64,000 bases of DNA from a bacterium (GCA_963675755.2 CAXXMD010000003.1:2720001-2784000); one strand, 5' to 3'. Positions 1 to 64,000 are shown, counted from the first letter of the stretch. Notes: generated by a model not told the origin, from the letters alone. Made by a program: numbers and translations.

Positions 1-2
1 GC

Positions 3-734
3 CCTTTTAATGTGTTTTTGCGTAATATGGCGCAGTTTCAACTTGTTCTATGCAATACTCCCGATGCTGGTGTGATGGGATGCGTTATTCCATCGGTCGC
101 ACCATACGGTTCTACCAGTTTTAGCCGGTTATGCTATGCCCAAAATTTTTGTTGTCTTGCAGATTCTTTTACCTGGATATCTCATGGCGAGATATTCAAT
201 GACTCTGTCGAACCTTGTGCCGTTCTTAAGGATGTGTCGTATTATTACAGTGAACGTCCTGATTTTTTTGGACCGGAATGTGACTGGCCAACCATAGGCC
301 CGGCTGCCTATAGAGGGGGACAATATGGGGATAACGAAATACCTGCTTACACGCGTTTTGATTATTCATGCAAGACATTTATTGAAAATACAACGAACGT
401 TGAGGGACGGACGCCTTCAACAGGGATTACTGAAGCGGATTGTACGCAATCGGGAACGGATTTTACACTTCAAGACTGCTATCCCAATCCCTTTAATATG
501 CGCACGGTTATTCAATATGCCTTGTACAAGGACAGTCATGTTCAGGTGGATATATTTAATATTTTGGGACAAAAAGTAGCTGCGCTTGTTGATGAAAAAC
601 AGATCAAAGGGGTATATCAAGCATCCTGGAACGGGCGTACTGAGACAGGCCAGCCGGTGAGCAGCGGTGTATACCTGTGCCGGATAAACGTCGGGGGAGA
701 GGTTGAAACCCGAACCATGATGTTGTTAAAATAG
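3..734 (+). CDS. Secreted protein, 5'-truncated by the window edge, with C-terminal FlgD-Ig/T9SS type A-like sorting domain
   Basis: Frame is open back to position 3; C-terminus YPNPFN...IFNILGQKVAAL...WNG...VSSGVYLC...MMLLK. Confidence 0.8.
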   Translation, partial: PFNVFLRNMAQFQLVLCNTPDAGVMGCVIPSVAPYGSTSFSRLCYAQNFCCLADSFTWISHGEIFNDSVEPCAVLKDVSYYYSERPDFFGPECDWPTIGPAAYRGGQYGDNEIPAYTRFDYSCKTFIENTTNVEGRTPSTGITEADCTQSGTDFTLQDCYPNPFNMRTVIQYALYKDSHVQVDIFNILGQKVAALVDEKQIKGVYQASWNGRTETGQPVSSGVYLCRINVGGEVETRTMMLLK

Positions 735-750
735 GATTTTGGAGATTATT

Positions 751-3603
751 ATGAAAAAGTACAGTCTGTTTATGTTTTTTGTATTGTTTTCCGGGATTAC
801 ATCGGCTGTACCGTTGCGTTATGGATTTGTTGTTTCAGAAACCGCAAAGGTGTATGCAGATTCCAGTTTGGGTTCAGAAGTGCTTGAAACGCTCGAAATG
901 ACAGATTACCGGTTGGTGGCGGGTGGTGAACAAATAGATGAATTTGGTTATAAATATAATTTTGATTCCAGAGGTCTAATTAAAATTTTAACATCTGATA
1001 ATGTTTGGGGTTGGATAGATACTGACAGTTTAATTGTTTATACACATCATATAACATATCTTTCAAGAAAAGGAGATTCGTATTATAAAGATCCAGACAC
1101 GACTGCTGAACGTAAGTTGATATCCGCACAAGACGATTATTGGCCTGTGTTGGACGTTGAACATAAAAAAGAAAAGTACTGGCTTAAAGCTGCCCGAAAT
1201 GGAAAATTTTACTGGTTTATAACGGATTCTTTAATCTTTGAACCTCAGGATGCTTATTATGATGTTGCTACAAGAATTGCCAGATCATATCGTGACAGAA
1301 GAACAGGTAAATATATTAACAGCGACAAAGAAAAAGCATACAAGTTTGCGCATAAATTTCAAAAATCCTTTAATCCTGATAGTATCACCTGTGTAGCAAG
1401 TTATGATGGTGAAGTGGGGAATTCGTATTTGGGTACTGGTGCTTTTGGTTATTTTATGATTTATAGAATTGCCAAAAGACATCACGATTGGGATATTGCC
1501 ACAGAGGCTCTTTATGATATGGAACAAAAGTATCCTGAACAAAAGTTTTATCGTGGCAAGGCAGGACCCTTTGCTTATTTGGAGTTGATAAATCTATTAA
1601 GTAAGGATATAAAAGATGTTGATAGAGCAATTGATGTGTGTAAAGATACTATTTTGAAATTTCCTTATGTTGTTCTTGAAGCCGAAGAATCTACATTGCG
1701 ATTAGATATTTATACTGCAGAAAAAATTTTAGAAAACCTTGTTGATCAAGATTTGTTATTATTCCTCGAGAATGGAGATTGGCTAATAAATATTGGTGAA
1801 AATCCGGCCGTTAAACTGTTAGGATATAAAGCTAAAGCCCAATATTACGCCCGAGAACATGATTGGTTAAGATTAGAGGAGACTGTATATAAAGCTATAT
1901 CCCAATATCCTGATGAATATCGGTTTTATTATTTGAGTACAAAAAATTATACTTGTGATGTATTAGATATTTTGTTTGAAACATTGATGAAAGAACATAT
2001 TTATGACCGGTATTTCACGCTTACAGAAAAATGGAAAACTGAGTTTATACAATATCCAATAGGAGGATATTGTGCGTTTAAGCAGGCAGAGATGGTTGAT
2101 CGGACACAGGGCGATATTTCGACCGTTCTTGGTATGTATAAAAATACAATCGATATGTTTAATGTCGATCAATCAAATACGTCATCAAATAGACAACTAA
2201 TTGGTGTTGTTCTTGCAAAAGCACGATATAATGCGATTTTGGAGAGTGTCAAAGCACAATTCAGAATTGTATCTGATTCAACAATCGTGTTTTCTGGTCA
2301 AGGGGAGGATTTCCCCATTGTTGATGTATTATATGAAAACGATCTGGTTGAAAGTATATATACTGACATCAATTTATTAGATTATGCGGACAATAGATCC
2401 AGGCGAATTCGATTCGCCCATTTTATAAAAATTAAATTTAATAATGATAGAATTGGGTGGGTGGAATATGATCGCGTAGAGAAAATTGATGATAATGTTA
2501 TTTATGAAAACACGAACAAACGATCCTGGTGCATGAGGAATGGTGATGCGGACAATAATTTGTTTTTCCCTGGCCCTGATATTATATCTCCAACAATATT
2601 TTTAAATTTGGGCAAGCTTGATATGGCCAGTGTTAGATTTTATGATAATAATGAGGATAATGTATTAGATGTTTTTGCAAGAGGTGGAAATAGTGGTTAT
2701 AATGTTTTAGATGGTAAATCTTTTCAGCCAATTGCAAGAGTGCATAATAATAGAGGTATAGCACCTATTATTAAAAATGGTATACTGATACTGCAAAGTC
2801 ATAATAATAAAAGAGATCGTAACAAAAAATTAAAAGCATTTGATATAAAAGCTAATAAAGAATTATGGGAAAGAAATGCAGGTTTTCAAGTAGTTGCTAT
2901 TGCATATGAGAATAAAGTTTACCAAGTAATTATGGATGCTAATCATTTTTCAACATTAGAGTGCCTTGATATTCAATCCGGGATTGAATTGTGGAAGTCA
3001 GAACCCCATTGGTTTCATTGTTCAGGAATTGGTGTAAATGATGTTGCTCTTGTTACTGTTCATTCGGACTCTATTAGAGCGTATGACCCATCTGAAGGAA
3101 TTTATTTGTGGGGAAAACAGGGCAATAGATGGACAGGCTTTCCAGTTATGGATGATAAGAATGTATTTGTATCAATGACTAATAAGTCTTTATGCTCTAT
3201 AGATTTAAACACTGGTCAAGAAAATTGGGTTGCTCGTGGACTTTGGGAAGGGGAAATTAATTTTTCTATATCACCTTTAGTAACCTTTGATAAAGTGATT
3301 TATTCTCCAACAATTAATACAATAGTTGCAATTGATAAAATGTCAGGTAAAAATGTTTGGACTCGGCAATTTGAAAACAAGATCATTTCCATGTGTGCAA
3401 GTGATAATATGTTGTATGTTTATGTTGCTGATGAAAATACAAGGTCTATCTCGACAAAAGAGAATCTCTTTGGTATAAATTGTAAAACCGGAAATATAGT
3501 TTGGGGAAAGCACTTTTCATCCAGAAAAGAGGTTATTTATCAATCAGGGAGATTATTTATTGATACTAATAATGGTGTGTTGGTTTTGAGTAACGATAAT
3601 TAG
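751..3603 (+). CDS. Secreted multidomain protein: SH3-like domain(s), helical (TPR-like) middle, C-terminal PQQ-like beta-propeller
   Basis: GGAG RBS at 741-744, ATG 751, signal peptide MKKYSLFMFFVLFSGITSA; SH3b-like GWIDTD and GWVEYD segments; repeated xDxxxGxxxW propeller blades in the last ~300 aa. Confidence 0.6.
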   Translation: MKKYSLFMFFVLFSGITSAVPLRYGFVVSETAKVYADSSLGSEVLETLEMTDYRLVAGGEQIDEFGYKYNFDSRGLIKILTSDNVWGWIDTDSLIVYTHHITYLSRKGDSYYKDPDTTAERKLISAQDDYWPVLDVEHKKEKYWLKAARNGKFYWFITDSLIFEPQDAYYDVATRIARSYRDRRTGKYINSDKEKAYKFAHKFQKSFNPDSITCVASYDGEVGNSYLGTGAFGYFMIYRIAKRHHDWDIATEALYDMEQKYPEQKFYRGKAGPFAYLELINLLSKDIKDVDRAIDVCKDTILKFPYVVLEAEESTLRLDIYTAEKILENLVDQDLLLFLENGDWLINIGENPAVKLLGYKAKAQYYAREHDWLRLEETVYKAISQYPDEYRFYYLSTKNYTCDVLDILFETLMKEHIYDRYFTLTEKWKTEFIQYPIGGYCAFKQAEMVDRTQGDISTVLGMYKNTIDMFNVDQSNTSSNRQLIGVVLAKARYNAILESVKAQFRIVSDSTIVFSGQGEDFPIVDVLYENDLVESIYTDINLLDYADNRSRRIRFAHFIKIKFNNDRIGWVEYDRVEKIDDNVIYENTNKRSWCMRNGDADNNLFFPGPDIISPTIFLNLGKLDMASVRFYDNNEDNVLDVFARGGNSGYNVLDGKSFQPIARVHNNRGIAPIIKNGILILQSHNNKRDRNKKLKAFDIKANKELWERNAGFQVVAIAYENKVYQVIMDANHFSTLECLDIQSGIELWKSEPHWFHCSGIGVNDVALVTVHSDSIRAYDPSEGIYLWGKQGNRWTGFPVMDDKNVFVSMTNKSLCSIDLNTGQENWVARGLWEGEINFSISPLVTFDKVIYSPTINTIVAIDKMSGKNVWTRQFENKIISMCASDNMLYVYVADENTRSISTKENLFGINCKTGNIVWGKHFSSRKEVIYQSGRLFIDTNNGVLVLSNDN

Positions 3604-3617
3604 AAAAGATGGTTTGT

Positions 3618-5063
3618 TTATATATTACTAACCAAATTGCAATAGATTACAGTTTTATACCCTTTATTCAACGTATGCATCTTGGCATTTACGGATTTTA
3701 GCCAGTCATCCAGTTTTTTACCAAGTTCTTGCACCTTTTCAGGCATTTGTTCGTACAGGTCATGCTGTTCGCTGAGGTCATTTGACAGATCATAAAGCTC
3801 GGTTTTTACGGGATCGTAAAAACGTAAGAGTTTGTATTGTCCGTCACGGATTGCCGCGGCCGGCTGTTTGGCCTGGGGACTGTAGTGGGGATAGTACCAG
3901 TACAATTCACGTTCTGCGAGTTGAGTGTTGCCCGTCAGTACGGATTTCAAGCTGGCACCCTCAACGTCTTGAGATATTTGCGAGTTGTGAACAATCTCTG
4001 CGATTGTGGGGAGAATGTCGTGGCTGATGACTGGTGTATTATTTATAGAACCCGATTTGACCTTGCCCGGCCATTTAACAATCATGGGCACACGGATACC
4101 ACCCTCGTATAGAAATCCTTTGCCGGCGCGCAGGGGAGCGTTATTAGTAACCGTTGCCAGTCCGCCATTGTCGCTCACCAGAATTACCAGCGTGTTGTTG
4201 TCAATCTGTTTTTCTTGCAGATATGCCATTAAACGGCCCACATTGGTATCCACTTTTTCCACCATGGCGGCATAGACAGCGTTTTTTTGAGATTTGTCTC
4301 GTTCGAGTTTCTTTTCATATTTTTCAATCAACTCCTGCGGCGCCTGTAGTGGTGTGTGCACGGCATAGTAGGGGAGATAGACGAAAAAGGGCTGCTCGCC
4401 GGATTCCTGCATAAAGTTAATGGCTTCGTCTGTTAAGCGATCTGTAAGATACTCGCCCGGTTTACCACCATGCAGGGTGGGTATGCCGGGATTCCATTCT
4501 TTGTCCGGATCGGTATAGGGCCAAAAATATCCCGGTGGACTGCCGTGATTATAACCTGCAATATTGACATCGAATCCCTGTGCGGTGGGGTAATACTTTT
4601 CCTCATCACCAACATGCCACTTGCCGATACTGGCACTGCGGTAACCGGCAGGCTTGAGCGCTTCGGCAATAGTAATCTCTTTTAAACGGATGTGCATAAG
4701 ATCGTCCGGCGGGATGATTCGCGAATTCTCGGGATGGCGGTGTCTGCCAATCGCAGTAATATGGCCGGTAAACTGTAATTTTGCGGGACTCTTGCCGGTG
4801 AGTAGTGCCGCGCGTGTTGGGGAGCATACAGGACACGATGCGTAAGCATTGGTAAAACGCATGCCCTGGCTTGCGAGCCGGTCTATATGGGGCGACTCAT
4901 AAAAGGAACTGCCGTAACAGCCCAAATCCGTCCAACCGAGATCGTCCACTACAATCAGCAGGACGTTGGGATTCGTCTGCTTTTTTGTACAGGCAGTAAA
5001 TGCACCTGTAGTCATTGCGGTTGCTCCGAGTGCAAAGGATTTTAGAAATTTTCGGCGATGCAT
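3618..5063 (-). CDS. Sulfatase (arylsulfatase A-like, formylglycine-dependent), Tat/lipoprotein signal
   Basis: PNVLLIVVDDLG, CSPTRAALLTG (CxPxR), GKWH, SDNGG motifs; N-terminal RRKFLK and FTAC; GAGG RBS before ATG 5063. Confidence 0.93.
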   Translation of the reverse strand: MHRRKFLKSFALGATAMTTGAFTACTKKQTNPNVLLIVVDDLGWTDLGCYGSSFYESPHIDRLASQGMRFTNAYASCPVCSPTRAALLTGKSPAKLQFTGHITAIGRHRHPENSRIIPPDDLMHIRLKEITIAEALKPAGYRSASIGKWHVGDEEKYYPTAQGFDVNIAGYNHGSPPGYFWPYTDPDKEWNPGIPTLHGGKPGEYLTDRLTDEAINFMQESGEQPFFVYLPYYAVHTPLQAPQELIEKYEKKLERDKSQKNAVYAAMVEKVDTNVGRLMAYLQEKQIDNNTLVILVSDNGGLATVTNNAPLRAGKGFLYEGGIRVPMIVKWPGKVKSGSINNTPVISHDILPTIAEIVHNSQISQDVEGASLKSVLTGNTQLAERELYWYYPHYSPQAKQPAAAIRDGQYKLLRFYDPVKTELYDLSNDLSEQHDLYEQMPEKVQELGKKLDDWLKSVNAKMHTLNKGYKTVIYCNLVSNI

Positions 5064-5071
5064 AGGTGGCC

Positions 5072-5740
5072 TCAAAAGTGAGCGGTTAGCAGGTTTGTTG
5101 ATATTGTCTTGTTGTTTAATTTAAAAAATGTTTGTTCATTATCAACCTTGAATGATGGAATACCAAAACATAGTTTGTCTTTTTCAATATTCAGCATGCC
5201 CCAGGAATCGTCATTGTTTTCTGCTTTTATCTTGTCCGAAAGATTGTAGCCTATGATTGAACCTGCTGTTGTGGTTGCAAAAGTGAAGATAATTTGTACA
5301 AGAGCTTCCCAACCATCATTATCTGCTTCAAGAAATAATAGCGTACCCACACCTAATCCTACGGTGCTTCCCAGAAATGTTGCTGCAAATGAGCCGTTGT
5401 GCCCCTTGATTTTGCTGATCAGATAAACGCCCAAGGTGCTTCCTACTGTATAGCCACCTAAATATGACCATAAAACAGTTTTGTTTTGGTCATCTTTTGG
5501 ATTAACAATAAGACAAGTCGCATAGCCCATACCAAGGCCTGCTATAGTACTGAATCTATATTGCCACGTAGAAAGGCTTGGTTCATCATATTTGACTGAA
5601 ATAAATTTGGCACTTTGTTCAAGTGTAGAGGCTACATCATACGCGTTTTCTACAGATAAACCCGAATTTTGATATACAAGAGATTGTCCAAATACCGCAA
5701 TGCTTGTTAATAGCAATATACTGATGGTGCGGATTATCAT
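5072..5740 (-). CDS. Hypothetical membrane protein with Gly-rich hydrophobic helices
   Basis: 222-aa ORF, signal peptide plus several GxxxG-rich hydrophobic segments. Confidence 0.6.
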   Translation of the reverse strand: MIIRTISILLLTSIAVFGQSLVYQNSGLSVENAYDVASTLEQSAKFISVKYDEPSLSTWQYRFSTIAGLGMGYATCLIVNPKDDQNKTVLWSYLGGYTVGSTLGVYLISKIKGHNGSFAATFLGSTVGLGVGTLLFLEADNDGWEALVQIIFTFATTTAGSIIGYNLSDKIKAENNDDSWGMLNIEKDKLCFGIPSFKVDNEQTFFKLNNKTISTNLLTAHF

Positions 5741-5811
5741 AATACCCCCTTGGCGTGTTAAGAGTCTGTAGTTATTATGATTTATTATATTAAAAAGTAA
5801 ATTATTTGGTC

Positions 5812-6639
5812 TTAATGTTCAATCTTTTTGCCTAAAATGATCTCTGCAACCAGATTGGGGCGTGTTTGGGCACCGCTTGCTAGGGTGCGCAGATTATCAT
5901 TTGCTGATGCTTTGATGCCGCCAGCCTTTAACCTGTCGAGTCCGGTTTGCACATCAATTCCCGCTTCACTGCACACCTGGGCAACGGATTTTTGTCCCCA
6001 GCCGCCACCTTGACCGCTTGCATTGGATAGCTGCTTTGACTGGGTTGCTCTGTAAATATCCGCGGGAGAGATGTTGTTATTTTGGGCGATGGTTTTAATC
6101 GTTTGATCAGGAGTGAATTGCCAGTTGTGCCGCTGCATACTTTGTCCAAAGCGTTCAATGTCCAGATTGATTTGTTTACAGAATTCATTAACTGTCATTT
6201 CTTCAGCATGGGGAATAGGGGGCTGGTTTTCAGCTTCGTATGCCCAATAGTCTTTTATGTCTGTATTCCAACGGATTATTGTGGCAAAGGGTTGAATATC
6301 TGCAACGGATGCCCAGATTATAAAAAGTGAAAAAACAAGCGCAAGCGCAAGCTCTAGTTTCAAATTCATGGCTTTTTTGAATCTGCTGTAAATGTAGCCT
6401 GTTATGGCTCGCCAGTTGTAATAAATATGAAATGCGGCTATGATAAAAAATATCAAAGATGAATTGATATGCAAAGCGCCCCATGTTTCTTTATCAAGAC
6501 CCCAAAACGTCCAGTTGGTCCAGTGGGCGATTTTTCCCTGGGGTGTGAAATAGAGAACAATACCAGATATGAGTGATATGATAAAACTAAACGTGTTCAA
6601 TAGCGAAACAAAACCGCGGTACCTGAAATTCTTTTTCAT
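5812..6639 (-). CDS. DUF4405-like membrane protein with C-terminal repeated soluble domains
   Basis: SGIVLYFTP...W...LH...FHIYYNW pattern typical of DUF4405; GAGG RBS upstream. Confidence 0.7.
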   Translation of the reverse strand: MKKNFRYRGFVSLLNTFSFIISLISGIVLYFTPQGKIAHWTNWTFWGLDKETWGALHINSSLIFFIIAAFHIYYNWRAITGYIYSRFKKAMNLKLELALALVFSLFIIWASVADIQPFATIIRWNTDIKDYWAYEAENQPPIPHAEEMTVNEFCKQINLDIERFGQSMQRHNWQFTPDQTIKTIAQNNNISPADIYRATQSKQLSNASGQGGGWGQKSVAQVCSEAGIDVQTGLDRLKAGGIKASANDNLRTLASGAQTRPNLVAEIILGKKIEH

Positions 6640-6690
6640 ATGTACTTCCTCAAAAAATATTCAAATTTCGATTAATTTAAGAAATTTGGG

Positions 6691-6748
6691 AATAAGAACA
6701 AAATAGTATCTGTTGAATGATTTAAATGAGACTAAAATGGTCCTATTT
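6691..6748 (+). promoter_or_regulatory. Putative tandem Rrf2 (IscR/SufR-like) operator boxes upstream of the suf operon
   Basis: AAATGAGAC-TAAAATG-GTCCTATTT imperfect palindrome (6724-6748) and a degenerate copy AATAAGAACAAAATAGT at 6691; resembles the GAC-N7-GTC core of IscR-type sites. Confidence 0.5.
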
Positions 6749-6757
6749 GAGAGAAGG

Positions 6758-7159
6758 ATGTTTAAACTAAGTAAAAAGACAGAATACGGCCTGCTGGCCC
6801 TGCAGTATTTGGCTGATAGACCCGAAAATGTGGCAACGGTAAGAGAGATTGCAGAGTTTCACAATGTCTCTAAAACTTTGCTTGCAAAAGTACTGCAAAT
6901 GCTTGCAAGAAAGAATATAGTTGAATCAGTACAGGGCGCTCAAGGCGGTTATGTCATTGCTGATGATATAGATAATATTACCATAGCGCGAATCTTGGAG
7001 GCTATCGATGGCCCTATACACATAACGGATTGTTATGATAAAGAATCCGGATGTGATCGTACTCGTGATTGCACGCTGAAACATCGTTTTGTACCCATAC
7101 AAAAAGGTATAATGCAGCAATTGAGCAGTATGTCACTCGCGCAGTTTTTTAAGGAGTAA
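6758..7159 (+). CDS. Rrf2-family transcriptional regulator (IscR/SufR-like) of the suf operon
   Basis: [12 protein letters not shown] start, wHTH with SVQGAQGGY, three Cys ([14 protein letters not shown]) as likely Fe-S ligands; first gene of the suf operon. Confidence 0.9.
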
Positions 7160-7161
7160 TT

Positions 7162-8610
7162 ATGGCAAGTGAAACAGATTTTTTAAATGAATTTGCAAAC
7201 CGTGAGTATAAATACGGATTTGTTTCTGATATTGAGAGCGAGGCGGTTCCAAAGGGATTGAATGAGGATGTGATCCGTTTGATCTCGGCAAAAAAGGAGG
7301 AGCCCGAGTTTTTGCTTGAATGGCGCTTGAAAGCGTTTCGTCATTGGCAAACCATGAAAGAACCGAGCTGGGCCAATGTGAAATATGATCCAATCGATTA
7401 TCAGGATATTGTTTATTATTCCGCTCCCAAGAGCAAGGCAGATGGCCCCAAGAGCCTGGAAGAGGTGGATCCAGCAATTCTTGAAATGTATAACAAACTC
7501 GGCATCCCCCTGGAGGAACAGGAAGTTTTGGCGGGTGTGGCCGTTGATGCTGTGCTTGACAGTGTCTCTGTTGCGACTACGTTTAAAGAAAAATTGTCCG
7601 AGTTGGGCATTATTTTTTGTTCATTCTCAGAAGCGGTAAAAAATCATCCGGACCTGGTAAAACAGTACCTGGGAAGTGTGGTGCCCTATACAGATAACTT
7701 TTTTGCGGCCTTGAATTCCGCAGTGTTTAGTGACGGATCGTTTGTTTTTATTCCCAAAGGTGTCAGGTGTCCCATGGAGCTGTCTACTTATTTCCGTATC
7801 AATGCGGCAAATACCGGACAGTTTGAGAGAACGCTGATTATTGCAGAAGATGACAGCTATGTCAGTTATTTGGAAGGCTGTACAGCCCCCATGCGGGATG
7901 AAAATCAACTTCACGCCGCGGTTGTAGAATTGGTGGCATTGGATAATGCTCAGATTAAATACTCTACCGTTCAAAACTGGTATCCGGGAGACAAGGATGG
8001 TAAAGGCGGTATCTATAATTTTGTTACAAAACGTGGTTTGGCCAAAGGTGTGAACTCTAAAATCTCATGGACACAGGTTGAAACTGGTTCTGCAATTACC
8101 TGGAAATACCCGGGTTGTGTGTTGCAGGGTGATGGATCCGTTGGCGAGTTTTATTCCGTGGCGTTGACTGCAAACAGACAGCAGGCCGATACGGGTACCA
8201 AGATGGTGCACATTGGCAAGAATACAAAAAGTACCATCATTTCTAAAGGTATCTCTGCGGGATTTGGACAAAACAGTTACCGTGGACAGGTCAAGGTGCT
8301 AAAAGGTGCAACCAACGCGCGTAATTTTTCACAATGTGATTCCATGCTTATTGGTGACAAATGCGGTGCGCATACATTCCCTTATATTGAAGTGAAAAAC
8401 AGCACCGCCCAGGTTGAGCACGAGGCAACCACCTCGAAAATTGGTGAAGATCAGATATTTTACTGTAATCAACGTGGTATCAGTACCGAGGATGCAGTAT
8501 CTATGATTGTAAATGGTTTTTGTAAAGAAGTATTGGCAGAGTTGCCCATGGAGTTTGCGGTTGAAGCGCAAAAGCTGTTGGGTGTTAGCCTTGAAGGCAG
8601 TGTAGGATAA
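7162..8610 (+). CDS. sufB: Fe-S cluster assembly protein SufB
   Basis: [48 protein letters not shown] motifs. Confidence 0.97.
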
Positions 8611-8634
8611 GGATAACGTTTTTTGGAGATAAAT

Positions 8635-9399
8635 ATGTTAACTATAAAAAATTTACATGCTTCCGTTGAAGGAAATGAAATTTTAAAAGGTATAGATTTA
8701 GAGGTCAAAGCGGGTGAGATTCATGCAATTATGGGCCCCAATGGCTCAGGAAAGAGTACTCTGGCATCTGTATTGGCGGGTCGAGAAGAGTATGAGGTGA
8801 CGGACGGTTCGGTTGATTTTGATGGGAGTGACCTTTTAGATATGGATCCTGAAGACCGCGCCAGAGAAGGATTGTTTCTGGCTTTTCAGTACCCTGTAGA
8901 GATTCCGGGTGTAAATACATCCTATTTCTTGCGTACAGCTTTGAATGAAAAACTGGATTATCAGGGCAAGGATAAAATCAGCGCCGGCGCCTTTTTAAAA
9001 CTGTTGCGTGAAAAAATGAAGCTCGTACAAATGGATGAAAAGTTTTTAAAACGTGCTGTAAATGAAGGTTTTTCCGGTGGTGAGAAAAAACGTAACGAGA
9101 TTTTGCAAATGGCAGTACTTGAGCCTAAACTTGCCGTGCTTGATGAAACCGATTCCGGTTTGGATATTGATGCGCTCAAGATTGTTGCCAATGGTGTGAA
9201 TACATTACGCAGTAAAGATAATGCGGTTATAGTTGTAACCCACTATCAGCGTTTACTTGATTATATTGTACCGGATTATGTGCATGTGTTATACAAGGGC
9301 AAAATTGTTAAATCCGGAGATAAAACACTGGCCCGTGAACTTGAAAAGCAGGGTTATGACTGGTTAAAAGAGCAGGAACCTGCAGCGGCTAATGTTTAG
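8635..9399 (+). CDS. sufC: Fe-S cluster assembly ATPase SufC
   Basis: GPNGSGKST Walker [31 protein letters not shown]. Confidence 0.97.
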
Positions 9400-9411
9400 G
9401 AGTGTGAGATT

Positions 9412-10743
9412 ATGAGTACAATTAATGATAATAAAATTTGGCCTCTGCTGAACTTTGAAACGTTTGAAAAACAATTAAATGGCCAGGCGGAATCACCTCT
9501 GCATGATTTGCGAAAAAAAGCCATTGAACGGTTCAGTGAAATGGGATTCCCAACAATGCGCAAAGAGGCATGGCGGTTTACCAATATTTCTCCGGTTGAA
9601 CAGCAGTCGTTTAAACTGGATGCGGGAGACGTTCCGGTCAGCCTTGATGAGATCAAACCCTTTTTGTTGAATGAAAACGACCCTGTACAGCTCGTTTTTG
9701 TTAACGGTGTGTTTAAACCGGAATTGTCTGAAATACATGTTAAAGACGGTATTGTTGTTCAAAATCTCGGGCAGGCTATCAAGGATGATCCTGAACGGGT
9801 ATTGACGTATTTGAAGAAAAATGAAAATGTTTTTGATTACGAATTCTCTGCGTTAAATACTGCATTTATGAAAGAGGGTGCTTTTATTTACATCCCTAAA
9901 AATGTAGTTTTTGACAAACCAATCCATCTTTTATATATTTCACGTGCAAAAGACACAGAAATTGTAAGTCACCCTCGCAATTTGATCGTGGCAGAGACAA
10001 ATTCTCAGGCAACTATAATGGAATCGTATGCTGGTTGGAATAATGAGGTTTATTTTTCCAATCCTGTTACTGATGTTGTATTGGGCGAGAATGCAATTGT
10101 GCACCATTATAAAGTACAGCGTGAAAGTGAAAAGGCATATCATATTGCTTTACAGCACATCCATCAGGAACGCAGCAGCCATTTTGCATCGTATTCTTTT
10201 TCAATCGGTGCGGCTATTTCGCGAAACGATATTCACAATGTATTGGATGGTGAAGGATGTGATTCTGTGTTGAATGGGTTGTATCTGGCGCATGATCGTC
10301 AGGTTGTTGACACACATTCACTTATCGATCACGCTCAGCCACATTGTAACAGCCGTGAAGTATATCATGGTATTTTAGATGACAAGGCCAAGACAGTATT
10401 CAGCGGCAAGATTCATGTGAGAAAAGACGCACAGAAAACCGATGCAATCCAGAGTAACAAGAACATCTTGCTTTCTGAAGAAGCTACTGTAGATACACAG
10501 CCGCAGCTCGAAATTTTTGCGGATGATGTGAGATGTACACATGGCGGCACAGTTGGACAGATCGATAATAATGGTGTGTTTTATTTACGTTCGCGCGGTA
10601 TTGGTGAAATAAAGGCGAGAAATATTATGATCCATGCTTTTGCCGGTGAAATTTTTAACGAAGTCAAGTTTGATTCCGTAAGAGAATTGATGGACGACCT
10701 GGTATTGTCGCACCTTGAAGACGGTCATTTGAAACATTCATAA
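9412..10743 (+). CDS. sufD: Fe-S cluster assembly protein SufD
   Basis: EAWRFT, AQKTDA, PQLEIFADDVRCTHG; position after sufC. Confidence 0.95.
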   Translation: MSTINDNKIWPLLNFETFEKQLNGQAESPLHDLRKKAIERFSEMGFPTMRKEAWRFTNISPVEQQSFKLDAGDVPVSLDEIKPFLLNENDPVQLVFVNGVFKPELSEIHVKDGIVVQNLGQAIKDDPERVLTYLKKNENVFDYEFSALNTAFMKEGAFIYIPKNVVFDKPIHLLYISRAKDTEIVSHPRNLIVAETNSQATIMESYAGWNNEVYFSNPVTDVVLGENAIVHHYKVQRESEKAYHIALQHIHQERSSHFASYSFSIGAAISRNDIHNVLDGEGCDSVLNGLYLAHDRQVVDTHSLIDHAQPHCNSREVYHGILDDKAKTVFSGKIHVRKDAQKTDAIQSNKNILLSEEATVDTQPQLEIFADDVRCTHGGTVGQIDNNGVFYLRSRGIGEIKARNIMIHAFAGEIFNEVKFDSVRELMDDLVLSHLEDGHLKHS

Positions 10744-10758
10744 ACATGAGGCAGTTTA

Positions 10759-11079
10759 ATGTACGAACCTGATATGAAATCGATCATGCAGGATGTGATA
10801 GAAGTTTTGCAGAATATTTATGACCCTGAAATTCCAGTGAATATTTATGATTTGGGACTTGTTTATGAGGTTGATGTGGATGAAAACGGACATGTAAATA
10901 TTGTGATGACATTAACATCACCAGCATGTCCGGTTGCAGAAGCGTTGCCCAATGAAGTTAAAGCTACAGTACATCATGTTGAAGGAGTTAAGGGTGTGGA
11001 TGTGGAAGTGGTTTGGGATCCTCCATGGAATTACAATATGATGACTGAAGAAGCAAGGCTTGAACTTGGAATGATGTAA
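10759..11079 (+). CDS. sufT: SufT / DUF59 Fe-S assembly protein
   Basis: YDPEIPVNIYDLGL, MTLTSPACP, WDPPW. Confidence 0.92.
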   Translation: MYEPDMKSIMQDVIEVLQNIYDPEIPVNIYDLGLVYEVDVDENGHVNIVMTLTSPACPVAEALPNEVKATVHHVEGVKGVDVEVVWDPPWNYNMMTEEARLELGMM

Positions 11080-11100
11080 ACCTGGCGAGAGGGAGGTTGA

Positions 11101-11412
11101 ATGAGCAGGTTTGTTGAAGCGTGTGAGCTTCAAACTCTGTTTTCCGGAAAGTTGAGACGCGTCAATTTGGATGGTGAGCAGATTCTTCTTGTGCGAGATG
11201 GAGATAATGTATATGCGCTCGAAGACAGATGTACCCACGAAGATTTTCCATTATCCGATGGATGGGTAGATGACGGATGTGTTTATTGTCCTATGCATGG
11301 CGCTAAATTTGATATAAAAACCGGCGAGGCTTTGTCTTTACCGGCTTATGAGGATGTAAAATCGTTTCCTGTAAGAATACAGGACGATAAAGTTGAAGTA
11401 GATATTGGGTAA
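11101..11412 (+). CDS. Rieske-type [2Fe-2S] ferredoxin
   Basis: CTHE...CPMHG Rieske ligands. Confidence 0.92.
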   Translation: MSRFVEACELQTLFSGKLRRVNLDGEQILLVRDGDNVYALEDRCTHEDFPLSDGWVDDGCVYCPMHGAKFDIKTGEALSLPAYEDVKSFPVRIQDDKVEVDIG

Positions 11413-11417
11413 CTATA

Positions 11418-12677
11418 ATGGCTATACCTAAAATTTTTGTGTCTGACACAGAAAATATAAATGTTGAGGATGTTCGCAAGCAGTTCCCTGTTTTCTCTCA
11501 AGCTGAAAATCGGGAATTGATTTATTTTGACAGCGCTGCAACGTCCCAAAGACCCCAATTTGTATTAGATGCATGGAACAAATTTAATACAAATTATAAT
11601 GCCAATGCACATAGAGGTGCCTATCGGATGGCTGAACTGGCAACCCTGGAATATGAAAAAGCCCGTTCAAAGGTTGCTGGTTTTATTGGTGCATCATCCG
11701 AAGAAGAAATTGTATTTCTACGTGGAGCAACCGAAGCGTTTAATTTAGTTGCTTATGGATGGGCGTTAAAGCATGTTGGTAAAGGTGATGAGATTATTGT
11801 CAGTGAATTAGAACATCACAGTAACCTGATACCCTGGCAGATGGTCGCTCAAAAGACGGGTGCAGCGTTGAAATTTATTCCATTTGACAATGAAGGCCAG
11901 TTGGTTCTGACCGAATATGAAAAATTACTCTCATCCCAAACGAAATTGGTTGCTATAACACAAATGTCAAATGTTATGGGCTCACCCATTCCGGTTAATA
12001 AATTTATTAAAGCCGCGCATCATGTTGGAGCGGTGGTTGTTATTGATGGAAGTCAAAGCGTTCCGCATTTTAATATTAATGTGTCTGAAATGGATGCAGA
12101 TATTTTTGCATTTTCCGGACATAAAATGCTGGGTCCTATGGGCACGGGTGTTTTGTATGCCAAACAAAAGCTTTTAGAGGATATGGATCCCATGATGTTT
12201 GGCGGTTCAATGATTGAAGATGTTGATTATTTAAAATCCACTTGGAATCAGGTTCCCTGGAAATTTGAGGCAGGTACCCAGAATATACCCGGAGTGATCG
12301 GTTTGGGTGCTGCTATTGATTATTTGAATGCATTGGGTTTGCAGAATATAAAACAGCACGATAAAAGCCTGACTGTATATGCATTAGAGCAAATGCAGTT
12401 AATTAAAGGCCTGGAAATTTATGGCAGTGTTGTTGAACGTGGCCCGGTTATCGCCTTTGGTCTGGATAATGTGCACCCACATGATTTATCTACATTTCTG
12501 GATAACAAGAATATTGCTGTACGTTCAGGTCATCATTGCGCAAAACTGATTATGAAACGCCTGGCAGTAAATGCAACAGCAAGAGCCAGTTTTTATCTCT
12601 ATAACAGTAAAAATGAAATAGACGCTTTTATAAAAGCGTTGGATCAGGCAAAGGAATATTTTTCAAAATGGAACTAG
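11418..12677 (+). CDS. sufS: Cysteine desulfurase SufS
   Basis: YFDSAATS, EHHSN, SGHKMLGP (PLP Lys), RSGHHCA. Confidence 0.96.
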   Translation: MAIPKIFVSDTENINVEDVRKQFPVFSQAENRELIYFDSAATSQRPQFVLDAWNKFNTNYNANAHRGAYRMAELATLEYEKARSKVAGFIGASSEEEIVFLRGATEAFNLVAYGWALKHVGKGDEIIVSELEHHSNLIPWQMVAQKTGAALKFIPFDNEGQLVLTEYEKLLSSQTKLVAITQMSNVMGSPIPVNKFIKAAHHVGAVVVIDGSQSVPHFNINVSEMDADIFAFSGHKMLGPMGTGVLYAKQKLLEDMDPMMFGGSMIEDVDYLKSTWNQVPWKFEAGTQNIPGVIGLGAAIDYLNALGLQNIKQHDKSLTVYALEQMQLIKGLEIYGSVVERGPVIAFGLDNVHPHDLSTFLDNKNIAVRSGHHCAKLIMKRLAVNATARASFYLYNSKNEIDAFIKALDQAKEYFSKWN

Positions 12678-13129
12678 ATGACCTTTATCAGGAAATTATT
12701 TTAGACCATTACAAACAACCCCGAAATCAGGGACAGTTGAGTAATGCTACCGTTCATATTAGCGGTAAAAATCCTTTTTGCGGTGATGAACTGGATCTGT
12801 CATTGATCATAAAAGATGATCTTGTGCAGGATATTGCCTTTAAAGGAAGCGGATGTGCCATTAGCCAGGCATCTATATCCGTTATGACTGAGCAGGTAAA
12901 AGGAAAAACTGTAAATGAAGTTAGAGAGTTGATAGATAAATTTTCAGGAATGGTTAAAGGTGAAAAGAAAATTGATCTTGATACACTTGAAGATTTATCC
13001 GCATTCCAGGGAGTATGTGAATACCCAACCCGGGTAAAGTGCGCCATGCTTGGGTGGAATGCATTAAAAAAAGCGATTGATTCTGAACAAAATAATGAAA
13101 AAACGGAGCAAAATGATGCCAAAAGTTAA
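12668..13129 (+). CDS. sufU: SufU (NifU_N family) sulfur-transfer protein
   Basis: LYQEIILDHY, NPFCGD, GCAISQAS, RVKCA. Confidence 0.94.
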   Translation: MELDDLYQEIILDHYKQPRNQGQLSNATVHISGKNPFCGDELDLSLIIKDDLVQDIAFKGSGCAISQASISVMTEQVKGKTVNEVRELIDKFSGMVKGEKKIDLDTLEDLSAFQGVCEYPTRVKCAMLGWNALKKAIDSEQNNEKTEQNDAKS

Positions 13130-13310
13130 AACTTTTACTTCCGAGATGGCAATATTTAAAAGTATTGGTCAACTGGAAGCACTCGATAAAACTGTAAACG
13201 ATTTCATTAAAGAAAATAATGTACAAAAGGTTTATTCTGTTAGTGATGCTACAACAACAAATGACCAGGGTGCAACTATGGGAATAATCCGCACACTGGC
13301 ATATGATTGA
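13113..13310 (+). CDS. Small hypothetical protein at the end of the suf operon
   Basis: GGAG RBS at ~13105, ATG 13113/13116 overlapping the end of sufU; followed by a hairpin. Confidence 0.7.
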   Translation: MMPKVKTFTSEMAIFKSIGQLEALDKTVNDFIKENNVQKVYSVSDATTTNDQGATMGIIRTLAYD

Positions 13311-13316
13311 TTAAAA

Positions 13317-13340
13317 AGGTCCGTGATACTTTACGGACCT
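13317..13340 (+). terminator. Hairpin after the suf operon
   Basis: AGGTCCGT-GATACTTT-ACGGACCT perfect 8-bp stem. Confidence 0.6.
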
Positions 13341-13402
13341 GAAAAATCATATATTGCATTTCATTATTAAATCTGTATATTATAGTAAAAATAATACAAA
13401 CA

Positions 13403-14059
13403 TTGCAGAGAATGATGAAATATATCTATTTTTTCCTATTTGCTACATTTATTTTAATCCTATCACAATGCAGCGAACAGTACCGACCTGTTGACTATTA
13501 TCCTGTAGATATTGATAATACCTGGCTCTATACGGGAATTCTTTCCAAAGTTCAAGTTACGGAAAAAGAAAAAAAGAAGAACCAGACTGAATTTATAATG
13601 GTTTACTTTGATTCTACGGGTATACCCATCTGGAAAGAAAAACATATTTTACGAAACAATAAACTGTTATGGACCACTTTTTCTCCGCAGACTCCTTATA
13701 TCCCGGAAATTCGGTTTGATCCTCCCATTCCTACCGCGCCTTTTTCTGATAAACTGGGTGATAAAAAAAGAATTGAAAGTACCGAAGTCCGCCTGGATTC
13801 TTCCATAACTACCGTACGTGTGTTTGTAGATTATGAAGTAGAGTCTATTGAGAATGTAGAACTGCCAACGGGATTTTTCCCCGAGTGTGTAAAAATGAAA
13901 ATGACTATATCCTACCCTGATCCTGTAACGGAACCTTATATGGCGGGGACTAGTTATTTTTGGTTTGCAAGGGGAGTTGGGCCCATAAGTTTTATAATGC
14001 CGTCGGGGCAGGGGAGTTTGATAAGTGCCAAAGTTGGAAATAAAAAAGTACCACAATAA
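13403..14059 (+). CDS. Hypothetical lipoprotein
   Basis: Hydrophobic N-terminus ending LSQC; YYP...W.Y and ...WFARGVG pattern seen in small beta-rich exported proteins. Confidence 0.7.
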   Translation: MQRMMKYIYFFLFATFILILSQCSEQYRPVDYYPVDIDNTWLYTGILSKVQVTEKEKKKNQTEFIMVYFDSTGIPIWKEKHILRNNKLLWTTFSPQTPYIPEIRFDPPIPTAPFSDKLGDKKRIESTEVRLDSSITTVRVFVDYEVESIENVELPTGFFPECVKMKMTISYPDPVTEPYMAGTSYFWFARGVGPISFIMPSGQGSLISAKVGNKKVPQ

Positions 14060-14095
14060 AAAAAAGCCCGCTAATTTAGCGGGCTTTTTTTTATT
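14055..14095. terminator. Bidirectional rho-independent terminator
   Basis: AATAAAAAAAAGCCCGCTAA-T-TTAGCGGGCTTTTTTTTATT inverted repeat between convergent genes. Confidence 0.9.
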
Positions 14096-15902
14096 AGAAA
14101 TATAATTCTCGATAATCTTTAATGTTTGCATTTTCTTTTAATTCTGCATACCATTTAGAGTATATTCTCTGTTTGGCTCGAACCATCAACTGAAGTTTTA
14201 AATCTTCTTTTTGTTTTTCAAATTCAGCCGAATCAAAGTCTTTTTTGTCTAAAAGTTGAATGACATAATATCCGCGTGTACCTTTAACAGGTTCGGAATA
14301 ATCACCAACTTTTAAGCTAAATGCTTTACCAGCAAGTTCAGGCTCTTTACCCACTTTGGGGATAACACCAGTCATGCTGAATTCATCGGTTTCCTGAACG
14401 GTCAGGCTGTCTTTAGCCGCAACATCTTCCATAGAGCTGCCCGCTGCAATTTTTTCATAGGCTTGTTGGGCCTGAGCTTTGGCCAGTTCCATTTTCTTTT
14501 CACTTTTCAAAGAAGTTACAATGCGGTCTTGAACATCTTCAAGTGGTTGAACATGTTCTTCAACAACATCTTTTAATACAGCTACCAGGTATCCCTGGTC
14601 AACTGAAATGACACGACTAAGGTCACCTTTTTTGCTGCGATACGCAAAATTGTTAACTCGTGATTCCATGCCAATACCCGGAATAAAACCGCCTTTTTCA
14701 AAAGGCTGGGTAGTTTGTACATTCAAACTGTCACTTTTTGCGCGATCATAAAATTCTTCTGAAGAAATTTCTTCATCTGCAAGGTATTCGGCATTGTCAA
14801 GCAGGTTGTTACGTGTAGTTGGAGAAGTCTCTATTTTTAAAAGAATGTGTTTAGCTTTGACTTTTAATTCACCATCTTCACGTTTTTTATCTTCAACTTT
14901 GATGATGTGGATACCAAACCGTGATTCTACAGGACCAACAATGTCTCCAGGTTTGGCTGCAAAGGCTGCATCGGAAAAAGGTTTGACCATTGCATTTTTG
15001 TTAAAATAACCCAGGTCGCCACCGTTTTCAGCAGAGCCTTCGTCTTGAGAATAGAGGCGAGCAAGCTGTTCAAAATTGCTGCTGCTTTTTGCTTCTTCAA
15101 GAATATCCTGTGCTTGTTTCATGGTAGCTTCAGAATCTGCTTTTGTGGGTTTGGTTTCAAACAATACATAATCTAAAACACGTTTTTCAACTTGTTTATA
15201 ATCATCTTTATGAGCATCGTAATAAGCTTTAATCTCTGATTCTGATGGTTCTTCAGTTGATGCCATCTGATTCGAGTTGAAAAAGATGTATTTGATTTTA
15301 GCATTGGTGTTGTTTTTCATGAATTCAATGCGTGCATCATCATCGGTAATATGAATGCTTGATGTAAGCAGCATATTCAATTTTTGCATGGGGATTGCAG
15401 AACGCAGGTATTGTTCAACACCCATCCAGAACTGAGAAACCTGAGGATCAGGATTGTTAAGCGCAGCCTGATATTGAGCCATGTTGAAATTACCAGAAGA
15501 ATCTACAAAAGCCTGCTGTGAGCGAAGAATTTCAGGAGGATTGTTCCAGATTTCTTCAGTGATTTCAGCATCTGTTGCTGATAAATTAAAAGCGTCAATT
15601 ACATCCGTCATTAATTGCTGTTGAACCAATGTTTCATAAACCTGTGATTCGATCTGGGTAAGTTCAAACGCTCTGGGATCTTGACCTCTGTTTTCGCGAA
15701 ATGATTGCAGCTCAGAGTCATACATCTGTTTGTATTGTTCGTACATGATCTCATCACCGTTAACCTCGGCAATAACACCGGGTTTTTGGCCGGATTTGAA
15801 ACCACCCATACCCCAGTCAATAATGATGGTCAACATGAACGCGAAAACCAAAATTAACAAAATTACTTTAGTGTTTTCACGCATTCGATTCATTAAAGCC
15901 AT
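14094..15902 (-). CDS. SurA/PpiD-like peptidyl-prolyl cis-trans isomerase
   Basis: N-terminal membrane anchor, SurA_N region (VNGDEI), parvulin motifs [34 protein letters not shown]. Confidence 0.9.
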
Positions 15903-16143
15903 GGAAACCCTCTTGTATTTATTGTTTTTATATAATTCATATCATAATAGTACATCCGATTAATGTAATAGGAAAAAAGAATAAATGCAAGATTTTTCTG
16001 GTAGATATCAATAGATGTTTGATGGATTTGAGCTACAAAATGGAAAAAATTGCTGTTGCAGTGTATAATGACAAGTGCACTAACCTCTATTATTTTTTAT
16101 TGCTTATTAAGGCAGAATTGGTTAATTTGATATCTTGTAAACT

Positions 16144-16842
16144 TTGGAGCATATGATGTGGTTAGAGTTATTGGCTCTCGGTTTGTGGAGTGGTGTTGTC
16201 TCGATGGATACAACTGCTGTAATGCAGGTTATGATATCAAGGCCACTGGTCAGTTGTTTGATAACGGGTGCTATTCTTGGTGACTATCAACTGGGTTTGA
16301 TAATTGGGATTTATCTGGAACTCTTGTGGATAAACGAACTCCCTATAGGAGCAGCAAAATTTCTGGAAGGAAATGTTGGCGCTACTGCAGCGGCAGCTAT
16401 AGCAGTTTATTCTTTTCAGAACAGTTTACGGATTGTACCGTCAATTGTTTTTTCTTTATTGCTTGCTCTTGCAATTAGTCATTTAGGTGGTTATCTGGTT
16501 AAAAAAATGCGTTATGTCAATGGAGATGCATTTGATAAATTGTTAGTTGATCCCAATATCTCTGCTGCCAAAGTTGAAAAATTGCATTTTAAAGGCATAT
16601 TATATTCGTTTTTAATTGGCATTGTGATTATACCCGTGTTTGCGGTTGTTTTAGGTTGGTTTGCTTTGCCTTTGTTGATTTCTTGGTTACCCGTTTCGGT
16701 CGATCAATTTTTAGAACCTGTCAATGCTGCTTTTTTGGGTGTAGGAAGTGCAATTTTAATGTTCATGTTTACCCGTCATAAGCAATGGTGGATGATTTTC
16801 ATCGGCTTTTGTGCAGGCTTGTTGTATTTACTTATAAAATGA
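16144..16842 (+). CDS. PTS mannose/fructose/sorbose family EIIC component
   Basis: Q.MISRPLV, ELLW...LPIGA; highly hydrophobic; likely start ATG 16153/16156. Confidence 0.85.
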   Translation: MEHMMWLELLALGLWSGVVSMDTTAVMQVMISRPLVSCLITGAILGDYQLGLIIGIYLELLWINELPIGAAKFLEGNVGATAAAAIAVYSFQNSLRIVPSIVFSLLLALAISHLGGYLVKKMRYVNGDAFDKLLVDPNISAAKVEKLHFKGILYSFLIGIVIIPVFAVVLGWFALPLLISWLPVSVDQFLEPVNAAFLGVGSAILMFMFTRHKQWWMIFIGFCAGLLYLLIK

Positions 16843-16852
16843 AACCAGAACA

Positions 16853-17611
16853 ATGAATAGACGTTTAAAAACTGTTGATCTGTTCAAAATGCTCTTTCGG
16901 TGTTTCCTGATTCAGGGATCCTGGAATTTTAAAGTACTTATTGGTACTGGGTTTTGTTTTTGCGCATTGCCTATTACCCGTCGTTTATCGGAAACAACTG
17001 AAGAACAAAAAGAGTTCCTTTACGAACATTTGACCTTTTTTAATGCTCATCCTTATTTTGCCAGTTGGTGCCTTGGTGCTGTTGCAAAGCTGGAAGAGGA
17101 AGCTGCTGCAGATAATTGGGAAAGTAAACAGATCATTTCTCAATTTAAAAAAACGTTAACCGGACCATTGGGCTCTATTGGAGACAGGATCTTTTGGAAT
17201 GGAGTAAAACCATTGGCATCTGGTATTGGATTAATACTGGCTCTGTTAATTGGTTGGTATGCGTTCATAGTTTTTTTGGTTTTATATAATATACCCCATT
17301 TTTATTTTCGTATAAAAGGATTGTTTATTGGGTATAAAAACGGTTTTGATATTGTTACAATAATATCTGAAAAACCATACCGTAGATTTATTGTATTCCT
17401 TTCCATTCTTGGAGCTATTGTTGCTGGTATTTATGCCGTTTTAGCTTGTAAATGGAGTTATGATCAAAACCATTATTTGGCTGTTGCTTTTGCCGTATCT
17501 GTTTTAACCACATTGGTTTTTTTAGATTTAAACAAACCCGTGTGGATGTCACTCGTGTTTTCTGTAATATTTAGTATTGTTGTAAAAATCATCTTTTTTT
17601 TCACAGTTTAA
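16853..17611 (+). CDS. PTS mannose family EIID component
   Basis: QGSWNF, FFNAHPY, GPLGSIGDRIFW. Confidence 0.9.
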   Translation: MNRRLKTVDLFKMLFRCFLIQGSWNFKVLIGTGFCFCALPITRRLSETTEEQKEFLYEHLTFFNAHPYFASWCLGAVAKLEEEAAADNWESKQIISQFKKTLTGPLGSIGDRIFWNGVKPLASGIGLILALLIGWYAFIVFLVLYNIPHFYFRIKGLFIGYKNGFDIVTIISEKPYRRFIVFLSILGAIVAGIYAVLACKWSYDQNHYLAVAFAVSVLTTLVFLDLNKPVWMSLVFSVIFSIVVKIIFFFTV

Positions 17612-17669
17612 TTTAAATTCGTAGGTTAGGAAAGTTAGCCAGGCAAAAAGGTTTGCAAAGAGAGACTTT

Positions 17670-17939
17670 ATGTTAACAAAAGAATTTACAATAAAAAACA
17701 AATATGGCATTCATGCCAGACCTGCAGGTTTGCTGGTCAAAACATCTTCGCAATTCAAATCATCAGTTTATATTTCCAAAGATGGAACCGAAGTCAATGC
17801 AAAAAGTATCATGGGTGTATTGATGCTTGAAGCTGCTTTTGGCAGTGTTGTTCAAGTACGTATTGATGGTGAAGATGAACATAAAGCCATGGATGCTATT
17901 GGTCAGCTTATTGCTGATCGGCAATTTGATGAAGAATAA
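17670..17939 (+). CDS. ptsH: Phosphocarrier protein HPr
   Basis: GIHARPA (His15), NAKSIMGV (Ser46). Confidence 0.96.
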   Translation: MLTKEFTIKNKYGIHARPAGLLVKTSSQFKSSVYISKDGTEVNAKSIMGVLMLEAAFGSVVQVRIDGEDEHKAMDAIGQLIADRQFDEE

Positions 17940-17944
17940 TCAGG

Positions 17945-19732
17945 GTGAGTTTTATGCCTGTTAAAAAAACTACAAAGGAAATTCGTTTAACCGGAGTTGC
18001 TGCTTCGCCCGGTATTGCATTGGGGCCTGTATATTTTATGGGTTCTGATATAGTTTCTGTTGAAGCCAGAAAATTAGAATCGGGAGAAGTAGAATCAGAG
18101 GTTACGAAATTTTGTTCCGCTATTGACAAGTCAAAACAGGATTTACAAGAGCTTGTTCAGCGTACATCACTAACTATTGGTGAAGAAAGCGCAAAAATAT
18201 TTGAAGTTCATCAACTCATGTTGGAAGATGTGATGATTGTTGATGAATCTGTGCGCAAGATTCGCGAAGACAAAGTAAATGCTGATCAGGCATTTCTTGA
18301 AGTCATGGAGCATTTTGAAGTTTCTCTTGAATCTATAGAAGGAGAATATCTCAAAGCGCGTGCTGCAGACATTCGCGATATTAAACGCAGGGTTATCCGG
18401 AACATTCAAGGAGATAAACGACCCTCACTGGCAAGTCTTAAAGAACCCGCAATTATATTTGCCAAAGAATTAACACCTTCAGATGCTGTGAATCTGGAAC
18501 GTGAAAATGTTTTGGGGTTTGCCATGGATTTTGGTGGCAGAACATCTCATACCGCAATTATGGCCAGGGCTATCCGGGTACCCTCTGTTGTTGGTTTGAA
18601 AAAAATTGGACAATTGATTCACAGTGGTGATTTTGTAATTCTTGATGGAAATACTGGATTATTAATTGTAAATCCTACCGAAGAAACTGTGAATGAATAC
18701 CGGAATCGTTTTTCTGATTATAAAATCTTTAAAGAGAAGCTGGAACACCTTAAAGACTTGCCCGCCAGAACACTTGATGGTAAGGATATTGAACTGGCGG
18801 CAAATATAGAGTTCCTTGAAGAAGTTGAAGAAGTTGTAAACGCAGGTGGAGAGGGTGTTGGGCTTTTTAGAACTGAATATTTATATCTTACCAATGAAGA
18901 ACTTCCTTCAGAAGAAGAACAATTTGAGGAATATGTTAGTATAGTTAAAGCGTTGGATAATAAGCCGATTATTATCCGTACTTTTGACTTGGGTGGCGAT
19001 AAAATGCCCAAGTCTATCAACTTACCCCCTGAAACCAATCCATTTTTGGGAGCACGGGGTATCCGTTTGTATCGTGAAAAAGGCGGACAGCAATTATTCA
19101 AAACCCAGTTAAGGGCGATTGTAAGAGCAAGTGCGTATGGCAAGGTCCGGATCATGTTCCCCATGATCTCTTGCATTACCGAAGTCCGTTTTTGCCAAAA
19201 TATGTTGACCGAAGTTAAGCTCGAGTTGAAAAAAGAAGGGCTTCCCTTTTCGGATGATATACCCGTCGGCGCTATGATTGAGGTACCGTCTGCGGCAGTT
19301 ATAGCGGATATTATTGCCAGGGAATGCGATTTCCTCAGTATTGGTACTAACGATCTGGTTCAGTACAGCCTTGCGGTTGACCGCGGTAATGAGCATATTG
19401 CGTATCTTTATCAGCAATATAATCCATCGGTGTTACGTTTGATTAAAAATGTAATTGAAATGGGGCACCAGAAAGGTGTTTGGGTTGGTGTTTGTGGTGA
19501 AATGGCCAGTGACCCCCTGTTAACAATGATATTAATTGGTATGGGACTTGATGAATTCAGTGTGAGTCCGGTATCATTATTGCTGATCAAAGAAATTGTT
19601 CGCCGTGTTGAAGTTGGTGAATGTATTGATCTTGTTGAAGAAATGATTAATTATGATACGGCTGAATCTGTTGAAACCAGCTTGAAAGCGTTTATGAAAC
19701 AAAAATTTTCCGATTTATATCTATTATTTTAA
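17945..19732 (+). CDS. ptsI: PEP-protein phosphotransferase (PTS enzyme I)
   Basis: GGRTSHTAI (phospho-His), GLFRTE, NPFLGARGIR, SIGTNDLVQY, CGEMA. Confidence 0.96.
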   Translation: MSFMPVKKTTKEIRLTGVAASPGIALGPVYFMGSDIVSVEARKLESGEVESEVTKFCSAIDKSKQDLQELVQRTSLTIGEESAKIFEVHQLMLEDVMIVDESVRKIREDKVNADQAFLEVMEHFEVSLESIEGEYLKARAADIRDIKRRVIRNIQGDKRPSLASLKEPAIIFAKELTPSDAVNLERENVLGFAMDFGGRTSHTAIMARAIRVPSVVGLKKIGQLIHSGDFVILDGNTGLLIVNPTEETVNEYRNRFSDYKIFKEKLEHLKDLPARTLDGKDIELAANIEFLEEVEEVVNAGGEGVGLFRTEYLYLTNEELPSEEEQFEEYVSIVKALDNKPIIIRTFDLGGDKMPKSINLPPETNPFLGARGIRLYREKGGQQLFKTQLRAIVRASAYGKVRIMFPMISCITEVRFCQNMLTEVKLELKKEGLPFSDDIPVGAMIEVPSAAVIADIIARECDFLSIGTNDLVQYSLAVDRGNEHIAYLYQQYNPSVLRLIKNVIEMGHQKGVWVGVCGEMASDPLLTMILIGMGLDEFSVSPVSLLLIKEIVRRVEVGECIDLVEEMINYDTAESVETSLKAFMKQKFSDLYLLF

Positions 19733-19805
19733 AATGTTTATCAGCATATTATTGATTTTTATATATTGTAATAAGAAATAGGAAAAGAGAAAGGAGCTGC
19801 CATAA

Positions 19806-20945
19806 ATGTCCGAAATGTTATTTACTTCAGAATCCGTAACTGAGGGACATCCAGACAAAGTTGCAGATCAAATATCCGATGCGGTACTTGACGCTGCTTT
19901 TACTGATGATCCTATGAGCCGGGTTGCCTGTGAAACATTTGTAACTACAGGTTTGGCCCTGGTTGGTGGTGAAATTACCACCGAAACCTATGTTGACATC
20001 CCTCAGGTCGTCAGAAATACCATTAAAGAAATTGGGTATACTGATGCTTCGTATGGGTTCGATTATGAAACCTGTGCTGTGTTAACAACTATTGATCAGC
20101 AATCTGCTGACATTGCTATGGGTGTAGACAGGGATGGAGCAGGTGACCAGGGAATGATGTTTGGTTTTGCCTGTGATGAAACCCCTGAATTGATGCCTTT
20201 GCCAATTATGTTGGCCCAGCAACTGACTCAGCGTTTGGCCCAGGTGAGAAAAGATGGCCTGGTTTCTTATTTGAGACCTGATGGCAAATCTCAGGTATCT
20301 GTGAATTATGTTGATGGCAAACCTGTCTCAATTGATACTGTTGTGATTTCAACCCAGCATAATCCTGATGCAACCAATGAGCAGATAAGAGAAGATATGA
20401 TTGAAAAAGTTATTCTTCCTGTGCTGCCAAAAGAATTGATTGCCAAAGGTGATCCTGTTTATCATATCAATCCTACCGGTCGTTTTGTTGTTGGCGGTCC
20501 ACAAGGTGATGCAGGATTAACCGGTCGTAAAATTATTGTAGACACCTATGGTGGGTATTCCCGTCATGGCGGTGGTGCTTTCTCGGGCAAAGATCCAACG
20601 AAAGTTGACCGTTCAGCCGCTTATGCATCACGTTATATTGCCAAAAATATTGTTGCAGCCGGTATTGCAACAAAATGCGAAATTCAACTGGCATATGCAA
20701 TTGGTGTTGCAGAACCTGTTTCCATTCATGTGGATACATTTGGTACCGGAAAACTGGCAGATGATGCTATTGTTAAACTGGTACGTGAAAATTTTGATCT
20801 TACCCCCAAAGGTATTATCACCATGCTTGATCTGCGTCGTCCTATTTACAAAGCTACTGCAGCTTATGGTCATTTTGGCCGTACCGGCGATGGTTTTACA
20901 TGGGAAAAAACAGATAAAGCAGATGTATTGAAAAAAAGTTTGTAA
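19806..20945 (+). CDS. metK: S-adenosylmethionine synthetase
   Basis: [35 protein letters not shown]. Confidence 0.98.
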
Positions 20946-22741
<1,796 letters not shown>

Positions 22742-23104
22742 GGTGTAAAACTCTAAACTTTGTAACGTATAGGGGCCAATAGATCACCCTACGGGTAAAC
22801 CCTTGCCCCGGCTCTTGTTTCTTTGATTTATTATTTCCCATAATCGAACTCCCCGCTGCAATTACGACATGCAAATTATAAAAATATTAAATACTTGATA
22901 AAACAGTTGATGCTTTGGATAATTTATTGTATATTATAATGCAAATTTAGTATGCTGTTTTTTGCAATTTTGATTTAGTGTAATGAGTTTCATGTTACTT
23001 TCTAATCCAAAATAATCGTTAAGAATGGTAACACTATTCGGAACGATTTTTTTTTGCCAAGAATAGATATACAAAACATTTATTTATTATAAAGGACACG
23101 TTCA

Positions 23105-23305
23105 ATGGAAAATGGAACTGTCAAATGGTTCAATGGCTCAAAAGGCTATGGTTTTATCACTTCAGAAAGTGGTAGTGATGTATTTGTACATTTTAACGCA
23201 ATCGTAGGTGACGGCTACAAGTCACTTGATGAAGGAGACCGGGTTCAGTTTGAAGTAGAGCAGGGACCCAAAGGACCACAAGCAATTAAAGTTTCAAAGA
23301 TATAA
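23105..23305 (+). CDS. cspA: Cold-shock protein (CspA family)
   Basis: GTVKWFN, KGYGFI (RNP1), DVFVHF (RNP2); AAGGA RBS; TATAAT at 22935-22940 suggests a long 5' UTR. Confidence 0.95.
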
Positions 23306-23326
23306 TTTAAAATTTTTTCTTTGTAC

Positions 23327-23356
23327 AACCCCAGTCTTTAATAGCTGGGGTTTTTT
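23327..23356 (+). terminator. Rho-independent terminator of the csp gene
   Basis: AACCCCAG-N10-CTGGGGTT plus T-run. Confidence 0.8.
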
Positions 23357-23392
23357 GTTTTAGGTGGATTTCCTTTAAATACTGGGAAAAGG

Positions 23393-23742
23393 GTGTGGTC
23401 AATATCCACCCTAAAAGATTATTTTATTCAGAATCCAATTAGTGGGCAGGTGGCCAATCCCTGGAGCTTGCACTGGATAATAATCGTCAGGTTATTTATA
23501 CCGCCGGTGCGAGAAAATTCCCTCCGGAAGCTGCAAACACGGCAATGGCCCGGCAATCCGCTGAACGCGCGGCGTTTATTGACGCGTGCCGCTGGGGAGC
23601 CTATGCGCTAAAATGGAAGGATAATCCTGCATCTCCCGATTATGGTGACATACAAGGCAATCTGCCCAACGCAAAGCTGCTGTACAAAATCGGCTCCGGC
23701 AACGGAGTACAGACGGTTGTTGAGATTGGGTTGATGTATTAG
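23393..23742 (+). pseudogene. 5'-truncated, probably frameshifted second copy of the 22217-22741 lipoprotein gene (direct repeat copy 2)
   Basis: Frame of ORF 23545 reads upstream ALDNNRQVIYTAGARKFPPEAANTA vs AFDKNRQVLYTAGAGKFPPEAANSA; in-frame TAG at 23440-23442; no signal peptide. Confidence 0.8.
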
Positions 23743-23760
23743 GGGAGAAGGGAAAAGAGT

Positions 23761-25686
23761 TTAATAGTTATGCTTGGAAGTGTAAAGAATTTTGTGTTTG
23801 TCGTATTCTTTTTTTTCTTTAAATATTTGTGATTTAGGATTAATAATGTCTTCTCTACTGATTAAGTAATGATGTTTTAAAAAAGATTTAATTTTTTGAG
23901 GACAATTTAATTCTTGTATGTTTTGGAATTGATTTATTGCAATTATTTTTTTAGTTATTTCAATTTCGTTTTTCGATAAATTATTGAAATCATCCCACCA
24001 TTTTTGGGTATACCCCTTTTCTTTAAAAAAGAACCTATATAAGATATATGTTTCCGGCATATATAATAGTTTAAAATATTCTTCTTCATTATGACCAAAT
24101 GCTTCATAAAAAAATGATTTACCTTTACCAATTTTACCTTTTGTTGCATTAAGTATTGTCTGTATTGCTCGAATAAATTTTTTATTCCAATGTTTACCAA
24201 TGTAATTTCTGTTTGCGAACCAATTTTGTCCATTGATAGGGTGGTATTTCATTGGAAAAGAATATATGTTTAAATTATATTGTTCACATAATTCAATGTT
24301 AATTTTTAACCGTTGATACAATTCAATTGGTTTATCGTTTTCATTATATAATAAATAATTTGAAAGATTTGTAATTCCATATTTAGCTGCTAGCTCAACA
24401 GCTTTTATATATGTCTTTTCCCACTTCATACTATCAAAAGCGATACGCAATGGTTTTATTGGTATTTCACTTAAAAGTTTCATTTTATATTCGTCAGCAA
24501 CTAAATATCGCGCATCTATCCCTTGGTTAAAATCAACATATCGTTGTTTTGGCATTTTATTTCTATGTTTTTCATAGAGGTCTTTTACTTTAGGATAAAT
24601 TATAATAAGGTTTTCTTTAGTTGATTTATCTTTTGATAATAAGTTTAATGATTTCATTAAGTCATATAGATACTGTTGCTTTGAATTTGGTAGTTTATCA
24701 AGTAAAATGTGTAAAAGATCGTATGATTTATTTATAAATGCTTTGTCATTATAATTTGATTTAAGATTTGCTATTGAAATATCCAATTGATTAGGTTCAA
24801 TATATTTAGAACCTTTTGAGAAACCGCACTCCTTAATTTCTTCAATTATTTGTTCAAAACAATTAGATGCTAAAACATTATTATCTAAGAGTAAAAGATT
24901 TCTTTTTTCACCATATCGTTTTGATGTTGCATTAATTTGTTCTTTAATTGGTATGTAATGTTGGAATTCAGGTTCAAGCTTTGGAACTGCGCAAAAAGCA
25001 CATTGTCGTTTACAACCTCTTGTCATATAACCATAATATGCATTATTTTCTGGATATTTATAATCGATTTCGTCTAGGATTGAATAGTCGAGAGGTAAAG
25101 TGTCAATAATTATTTCATTGTCATCAAGTATTCCTGATTTATCAAGTAAGCCTTCATGAGGTTTAATTCCAGTTTTTTCTTGTAATTCTTTTGCTAAAAC
25201 TGTCGCCAGTACACCACCTACCCAGAGTTCATTTAAATCTTTTACAAGTTTTTTGGCAAACTCAATAGTTTCAATTGTTATTATCCAATGAAAAGTGAAT
25301 AGTGTTGTAATGCAGATTCTGTCCCATTTAGGTTGCTTAAAATAGTGACCTTTTCTGTACAAATTTTTATAATGTTCAAGCCAATAATTTATAGTTATTT
25401 CATATTGTGTTTGTTTTGGTAGTTCAGCCTTAAATGAATTTTTGCCTGTACGGATATATTGGAGTAAACTTGTTTTATAATTTAACCAATCTAATGAGCT
25501 GTCTACTTCATTTAGCGTGGCAATTAACTGATTATTTATATCATTAAGAATGAATTCTTTTAAATCACCTTTATAAAAGGTGACATTGTCACCAAGCATT
25601 CTGTGATAAGAGGCCAACTTCATTAAGCCTATGGGTGGGTATTTATTTTTATAGTTTGGTTCGAGCAGGAGAACGTTTCTTGGCAT
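23761..25686 (-). CDS. Radical SAM protein with N-terminal cobalamin-binding-like domain
   Basis: TRGCKRQCAFC (CxxxCxxC), LLDNN, VDFNQGIDAR; N-terminal VLLLEP...YPPIGLMKLASY...WVGG. Confidence 0.85.
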   Translation of the reverse strand: MPRNVLLLEPNYKNKYPPIGLMKLASYHRMLGDNVTFYKGDLKEFILNDINNQLIATLNEVDSSLDWLNYKTSLLQYIRTGKNSFKAELPKQTQYEITINYWLEHYKNLYRKGHYFKQPKWDRICITTLFTFHWIITIETIEFAKKLVKDLNELWVGGVLATVLAKELQEKTGIKPHEGLLDKSGILDDNEIIIDTLPLDYSILDEIDYKYPENNAYYGYMTRGCKRQCAFCAVPKLEPEFQHYIPIKEQINATSKRYGEKRNLLLLDNNVLASNCFEQIIEEIKECGFSKGSKYIEPNQLDISIANLKSNYNDKAFINKSYDLLHILLDKLPNSKQQYLYDLMKSLNLLSKDKSTKENLIIIYPKVKDLYEKHRNKMPKQRYVDFNQGIDARYLVADEYKMKLLSEIPIKPLRIAFDSMKWEKTYIKAVELAAKYGITNLSNYLLYNENDKPIELYQRLKINIELCEQYNLNIYSFPMKYHPINGQNWFANRNYIGKHWNKKFIRAIQTILNATKGKIGKGKSFFYEAFGHNEEEYFKLLYMPETYILYRFFFKEKGYTQKWWDDFNNLSKNEIEITKKIIAINQFQNIQELNCPQKIKSFLKHHYLISREDIINPKSQIFKEKKEYDKHKILYTSKHNY

Positions 25687-27239
25687 TATTTAAATTCTTC
25701 TTCAATTTTGCATTTTAATTCTTCACCCCTATCTTTTATATCGGGTAACATTAAATCAATTATTTCAAAAACTTTTCTAATGATTTTTTCCTCTTTTTTG
25801 GATAGTTTACTTAGTTTCTGTGAACGATATTTTGTTTTTAAATTTGTATTATTAGTTTTTACTACTTCATCAAAGTTGGTTATTGTTTTTGGATCAACTA
25901 TTTTATTAAATACTCTATTAAGAGCTGGGTTTGAAGAAGCTTTTTCTTCTAACCGTTTAAGATCTTTTTCCTTTTTAATTGCTTCGATTCTGGCTTTTTC
26001 AATATCTTCAATGAATTGTGATTCTTGATTTTTACTTGAAAATGTACCTAAATTTTGTTTTTTTTCATACTCATTTTTAATATTTTTATAATTTTGAATC
26101 CTTTTTACAGCATTTTTAATTTTATTAGCATCATGATATAAACTGTGTAGTTTAGTATAAAAAAAATCTTTTAATTTTTTGTCTAATAAGTTAGATATTT
26201 TGTTTTCGTTAAAATAATCTCGTCGTGAATTAGGAATTAAGTCTGAATGGAAACCATGAATTTCGCCTATAAAGTAAAAATTACCTCTTTGTTCTTTATG
26301 CAATTTTACTAATGTATTTTCTGAACCAATCTGAATATTCCCTTTACGTAGTCTTAATCCACGAGCGCAATTCCCGACAGCAGGTATTTGTTTCTCAAAT
26401 TTTGATATACCGTACCATCCCCATGCAATTATTTCATCTTTATCTTTAATAGTTAATGTTTCTATATCATAAATTTCATCAAATTTTTTATTGTTTGGAG
26501 GTGCACCATCATATAAATAAGTTGAATATGCTTTAAATAATTGCTCTGTGTTAATATAAATACGATATTCATCAAGTGCAAGGTGATTTGCTATTAATCC
26601 TTCATGAATTAAATTTTTAAAAATAAAATGGGAGTTGAAAGGGACTGGGGCAACCATTGACAAATATTCTTCAATATTATTTTTATCCAATAAACTATCG
26701 TTTTTGACATCACACATGATAACTTTAAAATAATGATCATTTTCATCTGCATTGTCTTTGGCAAAATTAATTACAGAATTTACTACAGTTGCTGCATCCA
26801 TATCAATATTACTATCAATTAATTTGTTTTGTAGCTTTTCTGCATCCCAGAGCATAAGATTTTTGACATTTTCACCTTTGAAGCTTGATTCAAAAATAAG
26901 TTTACGACAATACCCCAGACCTCCCAATCTACCTATACCTCTAAATCCTTTGTCTTTTGTTCTATCTTTTGCAGATAGGGCAATATTTGTTAAAGATGAA
27001 GAAAAGTTTTCCGAATTAATGCCTGTTGCATTATCTTCAATAATTATTTGTTTATTATTTTTATCAATAGAAATATGAATGATACCTTCATTTCTATTAG
27101 GAATAATACCAAGCTCAACAGCTTTGTCGATTTGATCTACAGCATTTTGTATATATTCACGATATACAACTCTTGCATCCTCATACATCCCAGATGTCAA
27201 AGTTTCAATAACTGTTTTTCCAATTCTTATATTTGGCAT
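25686..27239 (-). CDS. GHKL-family ATPase (HATPase_c_3; Hsp90/MORC-like) with C-terminal coiled coil
   Basis: REYIQNAVD (motif I), IEDNATGI (motif II), KGFRGIGRLGG (motif III); Lys/Glu-rich helical tail; TAATG overlap with the radical SAM gene. Confidence 0.88.
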   Translation of the reverse strand: MPNIRIGKTVIETLTSGMYEDARVVYREYIQNAVDQIDKAVELGIIPNRNEGIIHISIDKNNKQIIIEDNATGINSENFSSSLTNIALSAKDRTKDKGFRGIGRLGGLGYCRKLIFESSFKGENVKNLMLWDAEKLQNKLIDSNIDMDAATVVNSVINFAKDNADENDHYFKVIMCDVKNDSLLDKNNIEEYLSMVAPVPFNSHFIFKNLIHEGLIANHLALDEYRIYINTEQLFKAYSTYLYDGAPPNNKKFDEIYDIETLTIKDKDEIIAWGWYGISKFEKQIPAVGNCARGLRLRKGNIQIGSENTLVKLHKEQRGNFYFIGEIHGFHSDLIPNSRRDYFNENKISNLLDKKLKDFFYTKLHSLYHDANKIKNAVKRIQNYKNIKNEYEKKQNLGTFSSKNQESQFIEDIEKARIEAIKKEKDLKRLEEKASSNPALNRVFNKIVDPKTITNFDEVVKTNNTNLKTKYRSQKLSKLSKKEEKIIRKVFEIIDLMLPDIKDRGEELKCKIEEEFK

Positions 27240-27243
27240 GATT

Positions 27244-28899
27244 TTACTTAAATTGTTTATATAATGGTTTAGGGAATTTTATATTTAATAGAGAACGAAA
27301 TATTGGATTTTGAATAATATATTCACCCTGTTTCAATCTAGTCATCATATTTTTATATACTGGAGGAATAAATCTATAATCGTTTTTTGATATTTCTATT
27401 GCATTGGTGCGACCATATGCATGTGTTGCACAATTCCCTTTTACTCTATCATGTATTGCACTTTTAAATTGTTCTGCAGAAAATAAAATAATTCCTAGCG
27501 ACCTGCCTCTTTCGGTAATATCAATTATTTGTCTAAGAATTGGTGAATTTTTAGGGATATCATTTGAAGCATATTTATTTAATTCATCAATGAAAATGAT
27601 TATCCTTGATGGGATATCTTCTTCAGGGATTCCGTCAAATTGTCCTAATTTCAAATCATAGACTGCTCTCATTACATCGCCAAAAATAAAACTTTGCATC
27701 CCTTCGTCCAATTTTGCAATATCAATAACAAAAATTTCATTTTTTTTAATTGATTTAATACTATCTTGAAGTCTTGTTTCCCTGTCTTGCTCCGATGCTC
27801 TTAGAGCAAAGATATGATTATTTAACGCTTTACGTACAATTCTTTTAAATTTCCTCCAACTTGCTACTGTTATTTCTTTATCCTTAGAAGAACCTGCTTG
27901 GCAATGTTTATCAATTTCGGCTAAAAATTGATCCCAATTTCTAATATTACCAAAATTTCCTTGTTCTGAAATAATATAATTTATTATTGATTCCATAGTC
28001 TGGGCTGGATCGTCAATGTTAGAGAACAGCAAGTCAAGATTTTCTTTGTCATATTCAAAAATATATTTATACCAATATGCTTTATCTAAGTTCGTTTGAT
28101 GTTCAATGAGGTTTTTATCAGCATAGGTGTTAGTATGAATGTTGTCGGCATATGGATAGAAGTATTTTACATGTTTGAATGGTTCATCGTCTAAACCAAG
28201 GTTTAAATAACATTCTTTATCTATTTTTGAGAGTTCATCGTTTGATTCGTCAATTGCTAATAAATCTTTACCTTTAACATTTAACAGTACAAATGCGACA
28301 TTATCTTCTATTTCCATATTTAAATATTTATATTGAATCGCTTTTAGCAAGAACATTGTATATGATGTTTTTGCTGCTAATCCACTTATGCCAGATATAT
28401 TCATGTGAGCTCCTTCTGGCCCTATTAAAAATTGTGAATTAAGATGTATTGGAAGACTTACCTTTTCGTCACTAGAACTTTCATACATTTCTAAATAGCC
28501 ACAAACTAAAGGATTTTTTATATTATCTAATCCCAATGCTTGTCTAATTTCTTGAGCAGTAGCTAAACTAACAGGTTCTCCATCCCTAACTGGAATGTAT
28601 ATATTTTTAGTATTTCCAACAACTTTTGCCCTAACATAGTTCATACCTATTCGTTGTGTGTTAGGTTGTATATTGACATCTCCAAAGTCATTTGAGATAA
28701 AACTTGTAAGATAACTAGCAGTGTCTGTGATATGTGAAATCTCTTCGACAACTCCGTAAGTTATAGATTCATTAATGTGATTAACTTTAATAACATCAAA
28801 TGGATTTAAAATCATATCCTTTGATGTCCAAAAAAAGAAGTCATCAATGGTTGTTGGATTTTTTTCTGTCGCCGCTATTCTACCAATTATTTTTCCCAT
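27244..28899 (-). CDS. herA: HerA-family ATPase/translocase
   Basis: N-terminal HAS-barrel-like region, Walker A variant HMNISGISGLAAKT, Walker B IIFIDE, ERGRSLG...EQ HerA signature. Confidence 0.88.
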   Translation of the reverse strand: MGKIIGRIAATEKNPTTIDDFFFWTSKDMILNPFDVIKVNHINESITYGVVEEISHITDTASYLTSFISNDFGDVNIQPNTQRIGMNYVRAKVVGNTKNIYIPVRDGEPVSLATAQEIRQALGLDNIKNPLVCGYLEMYESSSDEKVSLPIHLNSQFLIGPEGAHMNISGISGLAAKTSYTMFLLKAIQYKYLNMEIEDNVAFVLLNVKGKDLLAIDESNDELSKIDKECYLNLGLDDEPFKHVKYFYPYADNIHTNTYADKNLIEHQTNLDKAYWYKYIFEYDKENLDLLFSNIDDPAQTMESIINYIISEQGNFGNIRNWDQFLAEIDKHCQAGSSKDKEITVASWRKFKRIVRKALNNHIFALRASEQDRETRLQDSIKSIKKNEIFVIDIAKLDEGMQSFIFGDVMRAVYDLKLGQFDGIPEEDIPSRIIIFIDELNKYASNDIPKNSPILRQIIDITERGRSLGIILFSAEQFKSAIHDRVKGNCATHAYGRTNAIEISKNDYRFIPPVYKNMMTRLKQGEYIIQNPIFRSLLNIKFPKPLYKQFK

Positions 28900-28914
28900 A
28901 AATTATCCCTATTT

Positions 28915-30081
28915 TTAAAAAAGATTTAAAAAGTATTCATTACTTAAATATTTGCTTTTAATGAATACTTCTGTTAGGTAGACAGGATATAAGTGATTAG
29001 CCCAACGATTATCTTTGCCGTAGCAAACGGGATTTCTTTCATTTATAAGATTTGCACTAATAGTGTCAATTTCTTCAGTTTTTAAACCATATTTTTGTTC
29101 TTGCTCAGAAATTAATATCTTTTCAACTTTAATTATTCCTTCAAATGGGCTTGAAGTATATTTTGCATCTCTAATGCGTAAATACCATATTGAAAATTTT
29201 ACATTTCCTTCAGTCCCTCTTGAAACTTTTGATTCCCACATAAATGCTGGTGTCCGATGATATAATTTTAGTTCAGCAATCTTCTGGGCATTACTATGTC
29301 CTCGAGCATCAATGCACTTTTCTGGATTAAATGATTTTGAAACACCTACTACACATTTGTAGTTACTTTTTATTATTGATAAATCTTTAAAATCACCAGT
29401 TTTCATTGTTTTATACTCTAAAGAACCGTCTTTTAATAAATATGAATCCTCATTGAGTAAATTTTTATAAACAAGAGAAGAAACTATTCTTTTCTCCTGT
29501 TCAATCATTTCATCTTGTATTTTTGCTATTCCAAGGTTTTCATATTTTTCACCTATTTGTAGTTTAATATCAGCATAATCCAATATTTTGCTAAAATTTA
29601 AGCCACGTGTTTTGATGAAATTCTGTTCATTGATTTTGGTTACTAAATTATTAAAGAACAATTTTTTTTTGTTGTCTTTTGATGCATTTTCTGGAACTGC
29701 CATTACTAATTGGTGTTCAATTAGTTTACTTTTTAAATTTTTTCTTTTATCTCGTTCACAACACCCAACTCCTATTTGGCCAGCAATAATCGGGTAAACA
29801 CGGTTATCATAAGCCATATCATCTACTTTATATGTTCTTCTGGAGCCATCAAGAAAATATTTGAAAAGTGGTTGTGAAAATTTTTCTATTTGTTTAGACT
29901 TGTTATAAAGGTGACGAGGAGATGTGATTTTTTCTGATTCACCATATTGCTTTAATGTAAGATTTGGTTGGTCATCATATACTAAATGGGGCATTTCTAT
30001 CCCATCGAAACAATATTTATGAGTTTTATAACTTTTCCCACTTGTTTCAGTTTCAACAAAAGACAATATTTTGTTCAACAT
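28915..30081 (-). CDS. nurA: NurA-like (RNase H-fold) nuclease
   Basis: FLDGS, MIEQE, LLKDGSL, VGVSKS, NHLYPVYLTE motifs in NurA order; directly upstream of herA. Confidence 0.75.
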   Translation of the reverse strand: MLNKILSFVETETSGKSYKTHKYCFDGIEMPHLVYDDQPNLTLKQYGESEKITSPRHLYNKSKQIEKFSQPLFKYFLDGSRRTYKVDDMAYDNRVYPIIAGQIGVGCCERDKRKNLKSKLIEHQLVMAVPENASKDNKKKLFFNNLVTKINEQNFIKTRGLNFSKILDYADIKLQIGEKYENLGIAKIQDEMIEQEKRIVSSLVYKNLLNEDSYLLKDGSLEYKTMKTGDFKDLSIIKSNYKCVVGVSKSFNPEKCIDARGHSNAQKIAELKLYHRTPAFMWESKVSRGTEGNVKFSIWYLRIRDAKYTSSPFEGIIKVEKILISEQEQKYGLKTEEIDTISANLINERNPVCYGKDNRWANHLYPVYLTEVFIKSKYLSNEYFLNLF

Positions 30082-30266
30082 GTAACCTTCATTTTTAAAA
30101 TCTCAAATGTATGAAAATACGACAAAAAAGATCAAGTATAATATTGTATTATGTTATTTATTGAGTATGAAAAAATAAAATTCACCCCCTCCCAATAATC
30201 AATTATCACTAAATAAAGTGAAAATCCGTAAAAGAAGCAAGATAAATTTAAAATTATAAATCCCGA

Positions 30267-30665
30267 TTATACCCAGTTTTCCACTTTTATCCCTGAAACA
30301 CGATTAAATTCTTTGGTGTTGGCGGTTAACATGATCAGTTTGTGTCTTTTGGCTTGGGCAGCTATCAACAGGTCATTTGCGCCAATGATTTGGCCCTTTA
30401 TTTCAAGCTCTGCACGGATGTTGCCATATTCCATTGCATCCGTGCTGTCAAAATCCAGGATGGTAAGGGGAGAGAGGATTTTTAGTACCGCAGTGAGATT
30501 TTTGGATTTGTGCTGACTTTTTTTCGCCCCGTATATCAGTTCCGCAACAGTGATTGACGATACCCCAAAATCTCGAATGTCTTTACTGGTAAATTTTTTT
30601 TCGAGTGATTTAGATTTTGAATTCATCAAATAGATGAGAATGTTCGTATCAACAAGATATTTCAT
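30267..30665 (-). CDS. vapC: VapC PIN-domain toxin
   Basis: YLVDTNI, SSITVAELIYG, IGANDLLIAAQA, TANTKEF. Confidence 0.95.
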   Translation of the reverse strand: MKYLVDTNILIYLMNSKSKSLEKKFTSKDIRDFGVSSITVAELIYGAKKSQHKSKNLTAVLKILSPLTILDFDSTDAMEYGNIRAELEIKGQIIGANDLLIAAQAKRHKLIMLTANTKEFNRVSGIKVENWV

Positions 30666-30883
30666 TACATTTTGATTTCGGTTAAATTTAAATCATCAAC
30701 ATCCGGAAAATCAACAGCTTCATGTATACCTTCAACAAAATTTGTCCAGGGATCGTCTTGCGGTAAAAGTACCAGTAAATTACCGATTTTATTAATATTA
30801 ACCGTGTCAGCATCCAACCTGTATTCTTTGGGCAAACGTATTGCCTGGCTGTTTCCGGATTGGAAAATTTTTGTAGTTTTCAT
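30665..30883 (-). CDS. vapB: VapB (AbrB/VagC-type) antitoxin
   Basis: TKIFQSGNSQAIRLPKEYR; TAATG overlap with vapC. Confidence 0.95.
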   Translation of the reverse strand: MKTTKIFQSGNSQAIRLPKEYRLDADTVNINKIGNLLVLLPQDDPWTNFVEGIHEAVDFPDVDDLNLTEIKM

Positions 30884-30893
30884 TTTACACCTC

Positions 30894-30935
30894 TTGTATA
30901 TACATGAATATATACAAATAAGGCCCTAAATGCAA
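30894..30935 (-). promoter_or_regulatory. vapBC promoter with overlapping palindromic operator
   Basis: TTGCAT-N17-TATATT on the minus strand; perfect 9-bp inverted repeat TTGTATATA-CATGAA-TATATACAA (30894-30917) over the -10. Confidence 0.75.
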
Positions 30936-30975
30936 GAAATTATTTGTTTATATATTTTATTGAATGGGAAAGAAT

Positions 30976-31000
30976 CATGGCGGGCCATTGGCCCACCATG
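30976..31000. repeat. REP-like palindrome / possible terminator
   Basis: CATGGCGGGCCA-T-TGGCCCACCATG; related to 39219-39245, 22767-22792 and 23390-23412. Confidence 0.5.
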
Positions 31001-31019
31001 TATTGGGGAAAAGGGTACT

Positions 31020-31922
31020 CTAGTTCATTGGTTGGTTTCTAAATTCTATGGGACTCATGCCCACTTCTTTTTTAAACAAGCGGGAAAAGTAGGGCTGGTT
31101 TTCAAAACCTAGCTCATGAGCAATATCGGCAATGCTTTTATTATCTGCAATTAGCATGTTTTTCGCTTGTGAAACAACATGCAAATGGATCAATTCAAGG
31201 GCTGTTTTGCCTGTTTCATGTTTCAACAAGTCGCTCATGTATTTGGGAGAGATATAAAGTTGCTCGGCCATATATTTAACGGAGGGCAAGCCTTTTTCTT
31301 CAGCCTCGCCGCTTTCAAAATACGAGTTTAAATGCTCGGTGAATTTTGTTACGGTTGAACCCGAGAGTTGTTTACGGTCAATAAACTGACGCTTGTAAAA
31401 GCGTTGAGCGTATTTTAACAGGGTGTCCAGATGAGAGAGAATGATTGTTTTGCTGAATTCATCGGGATTGTTGTAATACTCCATTTTTATCTTGTTGTAT
31501 ACAGACCACATGATCTCTTTTTCTCTGGGAGTAAGGTGGAGTGCCTCATTAATTTCATAATCAAAAAAGTTGTATTTTTTGATTTCATTATACAACGGAT
31601 GACCTATTAAATAATCTTCATGCAGGTAGATTGAAAATCCATCTTCCTTAATTACCACATCGTGAATGGATAGCTTTTGTCTGGGTTTGAAAAAATACAT
31701 GAATCCTTTATTGCTGTCATATTTTGTTTTCCCATACAAAAATTCACCGCTTTCAACTTTTTTAAAGCACATAACATAAAAGTTATAAGAGACCTGTTGG
31801 TTTATCAGGCAGGTGCTGCAACTATTGAATTCTACCAACCCTAAAAAAGGATTTTCAGGGGCTGGTGCACCTTCATGTTCGTACAGGTCACCAATATTTT
31901 CAAAATGTAACAAATTTTCCAT
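31020..31922 (-). CDS. AraC-family transcriptional regulator
   Basis: C-terminal double HTH: LPSVKYMAEQL.ISPKYMSDLLK, IAHELGFENQPYFSRLFKKEVG. Confidence 0.93.
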   Translation of the reverse strand: MENLLHFENIGDLYEHEGAPAPENPFLGLVEFNSCSTCLINQQVSYNFYVMCFKKVESGEFLYGKTKYDSNKGFMYFFKPRQKLSIHDVVIKEDGFSIYLHEDYLIGHPLYNEIKKYNFFDYEINEALHLTPREKEIMWSVYNKIKMEYYNNPDEFSKTIILSHLDTLLKYAQRFYKRQFIDRKQLSGSTVTKFTEHLNSYFESGEAEEKGLPSVKYMAEQLYISPKYMSDLLKHETGKTALELIHLHVVSQAKNMLIADNKSIADIAHELGFENQPYFSRLFKKEVGMSPIEFRNQPMN

Positions 31923-32027
31923 AACTCACACCTTGTGTATTTCCATTCATACTTATACTACAAATAATGTAATTAAATTAAAATAAAATTCTGCTTTTTT
32001 CCTCAAAATCGAGTCCTTAAAACCCTG

Positions 32028-32065
32028 CGCATCAAATCACCAATGATGTATTGGGATTTGATGCG
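32028..32065 (-). terminator. Stem-loop after the alcohol dehydrogenase gene
   Basis: CGCATCAAATC...GATTTGATGCG 11-bp inverted repeat. Confidence 0.6.
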
Positions 32066-32103
32066 TACAGAGTAAAAATTCAAGCATGTTTCTATTCAAA
32101 AAA

Positions 32104-33279
32104 TTAGAATGTTGCTGTGTCAATCACATATCTATAACGGGCTTTTTTATCAACCACATTTTCCCATGCTTTATTGATTTGTTCAGCACTTATCATCTGA
32201 ATTTCTGGTTTCACATTGTTATCCGCACAATAATGAACAACTTCCTGGGTTTCAGGAATTCCACCAATCAGAGAAGCATTAAAATTAACACGAGATGCTG
32301 CCAACGCAATGTTGCTCAGATTGATTTGAAAACCTTCCGGCATGCCTACATAGGTGAAATTTCCATACGGTTTTACACAGGCAACATACGGTGCCGCGTT
32401 AAACTGGTAAGGAATGGTACAAATCATATAATCCAGTTTTTTGTTGTATGGCTGCATGCTGGTAAATTTGTCATCTACTACTATAACTTCTTTGGCACCC
32501 CACGATTTTATATCATCAACCTTGTCGGGTGAGGTTGTAAATGCATAAACTTCAGCACCTTTGGAAACAGCCAGTTTAACGGCCATGTGTCCCAGTCCAC
32601 CAATACCGGCAACACCTACTTTGTCTCCAATTTTAAAATCTTCTTTCATTAACGGAGAGTATGTGGTAATACCCGCACATAAAAGCGGAGCCGCTTCCTG
32701 AAGGCTTATGTGGTCAGGAATGTGGACAGCAAAGTGGTCCCTAACAACAATGTTGGTAGAGTATCCGCCCTGGGTAATGCCCGTGGGTGAGTTCTTGTCG
32801 GGATATCCGTATGTGAACAATGTTTGTCCATTTTCACAATAGTGTTCATCACCATGATTACAGCTGTCGCATTCCATACAACTGTCTACCATACATCCCA
32901 CACCGGCACGGTCACCCACTTTGAATTTGGTAACATTTTTACCAACCGCTGCAACAATACCTACAATTTCATGACCCGGAACCTGAGGATATTTTTGCGG
33001 ACCCCAGTGTCCTTTCATCTGATGGATGTCAGAGTGGCAAATACTTGCATATTTGATATCAATGAGTACATCATTATCGCCAACGGGTCTGCGTTCAAAC
33101 TCCCAGGGGCTCAATACACCCGAAGTGTCTTTTGCGGCATAACCCTTTGATTTTATATTTTGAGACATGTTATTATCCTTTGCTCCAATGGTGTTAGTTG
33201 CTGCGAACATGATTCCTGTACCTAATGCAGCAGATTGTTGTACAAATTTTCTTCTTGAAATATTATCATCTTTTTTCAT
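32104..33279 (-). CDS. Zn-dependent NAD(P) alcohol dehydrogenase (cinnamyl-ADH/YahK-like) with Tat-like N-terminal extension
   Basis: CHSD, GHEIVG, C-x2-C-x2-C-x7-C structural Zn site, APLLCAGITTY, GIGGLG; N-terminal SRRKFVQ. Confidence 0.92.
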   Translation of the reverse strand: MKKDDNISRRKFVQQSAALGTGIMFAATNTIGAKDNNMSQNIKSKGYAAKDTSGVLSPWEFERRPVGDNDVLIDIKYASICHSDIHQMKGHWGPQKYPQVPGHEIVGIVAAVGKNVTKFKVGDRAGVGCMVDSCMECDSCNHGDEHYCENGQTLFTYGYPDKNSPTGITQGGYSTNIVVRDHFAVHIPDHISLQEAAPLLCAGITTYSPLMKEDFKIGDKVGVAGIGGLGHMAVKLAVSKGAEVYAFTTSPDKVDDIKSWGAKEVIVVDDKFTSMQPYNKKLDYMICTIPYQFNAAPYVACVKPYGNFTYVGMPEGFQINLSNIALAASRVNFNASLIGGIPETQEVVHYCADNNVKPEIQMISAEQINKAWENVVDKKARYRYVIDTATF

Positions 33280-33297
33280 AATTTTCTCCAAAATGAA

Positions 33298-33675
33298 TTA
33301 CTTTTTTACAATTTTAACTGTCGTTGAGCGGGCACGATCACCAATCATAGACCCAAGGTATGGGCTGGTGCTATACTTTGCACGATAAGCCTTATTAATC
33401 GAGTCGTTGAGATTGGCATCTGCGTCTGCCTGTTCAAATATCACTTTGTGGGTCATACCCGCGGTAGTGATACGTCCGGCTTTTTGAGAAATGGCTGATT
33501 TGTACCAACTGGAATTTTTGCCATTATACGCGCGTACATAGAGTTCATTATCAACTACAACAGACCAGATCCAGGTTGGTGTACCATAGGTTACACCGTC
33601 AGCTCGAAAGGGAGAGATGTGCAAATCATCAGAGCTGCTTATTTTTATTAATTCATCTTTTGCCCAATTTGCCAT
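33298..33675 (-). CDS. DUF2255-family protein
   Basis: DDLHISPFRADG.TYGTPTWIWSV...LYVRAYNG..S.WY. Confidence 0.8.
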   Translation of the reverse strand: MANWAKDELIKISSSDDLHISPFRADGVTYGTPTWIWSVVVDNELYVRAYNGKNSSWYKSAISQKAGRITTAGMTHKVIFEQADADANLNDSINKAYRAKYSTSPYLGSMIGDRARSTTVKIVKK

Positions 33676-33690
33676 GATCTCACATTCCTT

Positions 33691-34179
33691 TTATAAATTA
33701 CTATACTCTTTATCAGTTACAGGTTCCATCCAGTTTACTATGCCTTTTTCCGTATTGGGTACAATATAGATATGACTCATGCCCTGATCTTTGGATGCAC
33801 CATGCCAGTGGATGGTATCTGGCGGACATTTTACAACATCGCCTTTACGGATAATCTCGATGGGATGTCCTTTAATCTGGTGATAGCCCACACCTTCGGT
33901 TACGATCAATATCTACCCACTGGGATGAGAGTGCCAGTTGCTTCTGGCACCGGCTTCAAAAAATACATTGCCGGCAGCTGTTGTAAAAACAGAGTCATTG
34001 TTCACCAGACCGGTAACCCATGCATTTCCAGTGAAAAACTTTTCAGGTGCCAGTTGTCCTTTAGGAAAAATCGAGCTTTGTTCTAACGTACTGGTCGAGT
34101 CCTCAATTTTTTGGCAGCCCTGATTTATAACTGCAAAAACCATTGTTGTAAAAATGATTGCTATTTTGAATCTATTCAT
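33691..34179 (-). pseudogene. Cupin-domain lipoprotein interrupted by one in-frame TAG
   Basis: Reads WHSHPSG-TAG(33915-33913)-ILIVTEGVGYHQ in one frame; the paralog at 35683-36084 has Q at that position. Confidence 0.85.
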
Positions 34180-34200
34180 ATGACTATCCTTTGCTTTTTT

Positions 34201-34662
34201 TTATTCAACTAACATGATGCTGACATTTAAAGAATTTTTCGAACTTAATTCTTGAATACCTTGTTCTATTTTTCCAAGATTAATGAGCCCGCTGGCATAG
34301 CCAAAATCTTTGTAAAATATTGCCAAATTACCCCAGGGCGCATAATATGTGATATCTCCAACGGAGGGATCATAACCTGCGGGAGCATTTTTCGTTGTTA
34401 GTTTTTTTGGCAGATCGCTTACTTTTTCTGTACCGGCGTAATCTTTTAATTCAAGATCTAACGGAAGCAAAGAAATAAAATCTCTTGTTGTGGGGGTATC
34501 TTGCAATGTAGCATAAAGTGTGGTATCTTGGCCTACTATTTTAATCTTATATTGTTTAGAATCATCCATTGTATTGCCTTTTACAATCTGTTCATTATTG
34601 CAATTAAGAGCAAGTAAAACCAGTAAAATCAATTTTACTATATATTGTATTTTTATATTCAT
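34201..34662 (-). CDS. Cyclophilin-like fold lipoprotein
   Basis: LALNC lipobox; ATL.D..T.RDF...LPL, GDITYYAPWGNLAIFY. Confidence 0.82.
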   Translation of the reverse strand: MNIKIQYIVKLILLVLLALNCNNEQIVKGNTMDDSKQYKIKIVGQDTTLYATLQDTPTTRDFISLLPLDLELKDYAGTEKVSDLPKKLTTKNAPAGYDPSVGDITYYAPWGNLAIFYKDFGYASGLINLGKIEQGIQELSSKNSLNVSIMLVE

Positions 34663-34773
34663 TATTTTTTAAGACATTGAATTATCATGTTTGTTCAATT
34701 TTAAAAGAGCCTCTAAAAATTGTACCTGATTAATAGTCTCTAGAGACTCATGCAGTCAGTTTAATGTTAGTTT

Positions 34774-35640
34774 TTATTCCATTTTGCCGCCATATACTGG
34801 AAACATACTGGCTTCTCCATAATCTTTGATTGTTTCCAGGTTTTTCAACTGTTCCATGTCTTCCGGTGAAATCTCAAAATCTACCTCTGCATTATTTTTC
34901 ATATGTTCAGGATTTGCAGTTTTGGGTAACGGAAGCATATCCAGTTCAAGACAGTATCGAATAGACAACTGTGGTACGGATACACCATATTTTTCGGCCA
35001 TTTTAGAGATTTTTTCATTTTTCATCAATTCACCATGAGCAACAGGGGAGTAGGCTTCTACAAGAATGCCATTATCCTGACAGTATTGAATCAGTTCTTT
35101 GGGTGTATTGCTTATATGTGCCAAAATTTGATTCACCATGGGTTTAACCGTGCAGGATTCAAGAATATTATCTATGTCTGCTTTTTCAAAGTTTGAAATT
35201 CCTATAGAACGCAGCTTTCCTGCTTTATAGGCGTCTTCTAACGCTCTCCAGGCTTCACGATTGCCTTCAAGGTAGGAATCATCTTTGTGGAATTCCATCC
35301 AGGGTTTGGGACTGTGAATAATCATCAGGTCAATATAATCGAGTCCTAATGTCTTGAGAGAATTGTCTATGGATGCAACTGCTTCATTATACGACTTTAC
35401 TTCCGCGGCAAGTTTTGTGGTTACAAACAATTCTTCTCTTTTAACGCCACAGGTTCTTATGCCTTCACCAACACCGTTTTCATTTTGATATGCCTGAGCT
35501 GTATCGATATGTCTGTAACCTAAATTTACTGCATCTTTGACGGCCTGTACAGAATCCTGATCACTGATAAACCAGGTCCCCAGACCCAGCTTGGGAATCT
35601 CTACGCCATTGGATAGTGTATATGTTTCTTTTAAAATCAT
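34774..35640 (-). CDS. Aldo/keto reductase (2,5-diketo-D-gluconate reductase-like)
   Basis: GLGTW, GYRHIDTAQAY, FVTTKL, IHSP, IGISNF, LPKT. Confidence 0.95.
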   Translation of the reverse strand: MILKETYTLSNGVEIPKLGLGTWFISDQDSVQAVKDAVNLGYRHIDTAQAYQNENGVGEGIRTCGVKREELFVTTKLAAEVKSYNEAVASIDNSLKTLGLDYIDLMIIHSPKPWMEFHKDDSYLEGNREAWRALEDAYKAGKLRSIGISNFEKADIDNILESCTVKPMVNQILAHISNTPKELIQYCQDNGILVEAYSPVAHGELMKNEKISKMAEKYGVSVPQLSIRYCLELDMLPLPKTANPEHMKNNAEVDFEISPEDMEQLKNLETIKDYGEASMFPVYGGKME

Positions 35641-35682
35641 TTCAATATCTCCTATATAAAAGTTTAGCTTTTTAATTTTGTT

Positions 35683-36084
35683 TTATGCACCAAGTTTTGC
35701 ATATTCTTCGTCAGTAACAGGACCGCGCCATTCTGTTGTTGCACCTTCAACCGGTACGGTTAAAGCGATATGTGCAAACCAACTATCTTTGGTTGCGCCA
35801 TGCCAGTGATTCACTCCAACAGGTATGTTTACTACGTCTCCTGGTTTTAACCGTTGTGCAGGTTTACCTTCTTCCTGGTACCAGCCTTCACCTGCTGTAC
35901 AGAAAAGAATTTGTCCACCTTTATCATGTATATGCCAGTTGTTACGGCATCCCGGTTCAAAGGTTATATTAAAAGCAGGTACACCTTCAAGTGTTAATAC
36001 TGATATATAGCTTTGTCCTATAAAGTAATCTGCATAGGCATCGTTCTTTTGTCCTAATGGAAAGATTTGCTTAAATTCACTCAT
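35683..36084 (-). CDS. Cupin-domain protein
   Basis: FEPGCRNNWHIH...GQIL...GDVV.IP.G..HWHGA. Confidence 0.92.
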   Translation of the reverse strand: MSEFKQIFPLGQKNDAYADYFIGQSYISVLTLEGVPAFNITFEPGCRNNWHIHDKGGQILFCTAGEGWYQEEGKPAQRLKPGDVVNIPVGVNHWHGATKDSWFAHIALTVPVEGATTEWRGPVTDEEYAKLGA

Positions 36085-36105
36085 TATATATTCTCCTTTA
36101 AATTA

Positions 36106-36867
36106 TTATTTATTCTCGGGTATTACTTTATTGATACAACCTAGTGCGTTTAACGTTCTTGGAAAACCCATATAGGGTAAACATTGCGTAATTGCTGAAA
36201 TCATGGCGTTTTTATCGTTTCCTGCATTTAAATTGCCAAAAACATGAGATTCTACCTGGCTTTCACATCCTCCCATAGCACTGAGAATACACAATGTCAA
36301 CAATTCACGAGTCTTAACATCCAAAGTTCCTCGAGTATAGACATCTCCAAAACAAAAGGCTGATAAATAATTTTGTATATGTTTCTGATTATCTGGTGCG
36401 TTTTGATGCATTTGGTCTATTATATCGTCAAAGATGGATTTCTGGACCGCCAAGCCTTTATCGAATCGGGTTTCTTCGGTAACCTGCTTTTGGCTTTTCA
36501 CCGGAAGGGAGATGTTGGCAGTTTTAAAAATCTCATTAACCTGTTGAATCGCATCCAGTGTTTTAGGGAAACCCAAATAAGGTGTACATTGATAAATAGC
36601 TTCCTTTATTTCAACAGGTGATGCACCAATGTTCAATGCCGCCCAAACGTGTGCTTTTAATTGGTTCAAGTTTTGATTTGTGGCTAAAACAACCAAGGTT
36701 ATTAACTCTCTCAGCTTGTCTGTTAAATTTCCTTGATAAAAAACCTCGCCGAAAATAAAATTGTTCAGCATTTCCTGAATATCCGGATCTGTTTCAGCTA
36801 ACGGTCCGGTATGGTTACCAAACAGCTCATTAAATTTTTCCTGACTTTTTTCAACTCTATTTTTCAT
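36106..36867 (-). CDS. Carboxymuconolactone decarboxylase (CMD/AhpD) family protein, two domains
   Basis: Duplicated FG......L....RELITL...PY.GFP repeats. Confidence 0.9.
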   Translation of the reverse strand: MKNRVEKSQEKFNELFGNHTGPLAETDPDIQEMLNNFIFGEVFYQGNLTDKLRELITLVVLATNQNLNQLKAHVWAALNIGASPVEIKEAIYQCTPYLGFPKTLDAIQQVNEIFKTANISLPVKSQKQVTEETRFDKGLAVQKSIFDDIIDQMHQNAPDNQKHIQNYLSAFCFGDVYTRGTLDVKTRELLTLCILSAMGGCESQVESHVFGNLNAGNDKNAMISAITQCLPYMGFPRTLNALGCINKVIPENK

Positions 36868-36890
36868 ATTTCACCTGTAATAATTTCATA

Positions 36891-37382
36891 TTAATCATTT
36901 TTTAAAATTTTAATTCGTTTTAACCACGCATCTATTTCTGACGATGCTGTTATGCCGCCTCTACCATATAAATCAAGAACATCCAAAACAGTAGAATTTT
37001 GGCATAGGTTTTTTACTACGTCTTCATAGCGACCTTTACCACCACCGCCGTGTGTAATAAATGGAACAATTATTTTCCCTTTTAAACTTGCAAGTTTTAA
37101 AAAAGAGAGTACCGGTGGGGCCATTGTAGACCACCAGTTCGGTGAACCTATAAAAACCACATCATAAGAGTTTAGATCTTTAGGGAGGGACAAAAGTTCA
37201 GGCATGAATTCACTCTGAATTTCTTTTTTTGCCCTCTCTGTGCAAGAACTATAAGTATCTGGATACGCATTAACGGGTAATAATTCAAATAATTGGCCAC
37301 CCATTTTATCCTGAATCAATTGGGCAACGGTTCTTGTGTTACCTGACCAAGAGTAATAAATGATTATTGTCTTTTTTTTCAT
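36891..37382 (-). CDS. Flavodoxin
   Basis: YYSWSGNT, GSPNWW, PFITHGG. Confidence 0.92.
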   Translation of the reverse strand: MKKKTIIIYYSWSGNTRTVAQLIQDKMGGQLFELLPVNAYPDTYSSCTERAKKEIQSEFMPELLSLPKDLNSYDVVFIGSPNWWSTMAPPVLSFLKLASLKGKIIVPFITHGGGGKGRYEDVVKNLCQNSTVLDVLDLYGRGGITASSEIDAWLKRIKILKND

Positions 37383-37388
37383 TTTTCC

Positions 37389-37958
37389 TTAATCTATCTT
37401 TTTTATTACTTTGGCGGGAACGCCGCCAACTATTGTATTGTCTGGTACATCTTGAGAGACAACGGCACCGGCTGCAACTATGGAATTTTCTCCAACCGTT
37501 ACACCGGGAAGAATTATTGCACCGGCACCAATCCATGCATTTTTTTTAACAAGAACGGATTTTAATAAAAGTACTCTTCTATCAGCCGGATTTACAGGAT
37601 GACTTTCTGATAAAAGACTGACTTTGGGACCAATCATAACATCGTCTTGTATTGTGATGCCACCCATATCCAGAACGGTACAATCGTGATTAATAAATAC
37701 ATTACGCCCAATCCGGATAAATTTTCCAAAATTTGTGTAGAATGGAACCAGTATTCTTGTACTTTTGTCCAACTGTTAACCAATGATCTCACTCATTCTA
37801 TCTCTACTCTGGTTCGTGTCTGTAGAATTGTTGAGTTCAATCGTTAGCTTGATCGTTCTGGAAACCACATCAGAAATTTTTGAATACTGTGGATCATCAA
37901 AAGGAATTGATTCTCCTGCTTGCATTCTTTTTAAGATGTCTTGATTGGTTTTTTTCAT
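37389..37958 (-). pseudogene. Maltose/galactoside O-acetyltransferase (hexapeptide repeat) interrupted by one in-frame TAA
   Basis: ...MSEIIG-TAA(37778-37776)-QLDKSTRILVPFYTNFG... in one frame; WIGAGAIILPGVTVG, GGVPAKVI. Confidence 0.85.
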
Positions 37959-38046
37959 TTATCATCACGGGTTTCGGGTTAAATTATTTGTATTGGATTT
38001 AAGTAAAAAAACAGATTTAGTTCCTTTTTTGAAAATTCCGAAACAA

Positions 38047-38916
38047 TTAAACACAGCTTTCATGAACCAGTTCTTTTCGAATTTCAATTTCGCATTCAGT
38101 ATCAGCAGGTTGATTGTCATCTAAAATTATCTCTCCAATGGAATCTGCGCTGATATACCCTCTACCGGGATTTTTCACACTTTTAATCGATCCTTTAATT
38201 ACAGCACGAACATCGCTTTTTTCAAAGGCAAGGTCACAATCGATCATGGTACAATCTTCCAGAACAAGACCTTTTGTATAACAAAGCGGCTGAGTGCCAA
38301 TAATTTTACAACGGACCAGCTTGAGGTTTTCAGAATACCAGCCCAGATACTCTCCCTTGACAACACTATCCGTTACAGTAACATTCTTGCAGTGCCAGAA
38401 CGCATCTTTTGTGTCAAGATATGAGTTTTTGATCGCTACATTTTCAACGTATTGGAAAGAATATTTTCCTTTCAGGTTGAAATTGTTCATGTAAATGTTT
38501 TTACTGTGAAAAAACGGGTATTCTGAAGAGAGTTTTGAATCTTTTATGGTAATATCATCTGACATCCAGCCAAATTCATCAGATATAATTGAGCTGTTTT
38601 CAATGGTTATTTCACTGCATTCTCGGACGGCTTTGATGCCCTGAATATTACAGTTTTTAATAACAATATGTTTATCATACCAGAGTGCGGCACGACAACT
38701 TTCACTCATCAAACAATCTACGAGGTGAGCATTGTTAACATGCCATAACGGGTAACGAAGTTTAAAGTTGCTGTTTGTAATATAGATATTATCGCATTCC
38801 TTAAGAGCGGATTCTCCGTCAGCGGGACCATCAAATGTACAATTGAATATATTGGCGTTTTGGATTCCGTATAATGCTCGCTCTTGATCAAGTATTTCAT
38901 TTTCTATTATTTTCAT
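38047..38916 (-). CDS. DUF3737-family beta-helix protein
   Basis: ERALY, GESALKE, RYPLWH, GKYSFQY, KDAFW, GEYLGW, GTQPLCY. Confidence 0.85.
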   Translation of the reverse strand: MKIIENEILDQERALYGIQNANIFNCTFDGPADGESALKECDNIYITNSNFKLRYPLWHVNNAHLVDCLMSESCRAALWYDKHIVIKNCNIQGIKAVRECSEITIENSSIISDEFGWMSDDITIKDSKLSSEYPFFHSKNIYMNNFNLKGKYSFQYVENVAIKNSYLDTKDAFWHCKNVTVTDSVVKGEYLGWYSENLKLVRCKIIGTQPLCYTKGLVLEDCTMIDCDLAFEKSDVRAVIKGSIKSVKNPGRGYISADSIGEIILDDNQPADTECEIEIRKELVHESCV

Positions 38917-39218
38917 ATTTTTATTCCTTTTGACAGGTATTAATGGATTTTTTTAATACATGTCATTCGTTACTGCTAAAACCAACTCTAACTTTCGAGA
39001 TAAATATATAATAAAAAAGTGAAATCGAGATATACAAAAGGCGGGTATTATGATACATAATACCTATTATTTGGAATTTTAAGCGTTGTACTGGTTAGAT
39101 ATTTGTTTGAAAATTGTGGAAAAAATAAAAAGAGTGTTTTTGCATGAACAATCGGGTTTGTTTAGCAGCCCCAATGATTAAGAACTCGATTTTTAAGATA
39201 GAATTAAAAAAGGGTAGG

Positions 39219-39245
39219 ATAGGGTGAACCGTTGGCCCACCCTAT
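39219..39245. repeat. REP-like palindrome / possible terminator
   Basis: ATAGGGTG-AACCGTTGGCC-CACCCTAT. Confidence 0.5.
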
Positions 39246-39255
39246 GATTTTAAAT

Positions 39256-40464
39256 TTAGAATTTAATAAAACTTTTGATTGCATCTTTGTGCACGGTCAA
39301 GGCCATTATTTTCAGCTTTATATAATCTTCGTGAAAGAAAAAATATCCCTTGTTGGCACCGTTTCTTGAGCCTGAACCAGAGTCTTTGATTAGAAACCAG
39401 TAGTTGCCGTCTTTATTCATATAGCCGACAATGTGAATAACGTGATCGTCTGTTGTTGCTTTATTGCTGAAACGTAACTGACGGGCATTTTCATCTATAT
39501 ATTCGGATGGAATGTCAAATGTTGGCACCATGGCAACTTCTTTGTATGAATAACAACCCGGTTCGGAAACATCTCCGCCAACGACAATAGTGTATCCTTC
39601 TCTTAAAGCAGATTTAATAATTGACATGAATTTATCCAATTCGATGTTATAATATTCATCACTTTTCCACCAGTTATCCGGTACCGGATAGGTTACAAAT
39701 TCATTATAAGGCTTTTCTAACAGAGAAAGGAGATCAATATAATTATTAAAATCGATTTTTAGATCTTGCAAATATTCCAGTGGCGTTTTCTTTTTGCCAT
39801 TTACAGTTATGACCGTGGGTGGCTCACCAATATAATTGTTTAATATAGATTTTATGGTTTTGATTACTGTATCTTCATCCCAAAGCCAGTTTTCTTTTAC
39901 ATGCTTTAAATAGGCGTTCATTTCTTCAACCATGGGATCATGATTGTGAAAGGGTTCGCCATCTTCAAGTCCGGAATAGCATTCGGCGGGTACGATACCA
40001 TATTTTTGCCAAATGATGGGCACATGGTTTCCCATAGAGCCCTGGTCGAATAATGAATTTCCCTGTTTTTGAACATATCGACGTGCTTTTTCTACATATT
40101 CCCAGTAAACCGTGTACAATTCAGAGAGTTTGACTTTGCGTCCGGTGGTGCGATAAATTTCTGTTTCATAAAAGGAAGTTGTGCTGTAACACCAGCACAT
40201 GCCGGAATTTCCCTGCGAGACAGGATCATTGTGCCAGTATGTTTTAAACTCATCCTTTGATTGCGGTAAATCCATACCTTCAAAATCGAGTATGAATTTG
40301 ATATCCTCTCCTTCTGCAAACTTTTCGTTTTCTTTTTGAATATGGTCCCAGAATTCATTCTTTTTTTCAACAAAGGTGCCCTTGTCTTTATTAGGTGTTT
40401 GAGCTAAAAGAACCAGGGATATTAGTAAAACCAAAATGAAAGAGTTGTAAAATAATCTGAACAT
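39256..40464 (-). CDS. Secreted C1-family cysteine peptidase (aminopeptidase C / bleomycin hydrolase-like)
   Basis: Signal peptide; QGNSGMCW (Gln, Cys), TDDHVIHIVG (His), IKDSG. Confidence 0.88.
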   Translation of the reverse strand: MFRLFYNSFILVLLISLVLLAQTPNKDKGTFVEKKNEFWDHIQKENEKFAEGEDIKFILDFEGMDLPQSKDEFKTYWHNDPVSQGNSGMCWCYSTTSFYETEIYRTTGRKVKLSELYTVYWEYVEKARRYVQKQGNSLFDQGSMGNHVPIIWQKYGIVPAECYSGLEDGEPFHNHDPMVEEMNAYLKHVKENWLWDEDTVIKTIKSILNNYIGEPPTVITVNGKKKTPLEYLQDLKIDFNNYIDLLSLLEKPYNEFVTYPVPDNWWKSDEYYNIELDKFMSIIKSALREGYTIVVGGDVSEPGCYSYKEVAMVPTFDIPSEYIDENARQLRFSNKATTDDHVIHIVGYMNKDGNYWFLIKDSGSGSRNGANKGYFFFHEDYIKLKIMALTVHKDAIKSFIKF

Positions 40465-40583
40465 ACTTTCTCCTTTTGCAAGTTCGTTAAGGTATGCAGA
40501 TGATAGTTATTGAATTCATAATATCATGCAACAATCTCGTTACTGCTCATATACAGTTTGGGGATTGTTGTCTGAAAAAATGG

Positions 40584-40617
40584 AAAACCGGAATCCATTT
40601 GAAGGGATTCCGGTTTT
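40584..40617. terminator. Rho-independent terminator after the GH27 gene
   Basis: AAAACCGGAATCC-N8-GGATTCCGGTTTT. Confidence 0.8.
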
Positions 40618-40631
40618 TTATTATATAAATA

Positions 40632-41996
40632 TTATTTTAAATGTTGAATCTCGTATAATCCTGAGGCATGGGGTGCTAATTGCTGTGAAAAACTGTCTTT
40701 ATACTCTCCAACATTCTTTTCATTCCACAGATTGGTGATATTTACTTTGTCTTTATATCCCAAGTCTGCAAGATTGACAGCTATATCCATTGATAACGAG
40801 TCCGAAATATTGAATAATGCCAGATATGTGGATTGGGTGTTTTCATTTTGGGAGGTGATTGCAACTTTATCATCTGACGCAAATAGTTGACGGACATTAG
40901 AACTCTCTGCATGCATTTTCAGGACGTTTTTGTTGGTCATGAGTGAGTTGGTAAACTCGTCGTTGCTGGGTAAATCACCGCCAAACATAAGGGGAGAGCG
41001 GAATATTGTAAACAGGGTCATGAGTGTATACTGTTCCTCTGGTGTGAGATCTGTCATGCGATCATCACCTCTTTCTCCCCGAATGGATAATCTGCCAAGT
41101 GGGATCATGTCACAATCGGGCCAGGTACCGGGTTTGATATATTCGAACCAATCCGGAATGACCTCAAATAGATGATTAATATGCCACCAGCTGTCCCAAA
41201 CATCATTCACCATTCTCCACATGTTTGCATGCTCGCTGACATGCGCCGCGGCTTCAACCGGAGTAGGTCCGGGTGAGGTGCTGAGCACGATCTCGCGACC
41301 GCAATTGTCAATGGCATTACGGATCAGTTCAATTTCATCTTTATGATAGATAGGAGCAGAGAGGTCATCGATTTTTATAAAATCCACACCCCATTCAGCA
41401 TACAATTCAAATATGGAATTGTAATATTCCTGCGCGCCCGGTTTGTTTGCAGCAATTGTATAATTGTCTCTCAACCATTTACACTGATTTTCGGGTGAAT
41501 AAATCTGGTCAGCGGTGATGCCATTAGTCCCTTTGATGGGCAGTTTGTTTTCAACAGCAAGTTTGGGTATACCTCTCATAATATGAATACCGAATTTTAG
41601 ACCTTTTTGGTGAATATAATCAGCCAGATCTTTAAATCCGTTACCGTTTGCAGCAGAAGGGAAGCGGTTAACAGCAGGCAGATAACGTCCGTATTCATCC
41701 AGAACATAGCGGGGATCTGTTTGATTATATCCATGGGATTTGGTATTCTCGACAAACCAGCGGATGTCAACGACGATGTATTCCCAACCATAGTCTTTTA
41801 AATGCTCTGCCATATAATCGGCATTGGATTTAATCTCGTTTTCATGTACGGTTGGTCCATAACAGTCCCAACTGTTCCATCCCATTGGCGGTGTTTGAGC
41901 CCAGGCTTTAAAATTGTCAGTTTCAACAGGCTTTTGTGAACATACTGCAAGCATGCTGATTGAAATGATAAATAATAAAGTCTTGATTGATTTCAT
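40632..41996 (-). CDS. Glycoside hydrolase family 27 (alpha-galactosidase-like) lipoprotein
   Basis: TPPMGWNSWD, YIVVDIRW, GLKFGIH, GVDFIKIDD, WPDCDM; LAVC lipobox. Confidence 0.93.
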   Translation of the reverse strand: MKSIKTLLFIISISMLAVCSQKPVETDNFKAWAQTPPMGWNSWDCYGPTVHENEIKSNADYMAEHLKDYGWEYIVVDIRWFVENTKSHGYNQTDPRYVLDEYGRYLPAVNRFPSAANGNGFKDLADYIHQKGLKFGIHIMRGIPKLAVENKLPIKGTNGITADQIYSPENQCKWLRDNYTIAANKPGAQEYYNSIFELYAEWGVDFIKIDDLSAPIYHKDEIELIRNAIDNCGREIVLSTSPGPTPVEAAAHVSEHANMWRMVNDVWDSWWHINHLFEVIPDWFEYIKPGTWPDCDMIPLGRLSIRGERGDDRMTDLTPEEQYTLMTLFTIFRSPLMFGGDLPSNDEFTNSLMTNKNVLKMHAESSNVRQLFASDDKVAITSQNENTQSTYLALFNISDSLSMDIAVNLADLGYKDKVNITNLWNEKNVGEYKDSFSQQLAPHASGLYEIQHLK

Positions 41997-42064
41997 TATA
42001 ACCTCTACTTCTTTATAAAGAAATTTATATTACAATCTGCCAATAAAAATGAATGACCGTTATT

Positions 42065-43261
42065 TTATTCGATAATGTCTTTATCTACTATCTGTCCCGG
42101 ACGTGTCTGCATGTTTGGCCAAAGCTTACGGCCCGGAAGCAGGCTGGTATTGATACCGGTCATGCAACCGTCTGATAGAATCGCTCCCAATTTATCTCTT
42201 CCGCTGGGTACAAGATTATCTTTGATTGCGGATTGGATTTCTTTTTTATCGTGACGAACATTAGCTGTAATGGTACCGGCACCAATGTTACAATCCTGGC
42301 CTACAACCGAATCACCAATATAGCTCAAATGACATACCAGGCTGTTTTCCATAATGACCGAGTTTTTGATCTCTACGGCATTGCCAATGCGGCAGTTGTT
42401 ACCCACAGAAGTAAATGAGCGGATGTAACAATTGGGGCCGATATCACAATTATTACCAATAATTACCGGTCCTTCTATATAAGCGCCAGAACGTACCAGG
42501 GTATTTTCTCCAATGGTAACTGCTCCTTTGATAACAGCGCCGTCTTCCACAGTGCCTTTAATGTTTTGATCTTTCATATCCGGCATGAAAAATTCCTGAT
42601 GACGCAGCAGGTCCCAGGCATAACCGGTAGGCAGCCAGAATCCCTCAATTGGCAGTGCATAGAAATCCTGTTTTTGGGCAACAGCTTGTATTGCAGAGGT
42701 GATCTCGATCTCGCCGCGCTCGCTCAGGGGTGTTTGTTCAAGCTCCTGCATGAATTCTTCCTGCAGTACATAACAACCAATATTTACCAGATCGCCAATA
42801 TATTCTTGAGGTTTCTCAACCAGGTTGAGCACCTTGTTGTTTTCATCAACTTTGTATACACCGTACAAGTGTGGATTTTCAGCATGTTTAACCAGTGCGC
42901 CGTAATCCATTTGAACCAGTTTTTCAAGATCCTGACGGGCAAAGAGATCGTCGCCGTTCATGGCAACGAATTTACCTTTAATGTGAGGTTTTGCCTGCAA
43001 TACGGCATGCCCTGTGCCCAGTTGTTCCTTTTGTTCCTGATAAATGATATGCATGCCCTTGTACTCGCTGCCAAAGGCTTCTTCAATCATCTCTTTTTTA
43101 TAACCGGTTATAAGAATAACCTCGTCGAAAATACCGGTCAACTGGTCCAGGCTGTGTTCCAGCAATGGACGGTTCATAATAGGGAGTAGGGGTTTGGGGC
43201 GGGTCAAGGTGAGTGGATACGTTCTTGTGCTTTTTCCTGCAACCATCAGTACTGCTTGCAT
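42065..43261 (-). CDS. glmU: Bifunctional sugar-1-phosphate nucleotidylyltransferase/acetyltransferase (archaeal-type GlmU)
   Basis: AGKSTRTYPLT..RPKPLLP, LGTGHA, ERGEIEIT; hexapeptide tail with EIKNS, HLSYIGDS, GAGTITAN, KLGA. Confidence 0.8.
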   Translation of the reverse strand: MQAVLMVAGKSTRTYPLTLTRPKPLLPIMNRPLLEHSLDQLTGIFDEVILITGYKKEMIEEAFGSEYKGMHIIYQEQKEQLGTGHAVLQAKPHIKGKFVAMNGDDLFARQDLEKLVQMDYGALVKHAENPHLYGVYKVDENNKVLNLVEKPQEYIGDLVNIGCYVLQEEFMQELEQTPLSERGEIEITSAIQAVAQKQDFYALPIEGFWLPTGYAWDLLRHQEFFMPDMKDQNIKGTVEDGAVIKGAVTIGENTLVRSGAYIEGPVIIGNNCDIGPNCYIRSFTSVGNNCRIGNAVEIKNSVIMENSLVCHLSYIGDSVVGQDCNIGAGTITANVRHDKKEIQSAIKDNLVPSGRDKLGAILSDGCMTGINTSLLPGRKLWPNMQTRPGQIVDKDIIE

Positions 43262-43501
43262 ATCTATATCTCCAATTTGATTTTTTTGAACTATTATGAA
43301 TAGAATACAGCAATATAGGGCAATCTGGTGAAAAATTCAACCGGATTTGCATTGTTATGGGGATTCTCATATTTTTTGATATATTTGTATGTATAACGCC
43401 AAAATGTTTTTACTTGAATTTAAACGCTTTTGTTTTTATTATAGAATGCTGAAAATGAACAATTATTAATCAATCCAGATAAATTCGGAAGGATATTGGA
43501 A

Positions 43502-44302
43502 ATGAAAAACGAAATGAGTAGAAGGGCCTTTGTTGGTACTACCGCAGCAGCAACCATGGGCGCGGCGTTGAGTGCTAAATCTTTATGGGCAAAAAACGAG
43601 ACTCCCAAGCGCAAAGCCTTGCTGGTATGGGGGGGATGGAAAGGACACGAACCAGAACAGTGTAAAGATATTTTTGCTCCCTTTATGCGTGAACAGGGCT
43701 GGGACGTTGTTGTTTCTGACACTCTGGATTCTTATACCGATAAAGCGCTGATGGATTCTTTGGACCTGGTTGTGCAGGTATGGACTTCCGGCGAGATCAC
43801 CAAAGAGCAGTCCCAGGGTTTGATTACCGCGGTTAAAGGCGGTGTAGGCATGGCTGGCTGGCATGGCGGTATGTGTGATTCGTTTCGTTCCAATACCGAA
43901 TATCAGTTCATGACCGGTGGTCAGTGGGTAGCTCACCCCGGTGGTGTGATTGACTATCATGTAAATATCACAGACCATGATGATCCGGTTACTGCCGGAC
44001 TGAGAGATTTTGATATGCATTCCGAACAATATTATATGCATGTGGATCCCACCATGAAGGTAATGGCAACAACCACGTTTACCGGTGACAATTCTCCCTG
44101 GATTGATGGCGCTGTTATGCCGGTGGTATGGAAAAAATATTACGGTCAGGGACGTATTTTTTATTGTTCACTGGGACACGTAGCCAAAGATTTTGAGGTA
44201 CCGGAAGCATTGACCATTGTACAACGCGGAATTTTATGGGCTGCCGAGAGCAAATACGGTCCCAAAGAGACATGGTTAGATTCTGTTTATCCGAAAAAAT
44301 AA
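43502..44302 (+). CDS. ThuA-like (class I glutamine amidotransferase-like fold) protein with Tat signal
   Basis: SRRAFV Tat motif; [40 protein letters not shown]. Confidence 0.88.
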
Positions 44303-44316
44303 GAATTATAAATATT

Positions 44317-44353
44317 TATCCCCATTCCAGGAATTTGTTCGGGAGTGGGGATA
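44317..44353 (+). terminator. Stem-loop after the ThuA-like gene
   Basis: TATCCCCATTCC...GGGAGTGGGGATA. Confidence 0.55.
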
Positions 44354-44360
44354 TCAATAT

Positions 44361-44618
44361 ATGGATTTAGCATGTATGAGTGATAAAGATCAAATCTTAA
44401 AATGGACAACTACCTGGCAAAAAGCGAGTGATGCATTGAATGCTGTCAAGGTTGAAACCCTGCGCGATAAAAATTATTACAATAAAAATAAAGCTGTGCT
44501 TAACGATATGCTACAATATGCTTTTGATCATCGTGTGGAGCGTAAGGATAGTGGTTTGGTCGAGATGCAAAGCTATTTTATGAAAATCCATCAACAGATT
44601 TTGGATAAAACTGAATGA
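44361..44618 (+). CDS. Small hypothetical protein, putative antitoxin partner of the downstream nucleotidyltransferase
   Basis: 85-aa helical ORF with ATGA overlap into the next gene. Confidence 0.6.
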   Translation: MDLACMSDKDQILKWTTTWQKASDALNAVKVETLRDKNYYNKNKAVLNDMLQYAFDHRVERKDSGLVEMQSYFMKIHQQILDKTE

Positions 44619-45190
44619 GTATTGTGGGGAAAATTAATCCTCTATTTAATGCTGCGTTAGAATTTCAAGAGTTTTTTGAAAGACAGAGATGGGGTTTTTG
44701 TTTTATCGGTGGATTGGCAGTGCTGCGATGGGGAGAACTGCGAATGACCCAGGATGTGGATTTGTGCTTGCATTGTGGATTTGGTATGGAAAAGACATAT
44801 ATAGAGCCACTTTTGAATAGTTTTAGCGCAAGAATTACTGATGCACATGAGTTTGCAATGCAGAATAGAGTTCTCTTGTTATATGCGTCAAATGGTGTTT
44901 CAATGGATATCACACTATCAGGATTACCATTTGAAGAAATGATGATAAAACGGGCAACTTATTATGAATTTGATACTGCTTTGTCTCTTTTTACCTGCTC
45001 TGCTGAAGATTTAATTGTTTTAAAAGCATTTGCAGACCGTTCAAAAGACTGGATGGATATAGAATCTATTTTACTACGTCAATCCTATCTTGATCAAGAT
45101 TATATCTTTACAAAACTTGAGCCTCTTGTAGCCGCAAAAGAATCTATTGAAATTATTCCCCGCTTACAAACACTGATTTCAAAATCATAA
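44615..45190 (+). CDS. Pol-beta-superfamily nucleotidyltransferase (AbiEii/DUF6036-like)
   Basis: FIGGLAV...R.TQDVD (GG...DxD), SAEDLIVLKAFA.R.KD..D. Confidence 0.8.
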   Translation: MSIVGKINPLFNAALEFQEFFERQRWGFCFIGGLAVLRWGELRMTQDVDLCLHCGFGMEKTYIEPLLNSFSARITDAHEFAMQNRVLLLYASNGVSMDITLSGLPFEEMMIKRATYYEFDTALSLFTCSAEDLIVLKAFADRSKDWMDIESILLRQSYLDQDYIFTKLEPLVAAKESIEIIPRLQTLISKS

Positions 45191-45195
45191 CAACA

Positions 45196-47400
45196 TTATT
45201 CCACAAATGCCATCTTTATGGTTTGGGTATAATTCCCGGATTGCATTCTGGCGAAATAGATACCGCTTGATACCGGTTCACCGAAATCATTGGTGCCGTT
45301 CCATTTGACCGAGTTTTGCAGAGCTGTTTGATACCTATCCACGAGTGTTGACACCTTTTGCCCAAGCATATTATAAATAGTGATATTGACTTGTCCTGGA
45401 TATTGCAAAGTATAGCTCAGGGTTGTAGTACCGTTAAAGGGGTTGGGAAAGTTGTTGAGCAAATGGTAACCCGATATTGCGACTGTCTCGGTTTCATCTA
45501 TGCCAGTTGGGAACTGTCCCAGTTTGATCAATCCATAATCGTCAGTGCTAATCCATTTGTTGTTATGCTGGTCAATTTGAATGTAATTGATTTCATCGAG
45601 AGGGATACCAATATCAGTAGAGTCGATACGTGTCCAGGTCTCATTTGCATATTTATAAAGTGCTTCAGCGGTGCTTTGCCAGATTGCTCCCGTACTATCC
45701 AGGGCAAATGCGTTACGAATGATTCCATTTTGGTTTGCTTCATTTTCAATATTTTTCCATTCTATACCATCAAAGCACGAAATACCTTTTGTTGTTTTTA
45801 CCCATATATTGTTGTTATTGTCAGACAGTATCGCTCCAATTTGACTTGTATTCAATTCGCTATTTTCATTGTTGTAGCTAGTCCATTGATCATTAGAATA
45901 TTTTAGAATACCATGTTCATAAGTTGAAAACCAGATGTTGCCAAGCTTATCAACATAAATACTATTTATGTATGGATTTTTTTCAATATTTGGAGGATAA
46001 ATATATTGCCAAATCGAGCCGTTAAATTTAACAAGCCAACCATCTTGTACAAACCAGAGATTGTTTTCTTTGTCAAAAGTAAGTTCGCGAATAGAATAAC
46101 TTTTGTTAATGATTGGATCTGTATCTTTATTATAAATTGTCCATACATTGCCATCATATTTTGAAATTACACCAGGTTCTACATATTTTATCTCCTCACT
46201 CATGGTGCTGAACCAAACATTGTTATAATTGTCAAGTGTTATTGATTGGACCCAATTGGTGCCTAATCCACTGTTGTTTTTGTTATAATTATACCAGTGA
46301 TTATTATTCAAGTATGAAGCTCCGGGATATCCACCAAACCATATCCCGTTGTTTTTGTCTAATAATATTTTATAAACATCATGTTGTGATATAGTTTGTA
46401 ACGGGTATTCTATCCAATTGTTATTTTCAACTTTGACTAGTCCTTGTTCTGTTCCTATCCAGATATTGTTGTGTTTGTCTTTTTTTATTGTATTAATTGC
46501 CAGAGTAGGCAGAATACTGTTTTCTGTGTCAAAAGATTCCCAGATGTCACCATTTTTGATTAATGTTATCCCTTCATCTCTATCAATATGTCCGGTAGTC
46601 AACCATACATTATAATCGTCATCTATACAAATTTCTTTTACCCACGAACGTGGCAGGTTACTGTTTTGAAAAGAGTATTCATTGATAGAGCCATCCGGTT
46701 TAATGATTTTAATGCCATAAGGCCAGTCATCACCAATACCACACCAGATATTTCCATAAATGTCTATCTCAATATCCTGGACCGCTTCAATTTCATTAAA
46801 ATGAGTCCAGGAATTACCTGAAAAATTGGATACTCCATTGACTGTGCTCATCCAGATATTGTCATATTGATCAATTTCTAATAATTTTACAAAATTTGAT
46901 AATATTTCACTATTATCTGTATTGTATATGGTCCAGTTTCCGTTTATTATTTGTACCAGCCCATTATCTGTTCCAATATACAAATGTCCTTTTGCATTCA
47001 CTTTTAGCGCATTGATGGTATTGGAGGGTAAATCAGAATTATCAGTCGTATATTGGGTCCAATGTGAATCGTCAAAGGAGAATAATGCGCTTATTATTTG
47101 TCTGTCTTTAATTTTATATAAAGAGAACCATTTTGTTCCTGAACTGTCAATTGCCATTGCTTTCACGTTTAAATAGGTGAGTCTGTCATTATAATCAAAA
47201 TGTTCCAGGGTATTTGTTCTAGTATTTATTCTGACGATTCCTGCATCATTCGTATATCCTGTAGCCCCTATCCAGATATAATCCCCTTCAAAATCAATAC
47301 AGTTGACATTTTGCTTGCTTGTAAAGTATTCCCAGCTTTCCTGTGCATATGCTGCAAGACTTAAAAAAAGTATAAAAACGATAAAAGAAAAGTGTTTCAT
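45196..47400 (-). CDS. Secreted two-component-regulator-type beta-propeller protein with FlgD-Ig/T9SS-like CTD (array member G9)
   Basis: Signal peptide; repeated NS.LP.N.I..L.D..GNIWIGT..G blades; FPNPFN...KMAFVE. Confidence 0.88.
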   Translation of the reverse strand: MKHFSFIVFILFLSLAAYAQESWEYFTSKQNVNCIDFEGDYIWIGATGYTNDAGIVRINTRTNTLEHFDYNDRLTYLNVKAMAIDSSGTKWFSLYKIKDRQIISALFSFDDSHWTQYTTDNSDLPSNTINALKVNAKGHLYIGTDNGLVQIINGNWTIYNTDNSEILSNFVKLLEIDQYDNIWMSTVNGVSNFSGNSWTHFNEIEAVQDIEIDIYGNIWCGIGDDWPYGIKIIKPDGSINEYSFQNSNLPRSWVKEICIDDDYNVWLTTGHIDRDEGITLIKNGDIWESFDTENSILPTLAINTIKKDKHNNIWIGTEQGLVKVENNNWIEYPLQTISQHDVYKILLDKNNGIWFGGYPGASYLNNNHWYNYNKNNSGLGTNWVQSITLDNYNNVWFSTMSEEIKYVEPGVISKYDGNVWTIYNKDTDPIINKSYSIRELTFDKENNLWFVQDGWLVKFNGSIWQYIYPPNIEKNPYINSIYVDKLGNIWFSTYEHGILKYSNDQWTSYNNENSELNTSQIGAILSDNNNNIWVKTTKGISCFDGIEWKNIENEANQNGIIRNAFALDSTGAIWQSTAEALYKYANETWTRIDSTDIGIPLDEINYIQIDQHNNKWISTDDYGLIKLGQFPTGIDETETVAISGYHLLNNFPNPFNGTTTLSYTLQYPGQVNITIYNMLGQKVSTLVDRYQTALQNSVKWNGTNDFGEPVSSGIYFARMQSGNYTQTIKMAFVE

Positions 47401-47413
47401 TTATAACCCCTGT

Positions 47414-48472
47414 TTATTCTACAAACGCCATTTTTATTGTTTTGGTATAATCCCCGCTCCGCATTCTGGCGAAATAGATGCCGCTGGAGACCGATTCACC
47501 GAAATCATTGGTACCGTTCCATTTGACCGTGTATTGCAGACCTGTTTGATACCCATCCACAAGCGTTGCCACCTTTTGCCCCAGCATATTATATATCGTA
47601 ATATTGACATACCCTGTATTTTGCAGGGTATAGCTCAGGGTTGTAATGCCGTTAAAGGGGTTGGGATAATTATAAAAGAGTTGGTAAATTGACGGGATAG
47701 ATACATCACTGGAATCTGAATCTTCATTTTTTGTCGTATCTGGTTCCAGTATTGTTGTTTCAAAATATTTAAAATAGTCGGTAGTATCACCATAAATTGT
47801 GTTGTTAATCTTTGCCCCTGTTAATGTATACCTCAAGCCGGATTCACTAGTTGTAATATATAAACAAGCCATGCCAAATTTTTCTATCCACAACACATTA
47901 GCGATTCTTGCTGGCCCTGAATTGCTATGGTATTGAATATAATTTTCAAAATTTGTTTTAAATGTGAGTTTCCTTCCGGGATTGGTATTTAATGTTTCAG
48001 CAAAAGGGTAATCACCTTTTGGTATAATATAGAATGAACCCTCTGTTGGAATAAAAAAAAGATCATCTATATATAGTGGTTTACCGTATGTATATGTGAG
48101 GTCAACAATAGTATCATTTAATGTGTCATTTGAAGAATTTGTGAATATAGATTCAACGATATTCGTGTCAGCATATTCATGCCGGAACGCTGTATATTCA
48201 CGATATAAAAAATCCAATAACGGAGTATTATCCATGCCTCCGCCTTTATATTCATATTCTTTTATTTTATAGTAAACTTTATTATTGATTAAAGTATCGC
48301 CTATGACCTCCTGAGTGCAAAATCCTCTTGTTCGATGACCTCCATGCCTAGCACCACTGATATCATAAAACCATTTATTACCCACCTGAAGTTCTTTGGC
48401 AAGATAGTGCTGGCTGTGAACCGTAAGTATGACTGCAAGACAAAGTAAAGTTGTTAAAATTGTTTTATTCAT
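47414..48472 (-). CDS. Secreted protein of unknown function with the same CTD (array member G8)
   Basis: Signal peptide; LQVGNKWFY...GDTLINNKVY...GAKINNTIYGDT domain; YPNPFN...KMAFVE. Confidence 0.85.
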   Translation of the reverse strand: MNKTILTTLLCLAVILTVHSQHYLAKELQVGNKWFYDISGARHGGHRTRGFCTQEVIGDTLINNKVYYKIKEYEYKGGGMDNTPLLDFLYREYTAFRHEYADTNIVESIFTNSSNDTLNDTIVDLTYTYGKPLYIDDLFFIPTEGSFYIIPKGDYPFAETLNTNPGRKLTFKTNFENYIQYHSNSGPARIANVLWIEKFGMACLYITTSESGLRYTLTGAKINNTIYGDTTDYFKYFETTILEPDTTKNEDSDSSDVSIPSIYQLFYNYPNPFNGITTLSYTLQNTGYVNITIYNMLGQKVATLVDGYQTGLQYTVKWNGTNDFGESVSSGIYFARMRSGDYTKTIKMAFVE

Positions 48473-48485
48473 TTAGTGCCCCTAT

Positions 48486-50684
48486 TTATTCCACAAACGC
48501 CATTTTTATTGTTTTGGTATAATCCCCGGTTTGCATTCTGGCGAAATAGATACCGCTGGAGGCCGGTTCACCGAAATCATTGGTACCGTTCCATTTGACC
48601 GTGTATTGCAGACCTGTTTGATACCCATCCACGAGCGTTGCCACCTTTTGCCCCAGCATGTTGTATATCGTAATATTGACATACCCCGGATTCTGCAGGG
48701 TATAGCTCAGGGTTGTTGCACCGTTAAAGGGGTTGGGAAAGTTGTTGAGCAAATGGTAACCCGATATTGCGACTGTCTCGGTTTCATTGATGCCTGTTGG
48801 TAAATGATCCAGCAGTTTAATGAGACCATTCCGGTATGTACCCAGCCATTTGTTATTTGCCTGGTCTACGCATATTTCCCAAATATCCACCAAGGGTTTA
48901 TTCATATCTGTCTGTTCGATGAATGTTAATTCAGCATTTTCCAGTTTGTATAAACCACTGTCGACACTTGCCCAAACAACTCCCAGGCTGTCTATTGCCA
49001 GTCCGTTATTGTTACCGATACTAATAGTATGATCATTTTGATAATTATAATTTGTCCAGTTTGAACCATCAAAACAGGAGATTGTATGTTTTGTTTTGAC
49101 CCAAATATTATTTTCTTTATCAGAATCTATTGCAAATATGGAATTGTTTGATAAATTGCTGTTTTCTGTATTGTAAAAAGTCCAATTTATATGGTCATAT
49201 TTCAATACCCCCTGACTACCGGTAGCAAACCAGATATTGTTTCTCGAATCGACCACAATATCAATCGTTCGTGGGACCATTTCTACATTTGGAGGGTTCA
49301 TATATTGCCATATCGTTCCATCATATTTTACAATCCCACCATCTTTAATAAACCACAAGTTGTTATTCTTGTCAAACACAAGCTTTTCCATAATATAGCT
49401 GTTATTGATAATCGGGTCGGTGTATTTATTATAAAGTGTCCATTCTGTACCGTTAAATTTGGAAATATAGCCAGGTTGTGTGTACTTGGAATTTTCGTCT
49501 ACGGCGCTGAACCATACATTGTTATCATTATCCAACGTTATTGATTTAACCCAATTAGAGCCGATACCACTGTTTTTTACATGATAATTGTACCAATGAT
49601 TGTTTTTATAATAAGAAACACCAGGATTTCCACCAAACCATATTCCATTGTTCCTGTCTGGTGTTATTGTTAATGTAACGCCGGGTTGTAGAGATTGAAT
49701 AGGATATTGTTCCCAATTGTCATTTTCAACTTTAATCAATCCCTTATCAGTACAGATCCATATTCTGTTTTTTTTATCTTTTTTAATGGATTTGATATAA
49801 TTTGTTAGAATACTGTTGCTTGAATTAAAAGTGGTCCAGTTAGTACCGTTGTTGCTGACCATAATCTCGTTGTATTGATCATATGAACCAGTGATCAACC
49901 AAACCTTATTGTTATCAAAACAAATATCTCTTATCCATCGTTTTGGTATATCGCTATTTTGATAACTAATTTCCCTGATTGAGCCATCGGGTTTGATGAT
50001 TTTCAATCCATAGGGACTGTCATTACCTATTGCACACCATACGTTGTCGAGTTGATCAATTTTAATGTCCATAATCCATGATATAATATTAACCCCGAAA
50101 TTTGTCCAGCTGCTGCCCGAGAATTTTGATAAACCTAAATATGTTCCAATCCACACGTTTTCTTGACTATCAAAAGCAATACAGTTAATACCATCTGCAA
50201 TGATTTCACTATTGGTTGTGTTGAATACCTGCCAATTGTTATCGGCCAATACTGCCAATCCTTTATCTGTACCAATATATAAATGCCCTTTGGAATTAAC
50301 TTTTAATGTATTGATTTTGTTGGAAGGCAAACCCGAGTTTTCTGTTGTGTATTTTTTCCAGTTGTTGTTATCAAATGAAAATAGAGCCCATTCAATTGAA
50401 CTTTTTTTATATAAATTCATTGCAAACCATTTAACACCAGAACTGTCAATTGCCATAGCATTAACATTTGGCATTGTTAATCCTTCATTATAATCAAATT
50501 CTTTATGAGAATTGTCAATTGTATTTTGTTTAACGATTCCTCCGGTAGTACCGATCCAGATATTGTCCTCTTCAAAATCGATACAGTTGACATTTTGTTT
50601 ACTGGTAAAGTATTCCCAGCTTTCTTGTGCAAAGCTTATTTGTATTGCCATGAAAAGGTACAAGATAATGAAAAGATTTCTCAT
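48486..50684 (-). CDS. Secreted beta-propeller protein with CTD (array member G7)
   Basis: Same architecture as G9; leader MRNLFIILYLFMAIQISFA. Confidence 0.88.
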   Translation of the reverse strand: MRNLFIILYLFMAIQISFAQESWEYFTSKQNVNCIDFEEDNIWIGTTGGIVKQNTIDNSHKEFDYNEGLTMPNVNAMAIDSSGVKWFAMNLYKKSSIEWALFSFDNNNWKKYTTENSGLPSNKINTLKVNSKGHLYIGTDKGLAVLADNNWQVFNTTNSEIIADGINCIAFDSQENVWIGTYLGLSKFSGSSWTNFGVNIISWIMDIKIDQLDNVWCAIGNDSPYGLKIIKPDGSIREISYQNSDIPKRWIRDICFDNNKVWLITGSYDQYNEIMVSNNGTNWTTFNSSNSILTNYIKSIKKDKKNRIWICTDKGLIKVENDNWEQYPIQSLQPGVTLTITPDRNNGIWFGGNPGVSYYKNNHWYNYHVKNSGIGSNWVKSITLDNDNNVWFSAVDENSKYTQPGYISKFNGTEWTLYNKYTDPIINNSYIMEKLVFDKNNNLWFIKDGGIVKYDGTIWQYMNPPNVEMVPRTIDIVVDSRNNIWFATGSQGVLKYDHINWTFYNTENSNLSNNSIFAIDSDKENNIWVKTKHTISCFDGSNWTNYNYQNDHTISIGNNNGLAIDSLGVVWASVDSGLYKLENAELTFIEQTDMNKPLVDIWEICVDQANNKWLGTYRNGLIKLLDHLPTGINETETVAISGYHLLNNFPNPFNGATTLSYTLQNPGYVNITIYNMLGQKVATLVDGYQTGLQYTVKWNGTNDFGEPASSGIYFARMQTGDYTKTIKMAFVE

Positions 50685-50696
50685 GATTTCCCCGTT

Positions 50697-52901
50697 TTAT
50701 TCTACAAATGCCATTTTTATTGTTTTGGTATAATCCCCGGTTTGCATTCTGGCGAAATAGATACCGCTGGAGACCTGCTCTCCGAAATTATTGGTGCCGT
50801 TCCATTTAACCGCGTTTTGCAGACCTGTTTGATACCAATCCACAAGCGTTACCACCTTTTGCCCCAGCATGTTGTATATTGATATGTTGACATGGCCAGG
50901 TGAATTCAGCGTATAGCTGATTGTTGTGCTGCTGTTAAAGGGATTGGGATAGTTGGCTAAGAAATGATAATCTAATATTGCTGTTGTTTCTTCTTTTTCT
51001 ATACCTGTAGGGTGCTGACCCAGCTTGATTAAACCATAAAGTTTTGTACCCAGCCATTTGTTGTTATATTTATCAATTTGTATACAATTGATTTCATCCA
51101 AGGGGATACCTAAATCTGTAGAGTCTATTCTAGACCAGGTTTCATTTTCAAATTTAAAAAGGGCCCCATAGGCATTTTCCCATACAGTACCGGAACTGTC
51201 AATTGCTAAACCCCCTAAAAAAGTGTTATTTAAACTATCATGATTTTTAGATGCTTCATTTTCATAATTCTGCCATTTAACACCATTAAAACAGGAAATT
51301 CCCTCTATTGTTTTGATCCATATATTGTTGTATGTATCTGTAATTATGGCATATATTCTATCTGAATTTAAATTGCTGTTTTCACAGTTGAATAAAGTCA
51401 ACGTATTATTATTGTATTGAAAAACTCCAAAATCAATTGATGCAAACCAAATATTGCCCTGTTTGTCAGATGTTATATCAACAGCATTAGGTCTAAATGT
51501 ATCATCCCCAATTTGTAATTTTCCCCAGTATGTTCCATCATAATACGAAATTGTACGATCTTTTAAGAACCAAAGGTTGTTCTTATTATCAAATACCATA
51601 TGTTCAATAAAGTAAGAGTGTCTTAAAAATGGTGCAGTGTTTTCATCATAAATAGTCCAATTGGTGCCATCAAATTGTGATATATAGCCTTGAGTAAAAT
51701 ATTTATTGGCAAATGAAGTACTAACCCACACTGAATTGTTTTGATCAATTGCAATGGAATGAGCCGAATTGGTTACCAGACCACTGTTAAAATCATAATA
51801 ATTCTCCCAATGGTTATCATGGTTTAAATGAGAAACTCCTCCACCGCCACCGACCCACAATTCACCGTTATTATCAAATGCTATTGATTGTATATAATAT
51901 GGAGGAGCTATGCCAGGTAAGGGGATGTTATACCATGTATCCTGTTCTATTTTAACCAGTCCCATGGAAGAACCAACCCAGATTCTGTTTTGTTTATCTT
52001 TTTTTATAACATACTTGTCGTTAATATTTAAAACACTGTTATCTTTATCATATTTTTGACATGAAGAATTGTCCGAATTAATTTTCAATAAACTGCCATT
52101 TCGGCTCATAGAGAAAGCATCGTAACTGGATATCCATTTATTGTTTTGATCGTCAATACAAATAGAGTGTATAGCAAAAATATTGAAATTACAGTTTGTA
52201 ATAGAAGGGGATTCAATAATGCCGTTTTTTATGACTTTTATTCCATAATAAACGGTACCACACCAAACAGTATTTTCATTATCAATATTAACGGTTTGTA
52301 CGCCATCGCCCAGGGCATAGATTTTATGTTCACCGGTAACTTGATTGTAATGAACAGCCCCGTTTGTTGCACCACACCAAACGTTATCATTGTTATCTAT
52401 CGAGATGGTTGTGATTGATAAAAAAGCTATATTTTCAAATATTATGGTTTTCCATATATTATTATCATATACGACAAGGCCTGAATCACTGCCGATAAAC
52501 AGTTTCCCTTTAGAATCCACAGCCAGAGCTGTAATTATATTAGATTGCAGGCCAGAGTTTTCTTTTGTGTATTTTGTCCAGTTTGCTCCGTCATATGCAA
52601 ACAGGGCACCTTCTCTGTTGTACCTGTTATTTGATAAAGCAAACCATTTTGTTCCGGAACTGTCAACCGCTATTGCCTGTACGTTTATCAATTTCAAGCC
52701 ATCATTGTAGTCAATCTCTTCAGAAGAATTATCCCTACTGTCCAGTTTAACAATACCACCGGTAGTACCTATCCATACGTAATCACCTTCGAAATCGATA
52801 CAGTTGACGCTTTGTTTGCTTGTAAAGTATTCCCAGCTTTCCTGTGCAAAGCTTATTTGTATTGCCATGAAAAGGTACAAGATAATGAAAAGATTTCTCA
52901 T
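50697..52901 (-). CDS. Secreted beta-propeller protein with CTD (array member G6)
   Basis: Same architecture as G9; leader identical to G7. Confidence 0.88.
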   Translation of the reverse strand: MRNLFIILYLFMAIQISFAQESWEYFTSKQSVNCIDFEGDYVWIGTTGGIVKLDSRDNSSEEIDYNDGLKLINVQAIAVDSSGTKWFALSNNRYNREGALFAYDGANWTKYTKENSGLQSNIITALAVDSKGKLFIGSDSGLVVYDNNIWKTIIFENIAFLSITTISIDNNDNVWCGATNGAVHYNQVTGEHKIYALGDGVQTVNIDNENTVWCGTVYYGIKVIKNGIIESPSITNCNFNIFAIHSICIDDQNNKWISSYDAFSMSRNGSLLKINSDNSSCQKYDKDNSVLNINDKYVIKKDKQNRIWVGSSMGLVKIEQDTWYNIPLPGIAPPYYIQSIAFDNNGELWVGGGGGVSHLNHDNHWENYYDFNSGLVTNSAHSIAIDQNNSVWVSTSFANKYFTQGYISQFDGTNWTIYDENTAPFLRHSYFIEHMVFDNKNNLWFLKDRTISYYDGTYWGKLQIGDDTFRPNAVDITSDKQGNIWFASIDFGVFQYNNNTLTLFNCENSNLNSDRIYAIITDTYNNIWIKTIEGISCFNGVKWQNYENEASKNHDSLNNTFLGGLAIDSSGTVWENAYGALFKFENETWSRIDSTDLGIPLDEINCIQIDKYNNKWLGTKLYGLIKLGQHPTGIEKEETTAILDYHFLANYPNPFNSSTTISYTLNSPGHVNISIYNMLGQKVVTLVDWYQTGLQNAVKWNGTNNFGEQVSSGIYFARMQTGDYTKTIKMAFVE

Positions 52902-52913
52902 GATTTCCCCGTT

Positions 52914-55103
52914 TTATTCTACAAATGCCATTTTAATGGTTTTGGTATAATCCCCACACTGCATTCGGGCGAAATAGATACCGCTTGATACCGGTTCACC
53001 GAAATCATTGGTGCCGTTCCATTTGATCGCGTTTTGCAGACCTGTTTGATACCCATCCACAAGTGTTACTACTTTTTGCCCCAGCATATTATATATCGTA
53101 ATATTGACATACCCTGTATTTTGCAGGGTATAGCTCAGGGTTGTAATACCGTTAAAGGGATTGGGATAGTTGTTGAGCAAATGGAAACCCGATATAGCGA
53201 CACTCTTGGTTTCATTAATGCCTGTTGTGAATTTGCCCAGTTTGATGAGGCCGTGATACTGGGTTCCCAGCCATTTGTTGTTATATTTATCAATTTGAAT
53301 ACAATTAATTTCATTTAACTGAATGCCGAAATCAGTCGAGTCGATGCGCGTCCAGGTTTCATTTTCAAATTTAAATAGAGCTTCAGGAGTGCTTTGCCAG
53401 ATTGTACCTGAACTGTCAATTGCAAGACCTTCGATGTTTGAATTGTAATTTTCATAATAACTGTTATTGGATGGATTTTCAAAATTCTCCCATTCCGCGC
53501 CATTATAACAGGAAATACCTTCCGGGGTTTTTACCCAGATATTATTGTTCATGTCAACCCTGACAGCATAAATCCTGTCTGAATTTAAATTGCTGTTTTC
53601 AGTATTAAATTGGGTCCATTCAGTATTATTATATTTAAAAACTCCATTTTCGTAATAAGCGATCCATATATTCCCATGTTTATCGACAGTTATGTCTTTT
53701 GCATTTAATCTGTCAAATCCATCCGGATTTGGTATATCTTGCCAGAGATTACCATCAAAAGTTGCGATATTTCCATCTTTGATAAACCATAGTATATTTT
53801 GGTTATCAAAAAAGAGTTCAGTTATATAGTTTGCTGATATAACGATATCTGTATTATAATCATAAATTATCCAGTCATTTTCGTTTAAAGTAGAGATATA
53901 ATTATTAATATATAGTCTGTTTGCAAGATGAGTGCAAACCCAAATATTATTGTTTTGATCTAGAGTTGAAGAGTATATAAGATTCGTTACAAGCCCGCTG
54001 TTGTGTGCATAATAATTATCCAAATGGTTGTATCTAAAATATGAAATTCCACCCCAACCACCAATTAATATTCCATCATTGCTATCAATTGATATTGAAT
54101 GGATATACATTTGCGGAGCTATCCCGGGTAATGGTATGTTGTACCATTGTGTTTGATCAACTTTAAACAAACCATTTTCAGTAGCAAACCATATACTGTT
54201 TTTTGCATCGATTTTCATGTCGTGTATATTTGTAGTGCTTAAAATACTGTTGTCTGTATCGTAAAACTCCCAGGACCCATTATTGTCTAGTTTTGAAAAG
54301 AAATAGTACCACGTTGTGCTACCTGTATAGGAAACAAACCATTTGTTGTTGTTATTATCTATAAAGATTTTTGAAACCCGGCCTCCTGGGAATTCACTAT
54401 TTTGAGGTGATATACTATCAATTGAATCTTTTTTTATTATAACAATAGAATTATTGTCGGTAGCACACCATGCATTTCCCTCATTATCAAAAGCAATTGA
54501 ATTTGTCGAACCAATACCATATGTCGTTTGTTGACCGGAAGAATGATTATACTTGATAACTCCGGCTATTGTGCCGCACCATATATTATCATCTCTGTCT
54601 ATTGAAATGGTCAAGATGTACTCGTGAGCAGTATTCTCAAATGTTGCTATTTCCCAAATCCCATTATCTAACACAACAAGTCCCATATTAGTACCTACAT
54701 ATAATTTTCCTTTTGAATCGACTGACAAATCATTAATCATGTTAGATGGTAATCCAGAGTTTTCCTTGGTATATTTTACCCAATTGGTTCCGTCGAAAGA
54801 GAATAAAGCGCCTTCCATTTCTCTATAACTGCTTGAAGATGCGAACCACTTGACGCCTGAGTTGTCAATTGCCATTGCTTTAATGTTAAGCATCTCAAGA
54901 TTATCATTATAGTCGATCTCTTCTGTCGAATTGTCCCGGCTGTCCAGTTTAACAATACCACCGGTAGTACCTATCCAGACGTAATCGCCTTCGAAATCAA
55001 TACAGTTGACGCTTTGCTTGCTTGTAAAGTATTCCCAGCTTTCCTGTGCATATGCTGCAAGACTTGAAAAAAGTATAAAAACGATAAAAGAAAAGTGTTT
55101 CAT
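52914..55103 (-). CDS. Secreted beta-propeller protein with CTD (array member G5)
   Basis: Same architecture as G9; leader MKHFSFIVFILFSSLAAYA nearly identical to G9. Confidence 0.88.
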   Translation of the reverse strand: MKHFSFIVFILFSSLAAYAQESWEYFTSKQSVNCIDFEGDYVWIGTTGGIVKLDSRDNSTEEIDYNDNLEMLNIKAMAIDNSGVKWFASSSSYREMEGALFSFDGTNWVKYTKENSGLPSNMINDLSVDSKGKLYVGTNMGLVVLDNGIWEIATFENTAHEYILTISIDRDDNIWCGTIAGVIKYNHSSGQQTTYGIGSTNSIAFDNEGNAWCATDNNSIVIIKKDSIDSISPQNSEFPGGRVSKIFIDNNNNKWFVSYTGSTTWYYFFSKLDNNGSWEFYDTDNSILSTTNIHDMKIDAKNSIWFATENGLFKVDQTQWYNIPLPGIAPQMYIHSISIDSNDGILIGGWGGISYFRYNHLDNYYAHNSGLVTNLIYSSTLDQNNNIWVCTHLANRLYINNYISTLNENDWIIYDYNTDIVISANYITELFFDNQNILWFIKDGNIATFDGNLWQDIPNPDGFDRLNAKDITVDKHGNIWIAYYENGVFKYNNTEWTQFNTENSNLNSDRIYAVRVDMNNNIWVKTPEGISCYNGAEWENFENPSNNSYYENYNSNIEGLAIDSSGTIWQSTPEALFKFENETWTRIDSTDFGIQLNEINCIQIDKYNNKWLGTQYHGLIKLGKFTTGINETKSVAISGFHLLNNYPNPFNGITTLSYTLQNTGYVNITIYNMLGQKVVTLVDGYQTGLQNAIKWNGTNDFGEPVSSGIYFARMQCGDYTKTIKMAFVE

Positions 55104-55116
55104 TTATAACCCCTGT

Positions 55117-57051
55117 TTATTCTACAAATGCCATTTTAATGGTTTGGGTATAATCCCCGGTTTGCATTCTGGCGAAATAGATACCGCTTGATACCGGTTC
55201 ACCGAAATCATTGGTGCCGTTCCATTTGATCGCGTTTTGTTGAGCTATTTGATACCCATCCACAAGTGTTGCCACTTTTTGCCCCATCATGTTATATAAA
55301 GTAATATTGACATGCCCCGGATTTTGCAGGGTATAACTGAGGGTTGTTGTTCCGTTAAAGGGATTGGGATAGTTATTCATTAATTCATATTTGTATGGAG
55401 TTTCACTGTCATCCTCAATGCCGGTTGAAGCGGATTCCCGTACAAAAAAGGCATTGACATTGTCGGACCAAATCTCTTCATCGTTCAGGTTTGTTGCTTT
55501 GACTTGCCAAAAGTAGGTGGTGCCGGGTGTCAGGTTACGGATGGTAAGGCTGGTGTCTCCGTCAATTTTGTTGATGACCGGGTCCGTGAAATCGGGAGAT
55601 TCGGAGAGATATACCTCGTACTTTAGCTCAAAAGGATATGATACCATACTGTCGCTGGGTTGTGTCCAGATGAATGTGGGATTGGTGATGTTGATGGACT
55701 GATCGTGAGCGGGACCGGTAACCTGAAACGGTTTTAGGGTATGGTATTGCGGTTCGTTTTTGAATCTTTTCATGTAATTATGATTGGTATCACCACGTTT
55801 GCCATAAAATAATATAAAACTTCCATCAGCTAAAATCAGCTCAGCATGAACGGGGAGGCAGTTTTTCTGTAATGAATTAATTTTAAATTTTTCACCAAGT
55901 GTATTGTCGTTCAAATTATAATATTGTGCATAATTGATATTATTAGAATTCCAGACCATAATTACTCTGTCATCTGATGTTTTAATTAAATTGGTTAATT
56001 TTCCAAGATATTCATATGAATTCATATCTATTTTTTGTTGATATTTTTCACCTGATTGCTTGATTCGACATATATTTAAGTAATAATCACGATATCCGTT
56101 TTCATCCTTATTAGAAATCCATGCAAAAAAAAGCTCATCAACATAATCTAATATATGAGTATAATCAATATAAGTTGACAGGTTGTTTATTTTTATGCTT
56201 TCAGTTAAACGTTCTCCTTGATCTGAAAAAAAATCACAAAACATTCCTTTTGTATTATTTATATATTTTTCATAAATAATAATAAAATTTCCATTTTCAA
56301 GTGCAAAAGCTTTCTCAAACCAACCTAATCCTCCATTGTATTTCTGAATGATTTGTTCTGTTTGAGGGGAAAAAAGTGAAAAATATGGATAGTTTACATA
56401 ATCAAATATAGCAAGATTGTCATTTTTTAGTTTTATCACTGATTCAATGCCATATTGATTTAAAAATTTTGCATTCCCAATTTTTTCACCTGTAGGAGAT
56501 AGATGTTGAATTTGTATCCTACTATGTTTTTCCCAGGCATGCCAAATAAAGAATATACTGTTATCACTTGACTTTATGATTCTCGTACTTCCCATATTTC
56601 CCCATCCACCCAGATTGGGATTTATAAAAACTGGATCCCCACTTTTATCTCCTTCGGTAGAAAATTGTTGTACATAATAATCAATATAGTCATAATTGTT
56701 AGGATTTTCATAATACCAGAAAAACAAAAAATGACTGTTGGGTATTACGATAATAAATGTATAATACCATTTTAGAAGATAAGTATATGGTGTAAATGTG
56801 ATATTGTCATTTTCATATAAAAGATTACCATCGATATCGAAAATTTTAAAATATGCATCACCCTCAACAGAAAATGAATCGTCTATGTCTATATGGCTAG
56901 TCATAATAAATGTTGTATCGGTTAACTGGTGAATTAATGGGTGGTAAATATAATTTTCGCTTATTTTTTTTTCAAATCCATAACCCAACACTGTTTGTGT
57001 ACATACGAGTATTAACAATATCCAAAGATTAATCAATAACGCTTTTTTCAC
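55117..57051 (-). CDS. Secreted protein with repeat region, FN3-like domain and CTD (array member G4)
   Basis: AAGGAG RBS then GTG at 57051; PTFIW...YEVYLS.SPDF...NLTPGTTYFWQVKA (FN3-like); YPNPFN...KMAFVE. Confidence 0.82.
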   Translation of the reverse strand: MKKALLINLWILLILVCTQTVLGYGFEKKISENYIYHPLIHQLTDTTFIMTSHIDIDDSFSVEGDAYFKIFDIDGNLLYENDNITFTPYTYLLKWYYTFIIVIPNSHFLFFWYYENPNNYDYIDYYVQQFSTEGDKSGDPVFINPNLGGWGNMGSTRIIKSSDNSIFFIWHAWEKHSRIQIQHLSPTGEKIGNAKFLNQYGIESVIKLKNDNLAIFDYVNYPYFSLFSPQTEQIIQKYNGGLGWFEKAFALENGNFIIIYEKYINNTKGMFCDFFSDQGERLTESIKINNLSTYIDYTHILDYVDELFFAWISNKDENGYRDYYLNICRIKQSGEKYQQKIDMNSYEYLGKLTNLIKTSDDRVIMVWNSNNINYAQYYNLNDNTLGEKFKINSLQKNCLPVHAELILADGSFILFYGKRGDTNHNYMKRFKNEPQYHTLKPFQVTGPAHDQSINITNPTFIWTQPSDSMVSYPFELKYEVYLSESPDFTDPVINKIDGDTSLTIRNLTPGTTYFWQVKATNLNDEEIWSDNVNAFFVRESASTGIEDDSETPYKYELMNNYPNPFNGTTTLSYTLQNPGHVNITLYNMMGQKVATLVDGYQIAQQNAIKWNGTNDFGEPVSSGIYFARMQTGDYTQTIKMAFVE

Positions 57052-57076
57052 TACGAAACTCCTTTTCAATATTCAA

Positions 57077-59779
57077 TTACTTGATCAGCGCCATTTTACC
57101 TGTTTTAGTGAAATCCCCTGCGGTGATTTTGTAGAAATAGATGCCGGAGGGGAGGGAGCCCGCATTCCAGTTGATATAATGCAGACCCTTGTTGTATTTT
57201 TTACGTACCGGATTTGCAACCTGCCGGCCCAGACGATCATAGATTGTCAGGTTTACCATGTGTGGATTGGTCAGATAAAACCGAATAGTCGTTCCCGCAT
57301 TGAAGGGATTGGGATAATTGTAATATAAAGTGATATCTGACGGTTGTTTGTTGTCTGTAATTCCACTTGCGGAATCAAATAAACTATAGACATGTACCTT
57401 GCCATTGTCTCCTTCACCTGGTGCTCCATACACGAGTTCAAGATCTCCATCCTGGTCCATGTCTGTTATTAAACTCCAGGGAGAGTCATTCAGGGCGGGG
57501 CATGATTCCAAATTAAATTGAGAATTGCTATTTCCATACATAACATAGTATTTGTTGTCAGGATATTTGTTAAAAACAATGTCATCATAATTATCCTGGT
57601 TTAGATCTATTATTGTCGTCAAGTTGTAACGTTCATTTTCCCAGCCTGTTAGTTCATAATCCGGTTGTGTACTGAATTCAGGACCGCCAAAGTGAATATA
57701 TGTTGTTCCCCAATGATGATTTCGATAAATGATCAAATCTTCATATCCATCTCTGTTAAAATCCCCATGCAATACACGGGCATACACATCGGTGCCAAAG
57801 TTTTCGTCTGATCCCAGCAATATATCTGGTTCTGATAAAAGTGTCTCTTTTCCCCAATAGATACCCAAAGCTCCATGAGGCTCCTGTATTGAAACTGCAA
57901 TGTCATCTCGTCCGTCACCATTAAAGTCGTTGATGCCAGAAAAATTTACATAATCATTATAGATAGTTGGAAATTCAAAGTAGGTAATTGAGTTTACGTC
58001 TTGATTCCCCCAATAAATACGAAATTTACTTTTATCCCAGCCCATTTTTAGTCTTACACAAAAATCACTGTTCCCGTCATTATTCATGTCACCAACACTG
58101 AAAACATCTGATATAGCGTATCCCCAGTCCATAGTGATAGAGTAATCAGGCACTTTGGACAAGGTATCAGATCCCAGGTAAAAATAAATAGTACGATTTT
58201 TAACTATTGCAAAATCCAAGAGTTGATCATTATTAATATCATTTAAATTTATAAATCCATATCCCACATGTTTAAACCAAGCTTCTTTTTCAGGATAATC
58301 AATTGTAACTGGTGTCTGATTTTTACTATCCTGTTCATTGTAAATATATAACCTACCTGAGTTATTGTACGCTGAACCCACAATAAGCTCATTTTTTTGG
58401 TCATTGTTAATATCCATTACAGATACTGTTACACCAAAACGGTTTTCTGTTCCGGGACCTGTTATATAATTGTCCGGTTGCCAATCGAAATCTGTACTGC
58501 CATTATAGATACAAATTCGGCCTTTTTCTACAAGATAATTGGGAATACCGGTTAGCAGATCTGAAATGCCATCATTATTAATATCTCCATTGCTGTCAAA
58601 GCTGGTTATACAGCCCAATGTATCGCTGCTAAATGATGTACTTGGGGAATCATCCATTTCTGTGCCGCCATAATAAATATATGTTTTACCTGTTCTAAAG
58701 TAATAATAGAGCTGATAAGACGTGCCATATCCCGGATACCCCGGAGCTCCTATGACCAGGTCGCATATATTATCTCCATTCAGGTCGCCTTTTGTAGATA
58801 ATTGATATCCAAATTCATCGCCAAAGTTTTCACCGGTATAAATAACATCGGCAATTGTATCTGCCTCATTATTACCAAAATATACATATACTCTACCCAA
58901 AAACCCGTTGTATTGCCCTGCGTTAATTACCATATCATCTATTCCATCATTATTGAGATCAGAGCCTCCGGAGATAGTAATGCCAAAATGATCACCCGGG
59001 TGTTCACCGTCTAATATTAAATCAACTGTGTTATCCATATTGGGCCCTCCGAAATAGACATACACTCTTCCGGCTGCCGAGTTGTAGAGGTAGGCACTTG
59101 TGGCAAAATCATCATAACCATCATTATTAAAATCTCCAATTCCTTCGACAGTATATCCAAAATAGGGATTGGGTTGGTCAATGTCATTATAATTTAATAT
59201 TACATCAGCTGTTGTGTCCATATCCAACCCCCCATAAAAGATATGGACAATGCCTTTCCAATTGTCGTAACTTTGTGAGCCCACTGCGATATCGTCATAA
59301 CTGTCATTGTTTAAATCTCCAACAATTGCAGAGGTGATTCCCGGTCTGTATGGTGTTACTCCACCTATGGATAATTCAAGATCAATTTCCGGGTCCGGAT
59401 TTGAGCTGCCAAAGTAGATGTATGCTTTAGAATTATCTGTATCTGTAGTTAATATATCATCAAAACCATCGCCATTCAAGTCGCCAGAACCATAAGACAC
59501 TCTTTTACCCTTGATACTAGACGCCCCTTTTAATTTTAACTGTACAGATTCTGCATTGTCATTGTAATATTGTAAAAAAACCGTATGTGTACGGGTTCCA
59601 TAAACCAGGTAATCTGATTTATGATCTCCATTTACATCTCCAGCATAGGCTACGTTATCTCCAAATTTAGTATATCCCAAAATATTGGGTTCTTCCAGTG
59701 TGTAGAGTAATTCAGCGCTGTAACCTTTTATTATTGTGATGATTACTATTAGAGCGATATTAATATATTTATGTCTCAT
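57077..59779 (-). CDS. Secreted FG-GAP (integrin alpha-like) repeat protein with CTD (array member G3)
   Basis: Many GD.NGDG.DD and FG...GAP...G.VYVYFG repeats; AAGGA RBS before ATG 59779; YPNPFN...KMALIK. Confidence 0.9.
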   Translation of the reverse strand: MRHKYINIALIVIITIIKGYSAELLYTLEEPNILGYTKFGDNVAYAGDVNGDHKSDYLVYGTRTHTVFLQYYNDNAESVQLKLKGASSIKGKRVSYGSGDLNGDGFDDILTTDTDNSKAYIYFGSSNPDPEIDLELSIGGVTPYRPGITSAIVGDLNNDSYDDIAVGSQSYDNWKGIVHIFYGGLDMDTTADVILNYNDIDQPNPYFGYTVEGIGDFNNDGYDDFATSAYLYNSAAGRVYVYFGGPNMDNTVDLILDGEHPGDHFGITISGGSDLNNDGIDDMVINAGQYNGFLGRVYVYFGNNEADTIADVIYTGENFGDEFGYQLSTKGDLNGDNICDLVIGAPGYPGYGTSYQLYYYFRTGKTYIYYGGTEMDDSPSTSFSSDTLGCITSFDSNGDINNDGISDLLTGIPNYLVEKGRICIYNGSTDFDWQPDNYITGPGTENRFGVTVSVMDINNDQKNELIVGSAYNNSGRLYIYNEQDSKNQTPVTIDYPEKEAWFKHVGYGFINLNDINNDQLLDFAIVKNRTIYFYLGSDTLSKVPDYSITMDWGYAISDVFSVGDMNNDGNSDFCVRLKMGWDKSKFRIYWGNQDVNSITYFEFPTIYNDYVNFSGINDFNGDGRDDIAVSIQEPHGALGIYWGKETLLSEPDILLGSDENFGTDVYARVLHGDFNRDGYEDLIIYRNHHWGTTYIHFGGPEFSTQPDYELTGWENERYNLTTIIDLNQDNYDDIVFNKYPDNKYYVMYGNSNSQFNLESCPALNDSPWSLITDMDQDGDLELVYGAPGEGDNGKVHVYSLFDSASGITDNKQPSDITLYYNYPNPFNAGTTIRFYLTNPHMVNLTIYDRLGRQVANPVRKKYNKGLHYINWNAGSLPSGIYFYKITAGDFTKTGKMALIK

Positions 59780-59795
59780 GATCTTTTCCTTGGTT

Positions 59796-59827
59796 ATTCC
59801 GGCGGCCCCCCTGCTTGCCGCCGGAAT
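59796..59827. terminator. Intra-operon GC-rich stem-loop
   Basis: ATTCCGGCGGC-N10-GCCGCCGGAAT perfect 11-bp stem between G2 and G3; no strong U-tract on the coding strand. Confidence 0.55.
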
Positions 59828-59836
59828 GTTTAGCAT

Positions 59837-62002
59837 TTATTTAAGATACAACAATTTGATTTTTTTTACCGCATCTTTGATCTGCAAAACCGCGAAATAG
59901 GTGCCGCTGGAGACGGGTATGTTTGAATCAGACATGGCATTCCAGGTGATCTGGTAACTGCCGGCAGTTTGGATGTGTCTGGAAAAAGATTGGACCTGTT
60001 GACCCAAAATATTATAAATATGAATATTCAACTCGTTACCCGCGTATCTGGCAGGTATGCTGATATGGAACGTGGTTGTTGGATTGAACGGATTCGGGGC
60101 TGCTAATAATTCGAGTTTGGTCGTGTCTTCTGCTGTTTCTTCAATGCCTGTTGCACCCCAATCCCAATCCGAATCACCGCCTTTGGATTCATCATCAAAC
60201 TCTGATTCGATCTGTGAATTTTCAATGTCGGGCACCAGGAATGAAGTATACGCTGTGAGAATACGAGACTCTATGCTAAAATCGATCATTTCGTTAATCA
60301 GCCAGCTATCCTGGTTTTCATGTGCCAGATCCTGTAGGTACTGACCGTATTGCGCTGTGGCAATTTGTTGAGTACCCTCAATAACATCAGACTCTGTAAT
60401 GGTAATGTCTTTTTTAATCTGTTCATCTTTATACCTTGCAACAATGGAAACCTGCATGGGAAAGTCGCCCTTGAACTTGCCGGTTTGTATCACCGGGAAA
60501 TCGAGTGGATAATACCCTCTGAACAAAGAGAACAGCTTTTGTTGATAGGTGTATCCACCTGCAGTCTGGGTGTAAACTTCAATTTCTTCAAAATGGGCGG
60601 CTTTTTCAAAAAAGATAGCTGCCAAAGCGGTCTTGAGGGGATGGAAGCGTAAAAAGAACAGATTCCCTTCAGTTTCACGAGTTAGTTCGCGAGTGAATGG
60701 ATAGTTAATTGAAACATACCCATAATCCATATATGAGTATAGACGCTGAATGTTTTCAAGGTCGAGCACATGGAATTTGGTGCCGTCTGGATAAAAATTA
60801 ATCAGTTCGTAAGCATAATCCCGTGCTTCATCACGGATTGTGGGAAAATCATTGCGGTTGGTTATCCAAAGCACTTCTGCATTGCCGTTTTGTTTTAGAT
60901 ATTCGGCACCCTGGTAAAGGACCTCTTGTGATGTACTGATGGAGAGGAAGCGGTGTCCAAAGAATTTCGCAAACATCTGGTCCAGATTTTCCGTCGTACA
61001 AGGCAGATAGCTTTCACTGCCATTGATTACATCCTCAAACCCAATGACAATAGCAACGGAATCCTGTTCGGTCAATGAACGTTCCATGGTCTCTTTGATA
61101 GACGTGAGCAAGAGTTCACTGGTCATGTTTTGTGTATTGGATGTATTGTAATCCACCAATATCAATATTTTTCGGTTCTCATGTATCTGGGTAACATCCG
61201 GTGGATAAACCGCAAGCTGGTAGAATTTGTCGGTATCATTTTCAAACGTTGTGATGTAAAAATCGGATTCAATGGGAGAGGGCAATACAAATTCGACAAA
61301 CTCTCCATTTTCAACCGGTAAAATGACTTCGTAGGTCCCCGGGTCTTCATATTGAGTAAAAGTGTAACCTTCTTTACCAATGAGTTCCGGATATTCATTT
61401 TCATCACCATAATAATATAATACTCTTAGAGAATCCGCACCACCTGTTTCAGAAGTGACCTGGTTAATGGGCAGCCAGGTGCGTATTTTACCGCTGGTTG
61501 AGGAAGCGGGAGTAAGATATTTGATCATAACGCGCTGATCTTTGCCGCGTTTAATGGGGAACAGATTCATGGTATAGGTGACCTGGCCGTTACGATCTGG
61601 TGCAGTACGAGAAAACATTGCCGGTTCTCTGTATGGACTGGTTTTTTCATTAAACATTTGAGCGGCAGTCCATTTGTCCAGCATATTTGCCTGTACAACA
61701 GAATCAGGAGAATACCAATAGTACATATCGTACATGATGACCTGTTCAGGCATGGTGAAACTCCATTCCAGCTCCAGCTCATCATAGTTTTTGAAAAACC
61801 AGCTATTAAAGTCGTATCCGAAGGAGATGTAAATATTGTGCTCAAGGTAAACGCCACGTCTGTGAATTACATCTGTTACCCATTCTACACGTACATTGGA
61901 ATCCTGATATTGCGTGTAACCCGCTTCAAAAATGTTGATATCTGCAGCGCTGCTCAAATAAGGCAGGCTGATAATCAGTATAAGGAATAATAATCTTTTC
62001 AT
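59837..62002 (-). CDS. Secreted VIT + vWA-like protein with CTD (array member G2)
   Basis: GGAGG RBS; ELEWSFTMP...REPA...LFPI...V.IKY (VIT-like); KILILVDYNTS (vWA strand 1); APNPFNP CTD. Confidence 0.65.
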   Translation of the reverse strand: MKRLLFLILIISLPYLSSAADINIFEAGYTQYQDSNVRVEWVTDVIHRRGVYLEHNIYISFGYDFNSWFFKNYDELELEWSFTMPEQVIMYDMYYWYSPDSVVQANMLDKWTAAQMFNEKTSPYREPAMFSRTAPDRNGQVTYTMNLFPIKRGKDQRVMIKYLTPASSTSGKIRTWLPINQVTSETGGADSLRVLYYYGDENEYPELIGKEGYTFTQYEDPGTYEVILPVENGEFVEFVLPSPIESDFYITTFENDTDKFYQLAVYPPDVTQIHENRKILILVDYNTSNTQNMTSELLLTSIKETMERSLTEQDSVAIVIGFEDVINGSESYLPCTTENLDQMFAKFFGHRFLSISTSQEVLYQGAEYLKQNGNAEVLWITNRNDFPTIRDEARDYAYELINFYPDGTKFHVLDLENIQRLYSYMDYGYVSINYPFTRELTRETEGNLFFLRFHPLKTALAAIFFEKAAHFEEIEVYTQTAGGYTYQQKLFSLFRGYYPLDFPVIQTGKFKGDFPMQVSIVARYKDEQIKKDITITESDVIEGTQQIATAQYGQYLQDLAHENQDSWLINEMIDFSIESRILTAYTSFLVPDIENSQIESEFDDESKGGDSDWDWGATGIEETAEDTTKLELLAAPNPFNPTTTFHISIPARYAGNELNIHIYNILGQQVQSFSRHIQTAGSYQITWNAMSDSNIPVSSGTYFAVLQIKDAVKKIKLLYLK

Positions 62003-62012
62003 GACAGCCTCC

Positions 62013-63998
62013 TTATCTTAAATAGGTTATTTTAACGGTTTCGTTGATATCACCCATTGAACATTGTACCAGGTAGAGTCCTGTGCTAACGGGCAGGCCC
62101 TGATTATTGGTACCATCCCAGTGGATATTGAGCTGATACTCTTCTTTTGGCATATTGTAAGAGAATTCTCTTACAATGCGCCCCAGAATATCAATGATCC
62201 GTATATTCATATCTCGATCGTAGGAGGCAGGCGGCAGGTTAAACTGTACTGTAACTCTGGAGTTGAACGGATTTGGAAACGCCTGCATGTTAAAGTCGAG
62301 TGGTACCTCAACATTTTCTTCAATAGGCTGTCCCTCAGATTGATAGTAGGTGGTGTCTACTTCAGTCAGGCGCTTAAAGCCTTTATAACCGGATGGTGCC
62401 GGGACAACAAATCCGCAATAGGGACTAAGAATGTTGTTTTCTTTAGAGAATTGCGCAATTTTTTCGATTGTAGCAAAACTTTGGGGCTGCTCTAATAAAT
62501 CCAGTAAGTAGCGGGCATAATATATTTGAGATATATATTTATTATGACTTGTTCTGATTGTATCAATATTGCTGATTGATTTTCTCAAGGTTTCACCATC
62601 AACCTGACCATAAAAAACGGCTTCTAATGGCAAGTCTCCTTCAAATCGTCCCATTTCCTGCAACGGATAGGTAATGGGATAATGGGTTTTACCGTCATTT
62701 AGATCATATTTGGTAAAGGAATACCCGCCAGACGGAACCATTTCCAGTTTGACCAGATCAGCGGCAGGTGCAAATACCTCTGCAATTTCCAATTCAAGGT
62801 TTGCAGGTGTTATATTCGTTGTAACAATCATCCCTCCGCTACTCATGCGGGCAAGATTTTGGTATAAATACTCATTGCCATAATAAACAGTGCCATTAAT
62901 GTACAGGTAATTTGTACGATATGATGAACGACAATCCATAAAACTGTGTTTTACCGGATATTTCAGCTGGTAATAAGAAAGATCCATGATCTCATTTGCG
63001 GTTTCCGGCGGGTTACAGTGTTTAACAGCATTAGATAGTACCCACAGCTCTCCATTCGTCTTTGCAGAGTTGAAATAATCTTTGGATGCACGTAATAACT
63101 GGGGCAGCCCACTGATTTGTACACTGTTGAGAGTAGCGACTTTGGTGAACATTGCCGAAATATTTGCCTGTGTAGCAGAAACAAAAGATGGATATAGTGT
63201 TTTGGGAGCAAATCCATCAATAAAGATCATATTAATCGAGTCAGTTGGCGAAAGGGTTAATGCGGTAATTGTTTTATATTTATTGATGAGTTCCTCACGT
63301 GTGTGATAATAACCTACTTCTGTGCCCAAATCATACAACAAAAGTATTTTTTTTTCTAGCCTGTCAGTGGTTGATACCGGAGGTAACATTAATGTGTGAT
63401 AAAAATTATCTTTATCTGTTTTAAAAAAATGCACTTCAGGGTCGGTTGAATAAGGTCGCTGCCATTTGATTTCAAAATCTCTTCGCCAACTGTTGCTGCT
63501 GTTAAATTGACCTCCCCAGGTCCACCAGTTATTAGACCATTTTATATATTCAGAAGGCCATTCATCTGTTTCAGGTTTACTGTTTGGGTATTCAATGTCT
63601 CTGAATTTTATAGTATAATTGACATTAGAATAATCGTTATTTAATAGAAATTCACGCGTATAAATCCAACCTCGCATTGAATTAATATCAATGGTGTTTT
63701 GTGTTATAAAAGTGATTTTTACTGAAAACGTATTTGGGTAGTAAATTGGTCCAAAATTTAATTGATGTGTTTTGGTTTGATTGCCATAATAATTTCTGGA
63801 TACAAGTTCTCTCATGAGAAAACGTGGATTGATATAATTTGAGTTATTATATTTATCTTCTGCATCCAGAACATTTTCCGGTTCAGCTTTGATCCAGGTG
63901 TTTTCAGGTTTAAAATAAGCTTCGGTTACCACAGCGTCTTGTGGTAAACTAAGAACCCAGGTGACTTCAAAAGGTTGTCCGGTAGGTGTACTGCCACG
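62013..63998 (-). CDS. Secreted VIT + vWA-like protein with CTD, 5' end beyond the window (array member G1)
   Basis: Frame is open to the window end (…FEVTWVLSLPQDAVVTEA, VIT-like); KKILLLYD; FPNPFN CTD; paralogous to G2. Confidence 0.65.
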   Translation of the reverse strand, partial: RGSTPTGQPFEVTWVLSLPQDAVVTEAYFKPENTWIKAEPENVLDAEDKYNNSNYINPRFLMRELVSRNYYGNQTKTHQLNFGPIYYPNTFSVKITFITQNTIDINSMRGWIYTREFLLNNDYSNVNYTIKFRDIEYPNSKPETDEWPSEYIKWSNNWWTWGGQFNSSNSWRRDFEIKWQRPYSTDPEVHFFKTDKDNFYHTLMLPPVSTTDRLEKKILLLYDLGTEVGYYHTREELINKYKTITALTLSPTDSINMIFIDGFAPKTLYPSFVSATQANISAMFTKVATLNSVQISGLPQLLRASKDYFNSAKTNGELWVLSNAVKHCNPPETANEIMDLSYYQLKYPVKHSFMDCRSSYRTNYLYINGTVYYGNEYLYQNLARMSSGGMIVTTNITPANLELEIAEVFAPAADLVKLEMVPSGGYSFTKYDLNDGKTHYPITYPLQEMGRFEGDLPLEAVFYGQVDGETLRKSISNIDTIRTSHNKYISQIYYARYLLDLLEQPQSFATIEKIAQFSKENNILSPYCGFVVPAPSGYKGFKRLTEVDTTYYQSEGQPIEENVEVPLDFNMQAFPNPFNSRVTVQFNLPPASYDRDMNIRIIDILGRIVREFSYNMPKEEYQLNIHWDGTNNQGLPVSTGLYLVQCSMGDINETVKITYLR

Positions 63999-64000
63999 TC

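Follow-up and report, generated by a model that had tools for sequence, protein, structure and literature searches.

What do a NurA nuclease, a HerA-type ATPase, a GHKL ATPase and a radical SAM (rSAM) enzyme accomplish when they are encoded side by side, and could they form a restriction–modification-like (R-M-like) defence system? The question is raised by a cassette of four genes in a bacterial window of 64,000 nucleotides (GCA_963675755.2 CAXXMD010000003.1:2720001-2784000), the whole stretch of DNA that we analysed, where the cassette and its borders have the following layout.

28915..30081, minus strand: NurA nuclease, 388 aa; ORF with a Foldseek fold match; first gene of the cassette
27244..28899, minus strand: HerA-type ATPase of the hexameric translocase kind, 551 aa; ORF matching PDB 7f6d_B
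25686..27239, minus strand: GHKL ATPase, 517 aa; ORF matching Pfam HATPase_c_3
23761..25686, minus strand: rSAM enzyme, 641 aa; ORF with CxxxCxxC motif and fold
30082..30266, minus strand: spacer between vapC and NurA, 185 nt by coordinates; presumed promoter region of the cassette
30267-30883: vapBC, a PIN protein (1.3e-22) and a MazE-type antitoxin
22469-22743 and 23470-23744: duplicated fragment, two copies with 87% identity across 275 nt

A preliminary description had presented four co-oriented, tightly packed genes, and the ORF coordinates agree, with gaps of 15 and 4 nt at the first two junctions and, at the third, a 1-nt overlap in which the rSAM start lies on the GHKL stop. The AT-richness that it noted is also evident, as the GC content is 0.26–0.30 across positions 24000–29999, compared to 0.40–0.45 across positions 20000–22999, which hold metK and ahcY. 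Of the two borders that it named, vapBC was found in place. The duplicated fragment is real, but its tie to insertion is not; the same duplicate is present in a same-genus genome (G001) and it is therefore not a scar of the cassette’s arrival. A functional link to the adjoining metK and ahcY was ruled out as well, as the cassette DNA is missing from the same-genus genome. A sigma-70 scan found 45 sites, compared to a shuffle mean of 45.0, and with no excess no promoter was called. Four holders, all in one study, are listed among sequencing runs, and none of those listed is RNA.

We assigned the four proteins by Foldseek, PDB and Pfam matches, which returned the same four types that had been proposed, and found that their catalytic motifs are invariant across relatives (31 NurA, 30 HerA, 28 GHKL and 19 rSAM sequences). 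The AlphaFold model of the first protein (pLDDT 86.8) has D. radiodurans NurA as its best match (7f6d_G, E 4.7e-13, TMt 0.63), with further matches to T. maritima 1zup (8.9e-11), S. solfataricus NurA (2ygk, 3e-7) and chain G of TdpAB (8wfd, 6.6e-6). The modelled fold confirms that it is a NurA of the bacterial, RNase-H-like type seen in drNurA and tmNurA; the 7f6d_G and 1zup proteins are named bacterial NurA in the cited portion of PMC9960219. At the level of sequence, a Pfam search returned no family at E ≤ 0.1, including NurA PF09376, the family profile reached drNurA weakly (E 0.013), and PF09376 is found on 16% of the members of a neighbouring ESM Atlas cluster. Residues D78-G79, D218-G219-S220 and G246..K249 are invariant in 31 sequences, as are E196, E320 and H363, which may share a catalytic role with D78 and D218.

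The second protein matches D. radiodurans HerA (7f6d_B) at E 1.1e-32, or 1.8e-51 by profile, and has in common with it the P-loop NISGISG.A.KTSY and the motifs DELNKYA and ERGRSLGIIL. Across 30 sequences, G170-I-S-G-L-A-x-K177-T-S, D438-E439, E463-R-G-R466 and Q477 are invariant. The P-loop, Walker B and arginine finger are all kept, in the unusual form of the D. radiodurans complex, which places the protein among FtsK-HerA ATPases of the Deinococcus type. The pairwise distance matrices of NurA and HerA covary (r = 0.94) and their genes are adjacent; the two may form a physical 6:2 complex whose activities depend on each other. The D. radiodurans end-resection complex (7f6d; tmNurA, 1zup) has the same NurA fold and likewise has nurA directly upstream of herA; unlike it, the cassette’s pair is joined to GHKL and rSAM genes, is mobile and patchy, and occupies no core repair locus. 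This closest solved relative is described as a repair complex in the cited portion of PMC9960219, a role that counts against an R-M-like reading.

The third protein matches Pfam HATPase_c_3 above its cut-off (5.8e-12, 46.2 bits), with invariant ATP-binding residues E28, N32, D35, D69, G73, G98, G101 and G103 in 28 sequences. Its earlier label of ‘MORC-like’ is not supported: the solved relatives closest to the family profile are HtpG (3.2e-15) and then Hsp90 N-domains, and neither MORC nor MutL appears among the best 60 of 156 PDB matches. A MORC-specific motif in the S5-fold domain has been described, according to the cited portion of PMC2292703. The GHKL family comprises 640 cluster representatives at E ≤ 1e-30. 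It is the least conserved of the four proteins (mean pairwise distance 0.65, compared to 0.42–0.56 for the others), its C-terminal tail is variable and K/E-rich, and in many loci the tblastn match stops near residue 380. A predicted complex of rSAM with GHKL residues 1–359 scored 0.16 against a mark of 0.32, in a calculation without controls.

The fourth protein has the CxxxCxxC motif and partial TIM barrel of the radical SAM superfamily, with a Pfam Radical_SAM match (3e-6, 27.9 bits) slightly below the 29.5 cut-off. Its model (pLDDT 85.9) consists of an N-terminal Rossmann domain resembling a B12 domain, an rSAM barrel with C225xxxC229xxC232 and a helical C-terminal domain, and these three cysteines are the only invariant ones in 19 sequences. 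Foldseek matched the model to MgmA (9ccb, 2.8e-7), TsrM, AprD4, MiaB, OxsB, CysS and TokK, with low TM-scores of 0.25–0.55. The two-domain fold and CxxxCxxC site are therefore like those of class B (cobalamin) rSAM enzymes and their look-alikes (MgmA, TsrM, OxsB, TokK, CysS; AprD4; MiaB/RimO), whereas the large helical insertion, the C-terminal helical domain, the low TM-scores, the missing second cysteine cluster and the genomic partners, which are DNA enzymes, set it apart. The ‘B12-type’ label draws on the fold, which resembles TsrM, OxsB, TokK, CysS and MgmA, but the Pfam search found no B12-binding domain, AprD4 and MiaB score about equally, and an NCBIfam B12/rSAM model matches weakly (E 0.034). 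Judging by the model, the enzyme possibly uses cobalamin.

Two identities were rejected for this enzyme. A methylthiotransferase (MiaB/RimO) was ruled out by the lack of a second three-cysteine cluster and of any TRAM or UPF0004 Pfam match, with the RimO model far below its cut-off (E 0.0013), and a viperin was ruled out as the PADLOC viperin models gave no match. The matched enzymes act on protein (MgmA), on small molecules (TsrM, AprD4, OxsB, CysS and TokK) or on tRNA (MiaB), and the substrate of OxsB is a deoxyadenosine phosphate. Such substrates among the nearest structural matches count against an R-M-like reading, and so does the failure to recognise a DNA-binding domain in this protein. 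Of 8000 scored candidates, 7610 were rSAM homologues, nearly all without names, and no longer fused protein carrying rSAM appeared at E ≤ 1e-10, which is weak evidence.

The order of the four genes is conserved whether loci are selected by rSAM or by HerA, as the preliminary description had asked to be checked. NurA, HerA and GHKL genes lie in the same order in 56 of the 62 rSAM-selected genome loci that have at least 5 kb upstream. Among HerA-selected metagenome loci, NurA is upstream in 68 of 68, GHKL is present in 69 of 69 and rSAM is downstream in 67 of 69; of the two exceptions, one carries an inserted gene pair and then runs off its contig, and the other is a decayed cassette. Pairwise distance matrices, compared between the four proteins, give correlations of r = 0.65–0.94 in 52 loci, values reached by 0 of 999 permutations. 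Because the gene order is conserved in hundreds of unrelated genomes, the arrangement is far beyond chance.

The cassette is also mobile and patchily distributed. It is present in about 15 phylum-level groups and at least 512 species-level genomes, and the carriers are, by record titles, mostly gut, rumen and sediment bacteria, from groups known as anaerobes. Of 40 related genomes, a single one matches the cassette, and then in part, while a complete same-genus genome gives no match; synteny with the same-genus genome is broken at window position 23743 and restored near 39308, and the cassette occurs once, in variable DNA that is AT-rich. The rSAM gene tree cuts across species taxonomy, with phyla intermixed and near-identical copies in Parabacteroides, Alistipes and Odoribacter. 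Several loci lie beside genes for a relaxase, MobC, TraG or an integrase; L005, L008, L019 and L046 have relaxase, MobC and TraG neighbours, and a relaxase-family ORF cluster lies near L056, L058 and L061. The full cassette is present in 7 of the 35 IMG/VR loci examined. Seven phage records match rSAM, and only one of them covers at least 80% of it, an unannotated 8.9-kb ‘Bacteriophage sp.’ fragment with 52% rSAM identity.

Comparing variant loci, we found that GHKL and rSAM are the constant core and that the nuclease arm is swappable. In alphaproteobacterial plasmids, a PIN_8 nuclease and a GHKL protein are encoded with a DndB-like protein, rSAM (29–33% identity) and GHKL (35% identity), and IMG/VR relatives combine a ParB_N-like protein, an SNF2 helicase and sometimes a DndB-like protein with rSAM and GHKL. 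Several rSAM modules have no NurA-HerA at all, namely L009 and L036 (both GHKL2-c6-rSAM), L062 (GHKL-rSAM) and L070 (rSAM alone), and these are scattered within the four-gene clade of the rSAM tree. The ‘GHKL-rSAM’ tree labels of L047 and L050 are ORF-caller artefacts, as both loci have NurA and HerA by tblastn. Conversely, no intact NurA-HerA-GHKL without rSAM was found among the HerA-selected metagenome loci. The loci were drawn from the best 80 matches and five or six of them bear on this asymmetry, a small basis that counts against an R-M-like reading. The same can be said of the four-gene form, which has no DndB-like or ParB-like partner, and of the c6 protein (330 aa) of the six-gene form, which has no similarity to the DndB-like protein (hhalign probability 0.1). 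This c6 protein has no Pfam match and no PDB match of note; it matches the NCBIfam PP_RS20740 family weakly, in 7 of 7 members (best E 3.9e-7).

Is the neighbourhood one of defence, and is the system already named? PADLOC hits (E ≤ 1e-8) lie within three flanking genes in 17 of 35 loci, or in 14 of 35 once three loci with only non-specific-looking hits are dropped, both counts being without background control. They include AbiEi/Eii, SoFic, SpbK-TIR, Lamassu LmuB/C, RmrA and PDC-S01/02/05/19, in keeping with the expectation of a defence-rich context; housekeeping genes are the sole flanks in roughly ten of the 35 loci, which counts against an R-M-like reading. The reported lack of a classical methyltransferase or restriction enzyme extends to the family: no ORF cluster of that kind is common to the 80 loci, and Pfam found neither enzyme in 135 flanking proteins. 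With PADLOC-DB 2.0.0 (2023), which covers viperin, SIR2-HerA, MADS, Tiamat and Mza, HerA (P0002) weakly hit the mad8 model only (3.3e-9), and P0001, P0003 and P0004 had no hit at E ≤ 0.1. Openly licensed full texts and bioRxiv preprints held no description of NurA-HerA with GHKL and rSAM, a search in which a recent name may be missed. The four-gene cassette is apparently unnamed, as had been suggested.

Several known systems resemble parts of it. In the Tdp phosphorothioate system (TdpC and TdpAB; 8wfd, 8wet), TdpA is HerA-like and unmarked DNA is degraded by TdpAB, whose chain G matches the cassette’s NurA. The tdpC gene alone yields the mark (PMC12914056), and TdpABC is listed with phosphorothioate-based R-M systems (PMC13223576). 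In contrast to Tdp, the cassette has no TdpC or Dnd-type gene, its candidate marker is rSAM with a GHKL partner, and a search with its HerA profile fails to recover TdpA at E ≤ 0.1. The cited portion of PMC5365140 describes the tdtA operon of Thermus thermophilus ICETh1 as Type IIG Tth111II, a NurA-like gene, TdtA and an N4/N6 methylase, which is likewise a four-gene operon in a low-GC mobile element that joins NurA and a HerA-like ATPase with DNA-recognising or -modifying genes. Here, however, GHKL and rSAM replace the restriction enzyme and methylase, and the role described for the ICETh1 operon in that portion is DNA donation, not defence. SIR2-HerA, DUF4297-HerA and MADS also pair a HerA-family ATPase with an effector in defence islands, and mad8 resembles the cassette’s HerA; unlike them, the cassette has no SIR2, DUF4297 or other mad proteins, it has NurA as its effector and needs another two enzymes. 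The DndB-like (PF14072), ParB_N-like and SNF2 neighbours of the distant rSAM-GHKL relatives recall Dnd and Dpd loci, and DndH variants contain HerA/FtsK domains, according to the cited portion of PMC10853773, whereas the cassette lacks any Dnd or Dpd catalytic gene.

Most likely, the cassette is directed at foreign DNA, by chemistry new to such systems. The specific mechanism that we prefer, which we consider plausible though somewhat short of probable, is a self-contained, mobile R-M-like defence cassette in which DNA is the substrate of rSAM and any unprotected DNA is degraded by NurA-HerA. The GHKL ATPase would clamp or scan DNA and hand it to rSAM, which, via a 5′-deoxyadenosyl radical and possibly cobalamin, would mark the host’s own DNA. 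NurA-HerA, licensed through GHKL, would then load on mark-free DNA, or wherever linear DNA enters with free ends, and degrade it; the targets would be incoming phage, plasmid or conjugative element DNA. Three findings lend an R-M-like system indirect support: NurA-HerA-type pairs adjoin DNA-modification genes elsewhere (ICETh1, in the cited portion of PMC5365140, and TdpAB by fold match), rSAM modules occur without NurA-HerA and the reverse is essentially never seen, and distant rSAM relatives adjoin DndB-like and ParB-like proteins. The more specific proposal, that rSAM with GHKL writes a radical-chemistry mark, which could be methylation of an unactivated base or sugar carbon or the addition of some other group there, and that NurA-HerA shreds mark-free DNA, is possible but rather unlikely.

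The evidence from mobility, neighbourhood and module swapping applies equally to defence without self-marking, where GHKL would sense infection, rSAM would make a nucleotide-derived inhibitor or signal (as viperin or OxsB) or modify a protein of the system or invader, and NurA-HerA would then degrade DNA. A sensor would fit the poorly conserved GHKL and its variable tail, and the structural matches of rSAM include OxsB and the protein methylase MgmA. However, the PADLOC viperin models miss rSAM, an effector that forms a product has no need for a DNA translocase-nuclease, and the DndB-like and ParB-like partners of distant relatives suggest DNA. Furthermore, the GHKL-rSAM and GHKL2-c6-rSAM forms without a recognised nuclease, together with the lone rSAM, better suit a harmless marking module. 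We consider this alternative doubtful.

The remaining explanations set defence aside. The transfer genes beside the loci listed above and the full cassettes in IMG/VR loci would agree with a DNA-processing or donation module that serves the transfer or maintenance of mobile elements, as do TdtA and NurA of ICETh1, where efficient transjugation depends on the NurA-like gene, TdtA and the Type IIG enzyme, which share an operon with the N4/N6 methylase (PMC5365140, in the portion cited). This explanation is improbable; most loci, including the window, have no transfer genes within reach, the cassette’s HerA is of the Deinococcus type, and defence cargo is common on conjugative elements, so that adjacency does not discriminate. 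A role in the DNA repair of anaerobes, with rSAM, in the manner of spore photoproduct lyase, reversing or processing a lesion, a MutL-like GHKL and end resection by NurA-HerA, would match both the mostly anaerobic groups of the carriers and the closest solved relatives, the end-resection complex of D. radiodurans (PMC9960219, in the portion cited). It is very improbable for a single-copy cassette in AT-rich variable DNA that is missing in 39 of 40 relatives, same genus included, and whose phylogeny is discordant with taxonomy, whose nuclease arm swaps for PIN_8, and whose neighbours are defence and mobile-element genes, with no repair genes.

If the cassette acts in defence, it is a widespread new member, with many of its carriers among gut and rumen anaerobes. 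To our knowledge, the radical SAM class is known in defence solely from viperins. If rSAM does write a radical-chemistry mark, this would be the first R-M system with a radical SAM enzyme as its ‘methylase’, and hundreds of anaerobic species would carry an undescribed natural DNA modification, which would bear on gut-bacterial epigenomics and on sequencing-based detection of modified bases. Two testable questions follow: whether bacterial NurA-HerA acts mainly against foreign DNA, with repair the lesser role, and whether radical SAM chemistry is a DNA-marking or DNA-damaging part of immunity. The modular family, with its rSAM-GHKL core and exchangeable nuclease arms, provides natural experimental controls.

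On the window's minus strand, the four genes follow one another head to tail, in the order NurA, HerA, GHKL ATPase and radical SAM enzyme (rSAM):

28915-30081, minus strand, ORF for NurA (P0001), 388 aa
27244-28899, minus strand, ORF for HerA (P0002), 551 aa
25686-27239, minus strand, ORF for the GHKL ATPase (P0003), 517 aa
23761-25686, minus strand, ORF for rSAM (P0004), 641 aa

The ORF coordinates bear out the junctions of 15 nt and 4 nt, followed by a 1-nt overlap, that the preliminary description had reported. The cassette is also AT-rich as described, with a GC content of 0.26-0.30 across its four genes versus 0.40-0.45 across metK/ahcY, and alignments show that the catalytic or nucleotide-binding residues noted earlier are invariant among relatives for all four proteins.

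We found no match to P0001 in Pfam, PADLOC or NCBIfam, and its family profile (31 relatives) reaches D. radiodurans NurA at just E 0.013. The top Foldseek match of its AlphaFold model (pLDDT 86.8) is the NurA chain of the D. radiodurans HerA-NurA complex (7f6d_G, E 4.7e-13), with T. maritima TM1739 (1zup), S. solfataricus NurA (2ygk) and TdpAB chain G (8wfd) among the other top matches. The 7f6d_G and 1zup proteins are named bacterial-type NurA in PMC9960219, and on its predicted structure, which settles the identity, P0001 is a bacterial-type NurA. P0002 is similar in sequence to D. radiodurans HerA (E 1.1e-32, or 1.8e-51 by profile) and shares with it an unusual P-loop (NISGISG.A.KTSY), the Walker B motif DELNKYA and the motif ERGRSLGIIL. 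By fold and sequence, this half of the cassette belongs to the bacterial NurA-HerA family, whose translocase, according to PMC9960219, feeds ends of double-stranded DNA to a dimeric nuclease.

P0003 matches HATPase_c_3 (Pfam, 5.8e-12) and is, as judged from its sequence, a GHKL ATPase whose last ~135 residues are unconserved at many loci. The label 'MORC-like' is not supported: among the 60 listed of 156 PDB matches, the family profile comes closest to HtpG and Hsp90 N-domains, and neither MORC nor MutL appears. In P0004, C225xxxC229xxC232 is invariant and there is no further invariant cysteine. Its model (pLDDT 85.9) resembles enzymes that join an N-terminal Rossmann domain to a radical SAM barrel, and Foldseek matches it to MgmA, TsrM, OxsB, CysS, TokK, AprD4, MiaB and RimO at low TM-scores (0.25-0.55); cobalamin appears in the PDB titles of several of the first five. 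Pfam finds no B12-binding domain in P0004. Given the low scores and this result, the earlier term 'B12-type' stands as a description of the fold, but not as a shown cofactor.

The four genes constitute a unit. The rSAM belongs to a large family: 7610 of 8000 scored candidates are significant, and the best 120, at 57-75% identity, represent many phyla and are nearly all annotated as hypothetical. A scan with one genome per species confirmed at least 512 places, of which the best 80 were kept; among these, 62 loci extend 5 kb or more upstream of rSAM. NurA, HerA and GHKL precede rSAM in the window's order at 56 of the 62, so that the four-gene order is conserved. GHKL alone is upstream at three loci (L009, L036 and L062), all three genes are absent at two (L070 and the truncated L024), and one locus (L029) is a decayed remnant. 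A HerA-based metagenome scan confirmed at least 588 places; among the best 80, which were kept, NurA is upstream at 68/68 loci with room for it, GHKL is downstream at 69/69 and rSAM at 67/69. At one of the two loci without rSAM (L104), the contig ends past an inserted gene pair and an additional copy of GHKL; at the other (L144), GHKL is truncated and unrelated ORFs come next. Across 52 complete loci, the pairwise distances of the four proteins correlate with r of 0.65 to 0.94 (0 of 999 permutations as high), HerA being the most conserved (lowest mean distance, 0.42) and GHKL the least (highest, 0.65).

Several variants of this unit were found. A six-gene form, NurA-HerA-GHKL-GHKL2-c6-rSAM, carries a second GHKL gene (GHKL2) and a gene for a 330-aa protein (c6); it is complete at genome loci L001, L010 and L019, reaches a contig end at L018 and recurs in metagenomes (L099, L170). 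The reduced forms, GHKL2-c6-rSAM at L009 and L036, GHKL-rSAM at L062 and a lone rSAM amid housekeeping genes at L070, look like losses because they are scattered inside the four-gene clade of the rSAM tree. Among the 35 IMG/VR loci examined, of 80 kept, seven hold the whole cassette. More distant rSAM relatives (29-33% identity, covering at least 80% of the protein in 10 of 13 records) are carried by alphaproteobacterial plasmids. On pNL1 (L096:4081-14483), the order is PIN_8 nuclease, GHKL, DndB-like, rSAM and a GHKL 35% identical to P0003, and on IMG/VR contigs of the same second clade it is a ParB_N-like gene, a 140-aa gene, an SNF2 helicase, a 335-aa gene, a DndB-like gene in some cases, rSAM and GHKL. 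This second rSAM-GHKL clade, seen on plasmids and IMG/VR contigs (L096, L095, L187, L191-L195), appears to be unnamed. Both clades keep rSAM and GHKL constant but differ in nuclease arm and in DNA-binding accessories; nuclease arms are exchangeable.

The cassette is also horizontally mobile. Each of its genes is single-copy in the source genome. Of 40 related genomes, 39 show no match, and the remaining one has a partial match at the edge of a contig. Among those without a match is G001, a complete genome from the same genus. It lines up with the window as far as base 23742 and then from ~39308 onward, with ~4.2 kb of other DNA in place of the intervening 15.5 kb (23743-39307). Cassette holders span ~15 phylum-level groups by record titles. 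In the rSAM tree, an Akkermansia copy and one Bacteroidaceae copy are nested amid Bacillota copies, and an Ignavibacterium copy pairs with a Bacteroidales copy. The cassettes of Parabacteroides, Alistipes and Odoribacter (L056, L058 and L061) are almost identical (terminal branches 0.003-0.009), indicating that the cassette passed from family to family very recently. Relaxase-family genes lie near these three loci.

Within the window, the variable 15.5 kb also holds an AraC regulator gene, dehydrogenase and reductase genes, a CMD-family gene and a flavodoxin-like gene (36891-37382). The vapBC module described earlier is present directly upstream, at 30267-30883 on the minus strand, as a PIN toxin gene, vapC (1.3e-22), and a MazE/AbrB-type antitoxin gene, co-oriented with the cassette. 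A terminator-like hairpin (31000-30976) precedes this pair, so the pair and the cassette may share one transcript; in the flank comparison, its position beside the cassette is not conserved at other loci. The duplicated fragment reported at the other border is real, a 275-nt direct duplicate, 87% identical, at 22469-22743 and 23470-23744, but it predates the cassette, since it also occurs in G001 on the shared side of the synteny break. It derives from the 3′ end of a lipoprotein-like gene (22202-22741), and a cold-shock protein gene (23105-23305) separates the two copies. Farther along the window, the ORF list shows eight tandem minus-strand ORFs of 639-919 aa, several near 730 aa (45196-63932), which may be a paralogous array.

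Cassette flanks vary among loci, and defence and mobile-element genes often accompany the cassette. We sampled 135 flanking proteins from 35 loci, out of an initial 150 taken from the 209 that were eligible at 52 loci; Pfam matches include relaxase, MobC, TraG, integrases, AbiEi/Eii, Fic, TIR, Schlafen-AlbA_2, AAA_14-DUF4143 and ABC-3C parts, together with ordinary housekeeping genes. PADLOC matches (E<=1e-8) occur in the flanks of 17 of the 35 loci as a raw count, and of 14 after discounting three that look non-specific (cyclase domain, topoisomerase, HTH). Two further arrangements were observed. An AAA_15/AAA_21 ATPase gene and a 265-269-aa gene are inserted within the cassette at differing junctions, and resemble another small system lodged inside it. 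At 12 Prevotella/Bacteroidales-type loci, a large same-strand ORF (394-967 aa as called, median 832) follows rSAM, directly adjoining it in most; it has RNA-polymerase-alpha-CTD-like and sigma-70 region-4-like helix-turn-helix domains, and could serve this lineage as a fifth component.

L002:6257-8442, ATPase and 265-269-aa insert
L006:44-2219, ATPase and 265-269-aa insert
L104:10202-12374, ATPase and 265-269-aa insert
L039:11949-14849, large ORF after rSAM
L043:13892-16387, large ORF after rSAM
L065:11976-14441, large ORF after rSAM

The whole cassette is outside every system tested. PADLOC 2.0.0 (2023) returned just a mad8 match, to HerA, and the cassette holds no SIR2, DUF4297, Dnd, Dpd or viperin component and, in agreement with the preliminary description, none of classical restriction-modification. 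The NurA-HerA-GHKL-rSAM combination is not described in the CC-licensed PMC and bioRxiv papers searched. Two precedents place a NurA-HerA-type pair next to genes for DNA modification. The Thermus ICETh1 operon (PMC5365140) reads Type IIG enzyme, NurA, TdtA and N4/N6 methylase, a NurA-HerA-type pair adjoining DNA-modification genes. TdpAB, whose chain G matches the fold of P0001, is listed as phosphorothioate-based restriction-modification (PMC13223576), with tdpC as the only marking gene (PMC12914056).

We tentatively propose, as the likeliest of four readings though at less than even odds, that the GHKL-rSAM pair could act on DNA, that rSAM would mark the host's DNA, and that NurA-HerA would destroy incoming DNA that is unmarked or free-ended. 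This marking reading draws on an asymmetry seen at few loci, whereby rSAM modules occur alone and intact nuclease arms do not, on the DndB-like and ParB-like partners in relatives, and on the two precedents, ICETh1 and TdpAB. Against it, the enzymes structurally closest to P0004 have proteins, small molecules or tRNA as their substrates, rSAM contains no recognised DNA-binding domain, and the asymmetry rests on those few loci. A sensor-effector defence that operates without self-marking is rather unlikely, though it retains an appreciable chance. It is improbable that the cassette serves DNA donation or processing for mobile elements, and quite improbable that it is a DNA-repair pathway.

We class the cassette with the HerA/NurA-armed systems linked to DNA modification. 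If its rSAM proves to mark DNA, the cassette would become categorically new.
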